A stretch of 64,000 nt of DNA from positions 1,376,001 to 1,440,000 of the forward strand of contig CATQHZ020000001.1 of NCBI GenBank assembly GCA_958296135.2, written 5' to 3'. Shown here in pieces: positions 1 to 64,000 of this stretch. The position numbers and the translations under genes are program-made. The stretch is from an uncultured Poribacteria bacterium (GTDB lineage: Bacteria; Poribacteria; WGA-4E; WGA-3G). Numbering within the stretch: position 1 is the stretch's first letter; each line of letters starts with the position of its first letter. Below the pieces are notes generated by a model. That model was not told the origin of the DNA and ran no database searches. It saw only the letters and a program-made list of their open reading frames with translations.

Positions 1-588
1 GATGAGGTAGTAGTCCCGCGATTTAAGCCCATATTCTTCAAGAACTTCCGGATGTTCCGACGGTTCGATGTTCGCGCCGTAGGCGATGTAAGTGGTTTCT
101 GCACCGAGTTCCTCAAGGTAGAGCCGCTTCATTTCATCGGCATCGGTGATAACGACCGGAAACGCGGCTGTCGCCATTTTTGCCGCCCACTTAAAGTAAA
201 TCGCGCCTAATCCCTTCCATTTCGGACGGAGCCATTCCATGCCATCGACGTTGATAACGGCGGGTTTCCCCGCGAGCCGAAAGAACCATCCGAAAGGACC
301 GTTGCCGGCATTCCATGTCAAGATAACGTCTGAGGGTGCCACCGAAGCGTGCAGCGTCGCTAAAAAACTGTGGCTGAGGGTGCTGAACATTTTATGTTCA
401 ATACTCGGCAGATAGACGAGTTTGATGCCCTGCCATTCCCGTGGCCGCTCTTTAAAGAGTGCTTTTCGGCAGTAGACGATGACTTCGTGGCCTGACTCTA
501 CCCAGCGCGGCGCGAGTTCACTCATGATGGTTTCTAGTCCACTATAGGTAGCGGGGAGCCCGCGAATGCCTAAGACGCGAATTCTCAT
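1..588 (-). CDS. GT4 glycosyltransferase with DUF1972-type N-terminus (partial, runs off left edge)
   Basis: Manual translation from ATG 588: MRIRVLGIRGLPATYSGLETIMSELAPRW...INVDGMEWLRPKW...IAYG, typical of DUF1972/GT4 proteins. Confidence 0.85.
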   Translation of the reverse strand, partial: MRIRVLGIRGLPATYSGLETIMSELAPRWVESGHEVIVYCRKALFKERPREWQGIKLVYLPSIEHKMFSTLSHSFLATLHASVAPSDVILTWNAGNGPFGWFFRLAGKPAVINVDGMEWLRPKWKGLGAIYFKWAAKMATAAFPVVITDADEMKRLYLEELGAETTYIAYGANIEPSEHPEVLEEYGLKSRDYYLI

Positions 589-833
589 ATTTTTGTATGT
601 CCTACCGGGTGCGTTTTCCTCTTTGTAGGTGAAGCTCGCCTGAGCTTTACCTGTTTGCGATGCGGCGCACTCATCGCAAACCACAGAGATGGGACTGAAT
701 CGCTCTGCAGGTTCGTGTTGTCTCTCAAAGCAGGTGCTGCTATATATTATACCCACTTTTGGGGCCAAAGTCAAATTTCCTTTGTCCGATAATGGGCCCT
801 TGGTGCGTAGCGTGGTTTTGCTCAGTCAGGCTT

Positions 834-1010
834 CGCGAGGGACAGTGGACATCTCTGCAGCGAGGCGGCAGAGATGACAACGTTAAAGTAAGTAAGGTAG
901 CGTGTTTACGCGGGGCGACACACGCACATTTTCTGTAGACGTGACCGTGTTTACGCGGGGCGACACACGCACTTTTTCTGTAGGCGTGACCGTGACGGCC
1001 CTCGCGCTAC
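834..1010. repeat. Extended GTAG-REP composite element containing a 45-bp tandem duplication (901-945, 946-990)
   Basis: GCGAGGGACAG...GGCCCTCGCGCTAC arms enclose an insert that recurs inverted at ~37405-37522 and ~40676-40800. Confidence 0.85.
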
Positions 1011-1083
1011 GTGCCAGAGGCGATGTTTGTTTCGCTCATTAGACGAACAATTCCCGTTAAATCTTCATTTAAATTGCTCGCGC

Positions 1084-2796
1084 CTACCAGAGGGGCTCAA
1101 ACCGATACAGCACACTCGCTTGGATTTCGTTGCCGCTTTCATGCGCGTCTCTGCGATTGCCGACGTTGCGCCGCCAAATCCGAGCCCACTCTGCATAGAG
1201 AGAATAGTGTCCGATCGAAACCCAGTTAACCCCCACTTTCAACCGATGCTCACTCTCCGTGATGCCCGATAATGGTGTCCACATGTCGTCGGCGGGTGCG
1301 TCCGCGGGGTGCCGTTTATTGATGTCGCCTGAACCGTGGCGTTCCCAATCGTATGTGAAAACGGATTCAAGTTTATCTGTCCACCGATGGCGCAGTTGCA
1401 CCCATAGGTTATCTGCATCGGTGCCGATGTGATGCCCAATAACAGACGTGAAATGTTTGTAAACGTTTACAGGATTTTCGTGTGTATACGCATATTGGTT
1501 GATAAAGGCGTATTCGGCGTGGAGATCTGTGTCGGCGATGCCGAGGGGCTCGGTGAGGTAGATGCCGCCGAGGATGCCGAACTTTGTGTCCCAATGCTTG
1601 AAACTCGCGAACGGGTCTCCATCGTCAAACATGAGTTCGCCGTATATCTCGAAATTGTCGACAAGTCTGAGTCGCATGTCGACACTAGCGAGGACATTAT
1701 CGCCGCTGCCGGGTGCGCGGCTATCGGCGCGCGAGATTGTCTGCTCGTTAATCAGATAGATGTTGATAGGGTTTAGATATCCCGGTTCAAAGCGGTTTCC
1801 GTAGACGACGACTTCGGAGAGTCCGAATCCAAACCGATTCCAGAAATACCCCTCCGCTCTGTGTCCTGAAATATATTTCTGGTTGATGTCCTCCGCCATA
1901 TCCTCCAACACGCCGGTGAATCCGGTGAACGTGACGTTTTTGTAAGTGGCTTGCAATTTGAGCATGTCCCAGGCGATTGGGTTTTCGGAGATGAGCAGGT
2001 TGCCGTGATAGCCAGGTCCCCATCGGAGATTATCTTGTCCGAGTTGCAATTCAAACCATGGCAAGTTGAACTTGAGGTAGCTATTCGTAGCTGCCCGATT
2101 TTTTAGTTGCCCTTCCAGTTGCCCTTCCAGTTGCCGATATTTTGATTCATCGGGGTAGATGTCGTTAAAAAAGTCGCCGTATAGCCACCGGTATGCCATA
2201 TCCGTGGTGAAGGCGAATTCCTCGCCGACTTGTCCGTAGAGTTGCGGTAACGGTGTGGTGACGAACATCGTTCCTTCAACCGGCGGTTCTCCTGATACAT
2301 TATCCACTAGTCGGGTGATTGTGCGTTGCTTCGCCCGTAAGTCAAAAGAGAACCGGTAGGAGTGCCTCCCTGGTCGCGAGTCCTCTTTTTTTTCTGGTTG
2401 CGGTTTCTCCTTTCCCGGTCGCGGTTTCTCCGAACTGAATGTCAGTAGGTGCATTTTTCGGTGGAAAGGCGTACCTGTGCCTGCTTCTGTGTAAAACGCT
2501 AAGAGTGCCTGCAGCCGCTTTGCGTCGTTGGTGCTCAGCGTTACTTCGCCGTTTTCCTGCTTCCGCGCTGCTTCTGTCAGGAGCGATGCCACCTGTTTCC
2601 GCGTGAGTGGCAGCGAACCGCGCGGCATGCCGGGCAACACCCTCTTATTAAGTAAACGATGAATAAAGCGATAGGTTTCACGATTAAAATCGGAGATATT
2701 GGGATTCAGCGGAACGTTGAGCATCGAGGCGGCTTCCGCAGCGGGTGAAGCCGCGAGACACACCGCGATGCAAACAATAAATAGGGAACGTAACAT
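1084..2796 (-). CDS. Capsule assembly Wzi-like outer-membrane protein
   Basis: Signal peptide; GQDNLRWGPG..LLISEN and GHR/GLSEVVVY motifs; aromatic C-terminus YRF. ORF track starts at 2811 (GTG); ATG 2796 preferred. Confidence 0.7.
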   Translation of the reverse strand: MLRSLFIVCIAVCLAASPAAEAASMLNVPLNPNISDFNRETYRFIHRLLNKRVLPGMPRGSLPLTRKQVASLLTEAARKQENGEVTLSTNDAKRLQALLAFYTEAGTGTPFHRKMHLLTFSSEKPRPGKEKPQPEKKEDSRPGRHSYRFSFDLRAKQRTITRLVDNVSGEPPVEGTMFVTTPLPQLYGQVGEEFAFTTDMAYRWLYGDFFNDIYPDESKYRQLEGQLEGQLKNRAATNSYLKFNLPWFELQLGQDNLRWGPGYHGNLLISENPIAWDMLKLQATYKNVTFTGFTGVLEDMAEDINQKYISGHRAEGYFWNRFGFGLSEVVVYGNRFEPGYLNPINIYLINEQTISRADSRAPGSGDNVLASVDMRLRLVDNFEIYGELMFDDGDPFASFKHWDTKFGILGGIYLTEPLGIADTDLHAEYAFINQYAYTHENPVNVYKHFTSVIGHHIGTDADNLWVQLRHRWTDKLESVFTYDWERHGSGDINKRHPADAPADDMWTPLSGITESEHRLKVGVNWVSIGHYSLYAEWARIWRRNVGNRRDAHESGNEIQASVLYRFEPLW

Positions 2797-2832
2797 CGTC
2801 TGTAGGAGCACTCTCCTGAGCGCGATTCCTCC

Positions 2833-4959
2833 TTATTTTAAAATTACCATCTGGCGCGTTGCTTTAACGTTGCCGGCGTGTAACGTGTAAAAGTAGATGC
2901 CGCTTGCGACAAGTTCTCCCGCGGCGTTACGGCCGTCCCAATGCGCGGCCTGGGCGCGAGAGCGATAGGTGCCAGCCGTTTGAAAACCGGCTGATAGCCG
3001 CCGGACAGATTCGCCCTTTAGTGTCCAGATGTGGATAGAAACTTCGGCATTTTCCGCCAAATCGTAAGGTATCCACGTCTCCGGGTTGAAAGGATTGGGA
3101 TAATTCGGCAAGAGTGTTGTCTTGGGAGGTGTCACCGTTGCTAACAGTTGTTCCAAGGCAGCAATGCCCTCGCGAAAGAGTGCAGAGCCATCATTGGCAG
3201 CATGTGCGTCCGACAGCCATGTTGCAACACAGGCTGCATGTTCTGGTTGAAGGGACATGGTGCTTGGAGGAGCCCCTGGATTGCTAGATTCTCCGAAATG
3301 TGAGGCTACGATGAGTAGATCGATGACATCAACGGTGCCGTCTTGATTCACGTCCGCTTTGGGATGTTCAAGTTTCTCCATGCCGGTGGACTCTTGAGTG
3401 ATAAGGAGCTCCTTAAGGTTTGATACCCGTCGCGGGTATGCTTTCCATAAACCGGTCTTCACGCCAAAATTGTTTGAGACGATGAGTAGATCTCGGATGT
3501 CAACCACTCCATCGTTGTTGATGTCCCACGGTAGGGTTTGCCTTAACCTCAGCGTATTCCCTGTCCCCGATGTTTGTCTCAGCAGGTACCCTACCGGCAA
3601 AGCTTCCTGCCATCCGGCGCGGCGTCTTTCGCTGAGGTGCGCGGCGAGTGCTGCATTTTCGGGGAGATGGACAAGGTTCTCGGTTCCATCTGAATCTGTC
3701 TCATAATTGTAAAGTTCTGTTTGCCCGTTCCCCCATTCAGTATATCGGTAGCGTTCAGTGCGGATGGAGAAACTTTTCTGCCCGTATTGGCTAAACGCAG
3801 CGGTTTTCCACGGGCGCGTCGGATTTTCAATGACAGGCACCATGCTGATGCCTTCGATTTCGGGCCGGAGCGGCAGTTCGCAGGCATCGGACAACGTTGG
3901 AAAGATGTCAACGAGTTCCACGATGGCCTCCGTTTTTGTATCCTGCGAGTGGCCGGGGATGCTTACAATCAACGGTGAACGAAGCGCGCTCTCGAAAAGG
4001 GTGTGCTTGCCCCACGCTCCATGTTCGCCCAGATGATAGCCGTGGTCGCCGCAGAAAACGGTAATTGTGTTATCTGTCAATCCGAGCGCGTCGAGTTGAT
4101 GTAAAACGCGTCCGACCTGGGTATCTACGTAACTCGTCGCGGCTGCATAGCCGCGCATTAAGGCTAAGGTTTGCTCTTCAGTGAACGGTTCTCCCGCCGC
4201 TGGCGTATCTGAGTAGATATGCATTTCATGCGCAGCGGGCAATCTGATGTCCGGCCGCGCTTCAAACGTTTGTGTCTCATACAAATCAAAGTATTTCCGC
4301 GGGACGTGATAGGGCAAGTGGGGTTTGTAGAAACCCACCGCTAGAAAAAATGGCCCCTCCCGAATTTCTGCCAAAACTTCAGATGCGTGTTTTGCAACTT
4401 GTCCATCGCGAAGTTCATCGTCGCCAACGTCAAGTGCTTGCCAAAGCGGTTTTCCGTTGGGTGCCCGATATCTGGGTGCCCAGTCTGGAATGCTCCAAGA
4501 GTAGCGATAGGCAGAAGGACCATGGGTGACTTTACCGATGGCGCGTGTGTGATAGCCGTGCGCCTTGAAATGTTGCGGGAGCGTGACAACGTCTGACAGT
4601 GCTTCACGAAAAATCTGGCGGTTATGCACAAAACCTGTCGTTTCTGGACGTAATCCGGTGAGCAGAGAGACACGCGATGGATTACAGACCGGAAACTGAC
4701 AATATGCTCGGTTAAAGAGCGTCCCTCGTCGCGCGAGGGCATCGATGTGCGGCGTGTGCATTTCCGAGTGGCCATAGCATCCCAACAACGGCCGCAGATC
4801 ATCCACCATGATGAACAACACGTTATATCGCCGTGCTGCGTGCGCGTTCAAGTTCGGCAGCAGTCCTGTCGTGAGAGCGGCGGCACCGGCTTTCAGGCTT
4901 GTTGAAAGGAAGTCGCGCCGAGTGAACAGGCGTTGCGATGAATTTGGGTTTGTCGACAT
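2833..4959 (-). CDS. Tat-exported sulfatase (iduronate-2-sulfatase-like S1) with dockerin and FlgD/T9SS-like C-terminal domain
   Basis: TRRDFL Tat motif; NVLFIMVDDLRP; CNPSR formylglycine motif; GFYKPH; DHGYHLGE; paired DINNDGVVD/DVNQDGTVD repeats; NYPNPFNPETWIPY tail. Confidence 0.9.
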   Translation of the reverse strand: MSTNPNSSQRLFTRRDFLSTSLKAGAAALTTGLLPNLNAHAARRYNVLFIMVDDLRPLLGCYGHSEMHTPHIDALARRGTLFNRAYCQFPVCNPSRVSLLTGLRPETTGFVHNRQIFREALSDVVTLPQHFKAHGYHTRAIGKVTHGPSAYRYSWSIPDWAPRYRAPNGKPLWQALDVGDDELRDGQVAKHASEVLAEIREGPFFLAVGFYKPHLPYHVPRKYFDLYETQTFEARPDIRLPAAHEMHIYSDTPAAGEPFTEEQTLALMRGYAAATSYVDTQVGRVLHQLDALGLTDNTITVFCGDHGYHLGEHGAWGKHTLFESALRSPLIVSIPGHSQDTKTEAIVELVDIFPTLSDACELPLRPEIEGISMVPVIENPTRPWKTAAFSQYGQKSFSIRTERYRYTEWGNGQTELYNYETDSDGTENLVHLPENAALAAHLSERRRAGWQEALPVGYLLRQTSGTGNTLRLRQTLPWDINNDGVVDIRDLLIVSNNFGVKTGLWKAYPRRVSNLKELLITQESTGMEKLEHPKADVNQDGTVDVIDLLIVASHFGESSNPGAPPSTMSLQPEHAACVATWLSDAHAANDGSALFREGIAALEQLLATVTPPKTTLLPNYPNPFNPETWIPYDLAENAEVSIHIWTLKGESVRRLSAGFQTAGTYRSRAQAAHWDGRNAAGELVASGIYFYTLHAGNVKATRQMVILK

Positions 4960-5000
4960 AGATGTTCGCCTCGCGCCATTAAGAGATTCGTTGAGTCCAA

Positions 5001-6620
5001 CTACCGTTCACCGAAATGCTTCGCGACCTTCACCAAGTCGCGGATATCGACAGTGCCGTCTTGATTCACGTCTTCGGGGATGGAGGCGCCGCCGGCTTCT
5101 CCAAATTTGTTGGAAACCTTCACCAAGTCGCGAATATCGACAACGCCATCGTTGTTCACATCTTCGGGTAGCGTTTGTGGGACAGGGACATGTTCCTGCG
5201 TTCCCGGTGTAGCCCTTTGCCAACCTGCCTTGAGTCTTTCGCTGAGATGCGCGACGAGTTCAGCGTTTTCTGGAAGCGGCGCGATGTTCCGAGTTTCGTG
5301 CGGATCGGTTTGATAATCGTAGAGTTCTTTACCTCTGCGTCCGTTGTTGCCCCATTCGGTGTAGCGGTATTGGGCTGTGCGGATGGAATGTCCGCTCCCG
5401 AATTGGCTAAAGGCGGCGGTTTTCCATGGCTGCATCGGATTTTCAAGCACAGGTTGCAAACTGATTCCCTCGCTTCCAAGCGGGGCTGGCAATTCACATA
5501 CATCAGATAACGTAGGGAAGATGTCGACGAGTTCTACAAGCGCGTCTGTTTCTGCACGGGCGGAGCCCGGGACACTCACAATCAAAGGGCACCGGAGGGA
5601 ACTTTCAAAAAGCGTTTGCTTTCCCCACATCCCTTGTTCTCCTAAATGATGCCCGTGGTCGCTGCAGAAGACGATGACGGTATTTTCCGTCAGTCCGAGT
5701 GCGTCTAGCTGCGTGAGGACGCGCCCAATCTGTGCATCCATGTAACTCGTCGCGGCTGCGTATGCGCGAATTAACGCCAGTGTCTGTTCATCTGAGAGAG
5801 GTGCCTTTCCCGAAGGCAGATCTGCGTAGTCTCGGATTGAGCTCCGAATTGCCAGTGCGCTGCTAGGGGCATCCTTAGGTGGAAGCGGAGAAGCAGGCAA
5901 ACTGAAATTCGCTGTGTCGTATAACTCAAAGTATTTCCTAGGTGCCTTGAGAGGGAAATGCGGTTTATAGAATCCGACTGCGAGAAAGAAGGGCTGGTTT
6001 TTCAGCGATGCCAGAACTTTGACTGCGCCTTTTGCGGTTTTCCCATCTCTGAGTGCGTCGTCAGGAACGTCTAGTGCCTGCCAAGAGGGTGTCGTTTGGA
6101 TGTCAAACGGTATCCAGAGTGGCCGCCAGGATGGCAGGCTCCACGAGTTGGCATCATCTTGTAGTTTAGGGAGATGCGCAATTCTACCGACAGATTGCGT
6201 GTGATATCCATTCGCTTTGAAATGCTGCGGGAGCGTGACCGAATCTGGCACTTTTGCGCGAAAATCGGCTGTGTTGTTCTTCACCCGCGTCGTCTCCGGG
6301 CGCAATCCTGTCAAAAAAGAGGTTCGCGAGGGACTGCAGAGCGGATACTGGCAATAGGCGCGATTGAATAGCGTCCCGCGCGCGGCGAGCCTATCAATGT
6401 TCGGCGTGTGCATCTCGGGGTGCCCATAGCAGCCGAGCATTGGCCGCAAATCATCAGCGATGATGAACAGGACGTTATATCGCCCGGCTGCCCTCGCATG
6501 CAGGCGCGGTAACAGCCCTGTCGTGAAGACAGCGGCACCGGCTCTCAGTCCGGTTGAGAGGAATTCGCGCCGAGTCAACGGGTTTTTTGTTTTGGTGAGT
6601 CGGATTCGGTTTTTATCCAT
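5001..6620 (-). CDS. Tat-exported sulfatase with C-terminal dockerin
   Basis: TRREFL; CSPSR; GFYKPH; DHGHHLGE; DVNNDGVVDIRDL and DVNQDGTVDIRDL repeats. Paralog of the adjacent gene. Confidence 0.9.
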   Translation of the reverse strand: MDKNRIRLTKTKNPLTRREFLSTGLRAGAAVFTTGLLPRLHARAAGRYNVLFIIADDLRPMLGCYGHPEMHTPNIDRLAARGTLFNRAYCQYPLCSPSRTSFLTGLRPETTRVKNNTADFRAKVPDSVTLPQHFKANGYHTQSVGRIAHLPKLQDDANSWSLPSWRPLWIPFDIQTTPSWQALDVPDDALRDGKTAKGAVKVLASLKNQPFFLAVGFYKPHFPLKAPRKYFELYDTANFSLPASPLPPKDAPSSALAIRSSIRDYADLPSGKAPLSDEQTLALIRAYAAATSYMDAQIGRVLTQLDALGLTENTVIVFCSDHGHHLGEQGMWGKQTLFESSLRCPLIVSVPGSARAETDALVELVDIFPTLSDVCELPAPLGSEGISLQPVLENPMQPWKTAAFSQFGSGHSIRTAQYRYTEWGNNGRRGKELYDYQTDPHETRNIAPLPENAELVAHLSERLKAGWQRATPGTQEHVPVPQTLPEDVNNDGVVDIRDLVKVSNKFGEAGGASIPEDVNQDGTVDIRDLVKVAKHFGER

Positions 6621-6656
6621 TGAGTAAATAGTTTTTTCGTGCCGCGGCCGTCGCCT

Positions 6657-7100
6657 TCATCTCTGCTCCGTGATGACTTTCGGTCTGAGACTTTCAATCT
6701 CAGCACGCAACTCAACATTCTCTTCGCGCTGCGTCTGCAACTCTTGGCGAGTGACGCGCTGCTCATCCCACGCTTTTTTGAGCACCATCCCCAAGACTGT
6801 CACGACTACCCCGAGCACCGTCACACACACACACGACACCGAGATAACCACGACGACGAGTGTCTTCATCCACCCTGTCAACTCGGTGAACTGTCCGTTC
6901 ATCGCGCGGATTTCCGCCGCCGTTGCTGTTTCCACCGCTGCCACTTTGACATCCACGTAGTCCTTGAGTGCCCCGGTCTGTTGTTCGTTTGCCGTGGTGA
7001 CAATCCTGGTAATCTGTTCATACTCGGCCACGGTGAGTTCGCCGAGTGCCGCCGGCGATACTACCAGCAGGATACCTATCAGAAACATTAGACTTCTCAT
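6657..7100 (-). CDS. Hypothetical membrane protein (signal peptide, TM helix, coiled coil)
   Basis: 147-aa ORF with AGGAG RBS, hydrophobic N-terminus, Val-rich TM segment and charged heptad tail. Confidence 0.65.
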   Translation of the reverse strand: MRSLMFLIGILLVVSPAALGELTVAEYEQITRIVTTANEQQTGALKDYVDVKVAAVETATAAEIRAMNGQFTELTGWMKTLVVVVISVSCVCVTVLGVVVTVLGMVLKKAWDEQRVTRQELQTQREENVELRAEIESLRPKVITEQR

Positions 7101-7348
7101 GGGGAGACTCCTTTCCCATGATGGGCAGCGGTTTCCATATCCACCGGTTCCACAGCGGGTGCCGTGAACAGGATACCGCGCCCATTCACTTGTTCACTTT
7201 CACGTTCCGGTCAGGCATGCTCTTTTTCAGAAGAATGTGTTAAAATAGAAATTCCCTCATCAAGCCAACACAGCGTCGAATAGTGAGGGTTCCAGGGTGG
7301 TGTTGCTGCACCACCATCTTGTCTTTTTTCTGAGTCGGCGAAGACATC

Positions 7349-8356
7349 CTAGCGATGGTATCCCAATTTCGCCAGAGTGTCATGGAAAATCGGCGCGAGT
7401 TTGGGATGCGCATCAAACGGTTCGCGCGGCGGCACTGGATGTAACGTCTCGCGCGCATAATCGAGAAACCGCGCATCCGCCGGCAGTTCACAGAAGTCAC
7501 ACAGTCGCGCAAGCGTTTCGCTGGGGCGCGATGTCAACTCCTCAAAATGCACGATGTGGACAGCATCGGGCGAGGACTCCATTACCCTGAGCCCCTCTCG
7601 CATTGTGACTATCCATTCTACCATAGCTCTGTCCAAATGTCGATCAAAATGTTTCATCTCGGCTGCGCATTCGGTGAAAAGCGGTTCTGGCTCAACGAGT
7701 TGTTCGACTAAGAGGTGCCACTTCCGGTCTTCCACACCCCACCAGTCATGCGCTTCGCCGTTGACGCGAACGCCCAACCGTTCCGACCAGGTTGCGATGG
7801 AGTGGCACGTATCCCAGCCGTTTCGCACGAGAAAGATAAACCGCGCGTCCGGAAAAAGGGCGCGCACGAAATCTACCCGAAAGATGAGTTCGGGATACTT
7901 GTCAACGACGCGCTGTGAGAACGTGCTTGCCAAGTATGCACCGAACAGCCGATGCGCGCGCTGTTTCATCTCATCTGTCGCATCCTTTGCCGTGAGACGA
8001 TACTTCGCCTCGGCACAGCTGTAGTTGCCGATGACATCTTCCTGCGGATGGATGAGGTGCCACATCGCCTTCGGTTCGTTCAGATACCCGACGTGCCGGT
8101 GCATCGAGAGCACGATGCCTAAAATCGTTGAGCCGCTCCGCCCGGTGCCTAAAATGAAAATCGGTTTTTCAACGGCGCGCTTCCAAAGCGCGCCTACCGG
8201 GGTGGTTACCGTTTTCAACAGCGAGAAGACGAGCGGGTTTATCCAACGTCCCTTTGTGGTGACAGGTCTGCCTTCAAAGAGCGCGTAACTCATCAGACGT
8301 GTCAGCACCTTTGTCGGGCGCGTTTTGATGTAAAGTGCATCCAGTTGTGCAATCAT
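7349..8356 (-). CDS. Sulfotransferase (Sulfotransfer_3-like)
   Basis: PIFILGTGRSGST 5'-PSB motif; FLVRNGWD 3'-PB; HFEEL. Start uncertain: ATG 8356 or TTG 8428 inside the tandem repeat. Confidence 0.85.
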   Translation of the reverse strand: MIAQLDALYIKTRPTKVLTRLMSYALFEGRPVTTKGRWINPLVFSLLKTVTTPVGALWKRAVEKPIFILGTGRSGSTILGIVLSMHRHVGYLNEPKAMWHLIHPQEDVIGNYSCAEAKYRLTAKDATDEMKQRAHRLFGAYLASTFSQRVVDKYPELIFRVDFVRALFPDARFIFLVRNGWDTCHSIATWSERLGVRVNGEAHDWWGVEDRKWHLLVEQLVEPEPLFTECAAEMKHFDRHLDRAMVEWIVTMREGLRVMESSPDAVHIVHFEELTSRPSETLARLCDFCELPADARFLDYARETLHPVPPREPFDAHPKLAPIFHDTLAKLGYHR

Positions 8357-8357
8357 A

Positions 8358-8461
8358 TTTTTTGTAGTGTCGCCAAGCGTTCGTTTTTTGTAGTGTCGCC
8401 AAGCGTTCGTTTTTTGTAGTGTCGCCAAGCGTTCGTTTTTTGTAGTGTCGCCAAGCGTTCG
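8358..8461. repeat. Perfect tandem repeat, 4 x 26 bp (TTTTTTGTAGTGTCGCCAAGCGTTCG)
   Basis: Read directly from the sequence; no spacers between units. Confidence 0.95.
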
Positions 8462-8557
8462 TTCAGTTTTCTCTTGGCAGGGTAATTGTCTCTCCGTATC
8501 TGCTTACGCGGGGTGTGCTTTCGCTAAGTTTTGCCCGATTGCGCCACGACGAAAATT

Positions 8558-9628
8558 TCAGAGTCGCCTTTTGAGGGTTTCACGGATGTTCTTCATCCTG
8601 TCTAGGTTACAGAGAAGTGCCATCGTTAATTTCATTGGAAACGAGAGGATATCAATCGCCAGTCTCACCGGATTTGGCCGGCGTGAGACGAGGGGATAGT
8701 TGTGTTTTTTCATTAACGGCGCGTTGAGTGCTTCGCACAGATAAATTTCTGCAGAACTTAGCTCGGGCTCGCCTGAGCCCGAACCCTTCTCCCAACTGTT
8801 TGCGCGCGCGGCATTGATGCCGAGCTGCGCCGGTTTATCCGCACCCGAAGAAGAACCGACTTGCGGCACCTGGAGCAAGGCTTCAGAATAAGCGATGCGG
8901 ACGAAATCACATATCTGCCGAACCGTCGCTTCGGGCTGCGCGAGGAGTTCCTCGAAATAAACGGACATCACCCTATCACTATCGGCAAACTTATCGGCGG
9001 CATTGATGGCGGTGTGCCAGATGCGGCTTATCGTGATCGGATGATAGTTAATCCAATCGCGGAGTGTCTCTTTGAGCGGCATATCGGTGCCTCCCAAAAA
9101 TCTGCGCTTCCACTTCCGTTTTTGCGATAAGAGGACATCGCGCGGGTCGCGAATCATGTTGATAACCTTCGCTTGTGGATAGTGCCGCAGGATATCCTCA
9201 AGGTAAAACACGTTGCGGGGTGTCTGATCGCACGGAATCGATTTTCCCTTCTGCGCTGTTTCACGGCAGAGAAAGGCTGAGAAAAGTGCAACCGGGGTCG
9301 CTGGATATTCAGACAACGCGCCTAGGAATGTTCGCGCCTCTTCTCGGAAACGCCGCGGGTTTCCGTGCGTGCGATATCCCTCGCGCTGGATGCAGAGCAG
9401 CTTCGCGGCGAGTTCGACTGCTTCCGGTTCATTCAATGATTCAGAGATACCCTTTTTTCGGGACCGGGAGGTTCCTCCTACTGCTTGCGATGCCCGCGAG
9501 GGAGAATATAACTGTCCGAAGAAGTGCAGCTCTCCGAACGTATGAACGTCTGGGTGGTTGCCAAGGATGCGTCCCATCATCGTTGTGCCGCTTCGGCTAT
9601 TGCCGACGACAAATAGTATCTTATCCAA
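8558..9628 (-). CDS. Sulfotransferase
   Basis: FVVGNSRSGTT; DQTPRN; IRDPRDV; YFEEL motifs. Confidence 0.88.
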   Translation of the reverse strand: MDKILFVVGNSRSGTTMMGRILGNHPDVHTFGELHFFGQLYSPSRASQAVGGTSRSRKKGISESLNEPEAVELAAKLLCIQREGYRTHGNPRRFREEARTFLGALSEYPATPVALFSAFLCRETAQKGKSIPCDQTPRNVFYLEDILRHYPQAKVINMIRDPRDVLLSQKRKWKRRFLGGTDMPLKETLRDWINYHPITISRIWHTAINAADKFADSDRVMSVYFEELLAQPEATVRQICDFVRIAYSEALLQVPQVGSSSGADKPAQLGINAARANSWEKGSGSGEPELSSAEIYLCEALNAPLMKKHNYPLVSRRPNPVRLAIDILSFPMKLTMALLCNLDRMKNIRETLKRRL

Positions 9629-9726
9629 ATTCTTCCCTTGTTTTGGGGCGTTGACTGTTTTTCGGTTCGGTTCGGTTGCGAGCGTGCGAGTGCCTGTCCC
9701 TCGCGCTACGTTTCTCGTGGCGTTTT

Positions 9727-11421
9727 TTATCTCTCCACCTTAAGGATGCCGAAACTGTTTTTTGGAATGAGGAGTTTGTCAGCGTTCCCGTGCCATTCCT
9801 GAATGCGCACTTCAATTGCGCCGGAGCCTTCCATCTCCGCGTTTCCGCCGTTTGAGGCTGCCAAGTTCTCGTTGGCCACATAACGATACGTTACTTCTCC
9901 CTTGAGGCGTTTTCCATCGATGACAAACTGAGGCGTGTGTGCTTCACCCGTTCGATTGCTGATGAGAACGAACAGGCGTTCGGCATCGCCGATGGCATGC
10001 GCCTGCATCCCATCTATCTGTTTACCGCTGTATTCCAGTTGTCCCTCAAGGGTTGGCGGATTGTGCAGCGTCAACGTGAAGTGCGTGTTTGCTTGCGCGA
10101 ACGCCTCGCCGATGAGTTGAAAGATCGGATAGACAGCGCGCTGTATCGCCTTCCCGTTAAAATTCGCAGGCGCGGCGGAAGGTTCGCCGCCGTATTTCCA
10201 AAAGGTGCCGGGTGTCGGCGGCGTAATCGGCGAGAACGCGGGGAAACCTTTGCCGGGCCCCGCGATGACATGGAAGTTCGCCTGCGTTACTGTTGGCATG
10301 CTCAACATTTTTAAAAAGAAATCGCCGATATACATTGCGTGAAGTTGCGTATTCGCGACGCGGTTGCCAGGGTTCGCGATGTTCCATTCCGTTATCCACA
10401 TTTCCTTTCGCGATGGGGAGGTCGCGCCTACAGTTGCTGCATGAGATGTTGCGTCTACGGGATTGAATAACTTCTCGTAGTAATCGAGTGCCTCGTCAAC
10501 AGCGAAGTGGAGCCACCCGAAAAGGTAGCCGCGCATCGTTTCGATGGGTTCATCCCGTACTGCCTTGTAGGCGTAGACGTGAACGGTAAAGGCATCGTAA
10601 AAGGAGGTATCCGCTGCCAGGCCTTCATCCCACTTGCGTTGATAGGTTTTTAGGAGCCATCCCTCTTTGTGGAAAGCGACCGGGGTGGCACACACCGAGA
10701 GTTTTATGTTGGGATTTACCGCTTTCATCGCGGCGGCGTGTTCCTTCGCGCGGGCGATGTAGGTTTCCACCGTCGGATATTTGTTGACGTAGTGCGGCAG
10801 ATAATACTCATTACCGAGCTCCCAGTGCACAATCTCGTAGCCCTTCGTTTTCGCGTACTGCACCCATTCGGCACTCTCCTCCGGGCTCCCTGTCCAAAGA
10901 TTGACGACGACGATAGGAGTTATGTTTAGTTTGCTGCACAGCTGCATAAACTCGTCAAAGTCGATTTTGCCGTTCCTTCGCCTTTGAAGTTTAACGTAAT
11001 TTCCCCTATTTCGTTTATTAAGTTTTGCATTGAGTGTCGTCATCATTTCGCTTTTGACGAACCCGGCGGTTTTCCAATGATAGAAATTGCCGACGGTGCC
11101 GCCAGGGAAGCGCAGTGTTTTCGGGCGCAGTGCCTTGGTGAGCGCGACGAAATCCAGATCGAGGTACCCGTAATCTCCGCTCATCATGTTGGTGTTGAAA
11201 CCGTAGAGTTCGTGACAGAGTTGTTGTGTTTGGCGCGTGTCAATTTCTAAACGCGGCGCATGGGGGCTGGTTGCTTGCTTGTGGCATCCGAAATGGATGC
11301 ACAGGAGCAGTAGCCCTGCGACAAAGCAGACTCCGGCATCCGTAGGGCGGGGGCCTGTCCCGCGCCGTGCCAGGAGATAATTCTTAGTAACCTTCGCAAT
11401 TTTGTGAGTTAAAGTGTGCAT
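9727..11421 (-). CDS. Clan GH-A glycoside hydrolase (GH51/GH79-like), probable lipoprotein
   Basis: LRFPGG; WELGNE acid/base; WITEWN nucleophile; possible lipobox HFGC. Confidence 0.75.
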   Translation of the reverse strand: MHTLTHKIAKVTKNYLLARRGTGPRPTDAGVCFVAGLLLLCIHFGCHKQATSPHAPRLEIDTRQTQQLCHELYGFNTNMMSGDYGYLDLDFVALTKALRPKTLRFPGGTVGNFYHWKTAGFVKSEMMTTLNAKLNKRNRGNYVKLQRRRNGKIDFDEFMQLCSKLNITPIVVVNLWTGSPEESAEWVQYAKTKGYEIVHWELGNEYYLPHYVNKYPTVETYIARAKEHAAAMKAVNPNIKLSVCATPVAFHKEGWLLKTYQRKWDEGLAADTSFYDAFTVHVYAYKAVRDEPIETMRGYLFGWLHFAVDEALDYYEKLFNPVDATSHAATVGATSPSRKEMWITEWNIANPGNRVANTQLHAMYIGDFFLKMLSMPTVTQANFHVIAGPGKGFPAFSPITPPTPGTFWKYGGEPSAAPANFNGKAIQRAVYPIFQLIGEAFAQANTHFTLTLHNPPTLEGQLEYSGKQIDGMQAHAIGDAERLFVLISNRTGEAHTPQFVIDGKRLKGEVTYRYVANENLAASNGGNAEMEGSGAIEVRIQEWHGNADKLLIPKNSFGILKVER

Positions 11422-11563
11422 AAAGTTAGCCTCTGTCTATTTCCGGATTAGCATTTTCCGCGTGAAGGCTTGTAAGGATGGATTTCCTTTTTTAGGCAAC
11501 GGGCAGAGATGCAGCCGCCCTTGTGGTTTGCATTGCAGGGATAAGGGGTTCGCATTGATTTTA

Positions 11564-11593
11564 ATTATACCACAAAAGTGCATCCGTTGTCAA
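11564..11593 (-). promoter_or_regulatory. Sigma70-type promoter upstream of the glycoside hydrolase
   Basis: Minus strand TTGACA-N18-TATAAT with TG extension. Confidence 0.7.
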
Positions 11594-11604
11594 TTTTTTT
11601 CAAT

Positions 11605-13002
11605 TCATAACCGAATCCGCAGCCCTCGATAAGTTTCGCACGCCGAATCACTCGCGAACATGAGCCCCGCGCACAGCCAAAAATAGAACCCATACCCCCG
11701 AAATTCAAGCGTCCGGTTAAAGAAAAGCAGGAACACAGTGACGACGACAAGGCATAACATCACCATTGCAATTTCCTTCGTGTAACGTCCCACGGGCCGT
11801 AGGGCGAGGGCCTGTCCCTCGCCGGGCAGCGACGTGCCCGACGCGCGTTTGTAGAGCCGCAACGCCGCCATGAAGAGTTTGTAAAATATCAGCGCGAATA
11901 GAACGAGGCCCAAAGCACCGTAGAAACAGAAGATTGCCACCCAGTAGACATCTTTGAAGCCGTTTTTGCTTAGCACTTTCAGCAGGAACGAACGTTGGCT
12001 CATGTTGAGTCGTTCAATCGTCGTATTCTGGTCTGCGCCGTATCCCAAAACCGGTCGGTTTGCCAGAACGGTGGGGACATTCCCGATGAGCGCGCCGAGC
12101 CGCTGTTTCTGTGCAACGCGCACATAGTCGCCGGAGAAAACACCGGTGATATTGCCTGCGAGCCCCACCCTGGCCTTGCGCGGATTGACGTATTCCAAGT
12201 TAAATGGATTTACTATTGCTAGCAGAATGCTGAAACTTATCACTACAGTGAGAGAGAGACGGAGCGTTTTTTTCCAGCCGTACTGGAAGTAATACCATGC
12301 GACGCACGCCAGAATTGCGGAAAAGGTGGCGGCGCGCGAATAAGAACGCGCGATAAAGAGAAACAGCACTCCCACGCCGAGCAGGTTCAGATACTCCAAC
12401 CGCCTAACACGCGAGAGGTAGACGATGAGCACGATAATCATGAACACGCCGTAAATCACCGTGTCGCCGAGGGTGCCGTAGATGCTGCCGATTTCCCTGC
12501 CGAGCTCTAGCAACCGATATTCTTTTGTAAACCCGCCGACTTCAAGCGTTGATTCGCGCGGCAGGAAGAAGTCAAACGCCGCGGGACCGCCTAGCCACTG
12601 GATCAAACCTGCTGTGAGTTGGAAGGTGCCGACACCCAGAATTATCCGCAAGAGCGTTGCAATCCGTCTCACAGACAGCGGTGAATTCGCGATGAGGTAG
12701 AAGAGCACGATGTAGCGCGCAAACGGCCGAATGTTATAGAGGCTTCCGATGAGCGGCGAACGGTTTATCAGCATTGAGAGCAGCACAACGCTATAGAAAC
12801 CGACGATTGGCAAGTCTAGCGGCGTTTTGACGAACGGGATGCCGCGGTAGAGTTTATGGATGACCATTCGCCCGAATGCCGCGTAGATAAGCATCTCGCC
12901 GAAAAACCTTAGATAGGAGTAGACAGCATCGCTGACCGGCAGGAGTTTCAGCACGAACTCTTCAAAAGCGACGTATCCGGTGAGAAAATATATGGTGCCC
13001 AT
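11605..13002 (-). CDS. O-antigen polymerase/ligase-like (Wzy) membrane protein
   Basis: Many TM helices; SYSRAA and PVLGYG motifs; polysaccharide-locus context. Confidence 0.75.
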   Translation of the reverse strand: MGTIYFLTGYVAFEEFVLKLLPVSDAVYSYLRFFGEMLIYAAFGRMVIHKLYRGIPFVKTPLDLPIVGFYSVVLLSMLINRSPLIGSLYNIRPFARYIVLFYLIANSPLSVRRIATLLRIILGVGTFQLTAGLIQWLGGPAAFDFFLPRESTLEVGGFTKEYRLLELGREIGSIYGTLGDTVIYGVFMIIVLIVYLSRVRRLEYLNLLGVGVLFLFIARSYSRAATFSAILACVAWYYFQYGWKKTLRLSLTVVISFSILLAIVNPFNLEYVNPRKARVGLAGNITGVFSGDYVRVAQKQRLGALIGNVPTVLANRPVLGYGADQNTTIERLNMSQRSFLLKVLSKNGFKDVYWVAIFCFYGALGLVLFALIFYKLFMAALRLYKRASGTSLPGEGQALALRPVGRYTKEIAMVMLCLVVVTVFLLFFNRTLEFRGYGFYFWLCAGLMFASDSACETYRGLRIRL

Positions 13003-13042
13003 TTGATAAATACCTGTAGGAGAGCCCTCCCGGGCTGGATAC

Positions 13043-13187
13043 CAATGAAGAATCGGGACCAGGAGGTCCTCCTATCTGCCAGCCCAGAGTTCGCGGTTTA
13101 ACAATACCGCGAGTCAATGAAGAATCGGGACCAGGAGGTCCCTCCTACCTGCTAGCCCAGAGTTCGCGGTTTAACAATGCCGCGAGT
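13043..13187. repeat. Tandem ~72-bp duplication of a sulfotransferase 3' end plus REP element
   Basis: CAATGAAGAATCGGGACCAGGAGGTC...CCGCGAGT at 13043-13114 and 13115-13187. Confidence 0.9.
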
Positions 13188-14101
13188 TGTTGATTAAAGG
13201 GCTCAAAATACGCCGCCAATTCTTCCTGCGTCTGTGGCGCGATAGGCGGCGGTGTGAAGGATTTTTCGTTCCAATTCATCACTGCTTTTCGCAATTTGTA
13301 GGCGGTGGTATCCGGCACCAATTTGCGAATAGCGCGCCGTAACGGATTGTGCGATGCCATAAATTGCGTGAACAAGGAGCCGAACTTTTCGGAACGCGGC
13401 ATCGTGGTGCCCGTATTATGCCGTTGTCCGATAACCGGCGCGAAATCGGCGTTGACTCCGATGTTGCGAAAAATCCCTTGGCATACCGTTTGCGCATTGT
13501 CCTTCAACGCCTCAGTCAAGACGATGTGAACCCGTTCGTTTCCAAACTGCTTTAGCACATTCTTGACGTGCGGGTAGTAGATGCTGTTGTGGCGATAGGC
13601 GCACTGTCGCCATTTGAACCAGCCTTCTTTGAGCCGTGGTTCTTCGGCGGCGAGTGCTTCCTCAAAGGTTTTGAGGGTTTCCCAGCCTCTGCGCCGTGCC
13701 CACCAATATGCCGAATATGCGCGCGCCACCGGCTCCCGCAGCAGGATGACGAGGTGTATCTCTGGGTTATGTTCATAAATCCGTTGCATGATTTCCGGCG
13801 AGTGCATCACCATCACATTTTTGGCCATTAACCGGTACTGCGAGTGCCTGTCCCTCGCGCTGCGTTCGTGAGGGAGCTGCTCTGGTAGCGCGCTGGCGAA
13901 ATATTTATCAAACGCCCACTCATAACCGCGCGTGTATTCCCTGTCTTGGAGGAAGAACGTCATTTCCGGCTGTGCGTGCGTTGCGATGTCGGGATGCTGC
14001 GCCAAATAGCGGAGTAGCGAAGACGTGCCGGCTTTCTGCACACCGACAATCATGAGTTGAATTTTTGTAGTTCCTAGCCGTTGTTTGAGGTTGTCTTTCA
14101 A
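13145..14101 (-). CDS. Sulfotransferase (Sulfotransfer_1, heparan-sulfate ST-like)
   Basis: IVGVQKAGTSSL; LREPVARAYS motifs. Confidence 0.88.
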   Translation of the reverse strand: MKDNLKQRLGTTKIQLMIVGVQKAGTSSLLRYLAQHPDIATHAQPEMTFFLQDREYTRGYEWAFDKYFASALPEQLPHERSARDRHSQYRLMAKNVMVMHSPEIMQRIYEHNPEIHLVILLREPVARAYSAYWWARRRGWETLKTFEEALAAEEPRLKEGWFKWRQCAYRHNSIYYPHVKNVLKQFGNERVHIVLTEALKDNAQTVCQGIFRNIGVNADFAPVIGQRHNTGTTMPRSEKFGSLFTQFMASHNPLRRAIRKLVPDTTAYKLRKAVMNWNEKSFTPPPIAPQTQEELAAYFEPFNQQLAALLNRELWASR

Positions 14102-14189
14102 AGTAATTCTCCTTATCAGAAGGCACGCGAGGGACAGGCCCTCGCGCTACGGTGCTGCAGAACGCAGGCCGTCTTGACGTTGTCAAGCC

Positions 14190-15857
14190 TTACATTTTCG
14201 ATGAAAACATCGAAGAAGGCCGTTCTTGCACCACAGGAATGACGTAACTCCGGACCGTTACGCCATCCACCGTCTCCGTATCTATCCGTGGCTGTGGCTT
14301 CGGCCGGTGATCGAACACGATGTAGTATCCTTCCGCAGCCTTCTCCAATTTGAGGTAGGCGGCTAACTGCCGCATGCCGTTCTGATAAGACTTCTCCCCT
14401 TGCCAAATTTTCGTTTCCACGATATATTTCCGCTGCTTGTGGCTGATCAGGAGATCTATTCGTCCTCGGCCCGTTTGCACTTCGAGGTGCATTACCGCCT
14501 GCACCTGCCGCACAACTTGCTCAAGATAGGCGAAGAGCAGGTGCTGCCCAACGTATTCTTTCGGTGTTTCCGGTACCTGAAGTATCCTAAATCCAGCGCG
14601 GCTGATGAAATCGCGGAAATTATCAAGCAGCGGTGCCATAGCCAGTTCCCCCGCGGCGGTGAGATAATCACGACTCCCTGTACCGGTTTCTTCAGAGAAA
14701 TATTCCCGCTCAAGTCCGTTCACTGTCGGCTTGAACGTCCGGAGGATGCGGTAAAGATAAATCGGATTGGCAATCTCACACATGCCCTCCTTGCCTTCTG
14801 TGATGATACCGTAGGTTGCGAGTTCACTGATGACATCATCGTCCAGATTGAAGTTCCATCCCTCATCGTAGGACGCGATTTGCATCAGGACGGTTTGAAA
14901 GCGCGGGTTCCTGCGGATGTTGGCTCTCAGATGATGAATGTTGACATTCTGTTCACGAAGGATTTGCGTGTGTGCCTTTGCCCAATGCGCCAGAGTAATT
15001 GTTTCGGTTTCCGGGATGTTCATCTCTTCGGCGAGAATACGCGCGAGCCGGTTGACTAGAAAAGGCTGCCCCGCTGTCTGCCGATGCAGTGCCGCAACAA
15101 CCTCAGGTTCAAATGTCTGTCCGACTTCGGCCGTATACTGTCCAAGCAGCTCCTGCACCTGGTTGAAAGTGAAGTTGGGCAAGTGGAACTCGTCTTGGAT
15201 ATTGAACGGGGAGACAGACCTGTCGTAATTCAGTTGCGTGATGTTCTTCACGCCGACAATTCCGACGCTATGGAGGCATCGGAATTTTTCATCGTCCTCA
15301 TGATAGATGCGCCGGAGCGTGTGAAGGAACCCCCGGACTGCCGCTTGCGGAAGGTTATCAAATTCATCAATGATAAGGACAACCCGCGGATGGTTAAGCA
15401 ACCGCGCGAATTCCTCAAAGAACTTTCGCAGTGAGATATTGTTGGTTATCTTTCCTCCCTGCCGGGCTAAAAGTCGGCTTAAAGCCTCAGGGGGTACTTC
15501 ACCCCGTTTGCGGAAAACTCTCTCAATTTGCTTGAGAACATCTTCGTGGACAGATTCGTAAAATTCGTTGGGCGGAATGTCCACATATTCCTCAAAATTC
15601 AGTTCGATAGGGAAATAGTCGGGGGCATCGGCGGCGAGCACCTGCAAGGCGCGGCGAAAGAAAGTCGTCTTTCCTGTCTGCCGCGGCGCGAAAATCACGA
15701 GGTAGCGGCCCTCTGTGACGCGGCTGAGGAAGTCGGCGAGTTCAGCCGTGCGCGGCACAACGTAGTGCTTCTCCGGTGTTACAGGGCCTCGGGTGCCAAA
15801 CGTTTTCCTTTTTTTGGTCGTTCGCAATGCGTTTGATAAGGGCTCTTGTGCAAACAT
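14190..15857 (-). CDS. AAA-like ATPase with C-terminal PD-(D/E)XK nuclease-like domain
   Basis: APRQTGKTT Walker A; LIIDEFD Walker B; GQPFLVN; GRIDLL..VETK tail. ATG 15857 has an RBS (ORF track starts 15959). Confidence 0.85.
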   Translation of the reverse strand: MFAQEPLSNALRTTKKRKTFGTRGPVTPEKHYVVPRTAELADFLSRVTEGRYLVIFAPRQTGKTTFFRRALQVLAADAPDYFPIELNFEEYVDIPPNEFYESVHEDVLKQIERVFRKRGEVPPEALSRLLARQGGKITNNISLRKFFEEFARLLNHPRVVLIIDEFDNLPQAAVRGFLHTLRRIYHEDDEKFRCLHSVGIVGVKNITQLNYDRSVSPFNIQDEFHLPNFTFNQVQELLGQYTAEVGQTFEPEVVAALHRQTAGQPFLVNRLARILAEEMNIPETETITLAHWAKAHTQILREQNVNIHHLRANIRRNPRFQTVLMQIASYDEGWNFNLDDDVISELATYGIITEGKEGMCEIANPIYLYRILRTFKPTVNGLEREYFSEETGTGSRDYLTAAGELAMAPLLDNFRDFISRAGFRILQVPETPKEYVGQHLLFAYLEQVVRQVQAVMHLEVQTGRGRIDLLISHKQRKYIVETKIWQGEKSYQNGMRQLAAYLKLEKAAEGYYIVFDHRPKPQPRIDTETVDGVTVRSYVIPVVQERPSSMFSSKM

Positions 15858-15895
15858 GTCTTTCTCCGAATATCTATCATTGTTGCTGTCAATGC

Positions 15896-17023
15896 CTACA
15901 TTTTCGATGGACTTACGGTTGTAGGCTCTGTTTTCCGCTCGCGACAAAACTGATGCCACGGTATTGGCTTTCCGATGAGTGCGGCGAGTTCATGGACATT
16001 GTCTCGGTAATAGTCAACTAAACGCCGCCGTGTGGCCTCTGATATGGTGACTTTCTCAGCGTGACGCGTGTTCAGGCGGAGATAGAGCGGCTCAATGGCT
16101 CTTCTGACGGCGCGTAACGGATTATGAATTATCGGTTTGTTATGCGTCCACTGTCGGAGTTGAAACCGAAAGTTCCGATATGTCCGATGCAACTCCGAAT
16201 TTTTCATCGTTTCCGTGCGGTTTGTCACCTGAAAGGTGTAATCGTTGTAAAAATCGGCATCGATGCCTGCGAATTCGCAGAGGTGTGCCAGAACGGTTCC
16301 CGGGTCTTCAGCGATGTCTTCGTAGAAGAGAACGTGGATGCGCGCCGCACCGAATCTCTCAAAATAGGGCCTCAAATAGAGAGTATAACATCCCTGCTGA
16401 AGTGTTTGCAAATGTTGTTCCGCCACGGCGGAAACTCCATCAGGAACATAGGCCGAGGCCGTGTGCTTGGTGTTGAGAGCGCGCGGGGGACAGGCACCCG
16501 CGCTCCCGTGGGGCGAGGGCCTGTCCCCCGCTATGCCTCGGTTGTGAATTTCCTTGAAAAGCATATTGACGTACCCATCAAAACTGAGGGATTGCGGCAG
16601 CGTGCCGTTTTGCTTGGCGAACCGATACCACGAGATGAGACGTGAAATGGGTTCGCGGAGGCTGAAGACGAGTTTAGCCTGCGGCAGAAATTCTGCGATT
16701 CTCTCACGCGCGCTTGGGCAGTAAAGATAGTCCGGTGTTGATTCAAGCCGTGTACGCGGATCCAATTCGTTAGGCCCGGCCTGTTTATAGAGCAGATTGT
16801 ATTCCTCCGCGTCCCCGCTGTATCGGTATTTTGAGGGGAGCGGATAGGTATCGTCAAGAAAAAACCGGGTCTCCTTGTAAGTCGCGGCGCAAATTGCCGG
16901 ATGAGCGGCGAGGTAGGCGAACAGCGATGTCGTTGCCGCCTTGGTTGTCCCGCCGACAATTAGATAGGAGTAATCGCGAACTGTTTTGTGGTTACTAGCG
17001 GTTGTGCTGCTTTTTCTGTGCAT
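15896..17023 (-). CDS. Sulfotransferase (Sulfotransfer_1-like)
   Basis: IVGGTTKAATTSL; ESTPDY; LREPISRLIS motifs. Confidence 0.88.
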   Translation of the reverse strand: MHRKSSTTASNHKTVRDYSYLIVGGTTKAATTSLFAYLAAHPAICAATYKETRFFLDDTYPLPSKYRYSGDAEEYNLLYKQAGPNELDPRTRLESTPDYLYCPSARERIAEFLPQAKLVFSLREPISRLISWYRFAKQNGTLPQSLSFDGYVNMLFKEIHNRGIAGDRPSPHGSAGACPPRALNTKHTASAYVPDGVSAVAEQHLQTLQQGCYTLYLRPYFERFGAARIHVLFYEDIAEDPGTVLAHLCEFAGIDADFYNDYTFQVTNRTETMKNSELHRTYRNFRFQLRQWTHNKPIIHNPLRAVRRAIEPLYLRLNTRHAEKVTISEATRRRLVDYYRDNVHELAALIGKPIPWHQFCRERKTEPTTVSPSKM

Positions 17024-17137
17024 AAGAGGCTTCCTTAGCAGACGGTATTGACGTTGTCAATGCTTGCATGGCGGGGGAAACCCTCGGCGATTCGCGTTCG
17101 CCGGGTTTTCCCTCGCCCTACGGATAGAGGCGCGTTA

Positions 17138-18514
17138 CTACATCCAAGAAATTCCTGTTTTTCGGAGCAGATACGTGAGGTTTACGACAGCGAGAATCGC
17201 GCTGATTGAAACCGCTAACGCGATACCGAGTACCCACCAGGATGTCGCCACGCAGGCGTATGCTACGCTAATGTTTAGCACTGCCATAGTTACCATGTTT
17301 CTAAACACTAGCCCGTATGCTTTCTGTGCGTAGAGTCCCGCGTTCAACATCGGAATCAGGCAGGAAAATATCATGCCTGCGCTGAGCCAAAAGAGCAAAT
17401 CGGCTATCAGTTGCATCGCGGCGTGGCTGAGGGAACTCTGTCCATATAACCCCTTGATGATTTGTTCATGCGCGATGAGCATGCCGAGGGTGACAGGGAA
17501 CGCGATGAGGACAGCGGCGCGCGCGTTTTTTTGTAGTGGCGCGCGCGTTCGGTTCTGTTTGTCTTGGCGGCTTGACTTCTCCTGCGTCTCCGCTGATGCG
17601 GGGTGTTCCTTTTCGGCGTGGTGTGTTGCCATATTGGGCAAGGCTGTGGTTGCGAGGCTGATGCCGATAAGCGTCTGTATCGCCGAGAAAATTCGGAACG
17701 CGCTGTTGTAAAGCGTGATTAAACCTGCTCCGAATTGCCCTATCAGATACACTTCAACGAAGAGGCGTGTTGACAGTTGCCGGATGGCAAAACCGAGCGT
17801 TGGCAGCGTCAATGCGCTTTTTAATGCGTGCAGTGTCTCGCGTCCGGGGCGAGTCAACTCATAGCGGTGCCCCGTCCGGAGCGTTTCAATGCATAGCCAC
17901 ACAAAGTATCCTCCAGCTCCGATAGTATACGCTACCGCTATCCACCGTGCAAGGAGTGGTGTTTCCCATAATAGGAAGAAAGCCCCGGCGGCGAGAGCGG
18001 GCGGCAGCGCGTTTCGGAGTGCTACCGTCTTGAACCGCCGCTGGCTGTTCAGAAACGCGCCTGTCGCGGTGCTCCCACATCCGAAGAGAACGAGGGGCGC
18101 GCCCAAGCGCAGCAACGTCGCCATTTCAGCACGTGCGGCGAGGGAGTGTTGTGGGAGCAACCCGTTCGCAATCCAAGGCGCACTCCCCGCAATCAGCATC
18201 GCGAGTATCGCGCCGAGACAGAGGGAAACGATTAAGATACCGTTCGTGAAACGTCGATACGCCGCCGAGCTCATCACCGTTTCTTGTGTAACGAAAAGTG
18301 GGACGAGGCTAAATTTGGCACCTTCTCGGAAGACGGTATCGACGAGCAGCACGCTTTTTAAGGTGGCGACCAGGGTGTCCGCGTTCTCACTCACGCCGAA
18401 CCGCGTCGGAATCAGTTTGAAATGGACGAGGAGGCTGAATCCCATGCCCCCCAACGTAATCGCCATTACCCAGGGAGTCGGGGAGTGCAGCAGTTTCTGC
18501 ACCAGAGTTTTCAT
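17138..18514 (-). CDS. MurJ/MviN-like flippase
   Basis: Multi-TM MOP-family pattern (RFG..ADTL, LVPLF, SLATTALP) in a polysaccharide locus. Confidence 0.75.
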   Translation of the reverse strand: MKTLVQKLLHSPTPWVMAITLGGMGFSLLVHFKLIPTRFGVSENADTLVATLKSVLLVDTVFREGAKFSLVPLFVTQETVMSSAAYRRFTNGILIVSLCLGAILAMLIAGSAPWIANGLLPQHSLAARAEMATLLRLGAPLVLFGCGSTATGAFLNSQRRFKTVALRNALPPALAAGAFFLLWETPLLARWIAVAYTIGAGGYFVWLCIETLRTGHRYELTRPGRETLHALKSALTLPTLGFAIRQLSTRLFVEVYLIGQFGAGLITLYNSAFRIFSAIQTLIGISLATTALPNMATHHAEKEHPASAETQEKSSRQDKQNRTRAPLQKNARAAVLIAFPVTLGMLIAHEQIIKGLYGQSSLSHAAMQLIADLLFWLSAGMIFSCLIPMLNAGLYAQKAYGLVFRNMVTMAVLNISVAYACVATSWWVLGIALAVSISAILAVVNLTYLLRKTGISWM

Positions 18515-18589
18515 AAAAAACGGTTCTGTCCCTCGCGCGCTTTCGACTGAGATGAAGAACTGCGCGGCGGAGTCACGGCGAGGGTTTGA

Positions 18590-19615
18590 TTACTTCCACC
18601 CTTCCGGCAGATTTTTACGAATCTCAATATCCGCGTATCCCGTTGCCGGGCGCGCGCCGATGGATTTCGCCCATGCCGCCATCCGCTTTAAGCCCTCCTC
18701 CAGAGATACGGTGGAAGGTATCCCGAAGACTTTCTGGAATTTCTCGTGGGAGCAGTAGGCGTGTTTTACCTCTTCCCGCGCCTGAACGCGGATGACTGGC
18801 ACCTCTTTTCCCATTGCCTGCATGACGAGTTCCGCTAATTCGTTAACGGTGGCAGGCGTATCGGAACCGACGTTGAATGTCTCGCACGCGGCTTCCTGTA
18901 TCTCCGCAGCGCGAGCGATATGCGGCGCGACATCGGCGATGTGTGTATAGGCGCGCGTCTGCTCGCCATCCCCGAAAATACGCAACGGTTCACCCTTCAT
19001 GATGTTATTCATGAAGATGCCGATGACATTCCGATACTTGTCGCTGATGTTCTGTCCTTCGCCGTAGACGTTGTGCGGACGAAAGATGGTATAATCCAAG
19101 CCAAAGACATGTTTAGAGACAGCGAGTTCCTGCTCCACAGCGTATTTGGCGATGCCGTAGGAATCTTCGGGCATCGGTATCAGGTTTTCGTGCATCGGCA
19201 GCTGGTTCGTGCCATACACGGCGATGGACGAACTGAACACGAAGTGCTTAACGTTGTAATTCACGGCGGCGTTTATCAGATTCACGCTCCCGATGAGGTT
19301 GTTCTGATAATTAAACCGCTTGATGAAGTGGCTCAGCCCCTCGGCGGCGTAGGCTGCGAGGTGGTAGATGTAGTCAAATTGATGCTGCTCGCACAGTCGG
19401 TTCACCAACGATGCATCGAGGATGCTGCCATCAACGAACGTCGCTGCACTGTTGGTGTTTTCGCGAAAGCCGCCGCTCAGGTCATCGAGAATGACGACGC
19501 GTTGGTTTTCGTCGCGAAGGAGTTCATTGACGACGTGGGCTCCGAGGAAGCCCGCGCCGCCGGTTACTAGTGAGGTTTTTGTAGTTCCTAGCGGTTGTTT
19601 GACATTGTCTGGCAA
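18590..19615 (-). CDS. NAD-dependent epimerase/dehydratase (UDP-glucose 4-epimerase-like)
   Basis: LVTGGAGFLG; YGIAK (YxxxK); NVYG. Confidence 0.9.
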   Translation of the reverse strand: MPDNVKQPLGTTKTSLVTGGAGFLGAHVVNELLRDENQRVVILDDLSGGFRENTNSAATFVDGSILDASLVNRLCEQHQFDYIYHLAAYAAEGLSHFIKRFNYQNNLIGSVNLINAAVNYNVKHFVFSSSIAVYGTNQLPMHENLIPMPEDSYGIAKYAVEQELAVSKHVFGLDYTIFRPHNVYGEGQNISDKYRNVIGIFMNNIMKGEPLRIFGDGEQTRAYTHIADVAPHIARAAEIQEAACETFNVGSDTPATVNELAELVMQAMGKEVPVIRVQAREEVKHAYCSHEKFQKVFGIPSTVSLEEGLKRMAAWAKSIGARPATGYADIEIRKNLPEGWK

Positions 19616-19693
19616 AATAGCTCTCCTATAAACATTTCTGTGCGTGGTAAGGGGAACCCTCGGCGATTCGCGTTCGCCGGGTTTTCCCTCGCC

Positions 19694-21925
19694 CTACGGA
19701 TTGAGGTTGGTGGTATGGATAATCCAAACGAGATCCAAGATATTCACCGTGCCATCGCCGTTCACATCGGCGCGTGCCTCGGTAGGCGGCGTTTCGCCGA
19801 AGTGCTTGACGACACTCGCGAAGTCTAAGATATTCACCTGCCCATCGTCATTCACATCGCCGGGGATCGCGTCTGGCTCCGCTTCCACTACGCGCAAGAC
19901 TTGATTTACCTGCACATCGTGTAGTTTTTGCACAATCCCACTTGGCCAGTGGATGACAAGTTCGCTGACTTTTTCATTCTGTGCAAGTCCGAAGTGGATC
20001 CGCTTCTGGTCTTGCTGGGCCCAGTGGATACCGCCGCCGTTTTCGCGCAACTGCGTTTTGCCATCGGGTGTCGTCGCGAAAATCCGTGCGCCGATGCCAT
20101 CGCGATTTGATACGGTGCCTTCCAAATCGATTTGCAACCAGTTGTTCCCTGTGCCGATGTTGCGGAAGAGCTGATCTGGGCCTTCATTAAACGGCCAGGC
20201 TCCCCTGCCGTTGGTGACGAACAGATCGAGGTAGCCATCTCTATCGTAGTCTGCCATCGTCACGCTTTGTCCTTTGCCGTTCGGACTTCCTTCTGCGCCG
20301 CCTGCGCCAAATACCTGAGCGAAAGTGCCGTTGCCCTGATTTTCGTACAGGTGATTGGGGAGATTGCCTGCACTGCTTGAACGGACGACGTAGATGTCTA
20401 CGTCCATATCATTATCAAAATCGCCTGCGGTGACGGAGCGGCCGTCAAGAAAAGTAGACGCGGATTGAAAACGGTTCTTTGCGTTGACTAAAAGGGTGGA
20501 TTGTGGGCTCGGGAGCAGATCCGCGGGAGAGAAGTTAATAGGTTCCACTTCTTCTATTTGCGTCGCAGAAGCAATAAATGCCTCCAATCCTGTCCAATTT
20601 GTCTGGATTGAGGGCATCGTGTGGTAGAGCACCGTCCATGTCCGTGCTTCCGGTCCGTATCCGACATACATCCCGTAAAGTTCGCCTTCAGTGAGCGGTG
20701 CGACCCCTGCAACACTCGGGTCATTGGGCGATAGCGTCAATGTGAAAGAGGAGACATTTCGGAGCGGATCGGTTTTTTCGTATGTCGCAATGCGTTCGTT
20801 TGAGTTTTCTGGTGAAAACACGGATAACTTGCTGGGGCCGTTATCGGTGTTGTCGATGACTACGTTGCCGAGGGCTGTCAAATGGTTTCCGGCTGCACCG
20901 ATTTTCAAGTGCTGTAACCGTGTAGCCCACACGGAATATATTTCAAAACGGACATTCCCAGTTGTCTTAAACCGAACTCCTTTTTCTCCCATGTTAGTCT
21001 GGATGTTCAGCCTTATCTGTTGCGGGTTTTGCGTGTCAATATATGAGCGGTAAACGCCGCGGGCGAGGAAGGCATCCGGGGCCAAGTCCCCGTTGAAATC
21101 GGCGAGGGCTACATCTTGCACATTGTAGCGTTTGGGAATGTTTAAAGCCGGCAGGAAGTTCCTAAACGGCGCAGTCGCAATGTCATACACGACTGCCGGA
21201 TAAGGATTACCGTTAACGATGAGGTTCATCACGCCATCGCCGGTGATGTCCGAAAGTTGTGCTAATGAGGCATCCTTTTCAATGTTGAAACCGGCAGCAC
21301 TATTGGCAATTTCAAAGCCGTGCGCCGTTTGTGTAAAAAGTGATGGCGTTACCTTGCCACCGCTTCTATCTGGGCGGACCCTTCCCGTGAGAACCAAGTC
21401 CAAGCGGCCATCTCGATTCCAATCCAGCCAGAGTGGGGCTCTACCGCGCAGCAGCGGGAAATCGATGCCGAATTCAGCAGCCCTTTCACTGAGCACGGTG
21501 CCGTTTTCATTAACGTAGAAGTGGTTGTCGTGCTTCGGATTTGATGGGTTGGTTCCGCCGCCACCTCCGGATAAGACAATCAAATCCTGGTCTCCATCGT
21601 TATCGAAGTCTGCCCAGGCCACGCCGTGTGTATCGGCATGTGGGTTTGCATCCCACACCTCGTCGATGATGTCGGTAAAGGTGCCGTCACCGTTGTTGCG
21701 ATAGAGACTCGGTTTATGCTTGTGGTTGGTGGCCCACAGGTCGAGATACCCGTCGCCATTGAAGTCTCCCCACGCGTTGCCCCAACTTTCACCGATACGC
21801 GTAATGCCTGCGTGCTGGGACACTTCCTCAAATTGGATGTCACTCCACGCGGAAGGCAGTAAGAGGGAGTTTCCGGCTGCGGTGCCGAATAGGCTAAAAA
21901 TTAAAAGAAATGTTAATCGGTGCAT
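19694..21925 (-). CDS. CRTAC1/ASPIC-UnbV protein with FG-GAP-like repeats and C-terminal dockerin
   Basis: Repeated DFNGDGYLD/DFDNDGDQD; NRDGIGAR..HFGL..IHWPSG; GDVNDDGQVNILD and ADVNGDGTVNILDL. Confidence 0.88.
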   Translation of the reverse strand: MHRLTFLLIFSLFGTAAGNSLLLPSAWSDIQFEEVSQHAGITRIGESWGNAWGDFNGDGYLDLWATNHKHKPSLYRNNGDGTFTDIIDEVWDANPHADTHGVAWADFDNDGDQDLIVLSGGGGGTNPSNPKHDNHFYVNENGTVLSERAAEFGIDFPLLRGRAPLWLDWNRDGRLDLVLTGRVRPDRSGGKVTPSLFTQTAHGFEIANSAAGFNIEKDASLAQLSDITGDGVMNLIVNGNPYPAVVYDIATAPFRNFLPALNIPKRYNVQDVALADFNGDLAPDAFLARGVYRSYIDTQNPQQIRLNIQTNMGEKGVRFKTTGNVRFEIYSVWATRLQHLKIGAAGNHLTALGNVVIDNTDNGPSKLSVFSPENSNERIATYEKTDPLRNVSSFTLTLSPNDPSVAGVAPLTEGELYGMYVGYGPEARTWTVLYHTMPSIQTNWTGLEAFIASATQIEEVEPINFSPADLLPSPQSTLLVNAKNRFQSASTFLDGRSVTAGDFDNDMDVDIYVVRSSSAGNLPNHLYENQGNGTFAQVFGAGGAEGSPNGKGQSVTMADYDRDGYLDLFVTNGRGAWPFNEGPDQLFRNIGTGNNWLQIDLEGTVSNRDGIGARIFATTPDGKTQLRENGGGIHWAQQDQKRIHFGLAQNEKVSELVIHWPSGIVQKLHDVQVNQVLRVVEAEPDAIPGDVNDDGQVNILDFASVVKHFGETPPTEARADVNGDGTVNILDLVWIIHTTNLNP

Positions 21926-21942
21926 TTTTCCTAAGTGCCGTG

Positions 21943-23196
21943 CTACAAAAACTTCTGATAGACACTCATAATGTTTTCGTAATGAATGTCTGCGTTAAAC
22001 TGAGTTTCCATTTTGTGGCGGCCGATGCGCCCCATCTCTGCTGCCTCGGTTTTGTGTTCATACATCCAGAGCAGTTTCTCGCGCAAGGCTTCTGTCCCAC
22101 CGGAGGGAACGAGGAAGCCGTCTACGCCATCGGCGATGAGCTCCGGAATGCCGCCGATGTCTGCACCGATGACCGGTTTTCCATACGCATAAGACTCTAA
22201 AACGGACATCGGGCAGTTTTCGTACCATTCCGATGGCAACAGCGTGCAGATACTCCCCGCAATCAGTTCGCGGAGTTCGTCACCCTGTTTGAAGCCGACG
22301 AGGCGGATGTGTTCGCAGTTATCCTGTTCCACTCTCCGCCGGACCTCGGGCATCGCCTCACCGTCGCCGACGATGATGAGCGGTACCTGTTTCAGTGGTG
22401 CGGCTGCCTCAATCAAGGTGAAGATGCCCTTGCTCTGATGCACTCGCCCGAAATAGAGCAGATAGGCTCCTTCGGCGAAATTTGGCGTGAAGTCCGACAC
22501 GTCCACGAAGTTGTGAACCGTTGAGATTTTCGCTTCAGGGATGCCGTGTTCGATCATCTTTTTCCGTAGGAAATGTGAGACGGAGATAAAATGATCGAAT
22601 TTATCAACAGCTCCCAGCATCCGCGAGACATAAGATTCGGTGACACTCAGCGCGGTGCGGGCAAGTGAGCCCCGGTTGCACCGCTTCGGGAGCGCGCGCC
22701 AAAAATGTTTGCCTTCACACGCCTCGCAAATCTCATCGTTCGACAGATGGCTATAGACGGGGCACGTCAGTTTATACTCGTGCAACGTCTGGATCAGCGG
22801 GATGCCTGCTTGTTTCAGCACTCCCAAAATAGAGGCAGTCAGTTTGCCATAGTAAATGTGGAAGTGCGCGATGTCTACAGATTTTGGCTCCGAGGTATCT
22901 ATGTCACGCAATAACCGTCGCATTGACTTTACCGCGTCGCGTGAGTATAGAAACCGCCATAAGTCGATTGCGCTTGGGTGCTCAAAATCGGCACCACGTG
23001 GAAAATAGCGTTCCCATTCTGGCAGCGGATTCTGCCGCGATGGCAGAATCGGTTCGTTCTTCGGGCTCGCCGCCGTGAACGGTATCACACGGTGCCCCTG
23101 TTTTTGCAACACCTCACCCATTGTGAAAAAATACCGGTCGGAACCGCCGCGGATGTAATGGTTTTGTGAGATGTTCAGAATAGTGAGCTGTTTCAT
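21943..23196 (-). CDS. GT4 glycosyltransferase
   Basis: YFGRVHQSKG; PSEWYENCPMSVLE; GGIPELI. Confidence 0.9.
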   Translation of the reverse strand: MKQLTILNISQNHYIRGGSDRYFFTMGEVLQKQGHRVIPFTAASPKNEPILPSRQNPLPEWERYFPRGADFEHPSAIDLWRFLYSRDAVKSMRRLLRDIDTSEPKSVDIAHFHIYYGKLTASILGVLKQAGIPLIQTLHEYKLTCPVYSHLSNDEICEACEGKHFWRALPKRCNRGSLARTALSVTESYVSRMLGAVDKFDHFISVSHFLRKKMIEHGIPEAKISTVHNFVDVSDFTPNFAEGAYLLYFGRVHQSKGIFTLIEAAAPLKQVPLIIVGDGEAMPEVRRRVEQDNCEHIRLVGFKQGDELRELIAGSICTLLPSEWYENCPMSVLESYAYGKPVIGADIGGIPELIADGVDGFLVPSGGTEALREKLLWMYEHKTEAAEMGRIGRHKMETQFNADIHYENIMSVYQKFL

Positions 23197-23333
23197 AATC
23201 TTTCACCTCATTTTCACCCGGTTTTGCATAGCGAGGGACAGTGGACATCACTGCAGCGAGGCTGCAGTGATGCCAGTGTTATGCGATGCCATGGTCACGT
23301 CTATCAAGCCAGTCGCTCTGCCTCGTCAGGATG

Positions 23334-24257
23334 TTAACGGCGCGGGCCTGCGTCCGCGATGGGTGCATCCGCAATCGGCTGGTAGGTAACCGTGCCTACC
23401 TGTTTATGCAGCAGTTCCGGATCGGCGGCATCGATTATCGCAGTGTCGATTGACTCTGCATCGAGTGTGCCCCACCAGTTTTCGGGTGCATACAGATCGA
23501 ATTTTACCCACAACTTGAGGGCGCGGATGTTGCTGCTCAGGTTATTGTATTGGATAATCGATTGGACATTTTCGCAGTGAATGCCTATCTCGTTTCGGAT
23601 GATGTTGTTTCGCTCAATTTTCGGGCGCGTTTGCCGCCCGATAGTGCGGATTCCGGTGTTGTTATCCACGAGTTCGTTGTGCTGGACAATCGCGTTGCTT
23701 CCATCTAAAGCGATTGCGATGTCGTTCAGGCGGAACGTGCAATCTGCGATAGTCGGCGATGTCGTCTTGATATCCAAGGCGACGGTTGCGTATTCAATGT
23801 GCGCGCCTCTGATGTAACTGTCGAGCCCGTGCGTGTGATCGAAGAGGATGCCGTTCCAATCGCCGCGTTGCGGGCCAGGGATGTCCGAGGTGAGTTTCAC
23901 CGGTTTGACTGCCCCGGCTTGTTCTGCTTCAACTCCGATTTTCAGCATGCCTCTCACCTTCACGAGTGCGTCGCGTCCGAATCTCACGGTAGTCTCCGGC
24001 GGGATGCGTAAGGTGATGTCCGGCGGAATCTCTAATTCGCCGTGCACGGTGTAGGTTTTCTCCGCATCCCAAGTTTCATCTGCTGTGAGGATGTGGTCGC
24101 GGAGGACGATGCTCGCTGTTTCTTCCGGCGTGATAGTGATGGGAGTTGGTTCGTCACAGCCGTTCACCGCAAGGATTAGGATGATGATGCCTAACATGGA
24201 GCTGAAGGCACGCGAGGGACAGGCCCTCGCACTACGCGCATAAATGTGAGTTTTCAT
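23334..24257 (-). CDS. Lipoprotein with right-handed beta-helix (NosD/pectate-lyase-like)
   Basis: Lipobox VNGC; DWNGILF; repeated N-x-I strands; ENWWG. Start uncertain (24320, 24257 or 24197). Confidence 0.7.
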   Translation of the reverse strand: MKTHIYARSARACPSRAFSSMLGIIILILAVNGCDEPTPITITPEETASIVLRDHILTADETWDAEKTYTVHGELEIPPDITLRIPPETTVRFGRDALVKVRGMLKIGVEAEQAGAVKPVKLTSDIPGPQRGDWNGILFDHTHGLDSYIRGAHIEYATVALDIKTTSPTIADCTFRLNDIAIALDGSNAIVQHNELVDNNTGIRTIGRQTRPKIERNNIIRNEIGIHCENVQSIIQYNNLSSNIRALKLWVKFDLYAPENWWGTLDAESIDTAIIDAADPELLHKQVGTVTYQPIADAPIADAGPRR

Positions 24258-24395
24258 AACATAGCGTTTGTTGCATTCCCTTTCCATTTTCATCAAAATT
24301 TTTCGTATTGGCGTTGTCAAGATTTATACCACATGGGTTTGAATAGAGTCTATCGTGTTTTCGCAATTTTGTCAAGTTTTTTTGGAAATCACACG

Positions 24396-24424
24396 TTGCG
24401 TTAACCGCTGCAATGTGGTATCAT
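24396..24424 (+). promoter_or_regulatory. Putative sigma70 promoter
   Basis: TTGCGT-N17-TATCAT with TG extension ahead of the ATG at 24461. Confidence 0.5.
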
Positions 24425-24460
24425 AGTGTCAAACGATAAAATTATGAAGGGAATGTTAAG

Positions 24461-25975
24461 ATGAGCACATACGATGCCTTGCGAGGGACAGGCCCTCGCG
24501 CTACGGATAGCGGCAGTGATTACCCGGGTCCTAATCTAGAGCTCCTTGAAGCGCAGGCGAGGGTTTGCACGGGCCCGCACCAGACGCGCCCGTTAGGAAA
24601 TCCAGATGGGCCTCAGCCAGCATCCATATTGGAGATTATCCTCAAATCGCTTGTAGGCGGCCTGCCGAGAGAGGAGACTGCCTCATCGGCACAGATGGGC
24701 GCGTTTTTCACAGCGATGACGCTCCGGAACTATTTCCCCGAGGCGACGCGGTGGAGTCCAGCGGAACGAGAAGCGTTCTGTCACTACCAGTCTATGCTTG
24801 AGGAAAAGTTGCCCCCGGAGATTCGCTACCTGATGGCTCCGATGCGCGGTTATGTCCCGACAAATCCGACAGAGGCGGTTGTCGTCACCGCGTTAGAGAA
24901 GATTTTACGGGCGAAACATCTAGATTACGGCGAAACTCGGCAAATGTGTACTGCTGTCCTCAGCGATGCTGTCAAGCCGGCTCTCAAAGCTGCCGCGCTA
25001 ATCGGGCAACGGATGAACCGCGAAACGTACGAGGAGGTGCGCGGCTATCTGGATGCCTTTTTTGCACCGGAAGAGGTGCGTCCCATTGCTGTCAATTCAC
25101 TCACCCATTTTGGGCAGCCTTACGATGGCGTGACACGCTATTTTCGCCCGACACTTTTTGTGGCAGCTGTTCGTGCTGCGCTTGGTGAAGCTTCCGTGCT
25201 CCACAGTGTTGATGTGATGCCGCCGAAAAACGGCGTTACCGAAGAGGCGATTTTAAAGGCACTCGGTGCAAATACGACGCTATCGCTTGAACAGACAGCA
25301 GCACGCATCGCCGACAAGACGGTTGGGTTTGGGTATGTCAGTCAGCGCGAATATTCGCCCGGTGCCTACGCTTTGCGGGAACTGCGGGTGCATATTAAGA
25401 AACGGCCGCCATGGGCGGCTACGGAGAAGGCACAGCAGTTCTTTTCGGCTGTGGGAGCGCGGGGGACAGGCCCGCGCGCTGCGGCAAACTACATGGTGCT
25501 AGGCTACTATCATATCGGTTATGAGAAGCCGCTCCTGCAATTGGCGTGGGAGCGCGGTTTCGACGGTGCCGTTGCAGTCAAAGGTGAGGAAGGCAGCAGT
25601 CATTACGCGCTCCGCCTCGGAAAACCTTCTACGTCGGACAGGATGGCGATTAATTATTCGCAAGGCTTCCTGCGCGTTGATGGACATCGCGAAGACTTCG
25701 CCGTGGATATTAATCCTTCGGACTACGGATTTGGCTATGCCCGGAGCCCGCGTCCGGAAAGCATTAGCCCGCATGCGTTCGCTGAAGCCGGCATCGCCGC
25801 GCTCTCCGGACAAAAAGGCCATATCTATGACAGAATTGTCCTCAACACGGCGATGGTGGATTATCTGTTAGGGATTTGCCCAGAACCGCGCCGTGCTATC
25901 ACGCGCGCGCGGGCTGCAATTGATGATGGCAGCGCGCTGAAACACCTCAGGGCGTATGTCGCTGCCAGCTGCTAG
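24461..25975 (+). CDS. Anthranilate phosphoribosyltransferase-like (TrpD2/YbiB-type) protein
   Basis: AQMGAFF; PYDG; MPPKNGVT; KRPPWATTEK-like segment; VKGEEGSS. Confidence 0.7.
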   Translation: MSTYDALRGTGPRATDSGSDYPGPNLELLEAQARVCTGPHQTRPLGNPDGPQPASILEIILKSLVGGLPREETASSAQMGAFFTAMTLRNYFPEATRWSPAEREAFCHYQSMLEEKLPPEIRYLMAPMRGYVPTNPTEAVVVTALEKILRAKHLDYGETRQMCTAVLSDAVKPALKAAALIGQRMNRETYEEVRGYLDAFFAPEEVRPIAVNSLTHFGQPYDGVTRYFRPTLFVAAVRAALGEASVLHSVDVMPPKNGVTEEAILKALGANTTLSLEQTAARIADKTVGFGYVSQREYSPGAYALRELRVHIKKRPPWAATEKAQQFFSAVGARGTGPRAAANYMVLGYYHIGYEKPLLQLAWERGFDGAVAVKGEEGSSHYALRLGKPSTSDRMAINYSQGFLRVDGHREDFAVDINPSDYGFGYARSPRPESISPHAFAEAGIAALSGQKGHIYDRIVLNTAMVDYLLGICPEPRRAITRARAAIDDGSALKHLRAYVAASC

Positions 25976-27114
25976 ATATACCCGGTTGAACCATCGGGGC
26001 GGATGGGACACGTCCGCTGCCAATGGATATACTCGTTGTCCGTAATCGCCGATTCGTCTATCTCTACGCCGAGTCCCGGCCGGTCGCGCAGTTCCAAATA
26101 CCCGTCTTTCGGCAGGTAGGGTTCGTCTATCCACGCGTTCCATTCTGTTTCTGTCGGCAGGAGATATTCGAGGATTTTGAAGTTCGGTGTCGCGGCGGCG
26201 AAATGGACGTTGACGGCTGTCGCTAGCGGTCCCATTGGGTTGTGCGGTGCGATGCTGACGTAGTGTGCCTCGGCAATTGCTGCGATTTTGCGCATCTCTA
26301 ACAACCCGCCGCACACGCAAATATCAGGTTGGATGATGTCGGCCCCTTGTGCTGCGATTAAATCCAGAAATTCAAAGCGAGTGTAGAGTGATTCGCCTGT
26401 GGCGAGGGGCACCTGCATCTGGGCTCTCAGCCGTGTCCATGCCGGGATATGTTCCGGACGGAGCGGTTCCTCGTAGAAATAGGGCTCGTAAGGTGCGAGC
26501 GCGTTGGCAAGCTGCAGTGCCCGGATCGGCTCGAAAATTTTCGCGTGCGGGTCGAAGGCAAACTCCCAATCATCAGGCGTGTTGTCTCGGATTTGCTCAA
26601 AGTAGTTCGCCGCGGCGGTGCAAACGCGCCCCCATCTGTGTGCCTCGGGTTCGAGTTGATAGGGGCTCGTCTTAAAGGCGGTGAATCCCCACTCTTCGTT
26701 CAGTTTGCGCGCCTGGTCTGCTGCTTCGATACCGTCTCTACCGCCGATGCTCCGGTAGACGCGCACCCGGTCGCGGGCGTGCCCACCGAGGAGCATGTAG
26801 ATAGGGAGTCCCGCCGCCTTCCCGCTGATGTCCCACAGCGCGTGATCTACGGCGGAAATCACTGCTAGCCCTGCACCACCCGGCGGGAAACGGAATTGCT
26901 GGTGCAGTTTCATCATGATATATTCGATGCGCCTCGGGTCATCGCCTTGAATCATCTCACAGATGTAGTCGGCGATGGGCTGAACGGAGAGGTCTGGGCC
27001 GGTGGAATATGCTTCCCCCCAGCCAGAGAGTCCCTCATCAGTTTCAATCTTGATAAGCCCGCGCGGGCGGTTGCCGAAGCGTGCCATAAAGGTTTTGATA
27101 GCGGTAATTTTCAT
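25972..27114 (-). CDS. Mandelate racemase/galactonate dehydratase-like enolase-superfamily enzyme
   Basis: DHALWDISGK; EEP; ATGES; IIQPD; APHNP; PGLGVE. Confidence 0.88.
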   Translation of the reverse strand: MKITAIKTFMARFGNRPRGLIKIETDEGLSGWGEAYSTGPDLSVQPIADYICEMIQGDDPRRIEYIMMKLHQQFRFPPGGAGLAVISAVDHALWDISGKAAGLPIYMLLGGHARDRVRVYRSIGGRDGIEAADQARKLNEEWGFTAFKTSPYQLEPEAHRWGRVCTAAANYFEQIRDNTPDDWEFAFDPHAKIFEPIRALQLANALAPYEPYFYEEPLRPEHIPAWTRLRAQMQVPLATGESLYTRFEFLDLIAAQGADIIQPDICVCGGLLEMRKIAAIAEAHYVSIAPHNPMGPLATAVNVHFAAATPNFKILEYLLPTETEWNAWIDEPYLPKDGYLELRDRPGLGVEIDESAITDNEYIHWQRTCPIRPDGSTGYI

Positions 27115-27272
27115 TTTTGTATTTCGCAATGCGTTTCGGCGGAGGGAGGCAATCGAGACTGGTTCGATGACTCCGCCTGATGCGTCTGATACCTATTTTG
27201 CATCGAGGCTGGGCGGTTTCTCCTATCCGAGGAAATCGAGACGCGGGAGGTCTCTCCTACCGGGGCGGTTGA

Positions 27273-28799
27273 CTACCATGGATGCGTCCGAAACGGCGAT
27301 GCCGGCAACCCTTCCTTGTTTATCAGATTTGGTTCCGCTGTTTGATGCCAACCGAATCGAACGGCCACAGGCTGAGACACGGTGTCGCTTGATACGACGA
27401 TTGTGTCTTCCTCAATTGTTGCTGTCGCTGTGACGAAGTTTTTATCTTCGCCGGCAATCTCAAACCATGTGAGGGGTTCGCCATCGCCCGAGGTTAAGCC
27501 GCTGCCGACAAAATCAAAGTTGAGGCGGATGGCGTTTCCATCAACCTCCATCGATTTGTAAAGCGGGCCGGAGTAGGTAACGTCTTCTCTGCCATACGTT
27601 TTCGCAAGTGCCCACAGGGCGAGCCGTCTACCGACTTCCTGTTTGTTGCGCGGATGGATGTCTTTCGGGTTGCCGATATCGGTTGTCACTGCCATGCCGG
27701 TATTCGGTACGGATAATGTTGCTGTTTGCGCCTCCCAGATTTCTGCGAGGAGATGTGGACTGCCCCCCCAGCCGCTGTAATCGTAGGGTGCGAGTTGCAC
27801 GAAGTAGAATGGAAAGTCGCCTTGTTTCCAGACTTCGCGCCATCCGTTGATGAGTGCTTTCATCTTTTCGTGGTAGAGTCTGCCATCCCTAAGGTTCGAT
27901 TCCCCCTGATACCAAATCGTGCCGCGCATCGCAAAGGGGACGAGCGGATGCACCATGCCGTTGTAGAGGCCTGTTGGCTGGGCGTGATGCGTTAGCGGGT
28001 GCCGATTGTCCGGCATCGGGCTGATAACTTCACCTGTTTCCAACGCCTTGCGCGTCTCCGCTATCCATGCTTCAATCGCGGCCATTTTCTCTGGAAGTTC
28101 CGCCCGATATTTTGCGTGGATGTCTTGGAGCTCCTTGGAGGTAGATTCAAGCGCGTGCACCGAATCGAAACCGACCGGGGGTGTCCACGGTTCAATCCGG
28201 GTGCCGCCCCACGACGTGTTGATTAGCCCGATAGGCACATCGAGATTTTTGTAAAGTTTCCGTCCGAAAGCGTAGGCGACGGCAGAGAAGTTTTCGATAG
28301 TCTCTGGCGTGGTAGGATGCCATTCTGCTTCAACATCAGGCACTAGCAACCCGGAGGCTTTGTGCGGGATATCAAACAACCGAATCATTGGGTAATCCGC
28401 CTCGGCGATTTCTGCCTCGCTATCCTTTGAAGCCCGAACTGGCCATTCCATGTTGGATTGCCCGGAGCATACCCACACTTCTCCGAACATCACGTTCGTG
28501 AGTTTAAGCGTGTTGCTAGCGGCTACATGCAGCGTATAGGGGCCGCCGGCTGACATGGCTGGCAGTTTTGCGTGCCAATTGCCCTTCGCGTCTGCCGTTG
28601 TCTTCACTGCATGGCCAGTGTCCTGTAGGGTTACTGCAACCTCTTCGCCTGTGGCTGCCCATCCCCAGATTAGCACGGGCATGTCGCGTTGCATCACCAT
28701 GTTGTTGCCGAAGATGTGCGGCAATGTTACTTCTGCGTGCGCGGGGGATTGTGTGCAAAACAGCATGTAACCGATGAGCAGTATCATAAATCGTTTCAT
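27273..28799 (-). CDS. Sialate O-acetylesterase (SASA) family secreted esterase
   Basis: GEVWVCSGQSNM; WGGT; WYQGESN; DIHP; signal peptide from ATG 28799. Confidence 0.9.
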   Translation of the reverse strand: MKRFMILLIGYMLFCTQSPAHAEVTLPHIFGNNMVMQRDMPVLIWGWAATGEEVAVTLQDTGHAVKTTADAKGNWHAKLPAMSAGGPYTLHVAASNTLKLTNVMFGEVWVCSGQSNMEWPVRASKDSEAEIAEADYPMIRLFDIPHKASGLLVPDVEAEWHPTTPETIENFSAVAYAFGRKLYKNLDVPIGLINTSWGGTRIEPWTPPVGFDSVHALESTSKELQDIHAKYRAELPEKMAAIEAWIAETRKALETGEVISPMPDNRHPLTHHAQPTGLYNGMVHPLVPFAMRGTIWYQGESNLRDGRLYHEKMKALINGWREVWKQGDFPFYFVQLAPYDYSGWGGSPHLLAEIWEAQTATLSVPNTGMAVTTDIGNPKDIHPRNKQEVGRRLALWALAKTYGREDVTYSGPLYKSMEVDGNAIRLNFDFVGSGLTSGDGEPLTWFEIAGEDKNFVTATATIEEDTIVVSSDTVSQPVAVRFGWHQTAEPNLINKEGLPASPFRTHPW

Positions 28800-28934
28800 A
28801 TCATAACACCTGAAGGTATAAGTTTTTTGATAGGGTAAAGCATAGCAGAAATTCTGTGAAAATGCAACTGTTTTTTTATCGGAGAGTGTGGTAGCAGACG
28901 GCCAAGCAATGCTATCCCTCACACGCCAAAAATG

Positions 28935-30389
28935 TTACCACAGCGTATTCTGCAACGGTTTTCCCGTATACGGGTCTGTCAGTTGGGGCAGCCGTAACCT
29001 CCCACGCTGCCCATCAAAATGTTCTGACATCGAATAGCATTGCACGCGCGGAAACATCTCCGTGCCGATAACGACTGTGCCTTTGTTGGCTATCTCCACT
29101 ATCGCATGCGGAGACGTAACCCGGTTGAGTGTCAGGTAAATCCCCAGGGCGGCGTTTTCCCGTTCAATAACGTGCAGAAAATCACGGAGCTGGCTCAACG
29201 AAAACTTGCCGCTTTTCACTTGGGCGAGCACCAGCGGTTTGTAGCCGCCCCCAGGTTGCTCCACGGTGTTGCCGATGCCGTCAATGCCGCCATCGGCACC
29301 GCCCCGCTCATTCGGCGCGAGCCCCGGCACGCAGCCGATAGCCCAAATTTCAAAGTGCCGCCGGTTGTCACTGGCCAACCGCACCGCACTCGCAAAGTCT
29401 GCAGGAATACCCGTGATGGGAATCTCGCGTCCCGGAAACCGGTGCGTCCTGATAATATCCAGCGCAATCGGGTTGATGTCCACGCCCACCCACTGCCGCT
29501 TGAGGTTATCCGCGGCGACTACCGTCGTGCCGCAGCCACAGCCCGGGTCTAGCACAATGTCTCTCTCTCTTGACGATGCTTCAATGATACGTTCCAGCAG
29601 CGCGACCGGCTTCTGTGTCGGGTACCCCAGCCGCTCCTTCGCTATAGAATTCAGGGAGGGAATATCAGTCCACCAATCGTTACATGTCATTCCTTCTTCC
29701 GGATAGTAGACGCGCGTTTGCCCTGCGTCTACGCGAATGCGGCATTTGCGGCCCTGTTTGTCAACATGCCGATAATGACTCGCCAGATATTCGTCACTAA
29801 TCGGTATTCGATAATCTCCCCAGAACGCCGCATCGGTTTTGGTGTAGAGGAAGATAGTATCGTGCTTCTTGACGAAGAACCGTTTTGAACGGCCGCTGTT
29901 AGAATAACACCATCGAATGGCGTTGCGGAACTGCTTAGGGCCGAAGATGTCGTCTAGGAGAATCTTGAGATGAGGGCCCGCGGTGTTATCGCAGTGGAGG
30001 TAGAGACTCCCCGTGGGTTTGAGGAGCCGGTGGATTTCCACGAGGCGTTCCGCCATGTAACTGAGATAGGCCATCATGCCGCTGTCTCCAAGGAGGAGGT
30101 GGAGTGCGGTAATGGCTTTATAGGCGGGGTGCGCCGGTGCATTTTTGATGCGTTGGACCCGTTCAACAGCGGCTGCGCCCCATGTCCAGGTATCCTCAAA
30201 CGCTTTGAGGGATGCATTGCGGGTGCCTCGGTTTGTATCGGTTTCGACACGATAGAGTTGGTTATAGTTCGCCTTGCTGTTAAACGGCGGGTCGGCGTAA
30301 GCGGTGTCCACCCATCCGTTGCGCCAGGTGCGCATGATGTGGAGGTTATCGCCGTAGTGAAGGCTATTCAGTTCGGGCATGATAAGCAT
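28935..30389 (-). CDS. N6/N4 DNA methyltransferase fused to a C-terminal restriction-endonuclease-like domain
   Basis: DPPFNS; YPTQKP; DPGCGCGTT; C-terminal DGGIDG..QVKSG. ATG 30389 has an RBS. Confidence 0.85.
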   Translation of the reverse strand: MLIMPELNSLHYGDNLHIMRTWRNGWVDTAYADPPFNSKANYNQLYRVETDTNRGTRNASLKAFEDTWTWGAAAVERVQRIKNAPAHPAYKAITALHLLLGDSGMMAYLSYMAERLVEIHRLLKPTGSLYLHCDNTAGPHLKILLDDIFGPKQFRNAIRWCYSNSGRSKRFFVKKHDTIFLYTKTDAAFWGDYRIPISDEYLASHYRHVDKQGRKCRIRVDAGQTRVYYPEEGMTCNDWWTDIPSLNSIAKERLGYPTQKPVALLERIIEASSRERDIVLDPGCGCGTTVVAADNLKRQWVGVDINPIALDIIRTHRFPGREIPITGIPADFASAVRLASDNRRHFEIWAIGCVPGLAPNERGGADGGIDGIGNTVEQPGGGYKPLVLAQVKSGKFSLSQLRDFLHVIERENAALGIYLTLNRVTSPHAIVEIANKGTVVIGTEMFPRVQCYSMSEHFDGQRGRLRLPQLTDPYTGKPLQNTLW

Positions 30390-30504
30390 TGTTAATTCTC
30401 CTTGCGGCAATCTGGCGGATACAGATTCGCCGAGGCTGAACCGCGAAAGGGTGGTTCGTGCTGAAGCGGAGGAATGATGGGCATCGCATGCGGTGTCATA
30501 TCGC

Positions 30505-32784
30505 TTAGGACATCGATTGCATCCGTTCCGCAAGATGACTATTCCGTTCCATCACCTGATTGTTGCGGATACATAAGCCGAGTGCTTGTCGCGTGCCGAC
30601 AAGCACCACCCGCTCCTTTGCCCGCGTGATGCCGGTGTAAAGTAGATTCCGTTGCAACATGAGATAGTGTTGCGTGTGCAACGGAATTACCACGGCGGGG
30701 TATTCGCTACCTTGTGCTTTGTGGATAGTCGTTGCATACGCCAAGACGAGTTCTCCCAGGTCTGCCATATCGTAATCAACGCGTTTGTCTGGAAATTGGA
30801 GTAGCACCTTCTTATCAACTGAGTTGATACTGGCAATCCTACCGATGTCGCCGTTGAACACCTCATAATTGTAGTTGTTGCGGACTTGCATTACCTTATC
30901 GCCGACGCGGAACGCTTGCCATCCACGGAGTGCCTCGGGATTAGTTTTTCTTGCGGATTCGGGACCCGAGGTCCCTCCTACTGGGTTCAGCACCTCCTGG
31001 AGCCGTTTGTTGAGGTTTTCGGAACCGAGGGTGCCGCGCCGCATCGGGCACAGCAGCTGGATATCGTCCATCGGATGGTAGTTGTAGTGCCGCGGCAAGC
31101 GTTCCGAAATCAGGGAGCAGATGAGTTCTGCTGCCTCCTCCGGGTTGGCCTCCTCAATAAAAAAGAAGTTTCTATCTGTAGGCCCCGTGAGCTGCGGAAA
31201 TTCTCCCGTGTTAATCCGATGTGCGTTTGTGACAATCAGGCTCTGCTGTGCTTGGCGGAAGATTTCTGTCAGTTTAATCACCGGTATCTTTTGAGAATCG
31301 ATAAGCGCGCGCAGCACGTTGCCCGCGCCGACAGAGGGCAGCTGATCTGTGTCGCCTATCAGAATGAGGGTGGTACTCGGGCGCATCGCCTGCATGAAAC
31401 GGTTCATCAGCACCAAATCTACCATGGACATCTCGTCTACAATCACCACGTCGGCTTCCAGCGGGTTGCGCCGGTTGCGTTTGAATCCGTTTTCTTGCGG
31501 CGAAAATTCCAATAGGCGATGTATCGTCTTTGCCTCGCGCCCGGTTGTTTCGCTGAGCCGTTTGGCGGCGCGCCCGGTCGGTGCTGTCAAGGCGATGCGT
31601 CTGCCTTCTGCTTCAAACAGCCGAATCATGCCGACGGTGGTAGTGGTTTTGCCGGTGCCGGGGCCGCCTGTGAGAATCATCGCCTGTTCGGAGAGCGCGG
31701 TGTGAATTGCTGCGCGTTGCTGCGGCGCGAAGTGGATGCGCATTTCTGCCTCTAACTGCCGTAACGATGCATCAATGTGGAGTGGCGAGTCGTGTTCGCG
31801 ATGCCGATGGGATAGCATGCGCGCAAACTGGTTCGCGACCCCTAATTCGGCGTAGTAGAAAGGCGCGAGGTAGACAGCATCGGCAGCCCCTGCGGTAGGC
31901 GCGGTTTGTAACGCCTCGTCCTTGACAATGGGGGTAACCAATTCCTCTGTTCCCGGTGAACGCGGAGGTTCACGCCTCTTATCTGGTAGGATAATTTCCT
32001 CTTTTTCAGCAAGTGCAATGATGCCTGTCTCAATTGCGTCCGGTTCCTGTTCAAGAATTTTTTGGCATGCTTCAATCAACTCGGTGCGATGTTGGAAGAC
32101 ATGTCCCTCATCCGCTTTTTGACTCAGCACGTATTTGATGCCTGCCTGCACGCGGTGCGGCGCGTTCTTCTCCATGCCAAGTTTCTGTGCAATCGTATCT
32201 GCGGTGACAAACCCAATGCCGTAAATGTCATCGGCGAGACGATAGGGGTTTTCGGTGACAATCGGAATCGCTTCATTTTCGTAGGTTTTGTAAATCTTGG
32301 CGGCGTGCGCTGTGCTGACATCGTGCGATTGCAAGAAGAGCATGACATTTTTAATCTCGCGCTGTGCCTCCCACGCCTGCTGAATCCTCTTGACGCGTTT
32401 CTTACCGATGCCGGGGATACGTGCCAGTTTTTCCGGAGTCTGCTCGATTACATCCATCGTATCCATACCGAACTTGTTGACAATCCGCGCCGCCATTTTT
32501 GGGCCGATACCCTTGATGAGCCCAGAACCGAGGTATTTCCTCAACCCGACAATATTGGCTGGCAAGATAGTCTCGGAACGCTCGATTTTGAACTGTCTGC
32601 CGTATCGGGTAGTATTTACCCACGTGCCTTGCAAAATCAGGCTTTCACCGGGGTTCACAGCGGCTAAGTTCCCGACGACGGTGAGTTGTTCTGGATGCCC
32701 GCGCGCGAAAAATCTGCCGACGGTGTAGCCGGTGTCTGGGTTTTCAAAAACAATGCGTTCAAGAATGCCGTGAAGCGTGTCCAT
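30505..32784 (-). CDS. recD2: ATP-dependent RecD-like DNA helicase
   Basis: HhH region; GGPGTGKTT; DEMSM; GDTDQLPSVG; HKAQGSE; YTGITRA. Confidence 0.95.
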   Translation of the reverse strand: MDTLHGILERIVFENPDTGYTVGRFFARGHPEQLTVVGNLAAVNPGESLILQGTWVNTTRYGRQFKIERSETILPANIVGLRKYLGSGLIKGIGPKMAARIVNKFGMDTMDVIEQTPEKLARIPGIGKKRVKRIQQAWEAQREIKNVMLFLQSHDVSTAHAAKIYKTYENEAIPIVTENPYRLADDIYGIGFVTADTIAQKLGMEKNAPHRVQAGIKYVLSQKADEGHVFQHRTELIEACQKILEQEPDAIETGIIALAEKEEIILPDKRREPPRSPGTEELVTPIVKDEALQTAPTAGAADAVYLAPFYYAELGVANQFARMLSHRHREHDSPLHIDASLRQLEAEMRIHFAPQQRAAIHTALSEQAMILTGGPGTGKTTTTVGMIRLFEAEGRRIALTAPTGRAAKRLSETTGREAKTIHRLLEFSPQENGFKRNRRNPLEADVVIVDEMSMVDLVLMNRFMQAMRPSTTLILIGDTDQLPSVGAGNVLRALIDSQKIPVIKLTEIFRQAQQSLIVTNAHRINTGEFPQLTGPTDRNFFFIEEANPEEAAELICSLISERLPRHYNYHPMDDIQLLCPMRRGTLGSENLNKRLQEVLNPVGGTSGPESARKTNPEALRGWQAFRVGDKVMQVRNNYNYEVFNGDIGRIASINSVDKKVLLQFPDKRVDYDMADLGELVLAYATTIHKAQGSEYPAVVIPLHTQHYLMLQRNLLYTGITRAKERVVLVGTRQALGLCIRNNQVMERNSHLAERMQSMS

Positions 32785-32801
32785 CTCTGTTTTCCACCGA
32801 T

Positions 32802-33368
32802 TTAGGTTGGGCTCTCAAAAATTTGCGCGACCGGACAAGAGAATCCCTCAACGATATCCTCACCGGTGAGTCTATCTCCAAGTGTGAGGAGTTTGAAGTC
32901 CCTATCGGGACGATAAACTGCGACGGTTTGCAGCACCGGATCGATTACCCAGACCATCTGCGTGCCGGCATCTAGGTAGGCTTGCACCTTCTCTGACACG
33001 CGCATCAGTGAATCTGAGGGTGAAGATATCTCCACCGCCAAGTCCGGCGGAACCGGGGAGTTTTGCCGTCTGTTCTCTGGCAGTCGCGCTTTTGAAACAA
33101 ACGCGACATCCGGTTTCACCGCGCGTTCGCCTAGTTTGAAGGTTGTCTCCGCGGTATACAACGCTCCGAGTTGCTTGTCGCGGACATGCGAACCTAACGG
33201 CAAAATGATGTTGACGCTTATCTCGCCGTGTTCCATTGTCGGTGGTGACATCGGCACTAATTCTCCATTGATGTATTCATACCCCTCTAAATCGTTCGCG
33301 AGAAATTCGTCCAGCGTCATAGGGGGCGGCACTTCTTGCGCGAAGTGGTTGCGTTCGGTTGCGTTCAT
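32802..33368 (-). CDS. Uma2 family endonuclease
   Basis: PDVAF; PDLAVEISSP; YLDAG..VWVIDP. RBS GGAGG precedes ATG 33368. Confidence 0.9.
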   Translation of the reverse strand: MNATERNHFAQEVPPPMTLDEFLANDLEGYEYINGELVPMSPPTMEHGEISVNIILPLGSHVRDKQLGALYTAETTFKLGERAVKPDVAFVSKARLPENRRQNSPVPPDLAVEISSPSDSLMRVSEKVQAYLDAGTQMVWVIDPVLQTVAVYRPDRDFKLLTLGDRLTGEDIVEGFSCPVAQIFESPT

Positions 33369-33443
33369 TGTCGCGTTCCTCCGCATTATTGGGTGTTCAA
33401 GTTATTACCATAATACCGCATTTCCGAATGAAAATCAACCCAT

Positions 33444-33472
33444 TTGACAAAAAAACCGACTATCGTTAAAAT
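33444..33472 (+). promoter_or_regulatory. Sigma70-type promoter
   Basis: TTGACA-N17-TAAAAT upstream of the ATG at 33508. Confidence 0.7.
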
Positions 33473-33507
33473 GGCAGCAAATTTTTAGCATTCCGAGAGG
33501 AAAAACG

Positions 33508-34134
33508 ATGATTCACACACCCCCCGAATCTGCAGTGGTTCTCTTTAACGGCAGTGACTTGGGCAATTGGACTAGCCGGGATGGCGGCGCGCCCGGCTGG
33601 GCAGTGGAAGATGGCGTAATGGCTGTCGTCCCGCGCACCGGCGATATTATGACGATGGAACGGTTTACCGACCATTTCCTGCATCTTGAATTTATGACAC
33701 CCGATATGCCCGAAGCGAGTGGACAAGCGAAGGGCAACAGCGGCGTGTTTCTGCAGGGCCGGTATGAAATCCAGGTCTTGGATTCATACGGGATTGAAGT
33801 GCCGGGCATGGGCGATTGCGGTGCGATTTACAACCAATTCGCGCCGCTTGTCAACGCCTGCAAGCCCCCGTTGGAGTGGCAGACCTACGATGTCATTTTC
33901 CGCGCGCCGCGCTTCAACGATGATGGTGAAGTGGTTGAAAACACGCGCGTGACGGTGCTGCAAAACGGCCTCGTCATCCTCAACAACGTCATCTTGTCCG
34001 GTACAACGGGCGCGAACATTGGCGGCGGCGTTGGAGAACCGGGACCGCTGTTGCTCCAAGACCACGGTAACCTCGTGAAGTTCCGGAACATCTGGGCGGT
34101 TCCGTTGCCCCTGGAAGGTTCGGATAAATACTAA
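33508..34134 (+). CDS. DUF1080 / 3-keto-disaccharide hydrolase family
   Basis: LFNG; GNSGVFL; YEIQVLD; LQDHG..FRNIW. Confidence 0.9.
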   Translation: MIHTPPESAVVLFNGSDLGNWTSRDGGAPGWAVEDGVMAVVPRTGDIMTMERFTDHFLHLEFMTPDMPEASGQAKGNSGVFLQGRYEIQVLDSYGIEVPGMGDCGAIYNQFAPLVNACKPPLEWQTYDVIFRAPRFNDDGEVVENTRVTVLQNGLVILNNVILSGTTGANIGGGVGEPGPLLLQDHGNLVKFRNIWAVPLPLEGSDKY

Positions 34135-34279
34135 TCCCGTTTGTCGGTTTTGTAAGGGCGGCTGTCTCTATCCGCCTGTCATCGTCTTTTGTGAAGGCGA
34201 ATGTATTATACCAAATTAACTTGACTCTGTAAGGGCGGATTTCTATATCCGCCCGCTTTTTGGAATGTGGAGGAATCTC

Positions 34280-35230
34280 ATGGCACATCAGGCTTTACCG
34301 ACACTCCCTCGGCGGCGTTTAGGAAGGACCGGATTAAGCATCCCGGTTATTCCGTTCGGCACGCAAGGCTTTGGCAACAACTTCGGGTTTGTTTCGGATG
34401 AGGATGCGGTGGCACTCGTCAAACACGCCGTGTCTATCGGTGTCAACCATTTCGATTGCGCGCGCTGTTATGGCGATTCGATGCGGAAACTGGGCTTGGC
34501 ACTCCAAGAAATCCCGCGCGAAGATGTCATTATTACCGCGCGACTCTGCTGCCATTCTGCGGCGGAGTGGGGCGGCTACGGCCAAGGCAGACCGGATTAT
34601 TCCGCCGAGCGCGCGATTGCCGATCTGGAAAGTCAGTTAGAGTTGCTCGGCACGGATTACTTAGATGGGATGCTCATTCACGACCCGGGCGAGATCGATC
34701 CGACGCTAGAAAAAGGCGGAACATTGGCTGGGCTGCTGCAGTGCAAAGCGCGCGGCTTAGTCCGCTTCCTCGGTTACGGGATGCGTCCGCACGATTTTCA
34801 TTTGAAGGCGATGGCCACCGGCGATGTCGATCTTATCTTGTGCTTCAACGACTACAATCTTGTCCGCCAGACGGCTGTTGATGCTATCCTTCCTGCCGCC
34901 GCTGAAGCGGATATCGGTGTGATGAACGGCTGGTCGATCTTGCGCGGCATTCTGACAGGCGTTGACATTGATGCGCAAATCGCGAAGGGACGTTGGCGGA
35001 ACGATGGCGATGTGCCGCGCGCGCGCGAAATCTGGCAGTGGTGCCTCCAAGAAGATGTGAATTTGCTCCAGCTGGCGCTTCAATTCTGTCTACGCGAAGA
35101 GCGCATCCACGGCAATAATATCGGCAATCTCAACGTTGAGCAGCTTGAGGCGAACGTTCGTGCTGCGAGCGTACCCCTCCCGGAGGAGGTGTGGGAGAAG
35201 TACGAAGCACGGTTCGGTTGTCGTCCCTAG
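34280..35230 (+). CDS. Aldo/keto reductase
   Basis: RRLGRTGL; NHFDCARCYG; LGTDYLD..IHDP. Confidence 0.88.
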   Translation: MAHQALPTLPRRRLGRTGLSIPVIPFGTQGFGNNFGFVSDEDAVALVKHAVSIGVNHFDCARCYGDSMRKLGLALQEIPREDVIITARLCCHSAAEWGGYGQGRPDYSAERAIADLESQLELLGTDYLDGMLIHDPGEIDPTLEKGGTLAGLLQCKARGLVRFLGYGMRPHDFHLKAMATGDVDLILCFNDYNLVRQTAVDAILPAAAEADIGVMNGWSILRGILTGVDIDAQIAKGRWRNDGDVPRAREIWQWCLQEDVNLLQLALQFCLREERIHGNNIGNLNVEQLEANVRAASVPLPEEVWEKYEARFGCRP

Positions 35231-36414
35231 CGGTGGTTTGACGTTGTCTTGGCGGGGTTTCTGCTTTTATCGGGCTGAAAAGACGTTACGAAGCCGTTTC
35301 TTTCCTTCAACATCGGCATAAATTTATGATGCGCGCGCGGGAACGGGTATTGCTCAAGTTCCTCAAGCCGAATCCACTTTGCGTCTATCGGCCCGTTCAA
35401 CGCTACCTCGCCTGCCTGATAATCGCACTGAAAGACATCTACGACAATCTTGAAGTGGGTGAAAGCGTGTCGGACGCGGGTGAGGTATGTGAGATTTTCA
35501 ACGGCGAGGTTGACAGTCTCGGCTATGTGGCGGTGGCACGCCTCTTCAGCTGTTTCGCCTTCGGTGAGTCTGCCGCCTGGAAATTCCCAGAGCCCGCCGA
35601 GCAAACCATCTAGGGGCCGCTGCGTTATCAAGATTTCTCCTTGCGGTTCCTCCGATGATTCGGCCAAGCCCCCTTCGGAAACAGCGATTTTGTGAATAAC
35701 GCCGACAGCGAGGTGATATTCTGGAATCGGTTTCGCTTTCCGTCGGACAGGCACCTCGTCTTGGCGGGCTGTTTGGAACGCCTGACAGCAGGAATGCACC
35801 GGGCACACAATGCAGGTGGGTGATTGTGGGCGGCAGACTGTTGCTCCTAATTCCATCATCGCCTGATTGAAAGTCCCCGGTGCTTCTTGCGCGAGCAGTG
35901 CATCCGCCTTTTCCTGAAATCGCTTCGTGGCGGAGGCCTCGTTAATGGGTGTTTTCATGTAAAAGAGGCGCGCTAGCACGCGTTTGACGTTTCCATCGAC
36001 AGCGGCGTAAGGCGCGTTAAAGGCGATACTCTGCACGGCGGCGGCACTATAGTCCCCAACCCCCGGCAACTTTCGGAAAGCGGTGTAGTCGTTCGGTATT
36101 TTCCCATCCAATTCTGCGACGATAATTTTCGCCGCCTTGTGCAGGTTCCTGGCCCTGGTATAGTAGCCCAATCCTTCCCAAAGTTTCAGCACGGTTTGCA
36201 GCTCTGCTTCTGCGAGCTGCTGAACGGTGGGCAATCTATCAATGAATTTCTGATAGTATGCCATCACCTTTTTAACCTGCGTCTGCTGGAGCATTACCTC
36301 AGATACCCAGATATAGTAAGGGTTGCGGGTGTTCCGCCACGGCATCTCGCGCTGGTAGGTTTGGAACCAGTCCAACAGCGCGTTTTGAAAGTGAGGGTAG
36401 TCTTTTTTCGTCAT
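35227..36414 (-). CDS. mutY: A/G-specific adenine glycosylase
   Basis: WVSEVMLQQT; GLGYY; LPGVG; VDGNV; 4Fe-4S CxxxxxxCxxCxxxxxC; GLWEFPGG NUDIX-like tail. Confidence 0.95.
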   Translation of the reverse strand: MTKKDYPHFQNALLDWFQTYQREMPWRNTRNPYYIWVSEVMLQQTQVKKVMAYYQKFIDRLPTVQQLAEAELQTVLKLWEGLGYYTRARNLHKAAKIIVAELDGKIPNDYTAFRKLPGVGDYSAAAVQSIAFNAPYAAVDGNVKRVLARLFYMKTPINEASATKRFQEKADALLAQEAPGTFNQAMMELGATVCRPQSPTCIVCPVHSCCQAFQTARQDEVPVRRKAKPIPEYHLAVGVIHKIAVSEGGLAESSEEPQGEILITQRPLDGLLGGLWEFPGGRLTEGETAEEACHRHIAETVNLAVENLTYLTRVRHAFTHFKIVVDVFQCDYQAGEVALNGPIDAKWIRLEELEQYPFPRAHHKFMPMLKERNGFVTSFQPDKSRNPAKTTSNHR

Positions 36415-36475
36415 GTAGAATATCCGATCGGCGTGCTTTGGAAGCGCGATGGGCGGAAACCGTAGAAATCCGCCC

Positions 36476-37192
36476 TTACAAAGAGATTGCGATTCGGAAG
36501 CTAACGTTATGCACGGCGCGGATGGGTTCATAAGCGGCGCGATTTGCGCAACGGGCAGCAAATTCGCCTCGCGCCGCCCATGAGCCGCCTCTGATGACTT
36601 TCCTCCGCCCTTCAATTGGCCCCTGCGGATTTTCTGAAGGGGAGTATTGATAGGTTTGCGCGTGAAACCAGTCGCTGCACCAGGAATATGCATTTCCCGC
36701 CATATCGTGGCAACCGTAGGGACTGACTCCCTCTGGGTAGCTGCCGCCTGGCGTTAAACGTTTTAGACGCGCCTCTGAGGTATTTGCTTTGCCCTGTGTC
36801 CAGTCGTTTCCCCACGGGTATTCGCGTCCATCGGTGCCGCGCGCGGCCTTCTCCCATTCCGCTTCTGTCGGTAAACGATATGCCTCTCCGATGGTTGCGC
36901 GGAGCCATTCCAAAAAGTTCTCCGCATCATGCCAACTGATTCCGACGACAGGGCACGCTGCGCCATTGAAGCGTTCATCTCCCCAAAACAGCGGCTTGGG
37001 ATAGCCGGTGGCATCAACGAATTGCGCGTATTGTGCGTTCGTGACGTGATAGGTGCCGATGGCGTAAGCATCGAGTGTGACGCTGCGCTGGGGTTCCTCC
37101 GGGTCTGTCTTGCGCAATCCGGTGGGGTAGGTGCCCATTGTGAAGGGTCCGGCGGTGATTTGGGTGAGAGGGTAGTTGAGGGCTTCAATCAT
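36476..37192 (-). CDS. FGE-sulfatase (formylglycine-generating enzyme-like) domain protein
   Basis: RLPTEAEWEKAARG; DMAGN; RGGSW. Confidence 0.9.
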   Translation of the reverse strand: MIEALNYPLTQITAGPFTMGTYPTGLRKTDPEEPQRSVTLDAYAIGTYHVTNAQYAQFVDATGYPKPLFWGDERFNGAACPVVGISWHDAENFLEWLRATIGEAYRLPTEAEWEKAARGTDGREYPWGNDWTQGKANTSEARLKRLTPGGSYPEGVSPYGCHDMAGNAYSWCSDWFHAQTYQYSPSENPQGPIEGRRKVIRGGSWAARGEFAARCANRAAYEPIRAVHNVSFRIAISL

Positions 37193-37340
37193 AGCATTAG
37201 TATATCATATTTGTCTCTTTTTTTCGCGAAAAAAGCGAATTTTCTCATTTTTTTTATTATTTTTGGAAAAGAAGTGCATTTTATGCAACCTTAAAAAAGG
37301 AATCCTCTTTTTAGGTCCGCTGGGACCTAAAGAGTCGGAG

Positions 37341-38220
37341 CGCGCGGGGGCCTGTGCCTCGCGATCCTTCGATCGTCACGGAAACCGTCACTTTCACCGT
37401 AGGGCGAGGGCCGTTACGGTCACGTCTACAGTAAACGTGCGTGTGTCGCCCTGCGTAAACACGCTACCTTTAACGTTGTCCTCTCTGCCGCCTCGCTGCC
37501 GAGATGTCCACTGTCCCTCGCGATCCTTCGATCGTCACGGAAACCGTCACTTTCACCGTAGGGCGAGGGCCCGGCGATCGCGAATCGCCGAGGGTTTCCC
37601 TCGCGATCTCCCGACCTGAGCGGCAAACGGCTGCAGTCCAGCGGCCGCGTGTGCTTTCTGATGCGCGCCAGCATGGCGAGGGACAGGCCCTCGCCCTACG
37701 GTAAAAGGGGCCGCTTGTTGCCTGGCGAGGCACAAGACCTCGCCCTACGGTTTGAGAGGCGTATTTAGTCACCGTAGCGCGAGGGCCGTTACGCCGAAAC
37801 GTTGTCCTCTCTGCCGCCTCGCTGCCGAGATGTCCACTGTCCCTCGCGATCCTTCATCGAAACGGGAAATGCCACTTTCACCGTAGGGCGAGGGCCCGGC
37901 GATCTCGAATCGCCGAGGGTTTCCCTCGCGATCTCCCGACCTGAGCGGAAAACGGCTGCAGTCCAGCGGCCGCGTGTGCTTTCTGATGCGCGCCAGCATG
38001 GCGAGGCACAGGGCCTCGCCCTACGGTAAAAGGGGCCGCTTGTTGCATGGCGAGGCACAGGACCTCGCCCTACGGGAAAAGGGACGCTTAAGCACAGCGA
38101 TGCATCAAGACCGGGGGCATCGAGACCAGGAGGTCTCTCCTACCGGGAAGGAGGCGAGACCTATGAAGCATCGAGACCAGGATGTCTCTCCTACCGGGAA
38201 GGAGGCGAGCCCTCCGGGGG
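37341..38220. repeat. BIME-like cluster of GTAG-REP palindromes (families A and B)
   Basis: Multiple CGTAG(G/C)GCGAGGGCCTGTCCCTCGC variants and GGTAGGAGAGACCTCCTGGTCTCGATG copies in both orientations. Confidence 0.9.
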
Positions 38221-38228
38221 TTAGGGTC

Positions 38229-40574
38229 TTAAGGAGTAACAGCCCTCGCACAACGAAAACCGATGTCGTAGAACGTGCGCGTTGGCGTATCTTGGTTGCG
38301 ATTGGCGACGCGCAGGGACAGCGCGGCATTGTCCCAACTGCCACCCCGCAACACGCGGAAGCTGTCGGTCGGGAGACTTGTGAAGTTATCACGTAGCCCT
38401 TGGATTGTTGTCTCCCCACCAGCGATGGGATTCCGACTGTTATCAGAAACGAAGTAGAAATCCCCCTCATACGCATCCAGACACCACTCCTCCACATTGC
38501 CGGCCATGTCGTAGAGGCCGTAGCCGTTTGGTGGATCACTCCCAACGGGTGCGGTATCGCTGACCACGAAATTCCCCTCGTCGTCCCAGACCCCGTAGTT
38601 TGCATCGGCGAGGGTGATTGTGTCGCCCCAGGGATACTTCTTGCCTTCAAGTCCGCCGCGTGCGGCGTATTCCCACTCCGCCTCGGTTGGGAGGCGTTTG
38701 CCGGCCCAGTCTGCATACGCCATGGCAGCATACCAAGACACGTAGACCACGGGGTGGTTTGCCTTCCCCTCAGGATAGTCGTTCCCGTTCCAGTCATCAA
38801 GGTACTCGCCCTCGTGGAATTTGGCATCAATGTTGTCTTTTTGCCATTGTGGATTTGCGTCGACAAAGGCCTTGAACTGCGCGTTCGTGACTTCGTAGAC
38901 ATCCATGTAGAATGCGTCCAAGTGGACGGTATGCACGGGCTGTTCGTCACGAAACCAGTCAGCCTCCCAGCCTTCAGCTTCAAGAAGGTCAGCTTCGTCG
39001 GCGAGGTTGCTGCCCATCTGGAATGTGCCGGCGGGGATGAGGGCCATGCCTTCGGGCGTTGTTGTTTCTACCGGTGGCGTTTCCACGATAGGCGTAACGG
39101 TTCCCCTCGCACAACGAAAACCGCGGCCGCTGGACGTGCCCGTTGGCGTATCGAAGATGCGAATGGCGACACGCGGGATCTCCGCGGAATCGTTCCAACC
39201 GCCACCCCGCAACATGCGGTCTGACTCAACACTTGTGAAGTTATCAAGAATCCACTGGAGCGTCTTACCACCGGCGATGGGATTCCGACTGTTATCAGAA
39301 GTAACGTAGAAACCGGCATCCCATGCGTCAAGGCACCACTCCCACACGTTACCCGCCATGTCGTATAAGCCGTAGCTGTTTGGTGGATAACTCCCTACGG
39401 GTGCGGTATCGCCGACACCCTCCACGAAATCCCCCTCGTCCCAGACCCCGTAGTTTGCATCGGCGAGGGTGATTGTGTCGCCCCAGGGATAGTTCTGTCC
39501 CGCAAGTCCGCCGCGTGCGGCGTATTCCCACTCCGCCTCGGTTGGGAGGCGTTTGCCGGCCCAGTCTGCATACGCCACGGCGGCATACCAAGACACGTAG
39601 ACCACGGGGTGGTTTGCCTTCCCCTCAGGATAGTCGTTCCCGTTCCAGAGATGAAGGTAATTGCCATCGTGGAACGTGGCATCGATACTCTCCTTTTGCC
39701 AGTGTGGATTTGCGTCGACAAAGGCCTTGAACTGCGCGTTCGTGACTTCGTATTTGTCCATGTAGAATGCGTCTAAGTGGACGGTATGCACGGGCTCTTC
39801 GCGCTCCCACGCGCCCACGTTATTGTTACCCATTTGGAATGTGCCGGCGGGTATGAGCACCATGCCTTCGGGTGGTGTCGGTTGTGTGACTACGACAGGT
39901 GGCGTGCCGGTGCCGGTGCCGGGTGCCTCGCCGAGATGGCGTGCGACGAGCACCAAGTCGCTGACATTGACTTGGCCATCGCTATTGACATCTACCCGCG
40001 GATTTGCAGGCGCGCGCGAGCCGAGGCTTCGCGCCACGAGGACTAAGTCGCTGACGTTGACGGTTCCATCCTGATTGACATCCCAGGCGGCACCACTGCT
40101 TTTGGTAACCTGGCCGTTCACGGTAGTCACCGGCAGGTTCTGCCCGTTTACGTCCGGCAGTATGACGTTGCGTAGGCTCAGCGTTGAGGCTTTGGCGGCC
40201 CCGACGCGAAACGTCACCGTGGCGAGGGTGCCGCTGCTGTTCGTTGCGGCACTGCCCGCGGCGGCTGTCAGCTTCACGCGGTTACCAGACACCTGCGGTG
40301 CCGGGGCAAAGGCGCCTGCCGGTAAGTATGTCGCATTGGCTGCGGCGACATACGTCAATGCCGATGTATCAAATTCGACGGTGAGTTCATAGCCGGCAAT
40401 CCCGCGGCCGTAGCGGATTTGAATGTTGACTTCCAGCGTGCCCCCGGCAGCGGGCGATGCAACGGGAGAGGGACTTACGGAGACAACGGCTACGGCTTGT
40501 CCGTAACTCATTGCTGTTGCGCCGAGGCACAGGATGATGGTTAAAAGCCAAACGAGGCTTGTTCGGTTTTTCAT
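38229..40574 (-). CDS. Secreted cohesin-dockerin-(FGE/CLec)x2 protein, putative DGR target with two variable regions
   Basis: Signal peptide; cohesin-like YELTVEFD..SGTLATVTF; dockerin DVNQDG/DVNSDG; two RLPTEAEWEYAARGG domains, each ending in a variable RGGxW..GFRCAR segment. Confidence 0.9.
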   Translation of the reverse strand: MKNRTSLVWLLTIILCLGATAMSYGQAVAVVSVSPSPVASPAAGGTLEVNIQIRYGRGIAGYELTVEFDTSALTYVAAANATYLPAGAFAPAPQVSGNRVKLTAAAGSAATNSSGTLATVTFRVGAAKASTLSLRNVILPDVNGQNLPVTTVNGQVTKSSGAAWDVNQDGTVNVSDLVLVARSLGSRAPANPRVDVNSDGQVNVSDLVLVARHLGEAPGTGTGTPPVVVTQPTPPEGMVLIPAGTFQMGNNNVGAWEREEPVHTVHLDAFYMDKYEVTNAQFKAFVDANPHWQKESIDATFHDGNYLHLWNGNDYPEGKANHPVVYVSWYAAVAYADWAGKRLPTEAEWEYAARGGLAGQNYPWGDTITLADANYGVWDEGDFVEGVGDTAPVGSYPPNSYGLYDMAGNVWEWCLDAWDAGFYVTSDNSRNPIAGGKTLQWILDNFTSVESDRMLRGGGWNDSAEIPRVAIRIFDTPTGTSSGRGFRCARGTVTPIVETPPVETTTPEGMALIPAGTFQMGSNLADEADLLEAEGWEADWFRDEQPVHTVHLDAFYMDVYEVTNAQFKAFVDANPQWQKDNIDAKFHEGEYLDDWNGNDYPEGKANHPVVYVSWYAAMAYADWAGKRLPTEAEWEYAARGGLEGKKYPWGDTITLADANYGVWDDEGNFVVSDTAPVGSDPPNGYGLYDMAGNVEEWCLDAYEGDFYFVSDNSRNPIAGGETTIQGLRDNFTSLPTDSFRVLRGGSWDNAALSLRVANRNQDTPTRTFYDIGFRCARAVTP

Positions 40575-40619
40575 TGTAGTTTCTCCTTTTTTTATCGTGT
40601 GGGACGTATTTAGTCCCGT

Positions 40620-41082
40620 GGTGCGGTGGTCTGTCCACCGCGAGTTTTCAGCGACACGAAAGATGCCATTTGCACCGTAGCGCGAGGGCCGTTACGGTCA
40701 CGTCTACAGTAAACGTGCGTGTGTCGCCCCGCGTAAACACGCTACCTTTAACGTTGTCCTCTCTGCCGCCTCGCTGCAGAGATGTCCACTGTCCCTCGCG
40801 ATCCTTCATCGACACGAAAAATGCCACTTTCACCGTAGCGCGAGGGCCTGTCCCTCGCGATCCTTCATCGACACGAAAAACGGCTGCAGCCTAGCGGCCG
40901 CGTGGCGAGGCACAGGACCTCGCCCGACGGGAAAAGGGACGCTTAAGCACAGCGATGCATCAAGACCGGGGGCATCGAGACCAGGAGGTCTCTCCTACCG
41001 GGGAGACGAGACCTATATGAAGCATCGAGACCAGGAGGGCGCGCCTACCGGGAAGGAGGCGAGCCCTCCGGGGGTTAGGGTC
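40620..41082. repeat. Intergenic REP composite cluster
   Basis: Family A and B palindromes plus the extended insert module. Confidence 0.88.
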
Positions 41083-42549
41083 TTAAGGAGTAACGGTTCC
41101 CCTCGCACAACGAAAACCGAGGTCGCTGCGCGTGTCCGCCGGCGAATCGAAGCGGCGATAGGCGACGCGCAGGTACCGCGCGGGAGTGGCCCAACTGCCA
41201 CCCCGCAACACGCGGAAGGAATCAACACTTGTGAAGTTATTTAGTATCCACTGGATCGTCGTCGCCCCAGAGAGTGGATTCCGACTGTTACGAGAAACGA
41301 AGTAGAAATCCCCATCATACGCATCCAGACACCACTCCGACACATTGCCTGCCATGTCGTAGAGGCCGTAGCCGTTTGGTGGATAACTCCCTACGGGTGT
41401 GGGATCGCCGACATGCCAATCGTAGTTTGCATCGTCGGCGGTGATTGTGTCGCCCCAGGGATACTTCTTGCCTTCAAGTCCGCCGCGTGCGGCGTATTCC
41501 CACTCCGCCTCGGTTGGGAGGCGTTTGCCGGCCCAGTCTGCATACGCCATGGCAGCATACCAAGACACGAGGACCACGGGGTGATTCGCTTTCCCAGAGG
41601 GGTAGTTATTCCCACTCCAGTCATCAAGGTACTCGCCATCGTGGAATTTGGCATCAATGTTGTCTTTTTGCCATTGTGGATTTGCGTCGACAAAGGCCTT
41701 GAACTGCGCGTTCGTGACTTCGTAGACATCCATGTAGAATGCGTCCAAGTGGACGGTATGCACGGGCTTTTCGTTATCGGACGCGTCCTCGTCGTCTCTG
41801 CCCATTTGGAATTCCCCGGCGGGGATGAGTACCATGCCTTTGGGTGGCGTAGGTTGTGTGACTACGACAGGTGGCGTGCCGGTGTCGGTGCCGGGTGCCT
41901 CGCCGAGATGGCGTGCGACGAGCACCAAGTCGCTGACATTGACTTGGCCATCGCTATTGACATCTACCCGCGGATTTGCAGGCGCGCGCGAGCCGAGGCT
42001 TCGCGCCACGAGGACTAAGTCGCTGACGTTGACGGTTCCATCCTGATTGACATCCCAGGCGGCCCCGCTGCTTTTGGTAACCTGACCGTTCTCGGTAGTC
42101 ACCGGCAGGTTCTGCCCGTTTATGCTTGTCAGCAGGACGTTTTGCAGGCTCAGCGTTGAGGCTTTGGCGGCCCCGACGCGAAACGTCACCGTGGCGAGGG
42201 TGCCGCTGCTGTTCGTTGTGGCACTGCCCGCGGCGGCTGTCAGCGTCACGCGGTTACCAGACACCCGCGGTGCCGGGGCAAAGGCGCCTGCCGGTAAGTA
42301 TGTCGCGTTGGCTGCGGCGACATACGTCAATGCCGATGTATCAAATTCAACGGTGAGTTCATAGCCGGCAATCCCGCTGCCGTTGCGGATTTGAATGTTG
42401 ACTTCCAGCGTGCCCCCGGCAGGGGGCGATGCAACGGGAGAGGGACTTATGGAGACGACGGCGACGGCTTCTTGTCCGTAACTCAGTGCTGTTGCGCCGA
42501 GGCACAGGATGATGGTTAAAAGCCAAACGAGGCTTGTTCGGTTTTTCAT
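41083..42549 (-). CDS. Secreted cohesin-dockerin-FGE/CLec protein, putative DGR target
   Basis: Paralog starting MKNRTSL at 42549 with AAAGGAG RBS; upstream ORF extension is REP read-through; one terminal VR. Confidence 0.9.
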   Translation of the reverse strand: MKNRTSLVWLLTIILCLGATALSYGQEAVAVVSISPSPVASPPAGGTLEVNIQIRNGSGIAGYELTVEFDTSALTYVAAANATYLPAGAFAPAPRVSGNRVTLTAAAGSATTNSSGTLATVTFRVGAAKASTLSLQNVLLTSINGQNLPVTTENGQVTKSSGAAWDVNQDGTVNVSDLVLVARSLGSRAPANPRVDVNSDGQVNVSDLVLVARHLGEAPGTDTGTPPVVVTQPTPPKGMVLIPAGEFQMGRDDEDASDNEKPVHTVHLDAFYMDVYEVTNAQFKAFVDANPQWQKDNIDAKFHDGEYLDDWSGNNYPSGKANHPVVLVSWYAAMAYADWAGKRLPTEAEWEYAARGGLEGKKYPWGDTITADDANYDWHVGDPTPVGSYPPNGYGLYDMAGNVSEWCLDAYDGDFYFVSRNSRNPLSGATTIQWILNNFTSVDSFRVLRGGSWATPARYLRVAYRRFDSPADTRSDLGFRCARGTVTP

Positions 42550-42599
42550 GCTAGCTTCTCCTTTTTTTCTAGTGTGGGACGTATTTAGTCCCGTAGTGC

Positions 42600-43007
42600 G
42601 GTGGGCTGTCCACCGCGAGTTTTCCGCGACACGAAAGATGCCATTTGCACCGTAGCGCGGGGGTCTGTCCGCCGCGATCGTTTGATTGAAACGAAAACCG
42701 TCACTTCCACCGTAGGGCGGGGGCCCGGCGATCGCGAATCGCCGAGGGTTTCCCTCGCGATCTCCCGACCTGAGCGGAAAACGCCTGTGGCCCCGAGGCC
42801 GCGGCCGCTTTCTGATGCGATCGATGCCTGGCGAGGCACAGGACCTCGCCCTACGGTAAAAGGGGCCGCTTGTTGCATGGCGAGGCACAGGACCTCGCCC
42901 TACGGTAAAAGGAACGCTTAAGCACAGCGAGGCATCAAGACCGGGAGCATCGAGACCAGGAGGTCTCTCCTACCAGGGAGGAGGCGAGCCCTCCGGGGGT
43001 TAGGGTC
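42600..43007. repeat. Intergenic REP composite cluster
   Basis: Family A and B palindromes. Confidence 0.88.
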
Positions 43008-44945
43008 TTAAGGAGTAACAGCCCTCGCACAACGAAAACCGAGGTCGTAGGACGTGCTCGCTGGCGACCTGCCGCCGCGATTGGCGACGCGCAGGTACTG
43101 CGCGGTTTCGTAGAAATCGCCATCCCGCAACACGCGGAAGGAGCCGGTCGGGATACTTGGGAAGTTATCACGTAGCCCTTGGATTGTCTCCCCACCAGCG
43201 ATGGGATTCCGACTGTTATCAGAAACAGCGTAGAAATGGGCATCATACGCGTCAAGACACCATTCCTCTACGTTCCCCGCCATGTCGTAGAGGCCGTAGC
43301 CGTTTGCAGGATAACTCCCTACGGGTGTGGTATCGCCGACACCCTCCACGAAATTCTCCTCGTCGTCCCAGACCCCGTAGTTTGCATCGGCGAGGGTGAT
43401 TGTGTCGCCCCAGGGATAGTTCTGTCCCGCAAGTCCGCCGCGTGCGGCGTATTCCCATTCCGCCTCGGTTGGGAGGCGTTTGCCGGCCCATTGCGCGTAG
43501 GCCATGGCGGCATACCAAGGCACCGAAGTCACCGGATGGTTGGCTTCCCCGGAGGGGTAGTTATTGCCACTCCAGAGTTTGAGGTAAGTGTTGTCGTGGA
43601 ATTTGGCATCAATGTTGTCTTTTTGCCATTGTGGATTTGCGTCGACAAAGGCCTTGAACTGCGCGTTCGTGACTTCGTAGACATCCATGTAGAATGCGTC
43701 CAAGTGGACGGTATGCACCGGCTGTTCGTCACGAAACCAGTCAGCGTTCCAGTCTTCAGCTTCTTCGTCGGCGAAGTTGCTGCCCATTTGGAATGTGCCG
43801 GCGGGGATGAGTACCATGCCTTTGGGTGGCGTAGGTTGTGTCACTATGGCAGGTGGCGTGACGGTGCCGGTGCCGGGCGTCTCGCCGAGATGGCGTGCGA
43901 CGAGCACCAAGTCGCTGACATTGACTTGGCCATCGCTATTGACATCTACCCGCGGATTTGCAGGCGCGCGCGAGCCGAGGCTTCGCGCCACGAGGACTAA
44001 GTCGCTGACGTTGACGGTTCCATCCTGATTGACATCCCAGGCGGCCCCGCTGCTTTTGGTAACCTGACCGTTCTCGGTAGTCACCGGCAGGTTCTGCCCG
44101 TTTATGCTTGTCAGCAGGACGTTTTGCAGGCTCAGCGTTGAGGCTTTGGCGGCCCCGACGCGAAACGTCACCGTGGCGAGGGTGCCGCTGCTGTTCGTTG
44201 TGGCACTGCCCGCGGCGGCTGTCAGCGTCACGCGGTTACCAGACACCCGCGGTGCCGGGGCAAAGGCGCCTGCCGGTAAGTATGTCGCGTTGGCTGCGGC
44301 GACATACGTCAATGCCGATGTATCAAATTCGACGGTGAGTTCATAGCCGGCAATCCCGCGGCCGTTGCGGATTTGAATGTTGATTTTCAGCGTGCCCCCG
44401 GCGGCGGGCGATGCAACGGGAGAGGGACTTATGGAGACAATGGCATCGGCTGGCCCCTCCTCTGGCTCCGCGTCCGAGACTACTGGCTCCACGACTACTG
44501 GCGCATCGCGATCGCCTTCCCCATCGTCTCGCGTATCGTCTACCAACGCAGCGGCGAGTTCGTCAATTGCGGCAGGGTCCTGCAGCAACGCCTGCACTTG
44601 TGCATCCTGGAGCATCGTCTGGAGTTCCGCATCCGTTTTCAGCAGCGTTATGAAATCCGGGTCTATCCCAGGTACGAACTGTGTGAGCAGATCCGGTTGA
44701 GTCACGACGAGCGTGATAGTCTGCGGCGTCAGGAGTGCTTGAATATTCGGTGCTTTAAGCCCCTCCAAGACAGCCGGCAGGATTTCTTGAATGTCCTCCC
44801 GTTGCAGTGTTGCCCTGTATTTTTCCAGCACCTGTTGGGCGAGCGGCGCATTGTCCTGCACGACTTCTTGTCCGTAACTTATTGCTGTTGCGCCGAGGCA
44901 TAGGATGATGGTTAAAAGCCAAAAAAGGCTTGTTCGGTTTTTCAT
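43008..44945 (-). CDS. Secreted helical-domain-cohesin-dockerin-FGE/CLec protein, putative DGR target
   Basis: MKNRTSL start at 44945; extra Q/L-rich helical domain and acidic linker before the cohesin; one terminal VR. Confidence 0.9.
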   Translation of the reverse strand: MKNRTSLFWLLTIILCLGATAISYGQEVVQDNAPLAQQVLEKYRATLQREDIQEILPAVLEGLKAPNIQALLTPQTITLVVTQPDLLTQFVPGIDPDFITLLKTDAELQTMLQDAQVQALLQDPAAIDELAAALVDDTRDDGEGDRDAPVVVEPVVSDAEPEEGPADAIVSISPSPVASPAAGGTLKINIQIRNGRGIAGYELTVEFDTSALTYVAAANATYLPAGAFAPAPRVSGNRVTLTAAAGSATTNSSGTLATVTFRVGAAKASTLSLQNVLLTSINGQNLPVTTENGQVTKSSGAAWDVNQDGTVNVSDLVLVARSLGSRAPANPRVDVNSDGQVNVSDLVLVARHLGETPGTGTVTPPAIVTQPTPPKGMVLIPAGTFQMGSNFADEEAEDWNADWFRDEQPVHTVHLDAFYMDVYEVTNAQFKAFVDANPQWQKDNIDAKFHDNTYLKLWSGNNYPSGEANHPVTSVPWYAAMAYAQWAGKRLPTEAEWEYAARGGLAGQNYPWGDTITLADANYGVWDDEENFVEGVGDTTPVGSYPANGYGLYDMAGNVEEWCLDAYDAHFYAVSDNSRNPIAGGETIQGLRDNFPSIPTGSFRVLRDGDFYETAQYLRVANRGGRSPASTSYDLGFRCARAVTP

Positions 44946-44994
44946 TGTAGTTTCTCCTTTTTTTCTCGTGTGGGACGTATTTAGTCCCGTAGTG

Positions 44995-45527
44995 CGGTGG
45001 TCTGTCCACCGCGAGTTTTCAGCGACACGAAAGATGCCATTTGCACCGTAGGGCGAGGGTCTGTCCGCCGCGATCGTTCGATTGAAACGAAAAACGGCAT
45101 TTGCACCGTAGGGCGAGGGCCCGGCGATCTCGAATCGCCGAGGGTTTCCCTCGCGATCTCCCGACCTGAGCGGCAAACGGCTGCAGTCCAGCGGCCGCGT
45201 GTGCTTTCTGATGCGGTCGATGCCTGGCGAGGCACAGGACCTCGCCCTACGGTAAAAGGAACGCGCGCGGCCTGGCGAGGCACAGGACCTCGCCCTACGG
45301 TAAAAGGAACGCGCGCGGCCTGGCGAGGGGAACCCTCGGCGATTCGTGATCGCCGGGCCCTCGCCCTACGGTGAAAAGAACGCTTAAGGCACAGCGATGC
45401 ATCAAGACCGGGGGCATCGAGACCAGGAGGTCTCTCCTACCGGGGAAGCATCGCGACCGGGATAAAGCCTCGAGACCGGGATGTCTCTCCTACCGGGAAG
45501 GAGGCGAGACATCCGGGGGTTAGGGTC
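44995..45527. repeat. Intergenic REP composite cluster
   Basis: Tandem GGCGAGGCACAGGACCTCGCCCTACGGTAAAAGGAACGCGCGCGGCCT units and family B copies. Confidence 0.88.
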
Positions 45528-47822
45528 TTAAGGAGTAACAGCCCTCGCACAACGAAAACCGATGCTGCCGAAGAGCGTGTTCGAAGGCGCATCGCTGCCG
45601 CGATTGGCGACGCGCAGGGTCGGCGCGGTAAGGTTCCAATCGCTACCCCGCAACACGCGGTGTGACTCAACACTTGTGAAGTTCTCAAGTAGCCATTGGA
45701 TTGTCTGTCCACCGGCGATGGGATTCCGACTGTTATCAGAAACAGCGTAGAAATTGGCATCATACGCGTCAAGGCACCGCTCCCACACGTTCCCCGCCAT
45801 GTCGTAGAGGCCGTAGCCGTTTGGTGGATAACTCCCTACGGGTGTGGTATCGCCGACATGCAAATCGTAGTTTGCATCGTCGGGGGTGATTGTGTCGCCC
45901 CAGGGATACTTCTTGCCTTCAAGTCCGCCGCGTGCGGCGTATTCCCACTCCGCCTCGGTTGGGAGGCGTTTGCCGGCCCACTGCGCATACGCCATGGCAG
46001 CATACCAAGGCACGTAGACCACGGGGTGGTTTGCCTTCCCCTCAGGATAGTCGTTCCCGTTCCAGCCCACGAGGTACTCGCCATCGTGGAACGTGTCATC
46101 AATGTTGTCTTTTTGCCATTGTGGATTTGCGTCGACAAAGGTCTTGAACTGCGCGTTCGTCACCTCGTAGACATCCATGTAGAATGCGTCCAAGTGGACG
46201 GTATGCACGGGCTTTTCGTCATTGTCCGCGTCCTCGTCATCGCTGCCCATTTGGAATTCCCCGGCGGGGATGAGTACCATGCCTTCGGGCGTTGTTTCTA
46301 CCGGCCTCGCACAACGAAAACCGCCGCTGTGGTCCGCGTTCGTTGGCGAACGGTAGTCGCGATAGGCGACACGCAGGAACAACGGCGCGTCACCGCGCCA
46401 AGCGCCACCCCGCAACACGCGGTAGCTGTCGGTCGGGAGACTTGTGAAATTGTCGAGTATCCCCTGAATCGTCTGCGCGCCCGAAATCGGATTGCGACTG
46501 TTGCGAGACTTAGCGTAGAACTTGTCATCGTATGCGTCAAGGCACCATTCCGCCACATTCCCCGTCATGTCGTATAAGCCGTAGCCGTTTGGTGGATAAC
46601 TCCCAACGGCTACGGGTTCAAATCCGCCATCTGCGTTATGCCAATTGTAGTTTGCATCGCCGGTGGTGACTGTGTCGCCCCAGGGATACTTCTGTCCGGC
46701 GAGTCCGCCGCGTGCGGCGTATTCCCACTCCGCCTCGGTTGGGAGGCGTTTGCCGGCCCATTGCGCATAGGCCATGGCGGCATACCAAGACACCCAATTC
46801 ACCGGATCGTTGGCTTCCTCAGGGGGATAGTTATTGCCATCCCAGTCCACGAGGTAATCGTCTTCGTGGAATTTGGCATCAATGTTGTCTTTTTGCCAGT
46901 GTGGATTTGCGTCGACAAAGGCCTTGAACTGCGCGTTCGTCACCTCGTAGACATCCATGTAGAATGCGTCCAAGTGGACGGTATGCACGGGCTGTTCGTC
47001 ACGAAAATCGTCAGCCTCCCAGCCTGCAGTTTCAGTAAGGTCAGGTTCTTCGTCGGCGAAGTTGCTGCCCATTTGGAATGTGCCGGCGGGTATGAGCACC
47101 ATGCCTTCGGGGCCTTCGGATGGTGTCGGTTGTGTGACTACGACAGGTGGCGTGCCGGTGCCGGTGCCGGGTGACTCGCCGAGATGGCGTGCGACGAGCA
47201 CCAAGTCGCTGACATTGACTTGGCCATCGCTATTGACATCTACCCGCGGATTTGCCGGCGCGCGCGAGCCGAGGCTTCGCGCCACGAGGACTAAGTCGCT
47301 GACGTTGACGGTTCCATCCTGATTAACATCCCAGGCGGCCCCGCTGCTTTTGGTAACCTGACCGTTCTCGGTAGTCACCGGCAGGTTCTGCCCGTTTACG
47401 TCCACCAGTTTGACGTTGCGTAGGCTCAGCGTTGAGGCTTTGGCGGCCCCGACGCGAAACGTCACCGTGGCGAGGGTGCCGCTGCTGTTCGTTGCGGCAC
47501 TGCCCGCGGCGGCTGTCAGCGTCACGCGGTTACCAGATACCTGCGGTGCCGGAGCAAACGCGCCTGCAGGTAAGTATGTCGCATTGGCTGCGGCGACATA
47601 CGTCAATGCCGATGTATCAAATTCGACGGTGAGTTCATAGCCGGCAATCCCGCTGCCGTTGCGGATTTGAATGTTGACTTCCAGCGTGCCCCCGGCGGCG
47701 GGCGATGCAACGGGAGAGGGACTTACGGAGACAACGGCTACGGCTTGTCCGTAACTCATTGCTGTTGCACCGAGGCATAGGATGATGGTTAAAAGCCAAA
47801 CGAGGCTTGTTCGGTTTTTCAT
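45528..47822 (-). CDS. Secreted cohesin-dockerin-(FGE/CLec)x2 protein, putative DGR target with two variable regions
   Basis: Same architecture as 38229-40574. Confidence 0.9.
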   Translation of the reverse strand: MKNRTSLVWLLTIILCLGATAMSYGQAVAVVSVSPSPVASPAAGGTLEVNIQIRNGSGIAGYELTVEFDTSALTYVAAANATYLPAGAFAPAPQVSGNRVTLTAAAGSAATNSSGTLATVTFRVGAAKASTLSLRNVKLVDVNGQNLPVTTENGQVTKSSGAAWDVNQDGTVNVSDLVLVARSLGSRAPANPRVDVNSDGQVNVSDLVLVARHLGESPGTGTGTPPVVVTQPTPSEGPEGMVLIPAGTFQMGSNFADEEPDLTETAGWEADDFRDEQPVHTVHLDAFYMDVYEVTNAQFKAFVDANPHWQKDNIDAKFHEDDYLVDWDGNNYPPEEANDPVNWVSWYAAMAYAQWAGKRLPTEAEWEYAARGGLAGQKYPWGDTVTTGDANYNWHNADGGFEPVAVGSYPPNGYGLYDMTGNVAEWCLDAYDDKFYAKSRNSRNPISGAQTIQGILDNFTSLPTDSYRVLRGGAWRGDAPLFLRVAYRDYRSPTNADHSGGFRCARPVETTPEGMVLIPAGEFQMGSDDEDADNDEKPVHTVHLDAFYMDVYEVTNAQFKTFVDANPQWQKDNIDDTFHDGEYLVGWNGNDYPEGKANHPVVYVPWYAAMAYAQWAGKRLPTEAEWEYAARGGLEGKKYPWGDTITPDDANYDLHVGDTTPVGSYPPNGYGLYDMAGNVWERCLDAYDANFYAVSDNSRNPIAGGQTIQWLLENFTSVESHRVLRGSDWNLTAPTLRVANRGSDAPSNTLFGSIGFRCARAVTP

Positions 47823-47859
47823 GCTAGATTCTCCTTTTTTCGTAGTGTGGGACGTATTT

Positions 47860-48170
47860 AGTCCCCGTGGTGCGGCAAACGGCTGCAGCCCAGCGGCCGC
47901 GACCGTTTTCTGATGCGGTCGATGCCTGGCGAGGGACAGGCCCTCGCCCTACGGGCTGCGGGGCCGATCTGCTTCTCCCTACCGTAGCGCGGGGGCCCGG
48001 CGATCGCGAATCGCCGAGGGTTTCCCTCGCGATCCTTCGTCGAAACGGGAAACGCCACTTTCACCGTAGCGCGAGGGCCCGGCGATCGCGAATCGCCGGG
48101 TTTTCCCTCGCCCTATGGGCTGTGGGGCCGCTTTGCTTCTCGCCCTACGGTTTCAGGGCGTTTTTAGTCA
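47860..48170. repeat. Intergenic REP composite cluster
   Basis: Family A palindromes in both orientations. Confidence 0.85.
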
Positions 48171-48179
48171 CCCCTGTCC

Positions 48180-48848
48180 CTATTGACTTATCTGCGCATT
48201 GACGGCCTGCGGCTCGGAAGTGGTACCGCCGTGGTCCAGTTTCACATCGGCGAGCGTCAGCGTGGATGCTTTGCGCGCGATGACTTCAAACGTTACCGTG
48301 GCGAGCGTGCCGCTTTCTGCCGCACTGGCTGCGCCCGCGCCAGCGGTGATGGTGATCTGGTTGTCATTTTTCAGCATCGGTGGTGCGAAAAACGCGCCTG
48401 ACAGATAGTCCCCGTTCGCACTCTCCACATAGCGGAGTGCGGTGGCATCGAACATGAGCGTGAACTCATAGCCGAAGACGTTTTCTGCGCCTGCAATCTG
48501 AAATTCCACTACCAGCTGCTCGCCGACAGCTGGGGATGTCACCGCTGCGGGCATGATGCTGACAACGGGGCCCGCGGCAACCACTGGCGGTGGCACCACA
48601 GGTGTGGGCGGTTCTACTGGCGGTGGCACCACAAGTGTGGGCGGTTCTACGGGTGGCACGGTTGTGTCCTCGCCGCCATCCGCCGGTGGTTCAACAGGAG
48701 TTGGTGGTTCGACGGTTGGCATCGTTGTGTCGCCACCGCCGCCATTAGCGGGGGGCATAACCATGTCATCCATCGGGCCACAGCTGCCCAAAGCGATTCC
48801 GATGAGGACGACTGATACGAGAATGAAAAGCGTTTTTACTGTTTTCAA
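48180..48848 (-). CDS. Lipoprotein with Pro-rich linker and C-terminal cohesin (putative anchoring scaffoldin)
   Basis: AAGGAG RBS and TTG 48848; lipobox LGSC; PPTPVEPP linker; YEFTLMFDATALRYV..SGTLATVTF cohesin-like domain. Confidence 0.8.
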   Translation of the reverse strand: MKTVKTLFILVSVVLIGIALGSCGPMDDMVMPPANGGGGDTTMPTVEPPTPVEPPADGGEDTTVPPVEPPTLVVPPPVEPPTPVVPPPVVAAGPVVSIMPAAVTSPAVGEQLVVEFQIAGAENVFGYEFTLMFDATALRYVESANGDYLSGAFFAPPMLKNDNQITITAGAGAASAAESGTLATVTFEVIARKASTLTLADVKLDHGGTTSEPQAVNAQISQ

Positions 48849-48911
48849 AATAGACTCCTTATGAAAAAATAGAATTGCCAGCGATGGGTGCACGGAGCGA
48901 TTCCGTTCTCC

Positions 48912-49200
48912 CCGGTAGGAGAGACCTCCTGGTCTCGATTTTTCAGGTAGGAGAGACCTCTGGTCTCGATGTGTTGTGCATCGGGACAGGGATGTCCCTC
49001 CTACCGGTGTATTGAGACGCGGGATGTCCCTCCTACCGTATCGGGCAGGGATGTCTCTCCTGCCGGAGAAAATATCGTCTGCACCTAAAACTGGATGTCA
49101 CTGCGCGAGGCCTCCTTGCGCCCATCGCGGCGTGAAGTTGTGAGTTCTGCCAAATGATTGATGAAGTTGAAAATCGAGACGCGGGATGTCCCTCCTACAG
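48912..49200. repeat. Cluster of family B GTAG-REP palindromes
   Basis: GGTAGGAGAGACCTCCTGGTCTCGA and inverse GGGATGTCCCTCCTAC copies. Confidence 0.85.
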
Positions 49201-49287
49201 GGAAAATACCCGATTCAATTCTGAAACTTCGCGGTTCCTTTGGCACTAGTGGAGCATTAACTATTGCGGTATCGATGAAGACACCGG

Positions 49288-50073
49288 CTATTTCATGATG
49301 ACCATTTTGCCGGTTGCAGAAAAATCACCGGCGGTGAAGGTGTAGAAATAGACACCGCTTGCCACCGGTTCACCGAGCGCGTTTTTTCCATCCCAATACG
49401 CGGCGCGAGCGCGGTGTTGATAGGCACCTGCTGCCTGATACCCTAATGCCAATTCCCGCACGAGTGCCCCCTGCATCGAATAGATGGACAGTGTCACCTC
49501 GGCCGGCGCGGCGAGTTGGTAAGGGATCCATGTCTCGGGATTGAACGGGTTCGGATAGTTCGGCAACACGGCTGTTTCTTGCACCGGCTGCCGTGTTTCT
49601 GACAGCGTTGCGTCCGTGGAACTATTAATCACCTGCGGTTCGGCAAGCCCGCCTGTTGTCACCGGCAGCAACACCTCGGATAACGTCAGCGGCGTTGTTT
49701 GCTGTGACAGCACTTCAAACGTGAGAGAAGCTAGTGAGCCTTCCCCTGTGTTGCCGCCCGATAGCGATGCTGCTACTAGCGTTACTTGACTCGCATTGAC
49801 TTGCGTCGGTGCCACAAATGCATCCGACAGATAGTCGCCGTTGGTGCTTGAGACGTAGCGCAGTGCTGTCGGATCGAACGCCAGCGTGAACTGATACGCG
49901 TCAATGGGCTGCTGGCTGGTGATGTCCACGTTGAAAACCACGTGTTCGCCGACGGCCGCGGGTGTCGTCTGCGCGGGCGTGATGCGCACGGTATCGCGCG
50001 TTGCTGCCAGGCTGGTTGCCAAAACGCAGCAAACGCCGAGTAGTAATGTGAGGGTGAAAATCTTTTTGTTCAT
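49288..50073 (-). CDS. Secreted cohesin protein with FlgD/T9SS-like C-terminal domain
   Basis: Signal peptide; YQFTLAFDPTALRYV..GSLASLTF; LPNYPNPFNPETWIPY..WDG..SGVYFY. Confidence 0.82.
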   Translation of the reverse strand: MNKKIFTLTLLLGVCCVLATSLAATRDTVRITPAQTTPAAVGEHVVFNVDITSQQPIDAYQFTLAFDPTALRYVSSTNGDYLSDAFVAPTQVNASQVTLVAASLSGGNTGEGSLASLTFEVLSQQTTPLTLSEVLLPVTTGGLAEPQVINSSTDATLSETRQPVQETAVLPNYPNPFNPETWIPYQLAAPAEVTLSIYSMQGALVRELALGYQAAGAYQHRARAAYWDGKNALGEPVASGVYFYTFTAGDFSATGKMVIMK

Positions 50074-50274
50074 TGTAGTGAATCTCCTTATGTTTTAGTA
50101 GGCGCGACCTCCCGGTCGCGATGCTTTCTCAACCAATCATTGCATTGTGTCACCAGACACCGTGTCTGGTAGTTACGGCGGGAGGTTGCTGTTGCCTTTC
50201 GGCGGTGCAGTGCCTCTCGCAAATGTGGAAACGTTCCAAAATTTACGCGCCTGCCATGAATCGCGGCGCAGCGG

Positions 50275-50571
50275 TTAGTCCTCAACTTCAATGAGATCAA
50301 ACCCCACGAATCTGTTGACAATACAACCAATCGCGTTGAAAGCAATGGTAATCATCCGCTGTGCCTTCAAACTCCCGAGAACCTCAAGTCGCCTTAGCGC
50401 GGTCTGCGCTGGAAGCACTTGGAAGTCTAGAAGGAGTTTGGCTTCCGCTTCAGTGAGTTTACCGGACTTTCGGTCAATGCCGATTTGCTCAATTCGCTGC
50501 GGAAAATCGCGAAAAATTGCCAAAAAAGTTGAAACTGATTTTAATTTAGCAAATTTTGCATTTTTTGTCAA
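50275..50571 (-). CDS. Small hypothetical protein (possibly a fragment)
   Basis: 98-aa ORF with plausible helical composition; start uncertain. Confidence 0.35.
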   Translation of the reverse strand: MTKNAKFAKLKSVSTFLAIFRDFPQRIEQIGIDRKSGKLTEAEAKLLLDFQVLPAQTALRRLEVLGSLKAQRMITIAFNAIGCIVNRFVGFDLIEVED

Positions 50572-50664
50572 CGTATATTTTGTCTGACTCGCGGATTTTC
50601 AGGATGAGGGGTTCTCGCCTTTGATATGTTCTATGCAGCAGGAAACCGCCGTTTTAGGTCGGTT

Positions 50665-51165
50665 TAAGAGGCGTTTTTAGTCGCCGTAGCGCGAGGGAAA
50701 ACCCGGCGAGCGCGAATCACCGAGGGTTTCCCTCGCGATCTTAACCTGAACGAAGAACGTCCGCAGCCCCCGGGTTTCGGCCGTTTTCTGATGCGATCGC
50801 TGCATGGCGAGGCACAGGACCTCGCCCTACGGGCTGCGGGGCCGATTTGCTTCTCACTGCCGTAGCGCGAGGGCCCGGCGATCGCGAATCGCCGAGGGTT
50901 TCCCTCGCGATCTCCCGACCTGAGCGAAGAACGTCCGCAGCCCCCGGGTTTCGGCCGTTTTCTGCTGCGATCGATGCATGGCGAGGGACAGGCCCTCGCC
51001 CTACGGTAAAAGGGACGCGCGCCAGCCTGGCGAGGGACAGGCCCTCGCCCTACGGTGCGCGGGGCCGCTTGTAACATGGCGAGGGACAGGCCCTCGCCCT
51101 ACGGTGCGCGGGGCCGCTTGTTGCATGGTGCTCGCCGGACCCTCGCCCTACGGTGCGGGACGCGA
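50665..51165. repeat. BIME-like family A REP cluster
   Basis: Repeated GGCGAGGGACAGGCCCTCGCCCTACGGT units. Confidence 0.9.
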
Positions 51166-51329
51166 TTGGTAGTTGAGAAATGGGATGCGAAATAAAAATT
51201 AACTTGCAAAAAAATGCCAAAAATGCGATACTAGTCTCTAGCAAGCTGCTAATTTAAACGTTAGGACGTTTGCATCGTCTTAAAATAATAGATAAACTAC
51301 GATTTGATAGGGAGGAGAAAAATAAAAAT

Positions 51330-52652
51330 TTGAACCAGCACAAACAGATTTGCTATATCTTATGTTTCATCATCGCATTTGGAATAAATGCCGCGCATGC
51401 CGATGAATGGCCTACATGGCGCGGCCCGAATCAAGACGGTACCTCCGCGGAAACGGGGCTCATTTCAACCTGGTCTGCCGAGGGAGAGAATCTGCTCTGG
51501 AAGGCGGATTTTATCGGACGTTCCACGCCGGTTGTGATGAATGGCCGCGTCTACGTCGTCGGGCGCGTCGGGCAAGACATCACGCAACAGGAGCGTTTCG
51601 CCTGCTTTGACGCGAAAACGGGCGAGTTGCTCTGGAACCATCAATTCAACGTCTTCCATACCACTATCTCCTTTAATCGCGTCGGTTGGGCGAGCCCCGC
51701 TGGCGATGTGGAGACAGGAAACGTCTATGTCCATGGCGTTCAAGGGCTGTTTTTCTGTTTTGATAAAGATGGCGAAATCGTCTGGGCGCGTTCACTGACA
51801 GAGGAGTATGGCCGGATCTCTGGCTACGGCGGCCGCATCCATACCCCGATTATCGCGGGAGATTTGGTGGTTATCAGTTATCTGAACTCGAGTTGGGGAG
51901 AACAAGCCGCGACGCGGCACCGCTATTTCGCTTTTGATAAACGCACTGGCGAGCTCGTCTGGGTATCCACGCCCGGCGGCAGACCGCTGGATACTACCTA
52001 CTCGACACCGGTTGTCGCTGAAATTAATGGACAATCCTATATCATTGGCGGCAACGCTGATGGCAGTATCTATGCCATGAAACAGGCGACTGGGGAGAGG
52101 GTATGGGGCTTTAATCTGAGCCTGCGCGGTATTAACACTTCCGTTGTCGTGGATGCGTTTGGCAAAAAGGTTTACGCCTCGCACGGGGAGGAGAATATAG
52201 ATAACACTGCGATGGGGCGCGTTGTCTGCATCGATGCCACCGGCACGGGCGATGTCACCCAAACACACGAAGTGTGGCGGTATGACGGGGTGAACTTCGG
52301 ATATGTGTCGCCTGCGCTGCACGATGGGCGGCTCTATATTGCGGATAACTCGGCGAACTTGTATTGCCTTGATGCCGAGACAGGCGAGTTGAACTGGGAA
52401 CATAGCATCGGCACCGTCGGCAAAGGTTCGCCTGTGTTGGCTGATGGAAAGTTGTATGTGACGGAGGTCAACGGCAAATTCCATATCCTTCGTCCCGGCG
52501 CAGATGCGTGCGAGACGCTGAGCGTCCAACAGTTAAACCGCGATGAGGATGAGAAACACTACGTTGAGATTTACGGTTCACCCGCGATCGCCGATGGACG
52601 TATCTATTTTACCACGGAAGAATACCTCTATTGTATCGGGAGGATGGAATAA
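51330..52652 (+). CDS. PQQ-like (BamB-type) beta-propeller protein
   Basis: Signal peptide; WPTWRGP; repeated D..TGE..W blades; GSP motifs. TTG 51330 follows GGAGG. Confidence 0.85.
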   Translation: MNQHKQICYILCFIIAFGINAAHADEWPTWRGPNQDGTSAETGLISTWSAEGENLLWKADFIGRSTPVVMNGRVYVVGRVGQDITQQERFACFDAKTGELLWNHQFNVFHTTISFNRVGWASPAGDVETGNVYVHGVQGLFFCFDKDGEIVWARSLTEEYGRISGYGGRIHTPIIAGDLVVISYLNSSWGEQAATRHRYFAFDKRTGELVWVSTPGGRPLDTTYSTPVVAEINGQSYIIGGNADGSIYAMKQATGERVWGFNLSLRGINTSVVVDAFGKKVYASHGEENIDNTAMGRVVCIDATGTGDVTQTHEVWRYDGVNFGYVSPALHDGRLYIADNSANLYCLDAETGELNWEHSIGTVGKGSPVLADGKLYVTEVNGKFHILRPGADACETLSVQQLNRDEDEKHYVEIYGSPAIADGRIYFTTEEYLYCIGRME

Positions 52653-53587
52653 TGATGAAAGTTGTTTACAGGCTTGCTGTTCTCCTGATAGCCGTTCTCT
52701 TCTTCGTCGGCTGCGCTAGCAAAGAGGTGCCGCCAAGCCAACCGATGCGAGCGGCGGAGCCTGCGGTTGCTATCCTGCTCGCGCCAGCGGAATCGGTGAC
52801 AGCAGGTGAGGCGGTTCAGCTGCGCGTCATCGGTTTCGATGCGAACGGGAAACGCACCGAGAACGTTGGAGATGTTGCGTGGATGCTTGCCGGCCTCACC
52901 GGTTCTCTCCAGAACGGGCTATTCATTCCCGATGAAAGTGCTGGCGCGCAAGCCGGCACAGTCTCGGCGCAGGCCGAAGAAATGAAGGCGACTGCCCGTC
53001 TGCGCGTTATTCCCGCGCTGCCGTGGGAGGAGGATTTTGAGGCGATTGAACTCGAAAAAATTCCATCTCATTGGATTGGCGCGACGGGGAAGTTTTTTGT
53101 CAGAGAGAGCCCAACTTCCAGTGCGGGCAACAAGGTGCTTGTCAAAACGCCTGTGCAGCGCGGGTTAAACCGTTCCAACGTCTACATCGGCCTGCCGACG
53201 ATGAAGGCCTATACTATCCAGATCGAGCTGATGGGTACGAAAACCAAGCGCAGACTGCCGGACATGGGCTTAATCGCCAATCGCTACACGTTAGATATGC
53301 AGGGGCGACACCAGCGGTTGCAAATCCGTTCGTGGGCATCCGATCTGCGCATGGCGAAGACGATTGACTTTCCGTGGGAGACCGGTGTCTGGTATACGAT
53401 GAAAATGCAGGTAGAGGTAGGTGACGACACGGCAATCATCCGGGGGAAGGTTTGGCGGACTGGGGAGCCTGAGCCTGAAGACTGGACGTTGACTGCCGAA
53501 GACCCGAGGCCGAATCGCGAGGGCAGCCCCGGCATCTACGGCTACTCCCCAACTGAAATCTATTACGATAATTTAAAGGTATGGTGA
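52652..53587 (+). CDS. Lipoprotein with Ig-like and concanavalin/LamG-like domains
   Basis: Lipobox FVGC; TAATG overlap with the upstream stop; GKVW..EPEDW..GSPGIYG..YYDN tail. Confidence 0.7.
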   Translation: MMKVVYRLAVLLIAVLFFVGCASKEVPPSQPMRAAEPAVAILLAPAESVTAGEAVQLRVIGFDANGKRTENVGDVAWMLAGLTGSLQNGLFIPDESAGAQAGTVSAQAEEMKATARLRVIPALPWEEDFEAIELEKIPSHWIGATGKFFVRESPTSSAGNKVLVKTPVQRGLNRSNVYIGLPTMKAYTIQIELMGTKTKRRLPDMGLIANRYTLDMQGRHQRLQIRSWASDLRMAKTIDFPWETGVWYTMKMQVEVGDDTAIIRGKVWRTGEPEPEDWTLTAEDPRPNREGSPGIYGYSPTEIYYDNLKVW

Positions 53588-53589
53588 TT

Positions 53590-55137
53590 ATGCAAAAGCA
53601 GAGGTTCGCGCGTGGAACGCGCGCCTACGGAGATAATTGTGTCTCACGCCGCAGGGCGAGGGAATTCTCCTTCGTTTTTTGGCCCTCGCTGGGCCACCTT
53701 GGGATTTTGGCCGTTTTCGTGAGTTTGGCACTTTTCACGGTGGCTTTTAACGCAACCGCCGAGAAGGAAATAGCCTTGTGGGGCGGCACACTCAGCAGGA
53801 ACATGGTATCGGATGAAACGAATTTGCCCGACACGTGGAACCTGGAGACTGGGGAGAATATCAAGTGGACCGCGGAGCTTGGTTCACAGACTTACGCCGG
53901 GCCGCTCATCATCGGCGGCAAAGTCTTCGTCGGCACGAACAACCAAGCGCTGCGCAACCCGAAGTTGACGCGCGACCGTGGTGTTATCATGGCGTTTCGG
54001 GAATCAGATGGCGAATTCTTGTGGCAATCTACACATACGAAACTGCCTTCGGGGCGCGTGAACGATTGGCCCCAACAGGGTGTCTGCTCAACACCGTTTA
54101 TTGAGGGAGACCGGCTCTACTACATTTCCAATCGCTGTGAGGTGGTGTGTATTGATACCGAGGCGTTCCTTGATGGCGAAAACGACGGGCCTTTCACGGA
54201 TGAAACCGAAACGAGTGAGATTGACGCGGACATCATCTGGAGTTACGATATGATGGAGGAGTTGGATGTCTTTCCGCACAATCTCGCCACGTGTTCGCCG
54301 CTCGTCGTGGGAGATTTGCTCTTTTTGGAGACGAGCAACGGCGTTGATGAGGGACATATCCACATTCCGTCACCCGATGCCCCGAGTTTTATCGCGCTCA
54401 ATAAACACACCGGTGAGCTCGTCTGGGAAGATGCCTCTCCCGGTGAAAACATCTTGCACGGACAATGGTCGAATCCTGCTTACGGTGTGCCAAATCGTGG
54501 TACTGTCGGCGTGCCCCAGGTTATCATTCCCGGCGGCGACGGCTGGCTCTATGCCTTTGAGCCGGAGACCGGCAAAATCATCTGGAAGTTTGACTGCAAT
54601 CCGAAAGATGCTGTCTGGGAACTTGGCGGCCGCGGCACGCGCAATAATATCATCTCCACCCCGGTTATCCAGGGGAATTACGTCTACATCGGTGTTGGGC
54701 AAGACCCCGAGCACGGCGAGGGCATAGGCCATCTCTGGTGCATTGACGCGACGCAGACAGGAGACACGACCGGGAGTGCTGTTGTTTGGCACTTCGGTGA
54801 TGAGCAGTTTAACCGCACCATGTCCACCGCAGCGATTGCCGATGGCTTGCTCTATATCTCGGATCTGAGCGGGTTCCTCTACTGCCTTGACGCAAACACC
54901 GGTGACCTCTATTGGAAGCACGATACCTTCGCGGCGATTTGGGGTTCACCTTTCGTTGCAGATGGCAAGGTCTACTTGGGCGATGAGGACGGCGATGTCG
55001 TCATTTTGAAGACAGGTAAAACCAAGCAGGTGCTTTCTGAGCTCAACATGGGCAGCGCGGTTTACACGACACCTGTCGCCAAAGATGGCGTGCTTTACAT
55101 AGCGACTCGGAATATGCTGGTTGCTATATCGGAATAG
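53590..55137 (+). CDS. PQQ-like beta-propeller protein
   Basis: NIKW.AELGSQTY; repeated TG..W blades; WGSP; YTTP. Confidence 0.85.
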   Translation: MQKQRFARGTRAYGDNCVSRRRAREFSFVFWPSLGHLGILAVFVSLALFTVAFNATAEKEIALWGGTLSRNMVSDETNLPDTWNLETGENIKWTAELGSQTYAGPLIIGGKVFVGTNNQALRNPKLTRDRGVIMAFRESDGEFLWQSTHTKLPSGRVNDWPQQGVCSTPFIEGDRLYYISNRCEVVCIDTEAFLDGENDGPFTDETETSEIDADIIWSYDMMEELDVFPHNLATCSPLVVGDLLFLETSNGVDEGHIHIPSPDAPSFIALNKHTGELVWEDASPGENILHGQWSNPAYGVPNRGTVGVPQVIIPGGDGWLYAFEPETGKIIWKFDCNPKDAVWELGGRGTRNNIISTPVIQGNYVYIGVGQDPEHGEGIGHLWCIDATQTGDTTGSAVVWHFGDEQFNRTMSTAAIADGLLYISDLSGFLYCLDANTGDLYWKHDTFAAIWGSPFVADGKVYLGDEDGDVVILKTGKTKQVLSELNMGSAVYTTPVAKDGVLYIATRNMLVAISE

Positions 55138-55179
55138 CAGAGATCTTTCAAGTGACTTAACGTACGGAGGGATTATCAG

Positions 55180-55785
55180 ATGGCGTACCGCAGCTTTACC
55201 TTAGCGTCAGCGCGGGAAGCGTTTCAACTTGAAAGGGTTAACACCGAAGGCCTCTTTTCTGGTATCTCCCCGGTGAGTCCGAGTGCACATCTTATAACAG
55301 CGTTGGAGAGAAATGTGTCGTTGGCCGCCGCCATCGGCACGGAGAAAGCGAAGTCAGAACTGATTGTCACCGACGTTCTCGTTGAGCTCCGCGAGCATTT
55401 TGAGCGCCGCATCAGTCTCTTTTCGGGGATTGACTTTAACGTTGATGCCGCAAACGACTTGACCGGGGTGTGTGATTTTGTAGTAAGTCTGTCCTCGTGG
55501 CAATTTGAATTGGAGGCCCCTGTCATTATCCTTGTGGAGGCGAAAAGGGACAATCTGACGGAAGGGTTCGGGCAGTGCGCTGCGGAGATGGTAGCCGCCC
55601 AACGCTTTAACGCGGCAGAAGGAAATGACATTCCCTGCGTCTATGGGGTTGTCACGTCAGGAACAGAGTGGCTTTTCCTCAAATTGGAGGCGCAGAAACT
55701 CCGCATTGACATGGCTGTCTATCCAATTGCGCAGTGCGACAAAATCCTCGGCATCCTCGCGAGCATGGTGGCACAGACAGCATGA
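55180..55785 (+). CDS. Conserved hypothetical protein, PD-(D/E)XK-like (HsdR_N-like)
   Basis: EKAKSE; GVCDF; VEAK; GQCAAEMVAAQ; YGVVTSG..W.FL. Confidence 0.75.
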   Translation: MAYRSFTLASAREAFQLERVNTEGLFSGISPVSPSAHLITALERNVSLAAAIGTEKAKSELIVTDVLVELREHFERRISLFSGIDFNVDAANDLTGVCDFVVSLSSWQFELEAPVIILVEAKRDNLTEGFGQCAAEMVAAQRFNAAEGNDIPCVYGVVTSGTEWLFLKLEAQKLRIDMAVYPIAQCDKILGILASMVAQTA

Positions 55786-56482
55786 GGCTTCGCTAAATCC
55801 ATAGCACCAAGAACCTAGTCATCGACACCGTCGGTGCCGGGTGACGCAGGCAGACCTCCTTGCGCCAGAAACCATTATTGAATGCCTTGCGAATGAGAGA
55901 AAAATGGCGTATAGTAGTTTCACCTTAGACCCAGTGCAAGAAGCGTTTCACTTAGAGGTTATTGATACCGCCAGCATCTTTGCGGGTATCAAACCGATAG
56001 TTCCGAGTGATTTTTTCACGACACTGCTTGAGCGGCATGTTCCATTGGCCATCGCTATCGGCACGGAGAAGGCAAAATCGGAGTTGATTGTTGCCGGTGT
56101 CCTCGCGGAGCTCCGCGAGCAGTTGGACCGGCGCATCAGTTTCTTTTCAGGGATTGATTTCAACGTTGATGCCGATGCGAGTTTGGTTGGTGTGTGTGAT
56201 TTTTTGGTAAGCCTATCGCCGAGGCAATCTTCGCTGAAGGCCCCCGTTATCGTCCTTGTCGAGGCGAAGAGGGACAATCTGACAGGCGGGGTTGGGCAGT
56301 GTGTTGCGGAGATGGTGGCGGCGCAACGCTTTAACGCGAACGCTGGGAATGACATTCCTTGTATTTATGGGGCTCGGTGCAGTGCGTAATAACCTAGACA
56401 TATCGGGTTAAATCCGTCATCCTCTACATCAACTGCATTTTTTATTTGCAGTGTCTCTAAAAATGGGGTATAACGTAGAGAT

Positions 56483-56950
56483 ATGGAAAACATAAGAGTT
56501 AAGATGGGTGAGGCTGCCGAGTGCCTCGGCACCACGAGAGAGACGCTGCGTAGGTGGTCCGATTTTGACGCAGTGTTTTTTGCGAAGGTTTCCAAAAAAC
56601 ACATCTTCGGTTGTTTTTAGTACCAAACAACCTACGTCAAAATCGGCAGAGGAGACAGGCGAATTGCTACCTGCACGGAAAACGAAAGGTGGCACTCGCT
56701 GCGACGCCACAGGTGCCCTGATGGTCTGAAATCCCTCGATGCGCCTCCGATGTGTTATGTCCGCGTCAGTGGTTTCCGCCAGCATAAGCCGATCGAGGCA
56801 CTCACGGCGGCACACAACGCCTCCTTTCGGATTCGGCGTAGTGCTGTTTGTAATAACAAACAGCACGTCTTCGCGCAAGACGTAAACGGCTGGCGCTACG
56901 CCGAATCCGCAAAAGCAAATCGAACTGGAACTCACAGATGGCACTTCTAG
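56483..56950 (+). pseudogene. tnpA: IS607 serine recombinase TnpA, disrupted
   Basis: MerR-like HTH (GEAAECLGTTRETLRRW / EETGELLPARKTKGGTR) and catalytic YVRVS lie in different frames; C-terminal part shortened. Confidence 0.85.
56558..56648. mobile_element. 91-bp MITE-like structured insertion inside tnpA
   Basis: 12-bp terminal IR CCGATTTTGACG/CGTCAAAATCGG with two internal hairpins; removal rejoins RRW-EETG. Confidence 0.75.
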
Positions 56951-58146
56951 CCCACAAGACAGCACTTCAACCGACTCAGGCGCAGCGGCAGCTGCTCAAT
57001 CAGCATTGCGACTTCGCACGGAATGCCTATAATGCAGCACATTCCGATTTCAAAGCAGGTCTCGAAGCAGGCGAATTCCGTTCGGTTTACGATTTGAAGA
57101 AGCTGTTTAATCAACGTAAGCGTGAGGTATTCCCCGACATTTGTGACCTGTCACAAAATGCAGGGAAGAACGCCATTCACAACTTCCATGACGCTATCCA
57201 ACGTTGGAAATCGGGACAGAACCATTTCCCGAAACGGAAGAAGCATAACAGCCGTTCATCGTTTCAGATTGACAACGGCGTGGATAGCGTCAAGGTATCG
57301 TCGGAGGATAGCACACACGTCATCCTCCCGAAAATCGGCAAGATACGTCTCTCTGAGAAACCTCGCTGGACAGGTTCTGTCAGGCGTGCTGTCATTTCAC
57401 GGACAGCTCACAGGTGGTTTATTAGCATGTTATTTGACGTAGACGTACCCGATCCGCCCGATACGTCAGCCCTGCCTGTCGCAGGCTGCGATGTCGGTAT
57501 ATCTGCCCTCGCCACGATGGACGATGGCACGGTTTATGAAAATCCTCGTGCCTTACGCACGCAGGAACGCAAATTGAAACGTCTGAGTCGAAGCCTTTCA
57601 CGCAAGCAATACCGCTCAGGTGGATGGTGGAAGGCGAAGGCATTGCTAGCACGTTTGCTTATGCGAATAACGCATATCCGTAGCGATGCGCATCACCAAG
57701 CAACACATCGCATTCTGCAAGGTATCTCTGCTCTCGGTATAGAAAGCCTCTCCGTCAAAGGTTTGATGAAAAACCGCAAGCTTAGCAAGGCTCTTGCCGA
57801 TGCAAGCCTCGGTGGTTTTCTCGTCAAACTGAAATATAAGGCGGTGCGTCGAGGCATTAGAATTGTTGAGGCTGACAGCTTCTTTCCGTCAACAAAACGG
57901 TGCAGTTCTTGCGGTTATGTTAAGCAGAAGGTGTCGCTATCGGAACGCCATTATCATTGCGGTGTCTGTGGGTTTGAAGCCGACAGAGACGTGAACGCCG
58001 CGATAAATCTGAAGCAGGTCGCTTCCAGCACGGATGAGACCCGAAACGCCGTTGGAGCGTCTGTAACACCTACGGGAGTAGGCTGGATGCGTGGAAGGCG
58101 GAAGATCAAACCGAACCAAGCCCTCATTCATTTTGCAACTGCCTAA
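56938..58146 (+). CDS. tnpB: RNA-guided endonuclease TnpB
   Basis: HTH N-terminus; RuvC GCDVG, IESL and DRDVNAAINL; Zn finger CSSC/CGVC. Confidence 0.93.
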   Translation: MALLAHKTALQPTQAQRQLLNQHCDFARNAYNAAHSDFKAGLEAGEFRSVYDLKKLFNQRKREVFPDICDLSQNAGKNAIHNFHDAIQRWKSGQNHFPKRKKHNSRSSFQIDNGVDSVKVSSEDSTHVILPKIGKIRLSEKPRWTGSVRRAVISRTAHRWFISMLFDVDVPDPPDTSALPVAGCDVGISALATMDDGTVYENPRALRTQERKLKRLSRSLSRKQYRSGGWWKAKALLARLLMRITHIRSDAHHQATHRILQGISALGIESLSVKGLMKNRKLSKALADASLGGFLVKLKYKAVRRGIRIVEADSFFPSTKRCSSCGYVKQKVSLSERHYHCGVCGFEADRDVNAAINLKQVASSTDETRNAVGASVTPTGVGWMRGRRKIKPNQALIHFATA

Positions 58147-58507
58147 CCCACGTTGGACAGATACTTGCACATTTAATGAGATGTGGCTAGGTTTATCAGT
58201 GCGGCTACCACGTCAGGAGTTGATTGGCTCTTCCTGAAATTGGAAGGGCAGAAACTCCATATCGATACGGGAGCCTATACAATTGAACGGTGCGATAGAA
58301 TCCTCGGCATCCTCGCGAGCATGGTGGCACAGACAGCGTGAGGCTTCGCCAAATCCATAGTGCCAAGAACCTAGTCATCGACATCGTCGGTGCCGGGTAA
58401 CGCAGGTAGACATTCTCGCACCGTTAAGCCTATAGAAAACGTGCGTGCGTTGCCTCTCAAAAGGACGCTACCTTCATGCCAATTGAAAGCATTGCGACAT
58501 ACGAAAA

Positions 58508-59596
58508 ATGGACATTTTGAACAGGGAACTCTCTCAAAATATTGCGCAGGCTCAAGCGACACTTGACGCGCATGTCAGGGATATCGTCGACTGGCACTTT
58601 AGCCCGGAGACCGGATGCCCCTTCTGGCTAGAATTCGCCGAGAACCTTGATTTTGACCCGAGGAAAGAAATCGGCGGCTACGCGGACTTGAAACGTCTCG
58701 GGCATTTCCAAGACGAATGGCTGCGCGGCGGCCCCGTGCGGCGTTGGGTGCCGAAGGCTTACGCGAATGAGCCTATTTACGTTTTTGAAACGGGCGGCTC
58801 CACAGGCATCCCGAAGTGTCGGATTAACGTCCGCGATTTTCAAAGGGACTATGAACTCTTTAGTCAAACGTTGTCCGATGAAAGTTTTCCGCCGGGGAGC
58901 GATTTCCTGATGCTCGGGCCAACGGGTCCGAGGCGGTTGCGGCTTGCTGTTGAATATCTCGCCCAACACCGAGGCGGGATATGCTTCTGTGTGGACATGG
59001 ATCCTCGCTGGGTAAACCGTCTTGTTCGGTATGGCAAACATCAGGATTTAGATGACTACAAGAACCACGTTGTTGCGCAGGGGCTCAATGTCCTCAGGGC
59101 GCATGAAAACGTCCAGTGTCTCTTTACCACGCCGAAACTGCTGGAGGCGTTGTGTGAGAAAATTTCCTTGAAAAGGGTGGGCATTAAGGGCATTTTCTGT
59201 GGTGGTACGGAGATGGATGCGCAGTTTCACCGTTTTGCGCGTGAAGAACTTGTGCCGGGCATCGATTTTGTCCCAACCTATGGGAATACGCTGATGGGGC
59301 TCGCCGCGTGCAAACCGTTCGATCTGGCGGACAACTATGCGGTTATCTATTATCCGCCGCAGCCGCGCGCCGTAGCGGAATTGGTGAACCCGGAGAATCC
59401 CGATGAACCTGTCGATTACGGCGAAACCGGGCGCGTGATGCTGACGACGTTGACGAAGGAATTCTTCATGCCGCGCTTTCTTGAACGCGATGAAGCGGAA
59501 CGCGCAAAACCGATTTCGCGTTATCCGTGGGATGGCGTTGAAAACGTGCGTTTGCTCACGGAACTCCAAGAGAGCGTCGTCGTGGGGATTTATTAA
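58508..59596 (+). CDS. Acyl-adenylating enzyme, GriC/EhpF (LuxE/PaaK-like) family
   Basis: WHFSPETGCPFW; ETGGSTG.PK; YGNTLMG; FLERD. Confidence 0.7.
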   Translation: MDILNRELSQNIAQAQATLDAHVRDIVDWHFSPETGCPFWLEFAENLDFDPRKEIGGYADLKRLGHFQDEWLRGGPVRRWVPKAYANEPIYVFETGGSTGIPKCRINVRDFQRDYELFSQTLSDESFPPGSDFLMLGPTGPRRLRLAVEYLAQHRGGICFCVDMDPRWVNRLVRYGKHQDLDDYKNHVVAQGLNVLRAHENVQCLFTTPKLLEALCEKISLKRVGIKGIFCGGTEMDAQFHRFAREELVPGIDFVPTYGNTLMGLAACKPFDLADNYAVIYYPPQPRAVAELVNPENPDEPVDYGETGRVMLTTLTKEFFMPRFLERDEAERAKPISRYPWDGVENVRLLTELQESVVVGIY

Positions 59597-59660
59597 AAAC
59601 GATACGATGTCCTTTTCCTTAAAGAGGCAGTAAGGGGCCTTGCGCAAAAGGAGTTGAGTT

Positions 59661-60371
59661 ATGACGACAACAATCGAAAAAGTCTTCCGGTCACCTTATT
59701 CGGTGCCGAATGGGCTGCAGGTTACAGACGAAGGGCTGTGGATTGCCGACCAGATTACCGACAGAGTCGCGCTCGTGGAGATTATTGCGGATGCGGACTA
59801 TACCGTGCCGAAACTCATCCGCGACATTCCGAGTGAATCTTCCAACACCAGTGGGATGGCGTATGGCGAAGGCGCGCTGTGGTTAGCCGCAAATGGGCCC
59901 GGGGAACGCTGGCGCCCTGTCCGAGAGACTGACGCGAAACCCGGCGCAAGCGAGATTTTCAAGGTGCATCCTGCTACCGGCGAAACCCTCGCGCGGTATC
60001 CGATTCCCGATGGCGGCGGCACGCACGGCGTAGAATACGACAACTACGACGAGGGCCATCTCTGGGTGCAAACCCTCAAGAATCGGGAGATCCACAAGGT
60101 GCGGACTTCAGACTGGTCCGTCCAACACACGCTACCGTTGCCTTACGACAGAGGGCACGGCACCGTTCGCGTGGCAGATGGGCTTTGGGTAACCCACACT
60201 TCCGACCGGGTTATCGTTAAACTCGATCTGGCGGATGGCACCATTTTGGATGAGATTCAGGTGCCTGAGACGTATCCTGAACCGCACGGGTTGTCCATCT
60301 ACGGCGACGATTTCCTCTATTGCGATGCCGCCTCCGGGTGGGTAGCAAGGATAAAGGCTTCCACTCTTTGA
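59661..60371 (+). CDS. Beta-propeller protein (glutamine cyclotransferase/Vgb-like)
   Basis: Repeated PNGL/SGMA/HGVE/PHGL blades followed by LW. Confidence 0.65.
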   Translation: MTTTIEKVFRSPYSVPNGLQVTDEGLWIADQITDRVALVEIIADADYTVPKLIRDIPSESSNTSGMAYGEGALWLAANGPGERWRPVRETDAKPGASEIFKVHPATGETLARYPIPDGGGTHGVEYDNYDEGHLWVQTLKNREIHKVRTSDWSVQHTLPLPYDRGHGTVRVADGLWVTHTSDRVIVKLDLADGTILDEIQVPETYPEPHGLSIYGDDFLYCDAASGWVARIKASTL

Positions 60372-60484
60372 AACCGCGTTAGGGGTGCAATGTTTTAGAA
60401 CCAAGAAACGTGTCATTGACAGCATCGATGACAGAGCACCGTGAAATCGCCAGGAACCGTACGCTTTGGGCCAATACGAAAATC

Positions 60485-61915
60485 ATGATACACATCCCAC
60501 TTTTGCGAGCGGGACGTTCCTACAAGAGTTTGAAGAACGTCCGTCTCTCACATATTAAAACCGGTGAACCGTTCGCCGAAGTGAGCCAGGCCAACCGCGG
60601 CTTGATAGCGAAAGACCTCGGGGAAATGGCGCGCTATCAGAAGGCGCTTGGAAACCATTCCTTTGAGGAATTGATTTCAATGTGCAAGGAAGCGGCGCGT
60701 CTGTTCACGACGGCAGAACTTCCGCTTGGTGAACCAATTGATGGAGAGACGCAGTCACCGGGAGCGTATATTCGTCACGTCTCCGGCACGACGGGCCTCC
60801 CTGAATCCCTCTGTTCCCAGAACATGCGGAAGATTCAGACTGTCCTGGAGGAGATGGATATGGTGCTAGACGGGCTGACGCGCGGCCTTGATATGCGCAT
60901 CTTTGATGCTGGCTGGGGATGGGGGACCCAAGAGGGGCGGACGTTAGTTTACGTTTGTGAAACCGATGCGCTGGGTGCAGTATTGCCAAGCAATTCTCCG
61001 GGTGTGCATACGCTATGGCTTCCCGCTATTCCGTTGAAAGTGCCGCTCGTGCTAAAACCGGGGCGCGAGGAACCGTGGACTCCCTATCGGATAGCGCAGG
61101 CGTTCATTGCCGCGGGATGCGCGCCAGAGGCGTTCAGTTTCTATCCCACCGATTATGTCGGCGCGAACGACATTTTGTACCGTTGCGGCCGTTCCCTGCT
61201 TTTCGGCAGCGGCTCCACGATTGCTTCGTGGGTGAACACCCCGAGTGTTGAAATTCACGGCCCGGGGCGCAGCAAAATCGCTATGGATGGGGCGCAGTGT
61301 GCACGCTGGGAAGAATATCTGGAACTCATCGTCGAGTCGGTTGCTAAAAATGGCGGCCGGTCATGTATTAATGCTTCCGGGGTGTGGGTAACCTCACACG
61401 GAGCAGAGATTGCGGCGGCGGTAGCGGCACGCTTATCGAGCATTGAACCGAAACCTCTTGAGCATCCGGATGCGCAACTCGCCGCTTGGGCGAATCCTAA
61501 GGCAGCCCAAGCCATATCCGCCGCTATTGACAGAGCCCTGAAAACGCCTGGCGCGATGGAGATGACAACCGGAGACCGGATTGTGGTGTTAGATGGCTGC
61601 ACCTTTCTCCGTCCGACGGTAATCTGGTGTGAGGATGCCGAGCATCCGTTGGCAAATACGGAATTTCCCTTTCCGTTCGTCAGCGTTGTTGAGGTGCCAA
61701 AAGCCTCCCTGGTTAAATCCATGGGGCAGACTTTGGTTGCAACCGCGATTACCGATGATGTAACGCTCATCTCAGAGGTGCTCGCAACCCCTTTAATCGA
61801 CCGGTTGAATATCGGTGCTATCCCGACGAATCAGATTTCTTGGGACAGCCCACACGAGGGGAATCTGTTTGAGCATCTCTATAAGCAACGCGCGTTCCAG
61901 TATGGCAACCTTTGA
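60485..61915 (+). CDS. Aldehyde dehydrogenase / acyl reductase (GriD/LuxC-like)
   Basis: PSNSPG; LKPG; HGPGRSK; GRSCINAS catalytic Cys; EFPFP. ORF track starts at 60410. Confidence 0.85.
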   Translation: MIHIPLLRAGRSYKSLKNVRLSHIKTGEPFAEVSQANRGLIAKDLGEMARYQKALGNHSFEELISMCKEAARLFTTAELPLGEPIDGETQSPGAYIRHVSGTTGLPESLCSQNMRKIQTVLEEMDMVLDGLTRGLDMRIFDAGWGWGTQEGRTLVYVCETDALGAVLPSNSPGVHTLWLPAIPLKVPLVLKPGREEPWTPYRIAQAFIAAGCAPEAFSFYPTDYVGANDILYRCGRSLLFGSGSTIASWVNTPSVEIHGPGRSKIAMDGAQCARWEEYLELIVESVAKNGGRSCINASGVWVTSHGAEIAAAVAARLSSIEPKPLEHPDAQLAAWANPKAAQAISAAIDRALKTPGAMEMTTGDRIVVLDGCTFLRPTVIWCEDAEHPLANTEFPFPFVSVVEVPKASLVKSMGQTLVATAITDDVTLISEVLATPLIDRLNIGAIPTNQISWDSPHEGNLFEHLYKQRAFQYGNL

Positions 61916-62838
61916 TGGGGTGGGAAACGATGAAACGTTCTAAGAAAACTTCAGCCAAAACCTATTTCAAATCCGGCAATGTGAAGGATAGGTTAGGTGA
62001 TTACAGGGGTGCTATCGCAGCCTATACCAAGGCTATTCGCCTCAAACCGGATTTCGCCGCGGCTTACGGCAGTCGCGGCCTCGCGAAGGCCCTTCTCAGT
62101 CAGCATGCTGCTGCCATCGCGGATTTTGATAAGGCACTCAAACTCAACCCTGATGATATCGGGGCTTATGTCAATCGCGGCACTGCGCAGACAGCGTTAG
62201 GGCGTTACCTTGCCGCCATTGCCGATTACGACGAGGCGCTCCGCCGGGACCCGGGGCTTGTCCCCGCCTATGTCAATCGCGGCGTTTTGAAGGATGCCCT
62301 GGGCGAGCAGCTTGCCGCCATCGAGGATTTTGACGCGGCGATTCAAATCAGCTCGGATTTTCCCCATGCTTATCTTAACCGCGGCGTTGCTAAGCGGAAG
62401 CTGGGCCGATACACTGCTGCCATCGCCGATTACGACAGAGCCATCCTGCTCAACCCTGATGAGGCCAAAGCCTATGACAACCGGGGAGTCGCGAAGGCCA
62501 TTTTGGGCAGACACGCTGCCGCCCTTTCTGATTTCGATAGGGCCATTGAGCTCAACCCGCATGATGCCGAGGCGCACTACAATCGTGGCGAATTAAAGTA
62601 TGATATGGGTGAACATCTTGCCGCCCTTTCTGATTTTGACAGCGCCATTGAACTCAAACCCCATTTCATATTGGCGTATTTCAGTCGTAGTTTGGTGAAA
62701 GTCTGGCTGGGGCGCATTTCGGAGGCGAAGCAAGAGCTCCAAATGGCGTTGAAATTCGCGGAGCGGGATGGCGATGAAGACGACGTGGCCAGAATTGCGG
62801 CGGTACTTCAGCAGCTTGATTCCGAGGATGCCTTCTAG
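61912..62838 (+). CDS. Tetratricopeptide repeat protein
   Basis: About 8 AY.NRG..AIAD(Y/F)D.AI.L.P repeats. Confidence 0.92.
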   Translation: MMGWETMKRSKKTSAKTYFKSGNVKDRLGDYRGAIAAYTKAIRLKPDFAAAYGSRGLAKALLSQHAAAIADFDKALKLNPDDIGAYVNRGTAQTALGRYLAAIADYDEALRRDPGLVPAYVNRGVLKDALGEQLAAIEDFDAAIQISSDFPHAYLNRGVAKRKLGRYTAAIADYDRAILLNPDEAKAYDNRGVAKAILGRHAAALSDFDRAIELNPHDAEAHYNRGELKYDMGEHLAALSDFDSAIELKPHFILAYFSRSLVKVWLGRISEAKQELQMALKFAERDGDEDDVARIAAVLQQLDSEDAF

Positions 62839-62875
62839 CACCGGAGGATGCTCCAAGATTTGCAGCGGTGAAAAC

Positions 62876-63292
62876 ATGGGACCACAATTGTTGTTCAATA
62901 TCGCCTCTTTACAATCGCTTTCTGCCGAGGAAACCGCGGTGCTTGACAGATACTATTTTGTTGTCAATGCCCCGGTTCAATTCATTGACATTTTGCGACT
63001 GCCTGAGGCAGACGAGATTGCAAAAGTTGCAGGCAAGATCCGGCCGTTTGAAGAGGCTTGCTGGACAGTCCACTATCGAATCTTGCTTTCCCGCGCGCTG
63101 CTATCGCCAAAATTCCGTGCCGATGAAGCCCATCCCGAAAAAGAGGCACTCCGGTGTTGGAAAAGCGGCCAAGGCGATGGGGCAGGGACACTCTCCTGGT
63201 TCACAAAAAATTCGCATCAGGTGCTAATTTTCTGTACCGCAGAGAAATCTCCTGCGGTTTTTCGTTTTTGCTTGACAAAAGCCGCGAAATAA
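62876..63292 (+). CDS. Hypothetical protein, possibly a truncated remnant
   Basis: ATG 62876 ORF with no recognisable motif. Confidence 0.35.
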   Translation: MGPQLLFNIASLQSLSAEETAVLDRYYFVVNAPVQFIDILRLPEADEIAKVAGKIRPFEEACWTVHYRILLSRALLSPKFRADEAHPEKEALRCWKSGQGDGAGTLSWFTKNSHQVLIFCTAEKSPAVFRFCLTKAAK

Positions 63293-63300
63293 GGTTTAAT
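63272..63300 (+). promoter_or_regulatory. Sigma70-type promoter
   Basis: TTGACA-N17-TTTAAT upstream of the ADH gene. Confidence 0.6.
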
Positions 63301-63391
63301 ATCATTAATACGTCTTTCATTAGAAAACGTCCAAACTTTCGGTTCCCGATTTCGTAGCGCGAGGGCCTGTCCCTCGCGTTCTCCTGAGCTC

Positions 63392-64000
63392 ATGCAAACT
63401 TTTGAATCTGAACTGAGGCAGCGCGTCATCTTTGGAGAGAATGCTATAGAGCGACTCGGCGAGGTGGCCAAGGTACTCGGTGCGCAGCGGGTATGCATCG
63501 TGACAGACCCGGGTATCCAACAGGCAGGTATTGCCGATAGGGCACTCTCGGCGTTAGCGCGCGAAGGAATGGCCTGTCACATTTTTGCCGATGTTGCGCC
63601 GAATCCGACGACGCGGCACGTTGGAGCCGCCCTCGCTTTTGCCGAGGCTCACGCGCCGATCGACATCATCGTCGGGCTCGGCGGCGGTAGCGCGATGGAT
63701 TGCGCCAAGGGTGTCAACTTCCTGCTAACAAACGGCGGGAAGATGGAGGACTATTGGGGCTCAAACCGAGCCAAACTTCCGATGCTCCCCTCCATCGGCA
63801 TTCCGACAACCGCTGGCACCGGCAGCGAAGCGCAGTCCTTTGCCTTAATTTCACAGGCAGAAACACACATCAAAATGGCGTGTGGTGATAGAAAAGCGAA
63901 GTTCAGCACCGTGATTTTGGACCCGAGGCTTCCCGATACCGTGCCGAAATCGGTAGCGGTGGCGGCAGGCATAGACGCAATCGCGCACGCTGTTGAAAGT
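63392..64000 (+). CDS. Iron-containing alcohol dehydrogenase (partial, runs off right edge)
   Basis: Manual translation: MQTFE..IVTDPG..PNPT..GLGGGSAMDCAK..IPTTAGTGSEAQS. Confidence 0.92.
   Translation, partial: MQTFESELRQRVIFGENAIERLGEVAKVLGAQRVCIVTDPGIQQAGIADRALSALAREGMACHIFADVAPNPTTRHVGAALAFAEAHAPIDIIVGLGGGSAMDCAKGVNFLLTNGGKMEDYWGSNRAKLPMLPSIGIPTTAGTGSEAQSFALISQAETHIKMACGDRKAKFSTVILDPRLPDTVPKSVAVAAGIDAIAHAVES

Follow-up and report, generated by a model that had tools for sequence, protein, structure and literature searches.

Probably orphaned DGR variable regions in a tandem array of cohesin-dockerin-FGE genes of a Poribacteria genome

The 64,000-nt stretch of Poribacteria DNA analyzed here (the window) contains six lectin-like FGE/C-type-lectin C-termini which, according to the list of its open reading frames, are spread over four adjacent minus-strand genes, here named A to D. 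An earlier note on this DNA had read the ends of these domains as DGR-type variable regions (VRs). The locus raises the question whether a DGR has indeed written these tracts and, if so, where its RT, its Avd and its template repeat (TR) are to be found. Members of the Poribacteria lineage include sponge symbionts. In the following the genome of the window is G000, its contigs are C1 to C4, and the other genomes compared carry handles of the same kind.

According to the Pfam matches each of the four genes codes for a signal peptide, a Cohesin domain, a Dockerin_1 domain and one or two FGE-sulfatase domains. The matches to the latter (PF03781) range from 2.4e-63 to 1.4e-131 and extend to the last residues of each domain. 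For gene A the values are 1.6e-09 (Cohesin), 5.8e-11 (Dockerin_1) and 1.4e-131 (FGE-sulfatase, in two stretches), and in the PDB it matches an FGE (6muj, 7.7e-40) and TvpA (2y3c, 1.9e-17). The features of the locus are as follows, in window positions.

37193..38228, no strand: intergenic DNA directly 3′ of gene A, the probable former Avd-RT-TR site as judged from local synteny
38229..40574, minus strand: gene A, 781 aa, composed of signal peptide, cohesin, dockerin and a pair of FGE-sulfatase domains of C-type-lectin fold, with a VR at the end of each
38246..38357, minus strand: VR A2, terminal, a 112-nt tract homologous to the TRs of relatives, followed by the IMH-like GCGAGGGCTGTTAC
39107..39218, minus strand: VR A1, internal, end of the first FGE domain, with a 3-nt insertion in the IMH-like end (AGGGGAACCGTTAC)
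41083..42549, minus strand: gene B, 488 aa, start MKNRTSL, cohesin, dockerin and one FGE domain
41103..41214, minus strand: VR B, with no private non-A change
43008..44945, minus strand: gene C, 645 aa, an additional N-terminal region, cohesin, dockerin and one FGE domain
43025..43136, minus strand: VR C, the most drifted copy, with five private non-A changes including TGG to TTC
45528..47822, minus strand: gene D, 764 aa, cohesin, dockerin and two FGE domains
45545..45659, minus strand: VR D2, terminal, one added codon within the NNC run
46307..46421, minus strand: VR D1, internal, one added codon, IMH-like end changed (AGGCCGGTAGAA)
48180..48893, minus strand: upstream neighbour, 237 aa, with a cohesin domain (Pfam Cohesin 2.4e-11) and a homologue at the equivalent relative place in G002, a genome of the same genus
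49288..50073, minus strand: upstream neighbour, 261 aa, cohesin, FlgD_ig and a weak Por_Secre_tail match (Pfam)

The last of these genes ties the locus by synteny to the DGR loci of relatives, being 49% identical over 263 aa to the gene adjoining the DGR target of G024 and 83% identical (tblastx) to its counterpart in G002. The array is not the only place in the genome with such tracts: two caspase-PEGA-FGE genes at C1:4243331-4249381, 2.8 Mb away, share the same invariant VR skeleton, which brings the total to eight VRs. Inspection by eye of the six window tracts found no cysteine between RGG and GFRC, and we take catalytic FGE to carry a catalytic cysteine pair in its C-terminal segment (position as in human FGE). 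This suggests that the FGE domains of the window may serve as a binding module and not as an enzyme. A scan of positions 36000-49000 with Rfam gave no family at gathering score.

The codon alignment of the six copies separates the VRs sharply from the rest of the domain. In the scaffold 58, 43 and 89 of 214 columns are variable at codon positions 1, 2 and 3, with pairwise differences of 0.13, 0.10 and 0.22, whereas in the variable stretch of 27 codons 19, 17 and 6 columns vary and the pairwise differences are 0.45, 0.39 and 0.09. This inverted codon-position pattern is unlike ordinary paralogue divergence. About ten hypervariable codons have a fixed C at the third position, without any synonymous change between C and T. 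The silent changes tell the same story. At columns with identical amino acids the scaffold shows differing codons in 1116 of 3970 pairs compared (28%), and between window and caspase scaffold copies the sites used as a proxy for synonymous change differ at 43-50%; in the TR-length tract the codon differs in only 34 of 580 comparisons (5.9%). Such low silent drift argues that the tracts have been homogenised by one template, unlike sequences related by common descent.

Since the window genome has no TR of its own, the adenines of the template had to be predicted from relatives. Three genomes of the same family (G004, G009 and G024, loci L013-L015) contain complete cassettes in which bAvd, an RT of 353-361 aa and a TR lie directly 3′ of a target. 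In each of them at least one VR departs from the TR almost only at adenines, with 18 mismatches at A against 2-3 at other bases in two VR-TR pairs and 16 against 5 in the third, several of whose mismatches lie beyond the IMH junction. Counting as predicted A positions those with an adenine in at least two of the three TRs (30 positions, against 81 others), we find that 29 of the 30 are variable among the six window VRs and 15 of the 81 others (Fisher p 1.4e-14). With the caspase copies included the figures for all eight VRs are 29/30 and 16/81, and the bases at the A columns are A 96, G 71, T 42 and C 31. Some of the variable non-A columns fall where the TRs of the relatives differ among themselves too. 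Taken together, these comparisons support the view that the six window tracts and the two caspase tracts were written by a DGR.

On this point most of what had been read from the letters alone has held up. The six segments had been placed within 1-2 nt of the TR-length tracts, variation had rightly been assigned to codon positions 1 and 2 with the third mostly fixed (the scaffold being reversed), and the codons listed after the W position, after GTC GCC, after CGC, at the NCG codon and in the last four NNC codons all agree with the codon alignment. The 41-nt core of the reconstructed template, CGC AAC AAC AAT ACG CCA ACG AAC ACG AAC AAC AAC AAC GG, turned out to be the exact TR of G007, G101 and G110, three genomes of the family. 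The identification as DGR-type VRs on FGE-type C-type-lectin folds agrees with the fold matches in Pfam and PDB and with the 29 variable TR-adenine positions, and the non-A differences and single-codon indels it mentioned are real, given the 15 variable columns out of 81 and the one extra codon in D1 and in D2.

The ends of the tracts also resemble those of a DGR target. The IMH-like end GGTTTTCGTTGTGCGAGGGCTGTTAC is exact in five of the eight VRs; A1 and B depart from it by a 3-nt insertion and D1 is altered. The form at the VR end (GCGAGGGCTGTTAC) is the one seen in the VRs of relatives, whose TRs read GCGAAGAC. A spacer and a GC-rich hairpin follow the cognate VRs of G004, G009, G024 and G002. 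In the window genome both are retained after the caspase gene that ends at C1:4245310, and the hairpin after the second such gene has decayed. The combination of an IMH with a hairpin of 8-10 bp occurs in the relatives and at one gene of this genome. Downstream of the four terminal window VRs (A2, B, C and D2) the hairpin is absent in every case and the spacer is likewise lacking. To our knowledge a hairpin is not universal among DGRs.

We searched for the engine throughout the assembly, which consists of four contigs with together 5.19 Mb (C1 having 5.01 Mb) and has a completeness score of 94.7%. RVT_1 (PF00078) was searched for on all four contigs and has no hit at E<=0.01; the same search recovers the DGR RTs of relatives at about 1e-23. 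A tblastn search of the assembly with three of the relatives' RTs yielded a best E of 0.56, and the search of the whole family with the G004 RT no match in G000. For Avd, the profiles PF05635 and PF22296 were without match at E<=0.1, of which the former is a weak probe for the Avd type of the relatives (24.9 bits on one of them, below the cut-off) and the latter gives 83 bits; tblastn with three relatives' Avd proteins reached a best E of 0.18. Even with 3 mismatches allowed, the TR motif is absent from the assembly. All five long VR-like BLAST matches outside the window lie inside FGE open reading frames. A 40-nt VR-like match at C1:2427757-2427796 was considered as a TR and rejected, as it follows closely on an rpmE-like gene and is one more copy of the intergenic repeat found 3′ of gene A. 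Contigs C2 to C4 carry no cassette and have GC contents of 0.37, 0.67 and 0.60 compared with 0.544.

Directly 3′ of gene A the DNA from 37350 to 38200 is made up of a short repeat occurring genome-wide, with 59-280 copies per 50-nt bin. The sole RT-like match in 37150-38260, 24 residues with E 0.001 against this 1.1-kb stretch, was discarded as a cassette remnant: it falls twice inside the repeat present 59-280 times in the genome and was treated as spurious. The intergenic DNA 3′ of gene A holds no credible RT or Avd remnant that would mark a deletion. The statement that RT and template are missing from the window is borne out and extends to the whole 5.19-Mb assembly, but a DGR encoded elsewhere in the genome is not supported, as motif, BLAST and profile searches of the four contigs revealed neither TR nor RT nor Avd.

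What a lost cassette might leave behind can be seen in the family. A search with the G004 RT places the RT clade in only 9 of the 112 genomes of the family, and the loci can be arranged in a series from the complete cassette through loci with Avd and TR, those with a lone TR and those with a lone Avd, down to bare VRs. G007 has the target, an Avd covering residues 1-87 and a TR, the RT being gone, and G116 has target and TR only. G002 has the same neighbours as the window, one target, the hairpin and an intact Avd of 122 aa, with RT and TR absent. The two genomes of the genus compared with G000 are, taken together, without RT, Avd and TR except for one orphan Avd. In G024 and G002 the cassette or the Avd is located directly 3′ of the homologous target, and the former cassette of G000 was probably situated just 3′ of gene A. 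The flanks of the G002 target locus were also compared with the window and are not syntenic with it: they map to a different neighbourhood, C1:3.376-3.385 Mb, where G000 has an unrelated ORF of 1071 aa. From this comparison no exact deletion junction is definable, and with the G002 locus in another part of the chromosome the proposed cassette site is drawn from local gene order. The VR skeletons are species-specific in G000 and G002, which argues for a DGR active in both after their split and hence for two losses within one genus. Two losses in one genus are less parsimonious than a shared engine missed by the assemblies.

We consider it likely that the array consists of orphaned DGR variable regions whose cassette has been deleted and whose engine is no longer in the genome. 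The earlier note had named a relic system as a fallback, and it is this reading which is now favoured, given that RT, Avd and TR are lacking in the assembly and that stages of decay are seen in relatives. In a DGR an Avd-assisted RT copies the template repeat into cDNA, misreading adenines; with the IMH as guide, this cDNA takes the place of the target gene's 3′ end, and the recoding falls on the ligand-binding face of the C-type-lectin/FGE fold. Avd, RT and TR would once have been directly 3′ of a cohesin-dockerin-FGE target, as in the sister genera, and would then have been deleted, their site now being occupied by the short repeats. The target gene would have expanded into the tandem array of four genes, including two fused two-domain genes, and eight different binding tips would be left as a fixed panel. 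The secreted proteins carrying six of these tips could dock via cohesin and dockerin onto the neighbouring cohesin proteins, one of which has a C-terminus resembling a secretion tail. From the low silent drift in the VR tracts the last retrohoming would have taken place long after the paralogues had diverged, and the loss of the engine would be recent.

The low silent drift, the five intact IMH ends and the one intact hairpin fit a still-active system equally well.

The VRs might instead be live remote targets of an RT, an Avd and a TR which are present in the organism or its population outside the assembled contigs and act in trans, be it from an assembly gap, an unbinned plasmid, a phage, an integrative element or a strain-variable island. 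We regard this as unlikely, yet as an alternative to be taken seriously. An assembly of four contigs with 94.7% completeness may have missed a cassette lying in a gap or carried by a plasmid or phage left unbinned; the same score, however, is reached by relatives assembled into one contig (94-96%), so that C1 may be essentially whole, and none of the four contigs holds RT, Avd or TR. The silent drift of 5.9% against 28% in the scaffold, the five exact IMH ends out of eight and the canonical spacer and hairpin still present behind one caspase gene (end at C1:4245310) would all be expected of targets in use, but each copy has also collected 0 to 5 private non-A changes (three single ones in A1) and the four terminal window VRs are without a hairpin. 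Skeletons attest activity after the split of G000 and G002, and the Avd ORF of G002 is intact. Action in trans over megabases does occur in the family: sites in G009 up to ~3.4 Mb from the TR agree with it at no fewer than 79 of the 80 non-A positions, and the Thiohalocapsa study describes incomplete loci diversified in trans (PMC10907252). The claim that the VRs are remote, multi-copy targets of a DGR encoded elsewhere thus stands with regard to copy number and distance (2.8 Mb here, ~3.4 Mb in G009) and is not supported with regard to an engine in this genome. Against an engine on another replicon, the cassettes of the relatives are chromosomal and adjoin a target, and C2 to C4, strongly different in GC, carry none.

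Metagenome data bear on the same point. In Logan contigs from four runs of one sample, probably the source of the genome, each VR lies on one contig without differing letters. No variant of at least 5% is listed inside any VR tract in these contigs, which drop rare variants, and VR alleles with changes at many A sites would not reach the likeness cut-off of 90%. A joint of 39126 to 46398, in the A1 and D1 tracts, is listed with 23 letters on one side; such joints are usually repeats. When JGI metagenome contigs and IMG/VR viral contigs were scanned for exact patterns, neither a VR nor a TR with the G000 skeleton turned up, which speaks against live targets, albeit as weak evidence because exact matching is strict.

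A further possibility, to which we give rather little credence, is that the engine is a transient mobile part of the Poribacteria pangenome which enters a genome, rewrites all IMH-bearing genes, imposes its skeleton and leaves. A mobile engine would explain species-specific skeletons without RT in two sister species, the second VR family of G009 (a genome with up to 18 IMH-bearing sites), which matches no resident template, and the commonness of relic loci with Avd only or TR only. The array would then be a set of standing docking sites awaiting the next visit, or served now from outside the assembly. Finally, that there was no retroelement at all, and that the genes are ordinary paralogues with positive selection on binding residues and with codon bias or gene conversion preserving third positions and flanks, is highly improbable: rapid evolution is common among the binding-site residues of lectin-like paralogues, third positions in this genome are GC-rich and a tandem array favours gene conversion, but selection leaves the variability at 29 of 30 adenines of TRs from other genomes unexplained, as it does the fixed third C of about ten hypervariable codons, the tract is equally uniform in the caspase-FGE genes despite scaffolds 43-50% different, and gene conversion would homogenise positions 1 and 2 too.

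A DGR is a known kind of system. Surveys of DGRs start from the RT, so genomes with only written VRs go uncounted; as this locus shows, engine-less sets are recognisable by their codon pattern alone and can then be verified against the templates of relatives. The decay series and the presence of the RT in 9 of 112 genomes point to frequent loss of the mutator with retention of its products, which bears on how long diversity made by a DGR stays useful. Targets that combine display via cohesin and dockerin with a pair of variable lectin modules in one protein are of an uncommon design and of biochemical interest. Our literature search revealed no paper linking Poribacteria or sponge symbionts with DGRs (supplementary tables of the large surveys lay outside it), and a search on engine-less VRs with loose terms no relevant paper.

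The DGR of Bordetella phage BPP-1 (mtd, avd, TR, brt) is the mechanistic prototype, in which recoding is adenine-specific and runs via AAC codons, the VR ends 3′ in an IMH and a hairpin lies just downstream. Its Mtd belongs to another lectin subtype and to a phage, whereas the system described here is chromosomal, multi-target and of FGE type, its engine is absent and no hairpin follows the four terminal window VRs. In TvpA of Treponema denticola (PDB 2Y3C) the VR sits, as here, at the C-terminus of an FGE-type C-type-lectin fold, and one template likewise serves several dispersed targets; seven non-adjacent ones are given in the survey by Wu et al. 2018 (PMC5758913). Treponema has RT and TR and the window genome neither, and the targets here differ by their N-terminal cohesin-dockerin or caspase-PEGA parts and by two proteins with two VR-bearing domains each.

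In Thiohalocapsa PB-PSB1 loci with missing or pseudogenised machinery lie beside FGE-type lectin targets, some of which are fused to caspase-like or other conflict-system domains (PMC10907252). There, the genome has complete DGRs at other loci that can act in trans, whereas here the assembly contains no complete or partial cassette. The survey by Wu et al. 2018 reports tandem targets, up to eight, non-A-to-N substitutions in 23% of DGRs and indels in multiples of 3 nt opposite AAC runs (PMC5758913), so that the features the earlier note had taken for drift are known in live systems too. Surveys of this type begin at the RT and therefore do not catalogue engine-less VR sets like the present one. 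Comparable systems are also the complete DGRs of the sister Poribacteria genera (G004, G009 and G024), which share with the window the upstream cohesin neighbour and the IMH. Their targets are homologous, with 51% identity over 503 aa for the full-length cohesin-dockerin-FGE protein (gene B against the cognate target of G024) and 50% over 572 aa for the two-FGE protein, whereas the window has short repeats in the place of the cassette and four targets in tandem.

The window carries an array of four genes, A to D:

38229-40574, minus strand: gene A; signal peptide, Cohesin, Dockerin_1, two FGE-sulfatase domains
41083-42549, minus strand: gene B; signal peptide, Cohesin, Dockerin_1, one FGE-sulfatase domain
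43008-44945, minus strand: gene C; signal peptide, Cohesin, Dockerin_1, one FGE-sulfatase domain
45528-47822, minus strand: gene D; signal peptide, Cohesin, Dockerin_1, two FGE-sulfatase domains

The FGE domain of the array matches the solved formylglycine-generating enzyme 6muj (7.7e-40) and also TvpA (2y3c; 1.9e-17), the variable protein belonging to the diversity-generating retroelement (DGR) of Treponema denticola. Upstream on the same strand there are two cohesin proteins, one of them with FlgD_ig and a weak match to a secretion tail. Genes A and D resemble fusions of single-domain genes (39089-39106 and 46290-46306 in the window); in A, the first domain ends in …GTVTP like gene B, which stops after its …GTVTP, and is followed by a short linker and the second FGE domain. 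Directly downstream of the repeat block lies an FGE-only ORF of 238 amino acids (36476-37192, minus strand), which overlaps the 5′ portion of a MutY-like gene's long ORF (35227-36693) and whose C-terminus, …VSFRIAISL, shows neither the skeleton of the variable regions (VRs) nor the GFRCAR end.

The earlier note had proposed that the C-terminal segments of the six FGE domains are DGR-type VRs and had reconstructed their template. At the length of a template repeat (TR), and with 1 for the internal and 2 for the terminal domain of a gene, the tracts are:

38246-38357: A2
39107-39218: A1
41103-41214: B
43025-43136: C
45545-45659: D2
46307-46421: D1

When the six domains were aligned codon by codon, all codon series reported in that note were recovered. 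Variable columns at codon positions 1, 2 and 3 number 58, 43 and 89 of 214 in the scaffold and 19, 17 and 6 of 27 in the 27-codon variable stretch, with pairwise differences of 0.13, 0.10 and 0.22 versus 0.45, 0.39 and 0.09. Compared with the scaffold, the variable stretch thus changes less at third positions, while its positions 1 and 2 are near saturation.

Since the adenine test requires a template and the window's own genome (G000) has none, we used the TRs of relatives. RVT_1 matches were found in 16 of 41 related genomes, and DGR-sized RTs of 353-361 amino acids in three genomes of the same family, G004, G009 and G024. Each of their cassettes consists of one or more FGE targets, a bAvd (PF22296, 83 bits), an RT (RVT_1, 1.5e-23) and a TR, and in each at least one VR departs from the TR at hardly any positions other than adenines. 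Counted by TR base, the mismatches are 18 A, 1 C and 1 T; 18 A, 2 C and 1 T; and 16 A, 2 C, 2 G and 1 T. Among those at non-A bases, several fall past the junction with the IMH, the sequence at the VR 3′ end. Being independent of the window, the three TRs allow a prediction of which positions in its VRs should vary. A position was taken as a predicted A when at least two of the three TRs have an A there (30 positions, against 81 others). Among the six window VRs 29 of the 30 predicted A positions are variable versus 15 of the 81 others (Fisher p 1.4e-14), and several of these 15 are sites where the three TRs differ among themselves. The 41-nt core of the reconstructed template is identical to the TR of the related genomes G007, G101 and G110.

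BLAST of the window VRs against the genome matched more FGE C-termini. Two of them belong to caspase-PEGA-FGE genes (locus L154) about 2.8 Mb from the window:

C1:4243331-4245310: caspase-PEGA-FGE gene 1; Peptidase_C14/CHAT, VR with the window skeleton and the same 3′ end
C1:4247198-4249381: caspase-PEGA-FGE gene 2; Peptidase_C14/CHAT, VR with the window skeleton and the same 3′ end

Five other FGE paralogues of G000 show ordinary third-position drift. To control for selection at the protein level we compared codons at columns where two copies share the amino acid. Scaffold codons differ in 1116 of 3970 such comparisons (28%; 43-50% between window and caspase copies), whereas for the TR-length tract the count is just 34 of 580 (5.9%), irrespective of which copies are paired. 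It follows that one common source was copied over the tract at a time when the paralogues had long since diverged. Through descent, codon bias or gene conversion, positions 1 and 2 would not have ended up scrambled.

The engine itself, i.e., RT, Avd and TR, was sought in the G000 assembly (four contigs, 5.19 Mb, 94.7% complete). The four contigs gave no match to RVT_1 at E<=0.01 and none to the Avd profiles PF05635 and PF22296 at E<=0.1, tblastn with the RT and Avd of three relatives returned nothing better than E 0.18, and the TR motif was absent at up to 3 mismatches. All five long VR-like BLAST matches outside the window, considered as a TR, lie within FGE ORFs, and the single short match is a repeat copy. 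With none of the three defining parts of a complete DGR found in the assembly, the locus was filed as orphaned DGR variable regions. One-contig relatives also reach a completeness of 94-96%, and the GC content of contigs C2, C3 and C4 is 0.37, 0.67 and 0.60 versus 0.544 for the 5.01-Mb contig C1. On these two grounds C1 may amount to practically the entire chromosome. C2 to C4 may be binning contaminants foreign to the source organism.

Of the 112 family genomes, 9 contain the RT clade; the three genomes of the window's genus all lack it. The TR motif likewise occurs in nine of the 112, though in a different set of nine. Two genomes have relic cassettes. G007 (L135, 7193-7660) has a target and an Avd cut at about residue 87 that reads straight into the TR, the RT being deleted. 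G116 (L136, 7712-7752) has the TR alone beside a 319-aa FGE target and no other cassette part. The same-genus genome G002 (L155, G002:C1:5266000-5280000) has the gene order of the window, namely two cohesin proteins, the first with a secretion-tail-like end, and a single cohesin-dockerin-FGE target, followed by a spacer, a 9-bp hairpin, an intact 122-aa bAvd (5393-5761) and repeats; no RT or TR was found in G002, leaving an Avd-only relic. The homologue of gene B in G024 is full-length (51% over 503 aa) and is directly followed by Avd, RT and TR; the upstream neighbour of the window is also present (49% over 263 aa). Judged from this local synteny with G024 and G002, the cassette would once have stood at 37193-38228, where there are now only repeats and no RT or Avd remnant was found. 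In G000 the DNA that corresponds to the outer flanks of this G002 locus lies in another place, so that no deletion junction can be drawn.

Private non-A changes are absent from VR B and the first caspase gene. There is one in each of A2, D2 and the second caspase gene, one plus a codon insertion in D1, three in A1 and five in C, and D2 has an extra codon as well. According to PMC5758913, live DGRs show non-A substitutions and 3-nt indels opposite AAC runs; such changes are therefore no proof of decay. The spacer and the hairpin, which in relatives come after the cognate VRs, are missing behind the four terminal VRs of the window. Both are kept, with a 10-bp stem, after the caspase gene ending at C1:4245310, which is the best-preserved DGR target in G000, and are decayed in the second caspase gene. 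In G002 at least 12 VR-like ends have a common skeleton (CGC GGC GGC ... TTG CGC ... TGC GCG) that differs from that of G000, and none of them is A-rich (maximum A fraction 0.18). Each species must therefore have had a working template once the two had separated, and as the RT is now in neither, there were either two recent losses or the engine was missed by the assemblies. In four sequencing runs of a single sample, every VR is cleanly covered by contigs for which no variant is listed there; minor alleles do not show up in contigs. Loss of the engine from G000 is in our judgment the probable explanation. That a live engine is hidden from the G000 assembly seems rather unlikely to us.

All the intergenic stretches (37300-38200, 40600-41080, 42550-43000, 44950-45520 and 47830-48180) consist of a short palindromic repeat family with 59-280 copies in G000, which is present in two same-genus genomes too and matches no Rfam family. 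Over these repeats the depth of Logan contigs climbs to thousands. The IMH-like VR end, the 14-mer GCGAGGGCNGTTAC, occurs 90 times on C1 (e.g., window 37394-37418 and 37769-37793). About 85 of these copies lie in one repeat subfamily with the consensus ...ACCGTAGCGCGAGGGCCGTTACGCCGAAAC..., whose 21-nt core, compared by eye, agrees with the VR end in 17 of its 21 nt; the core was absent from five relatives at up to 1 mismatch. The likeness may be chance, or may reflect a connection of the repeat with the site recognised by the retroelement.

G009, with one intact DGR, has 18 sites with the VR-end/IMH pattern along its chromosome from 212 kb to 4.80 Mb (loci L137-L153). Of the 17 sites away from the cassette, 5 agree with the resident TR at no fewer than 79 of the 80 non-A positions. 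The remaining 12 have 4-10 non-A mismatches, many with a common second skeleton, and by their sequence look as if written by a template no longer present. Orphaned VR families thus occur beside a living DGR too. This is the basis of a bolder reading, that of a visiting engine, and is consistent with template turnover in the lineage.

Compared with known systems, less usual here are the cohesin-dockerin display, the four-gene tandem expansion of targets, the complete absence of the engine and the presence of two VR modules in one protein, an arrangement also seen in a 582-aa protein of G004. The likeness to the TvpA DGR of Treponema denticola is one of mechanism and fold (FGE-type, multi-target and of the chromosomal kind), and the caspase-fused targets of G000 resemble those described for multicellular bacteria in PMC10907252.
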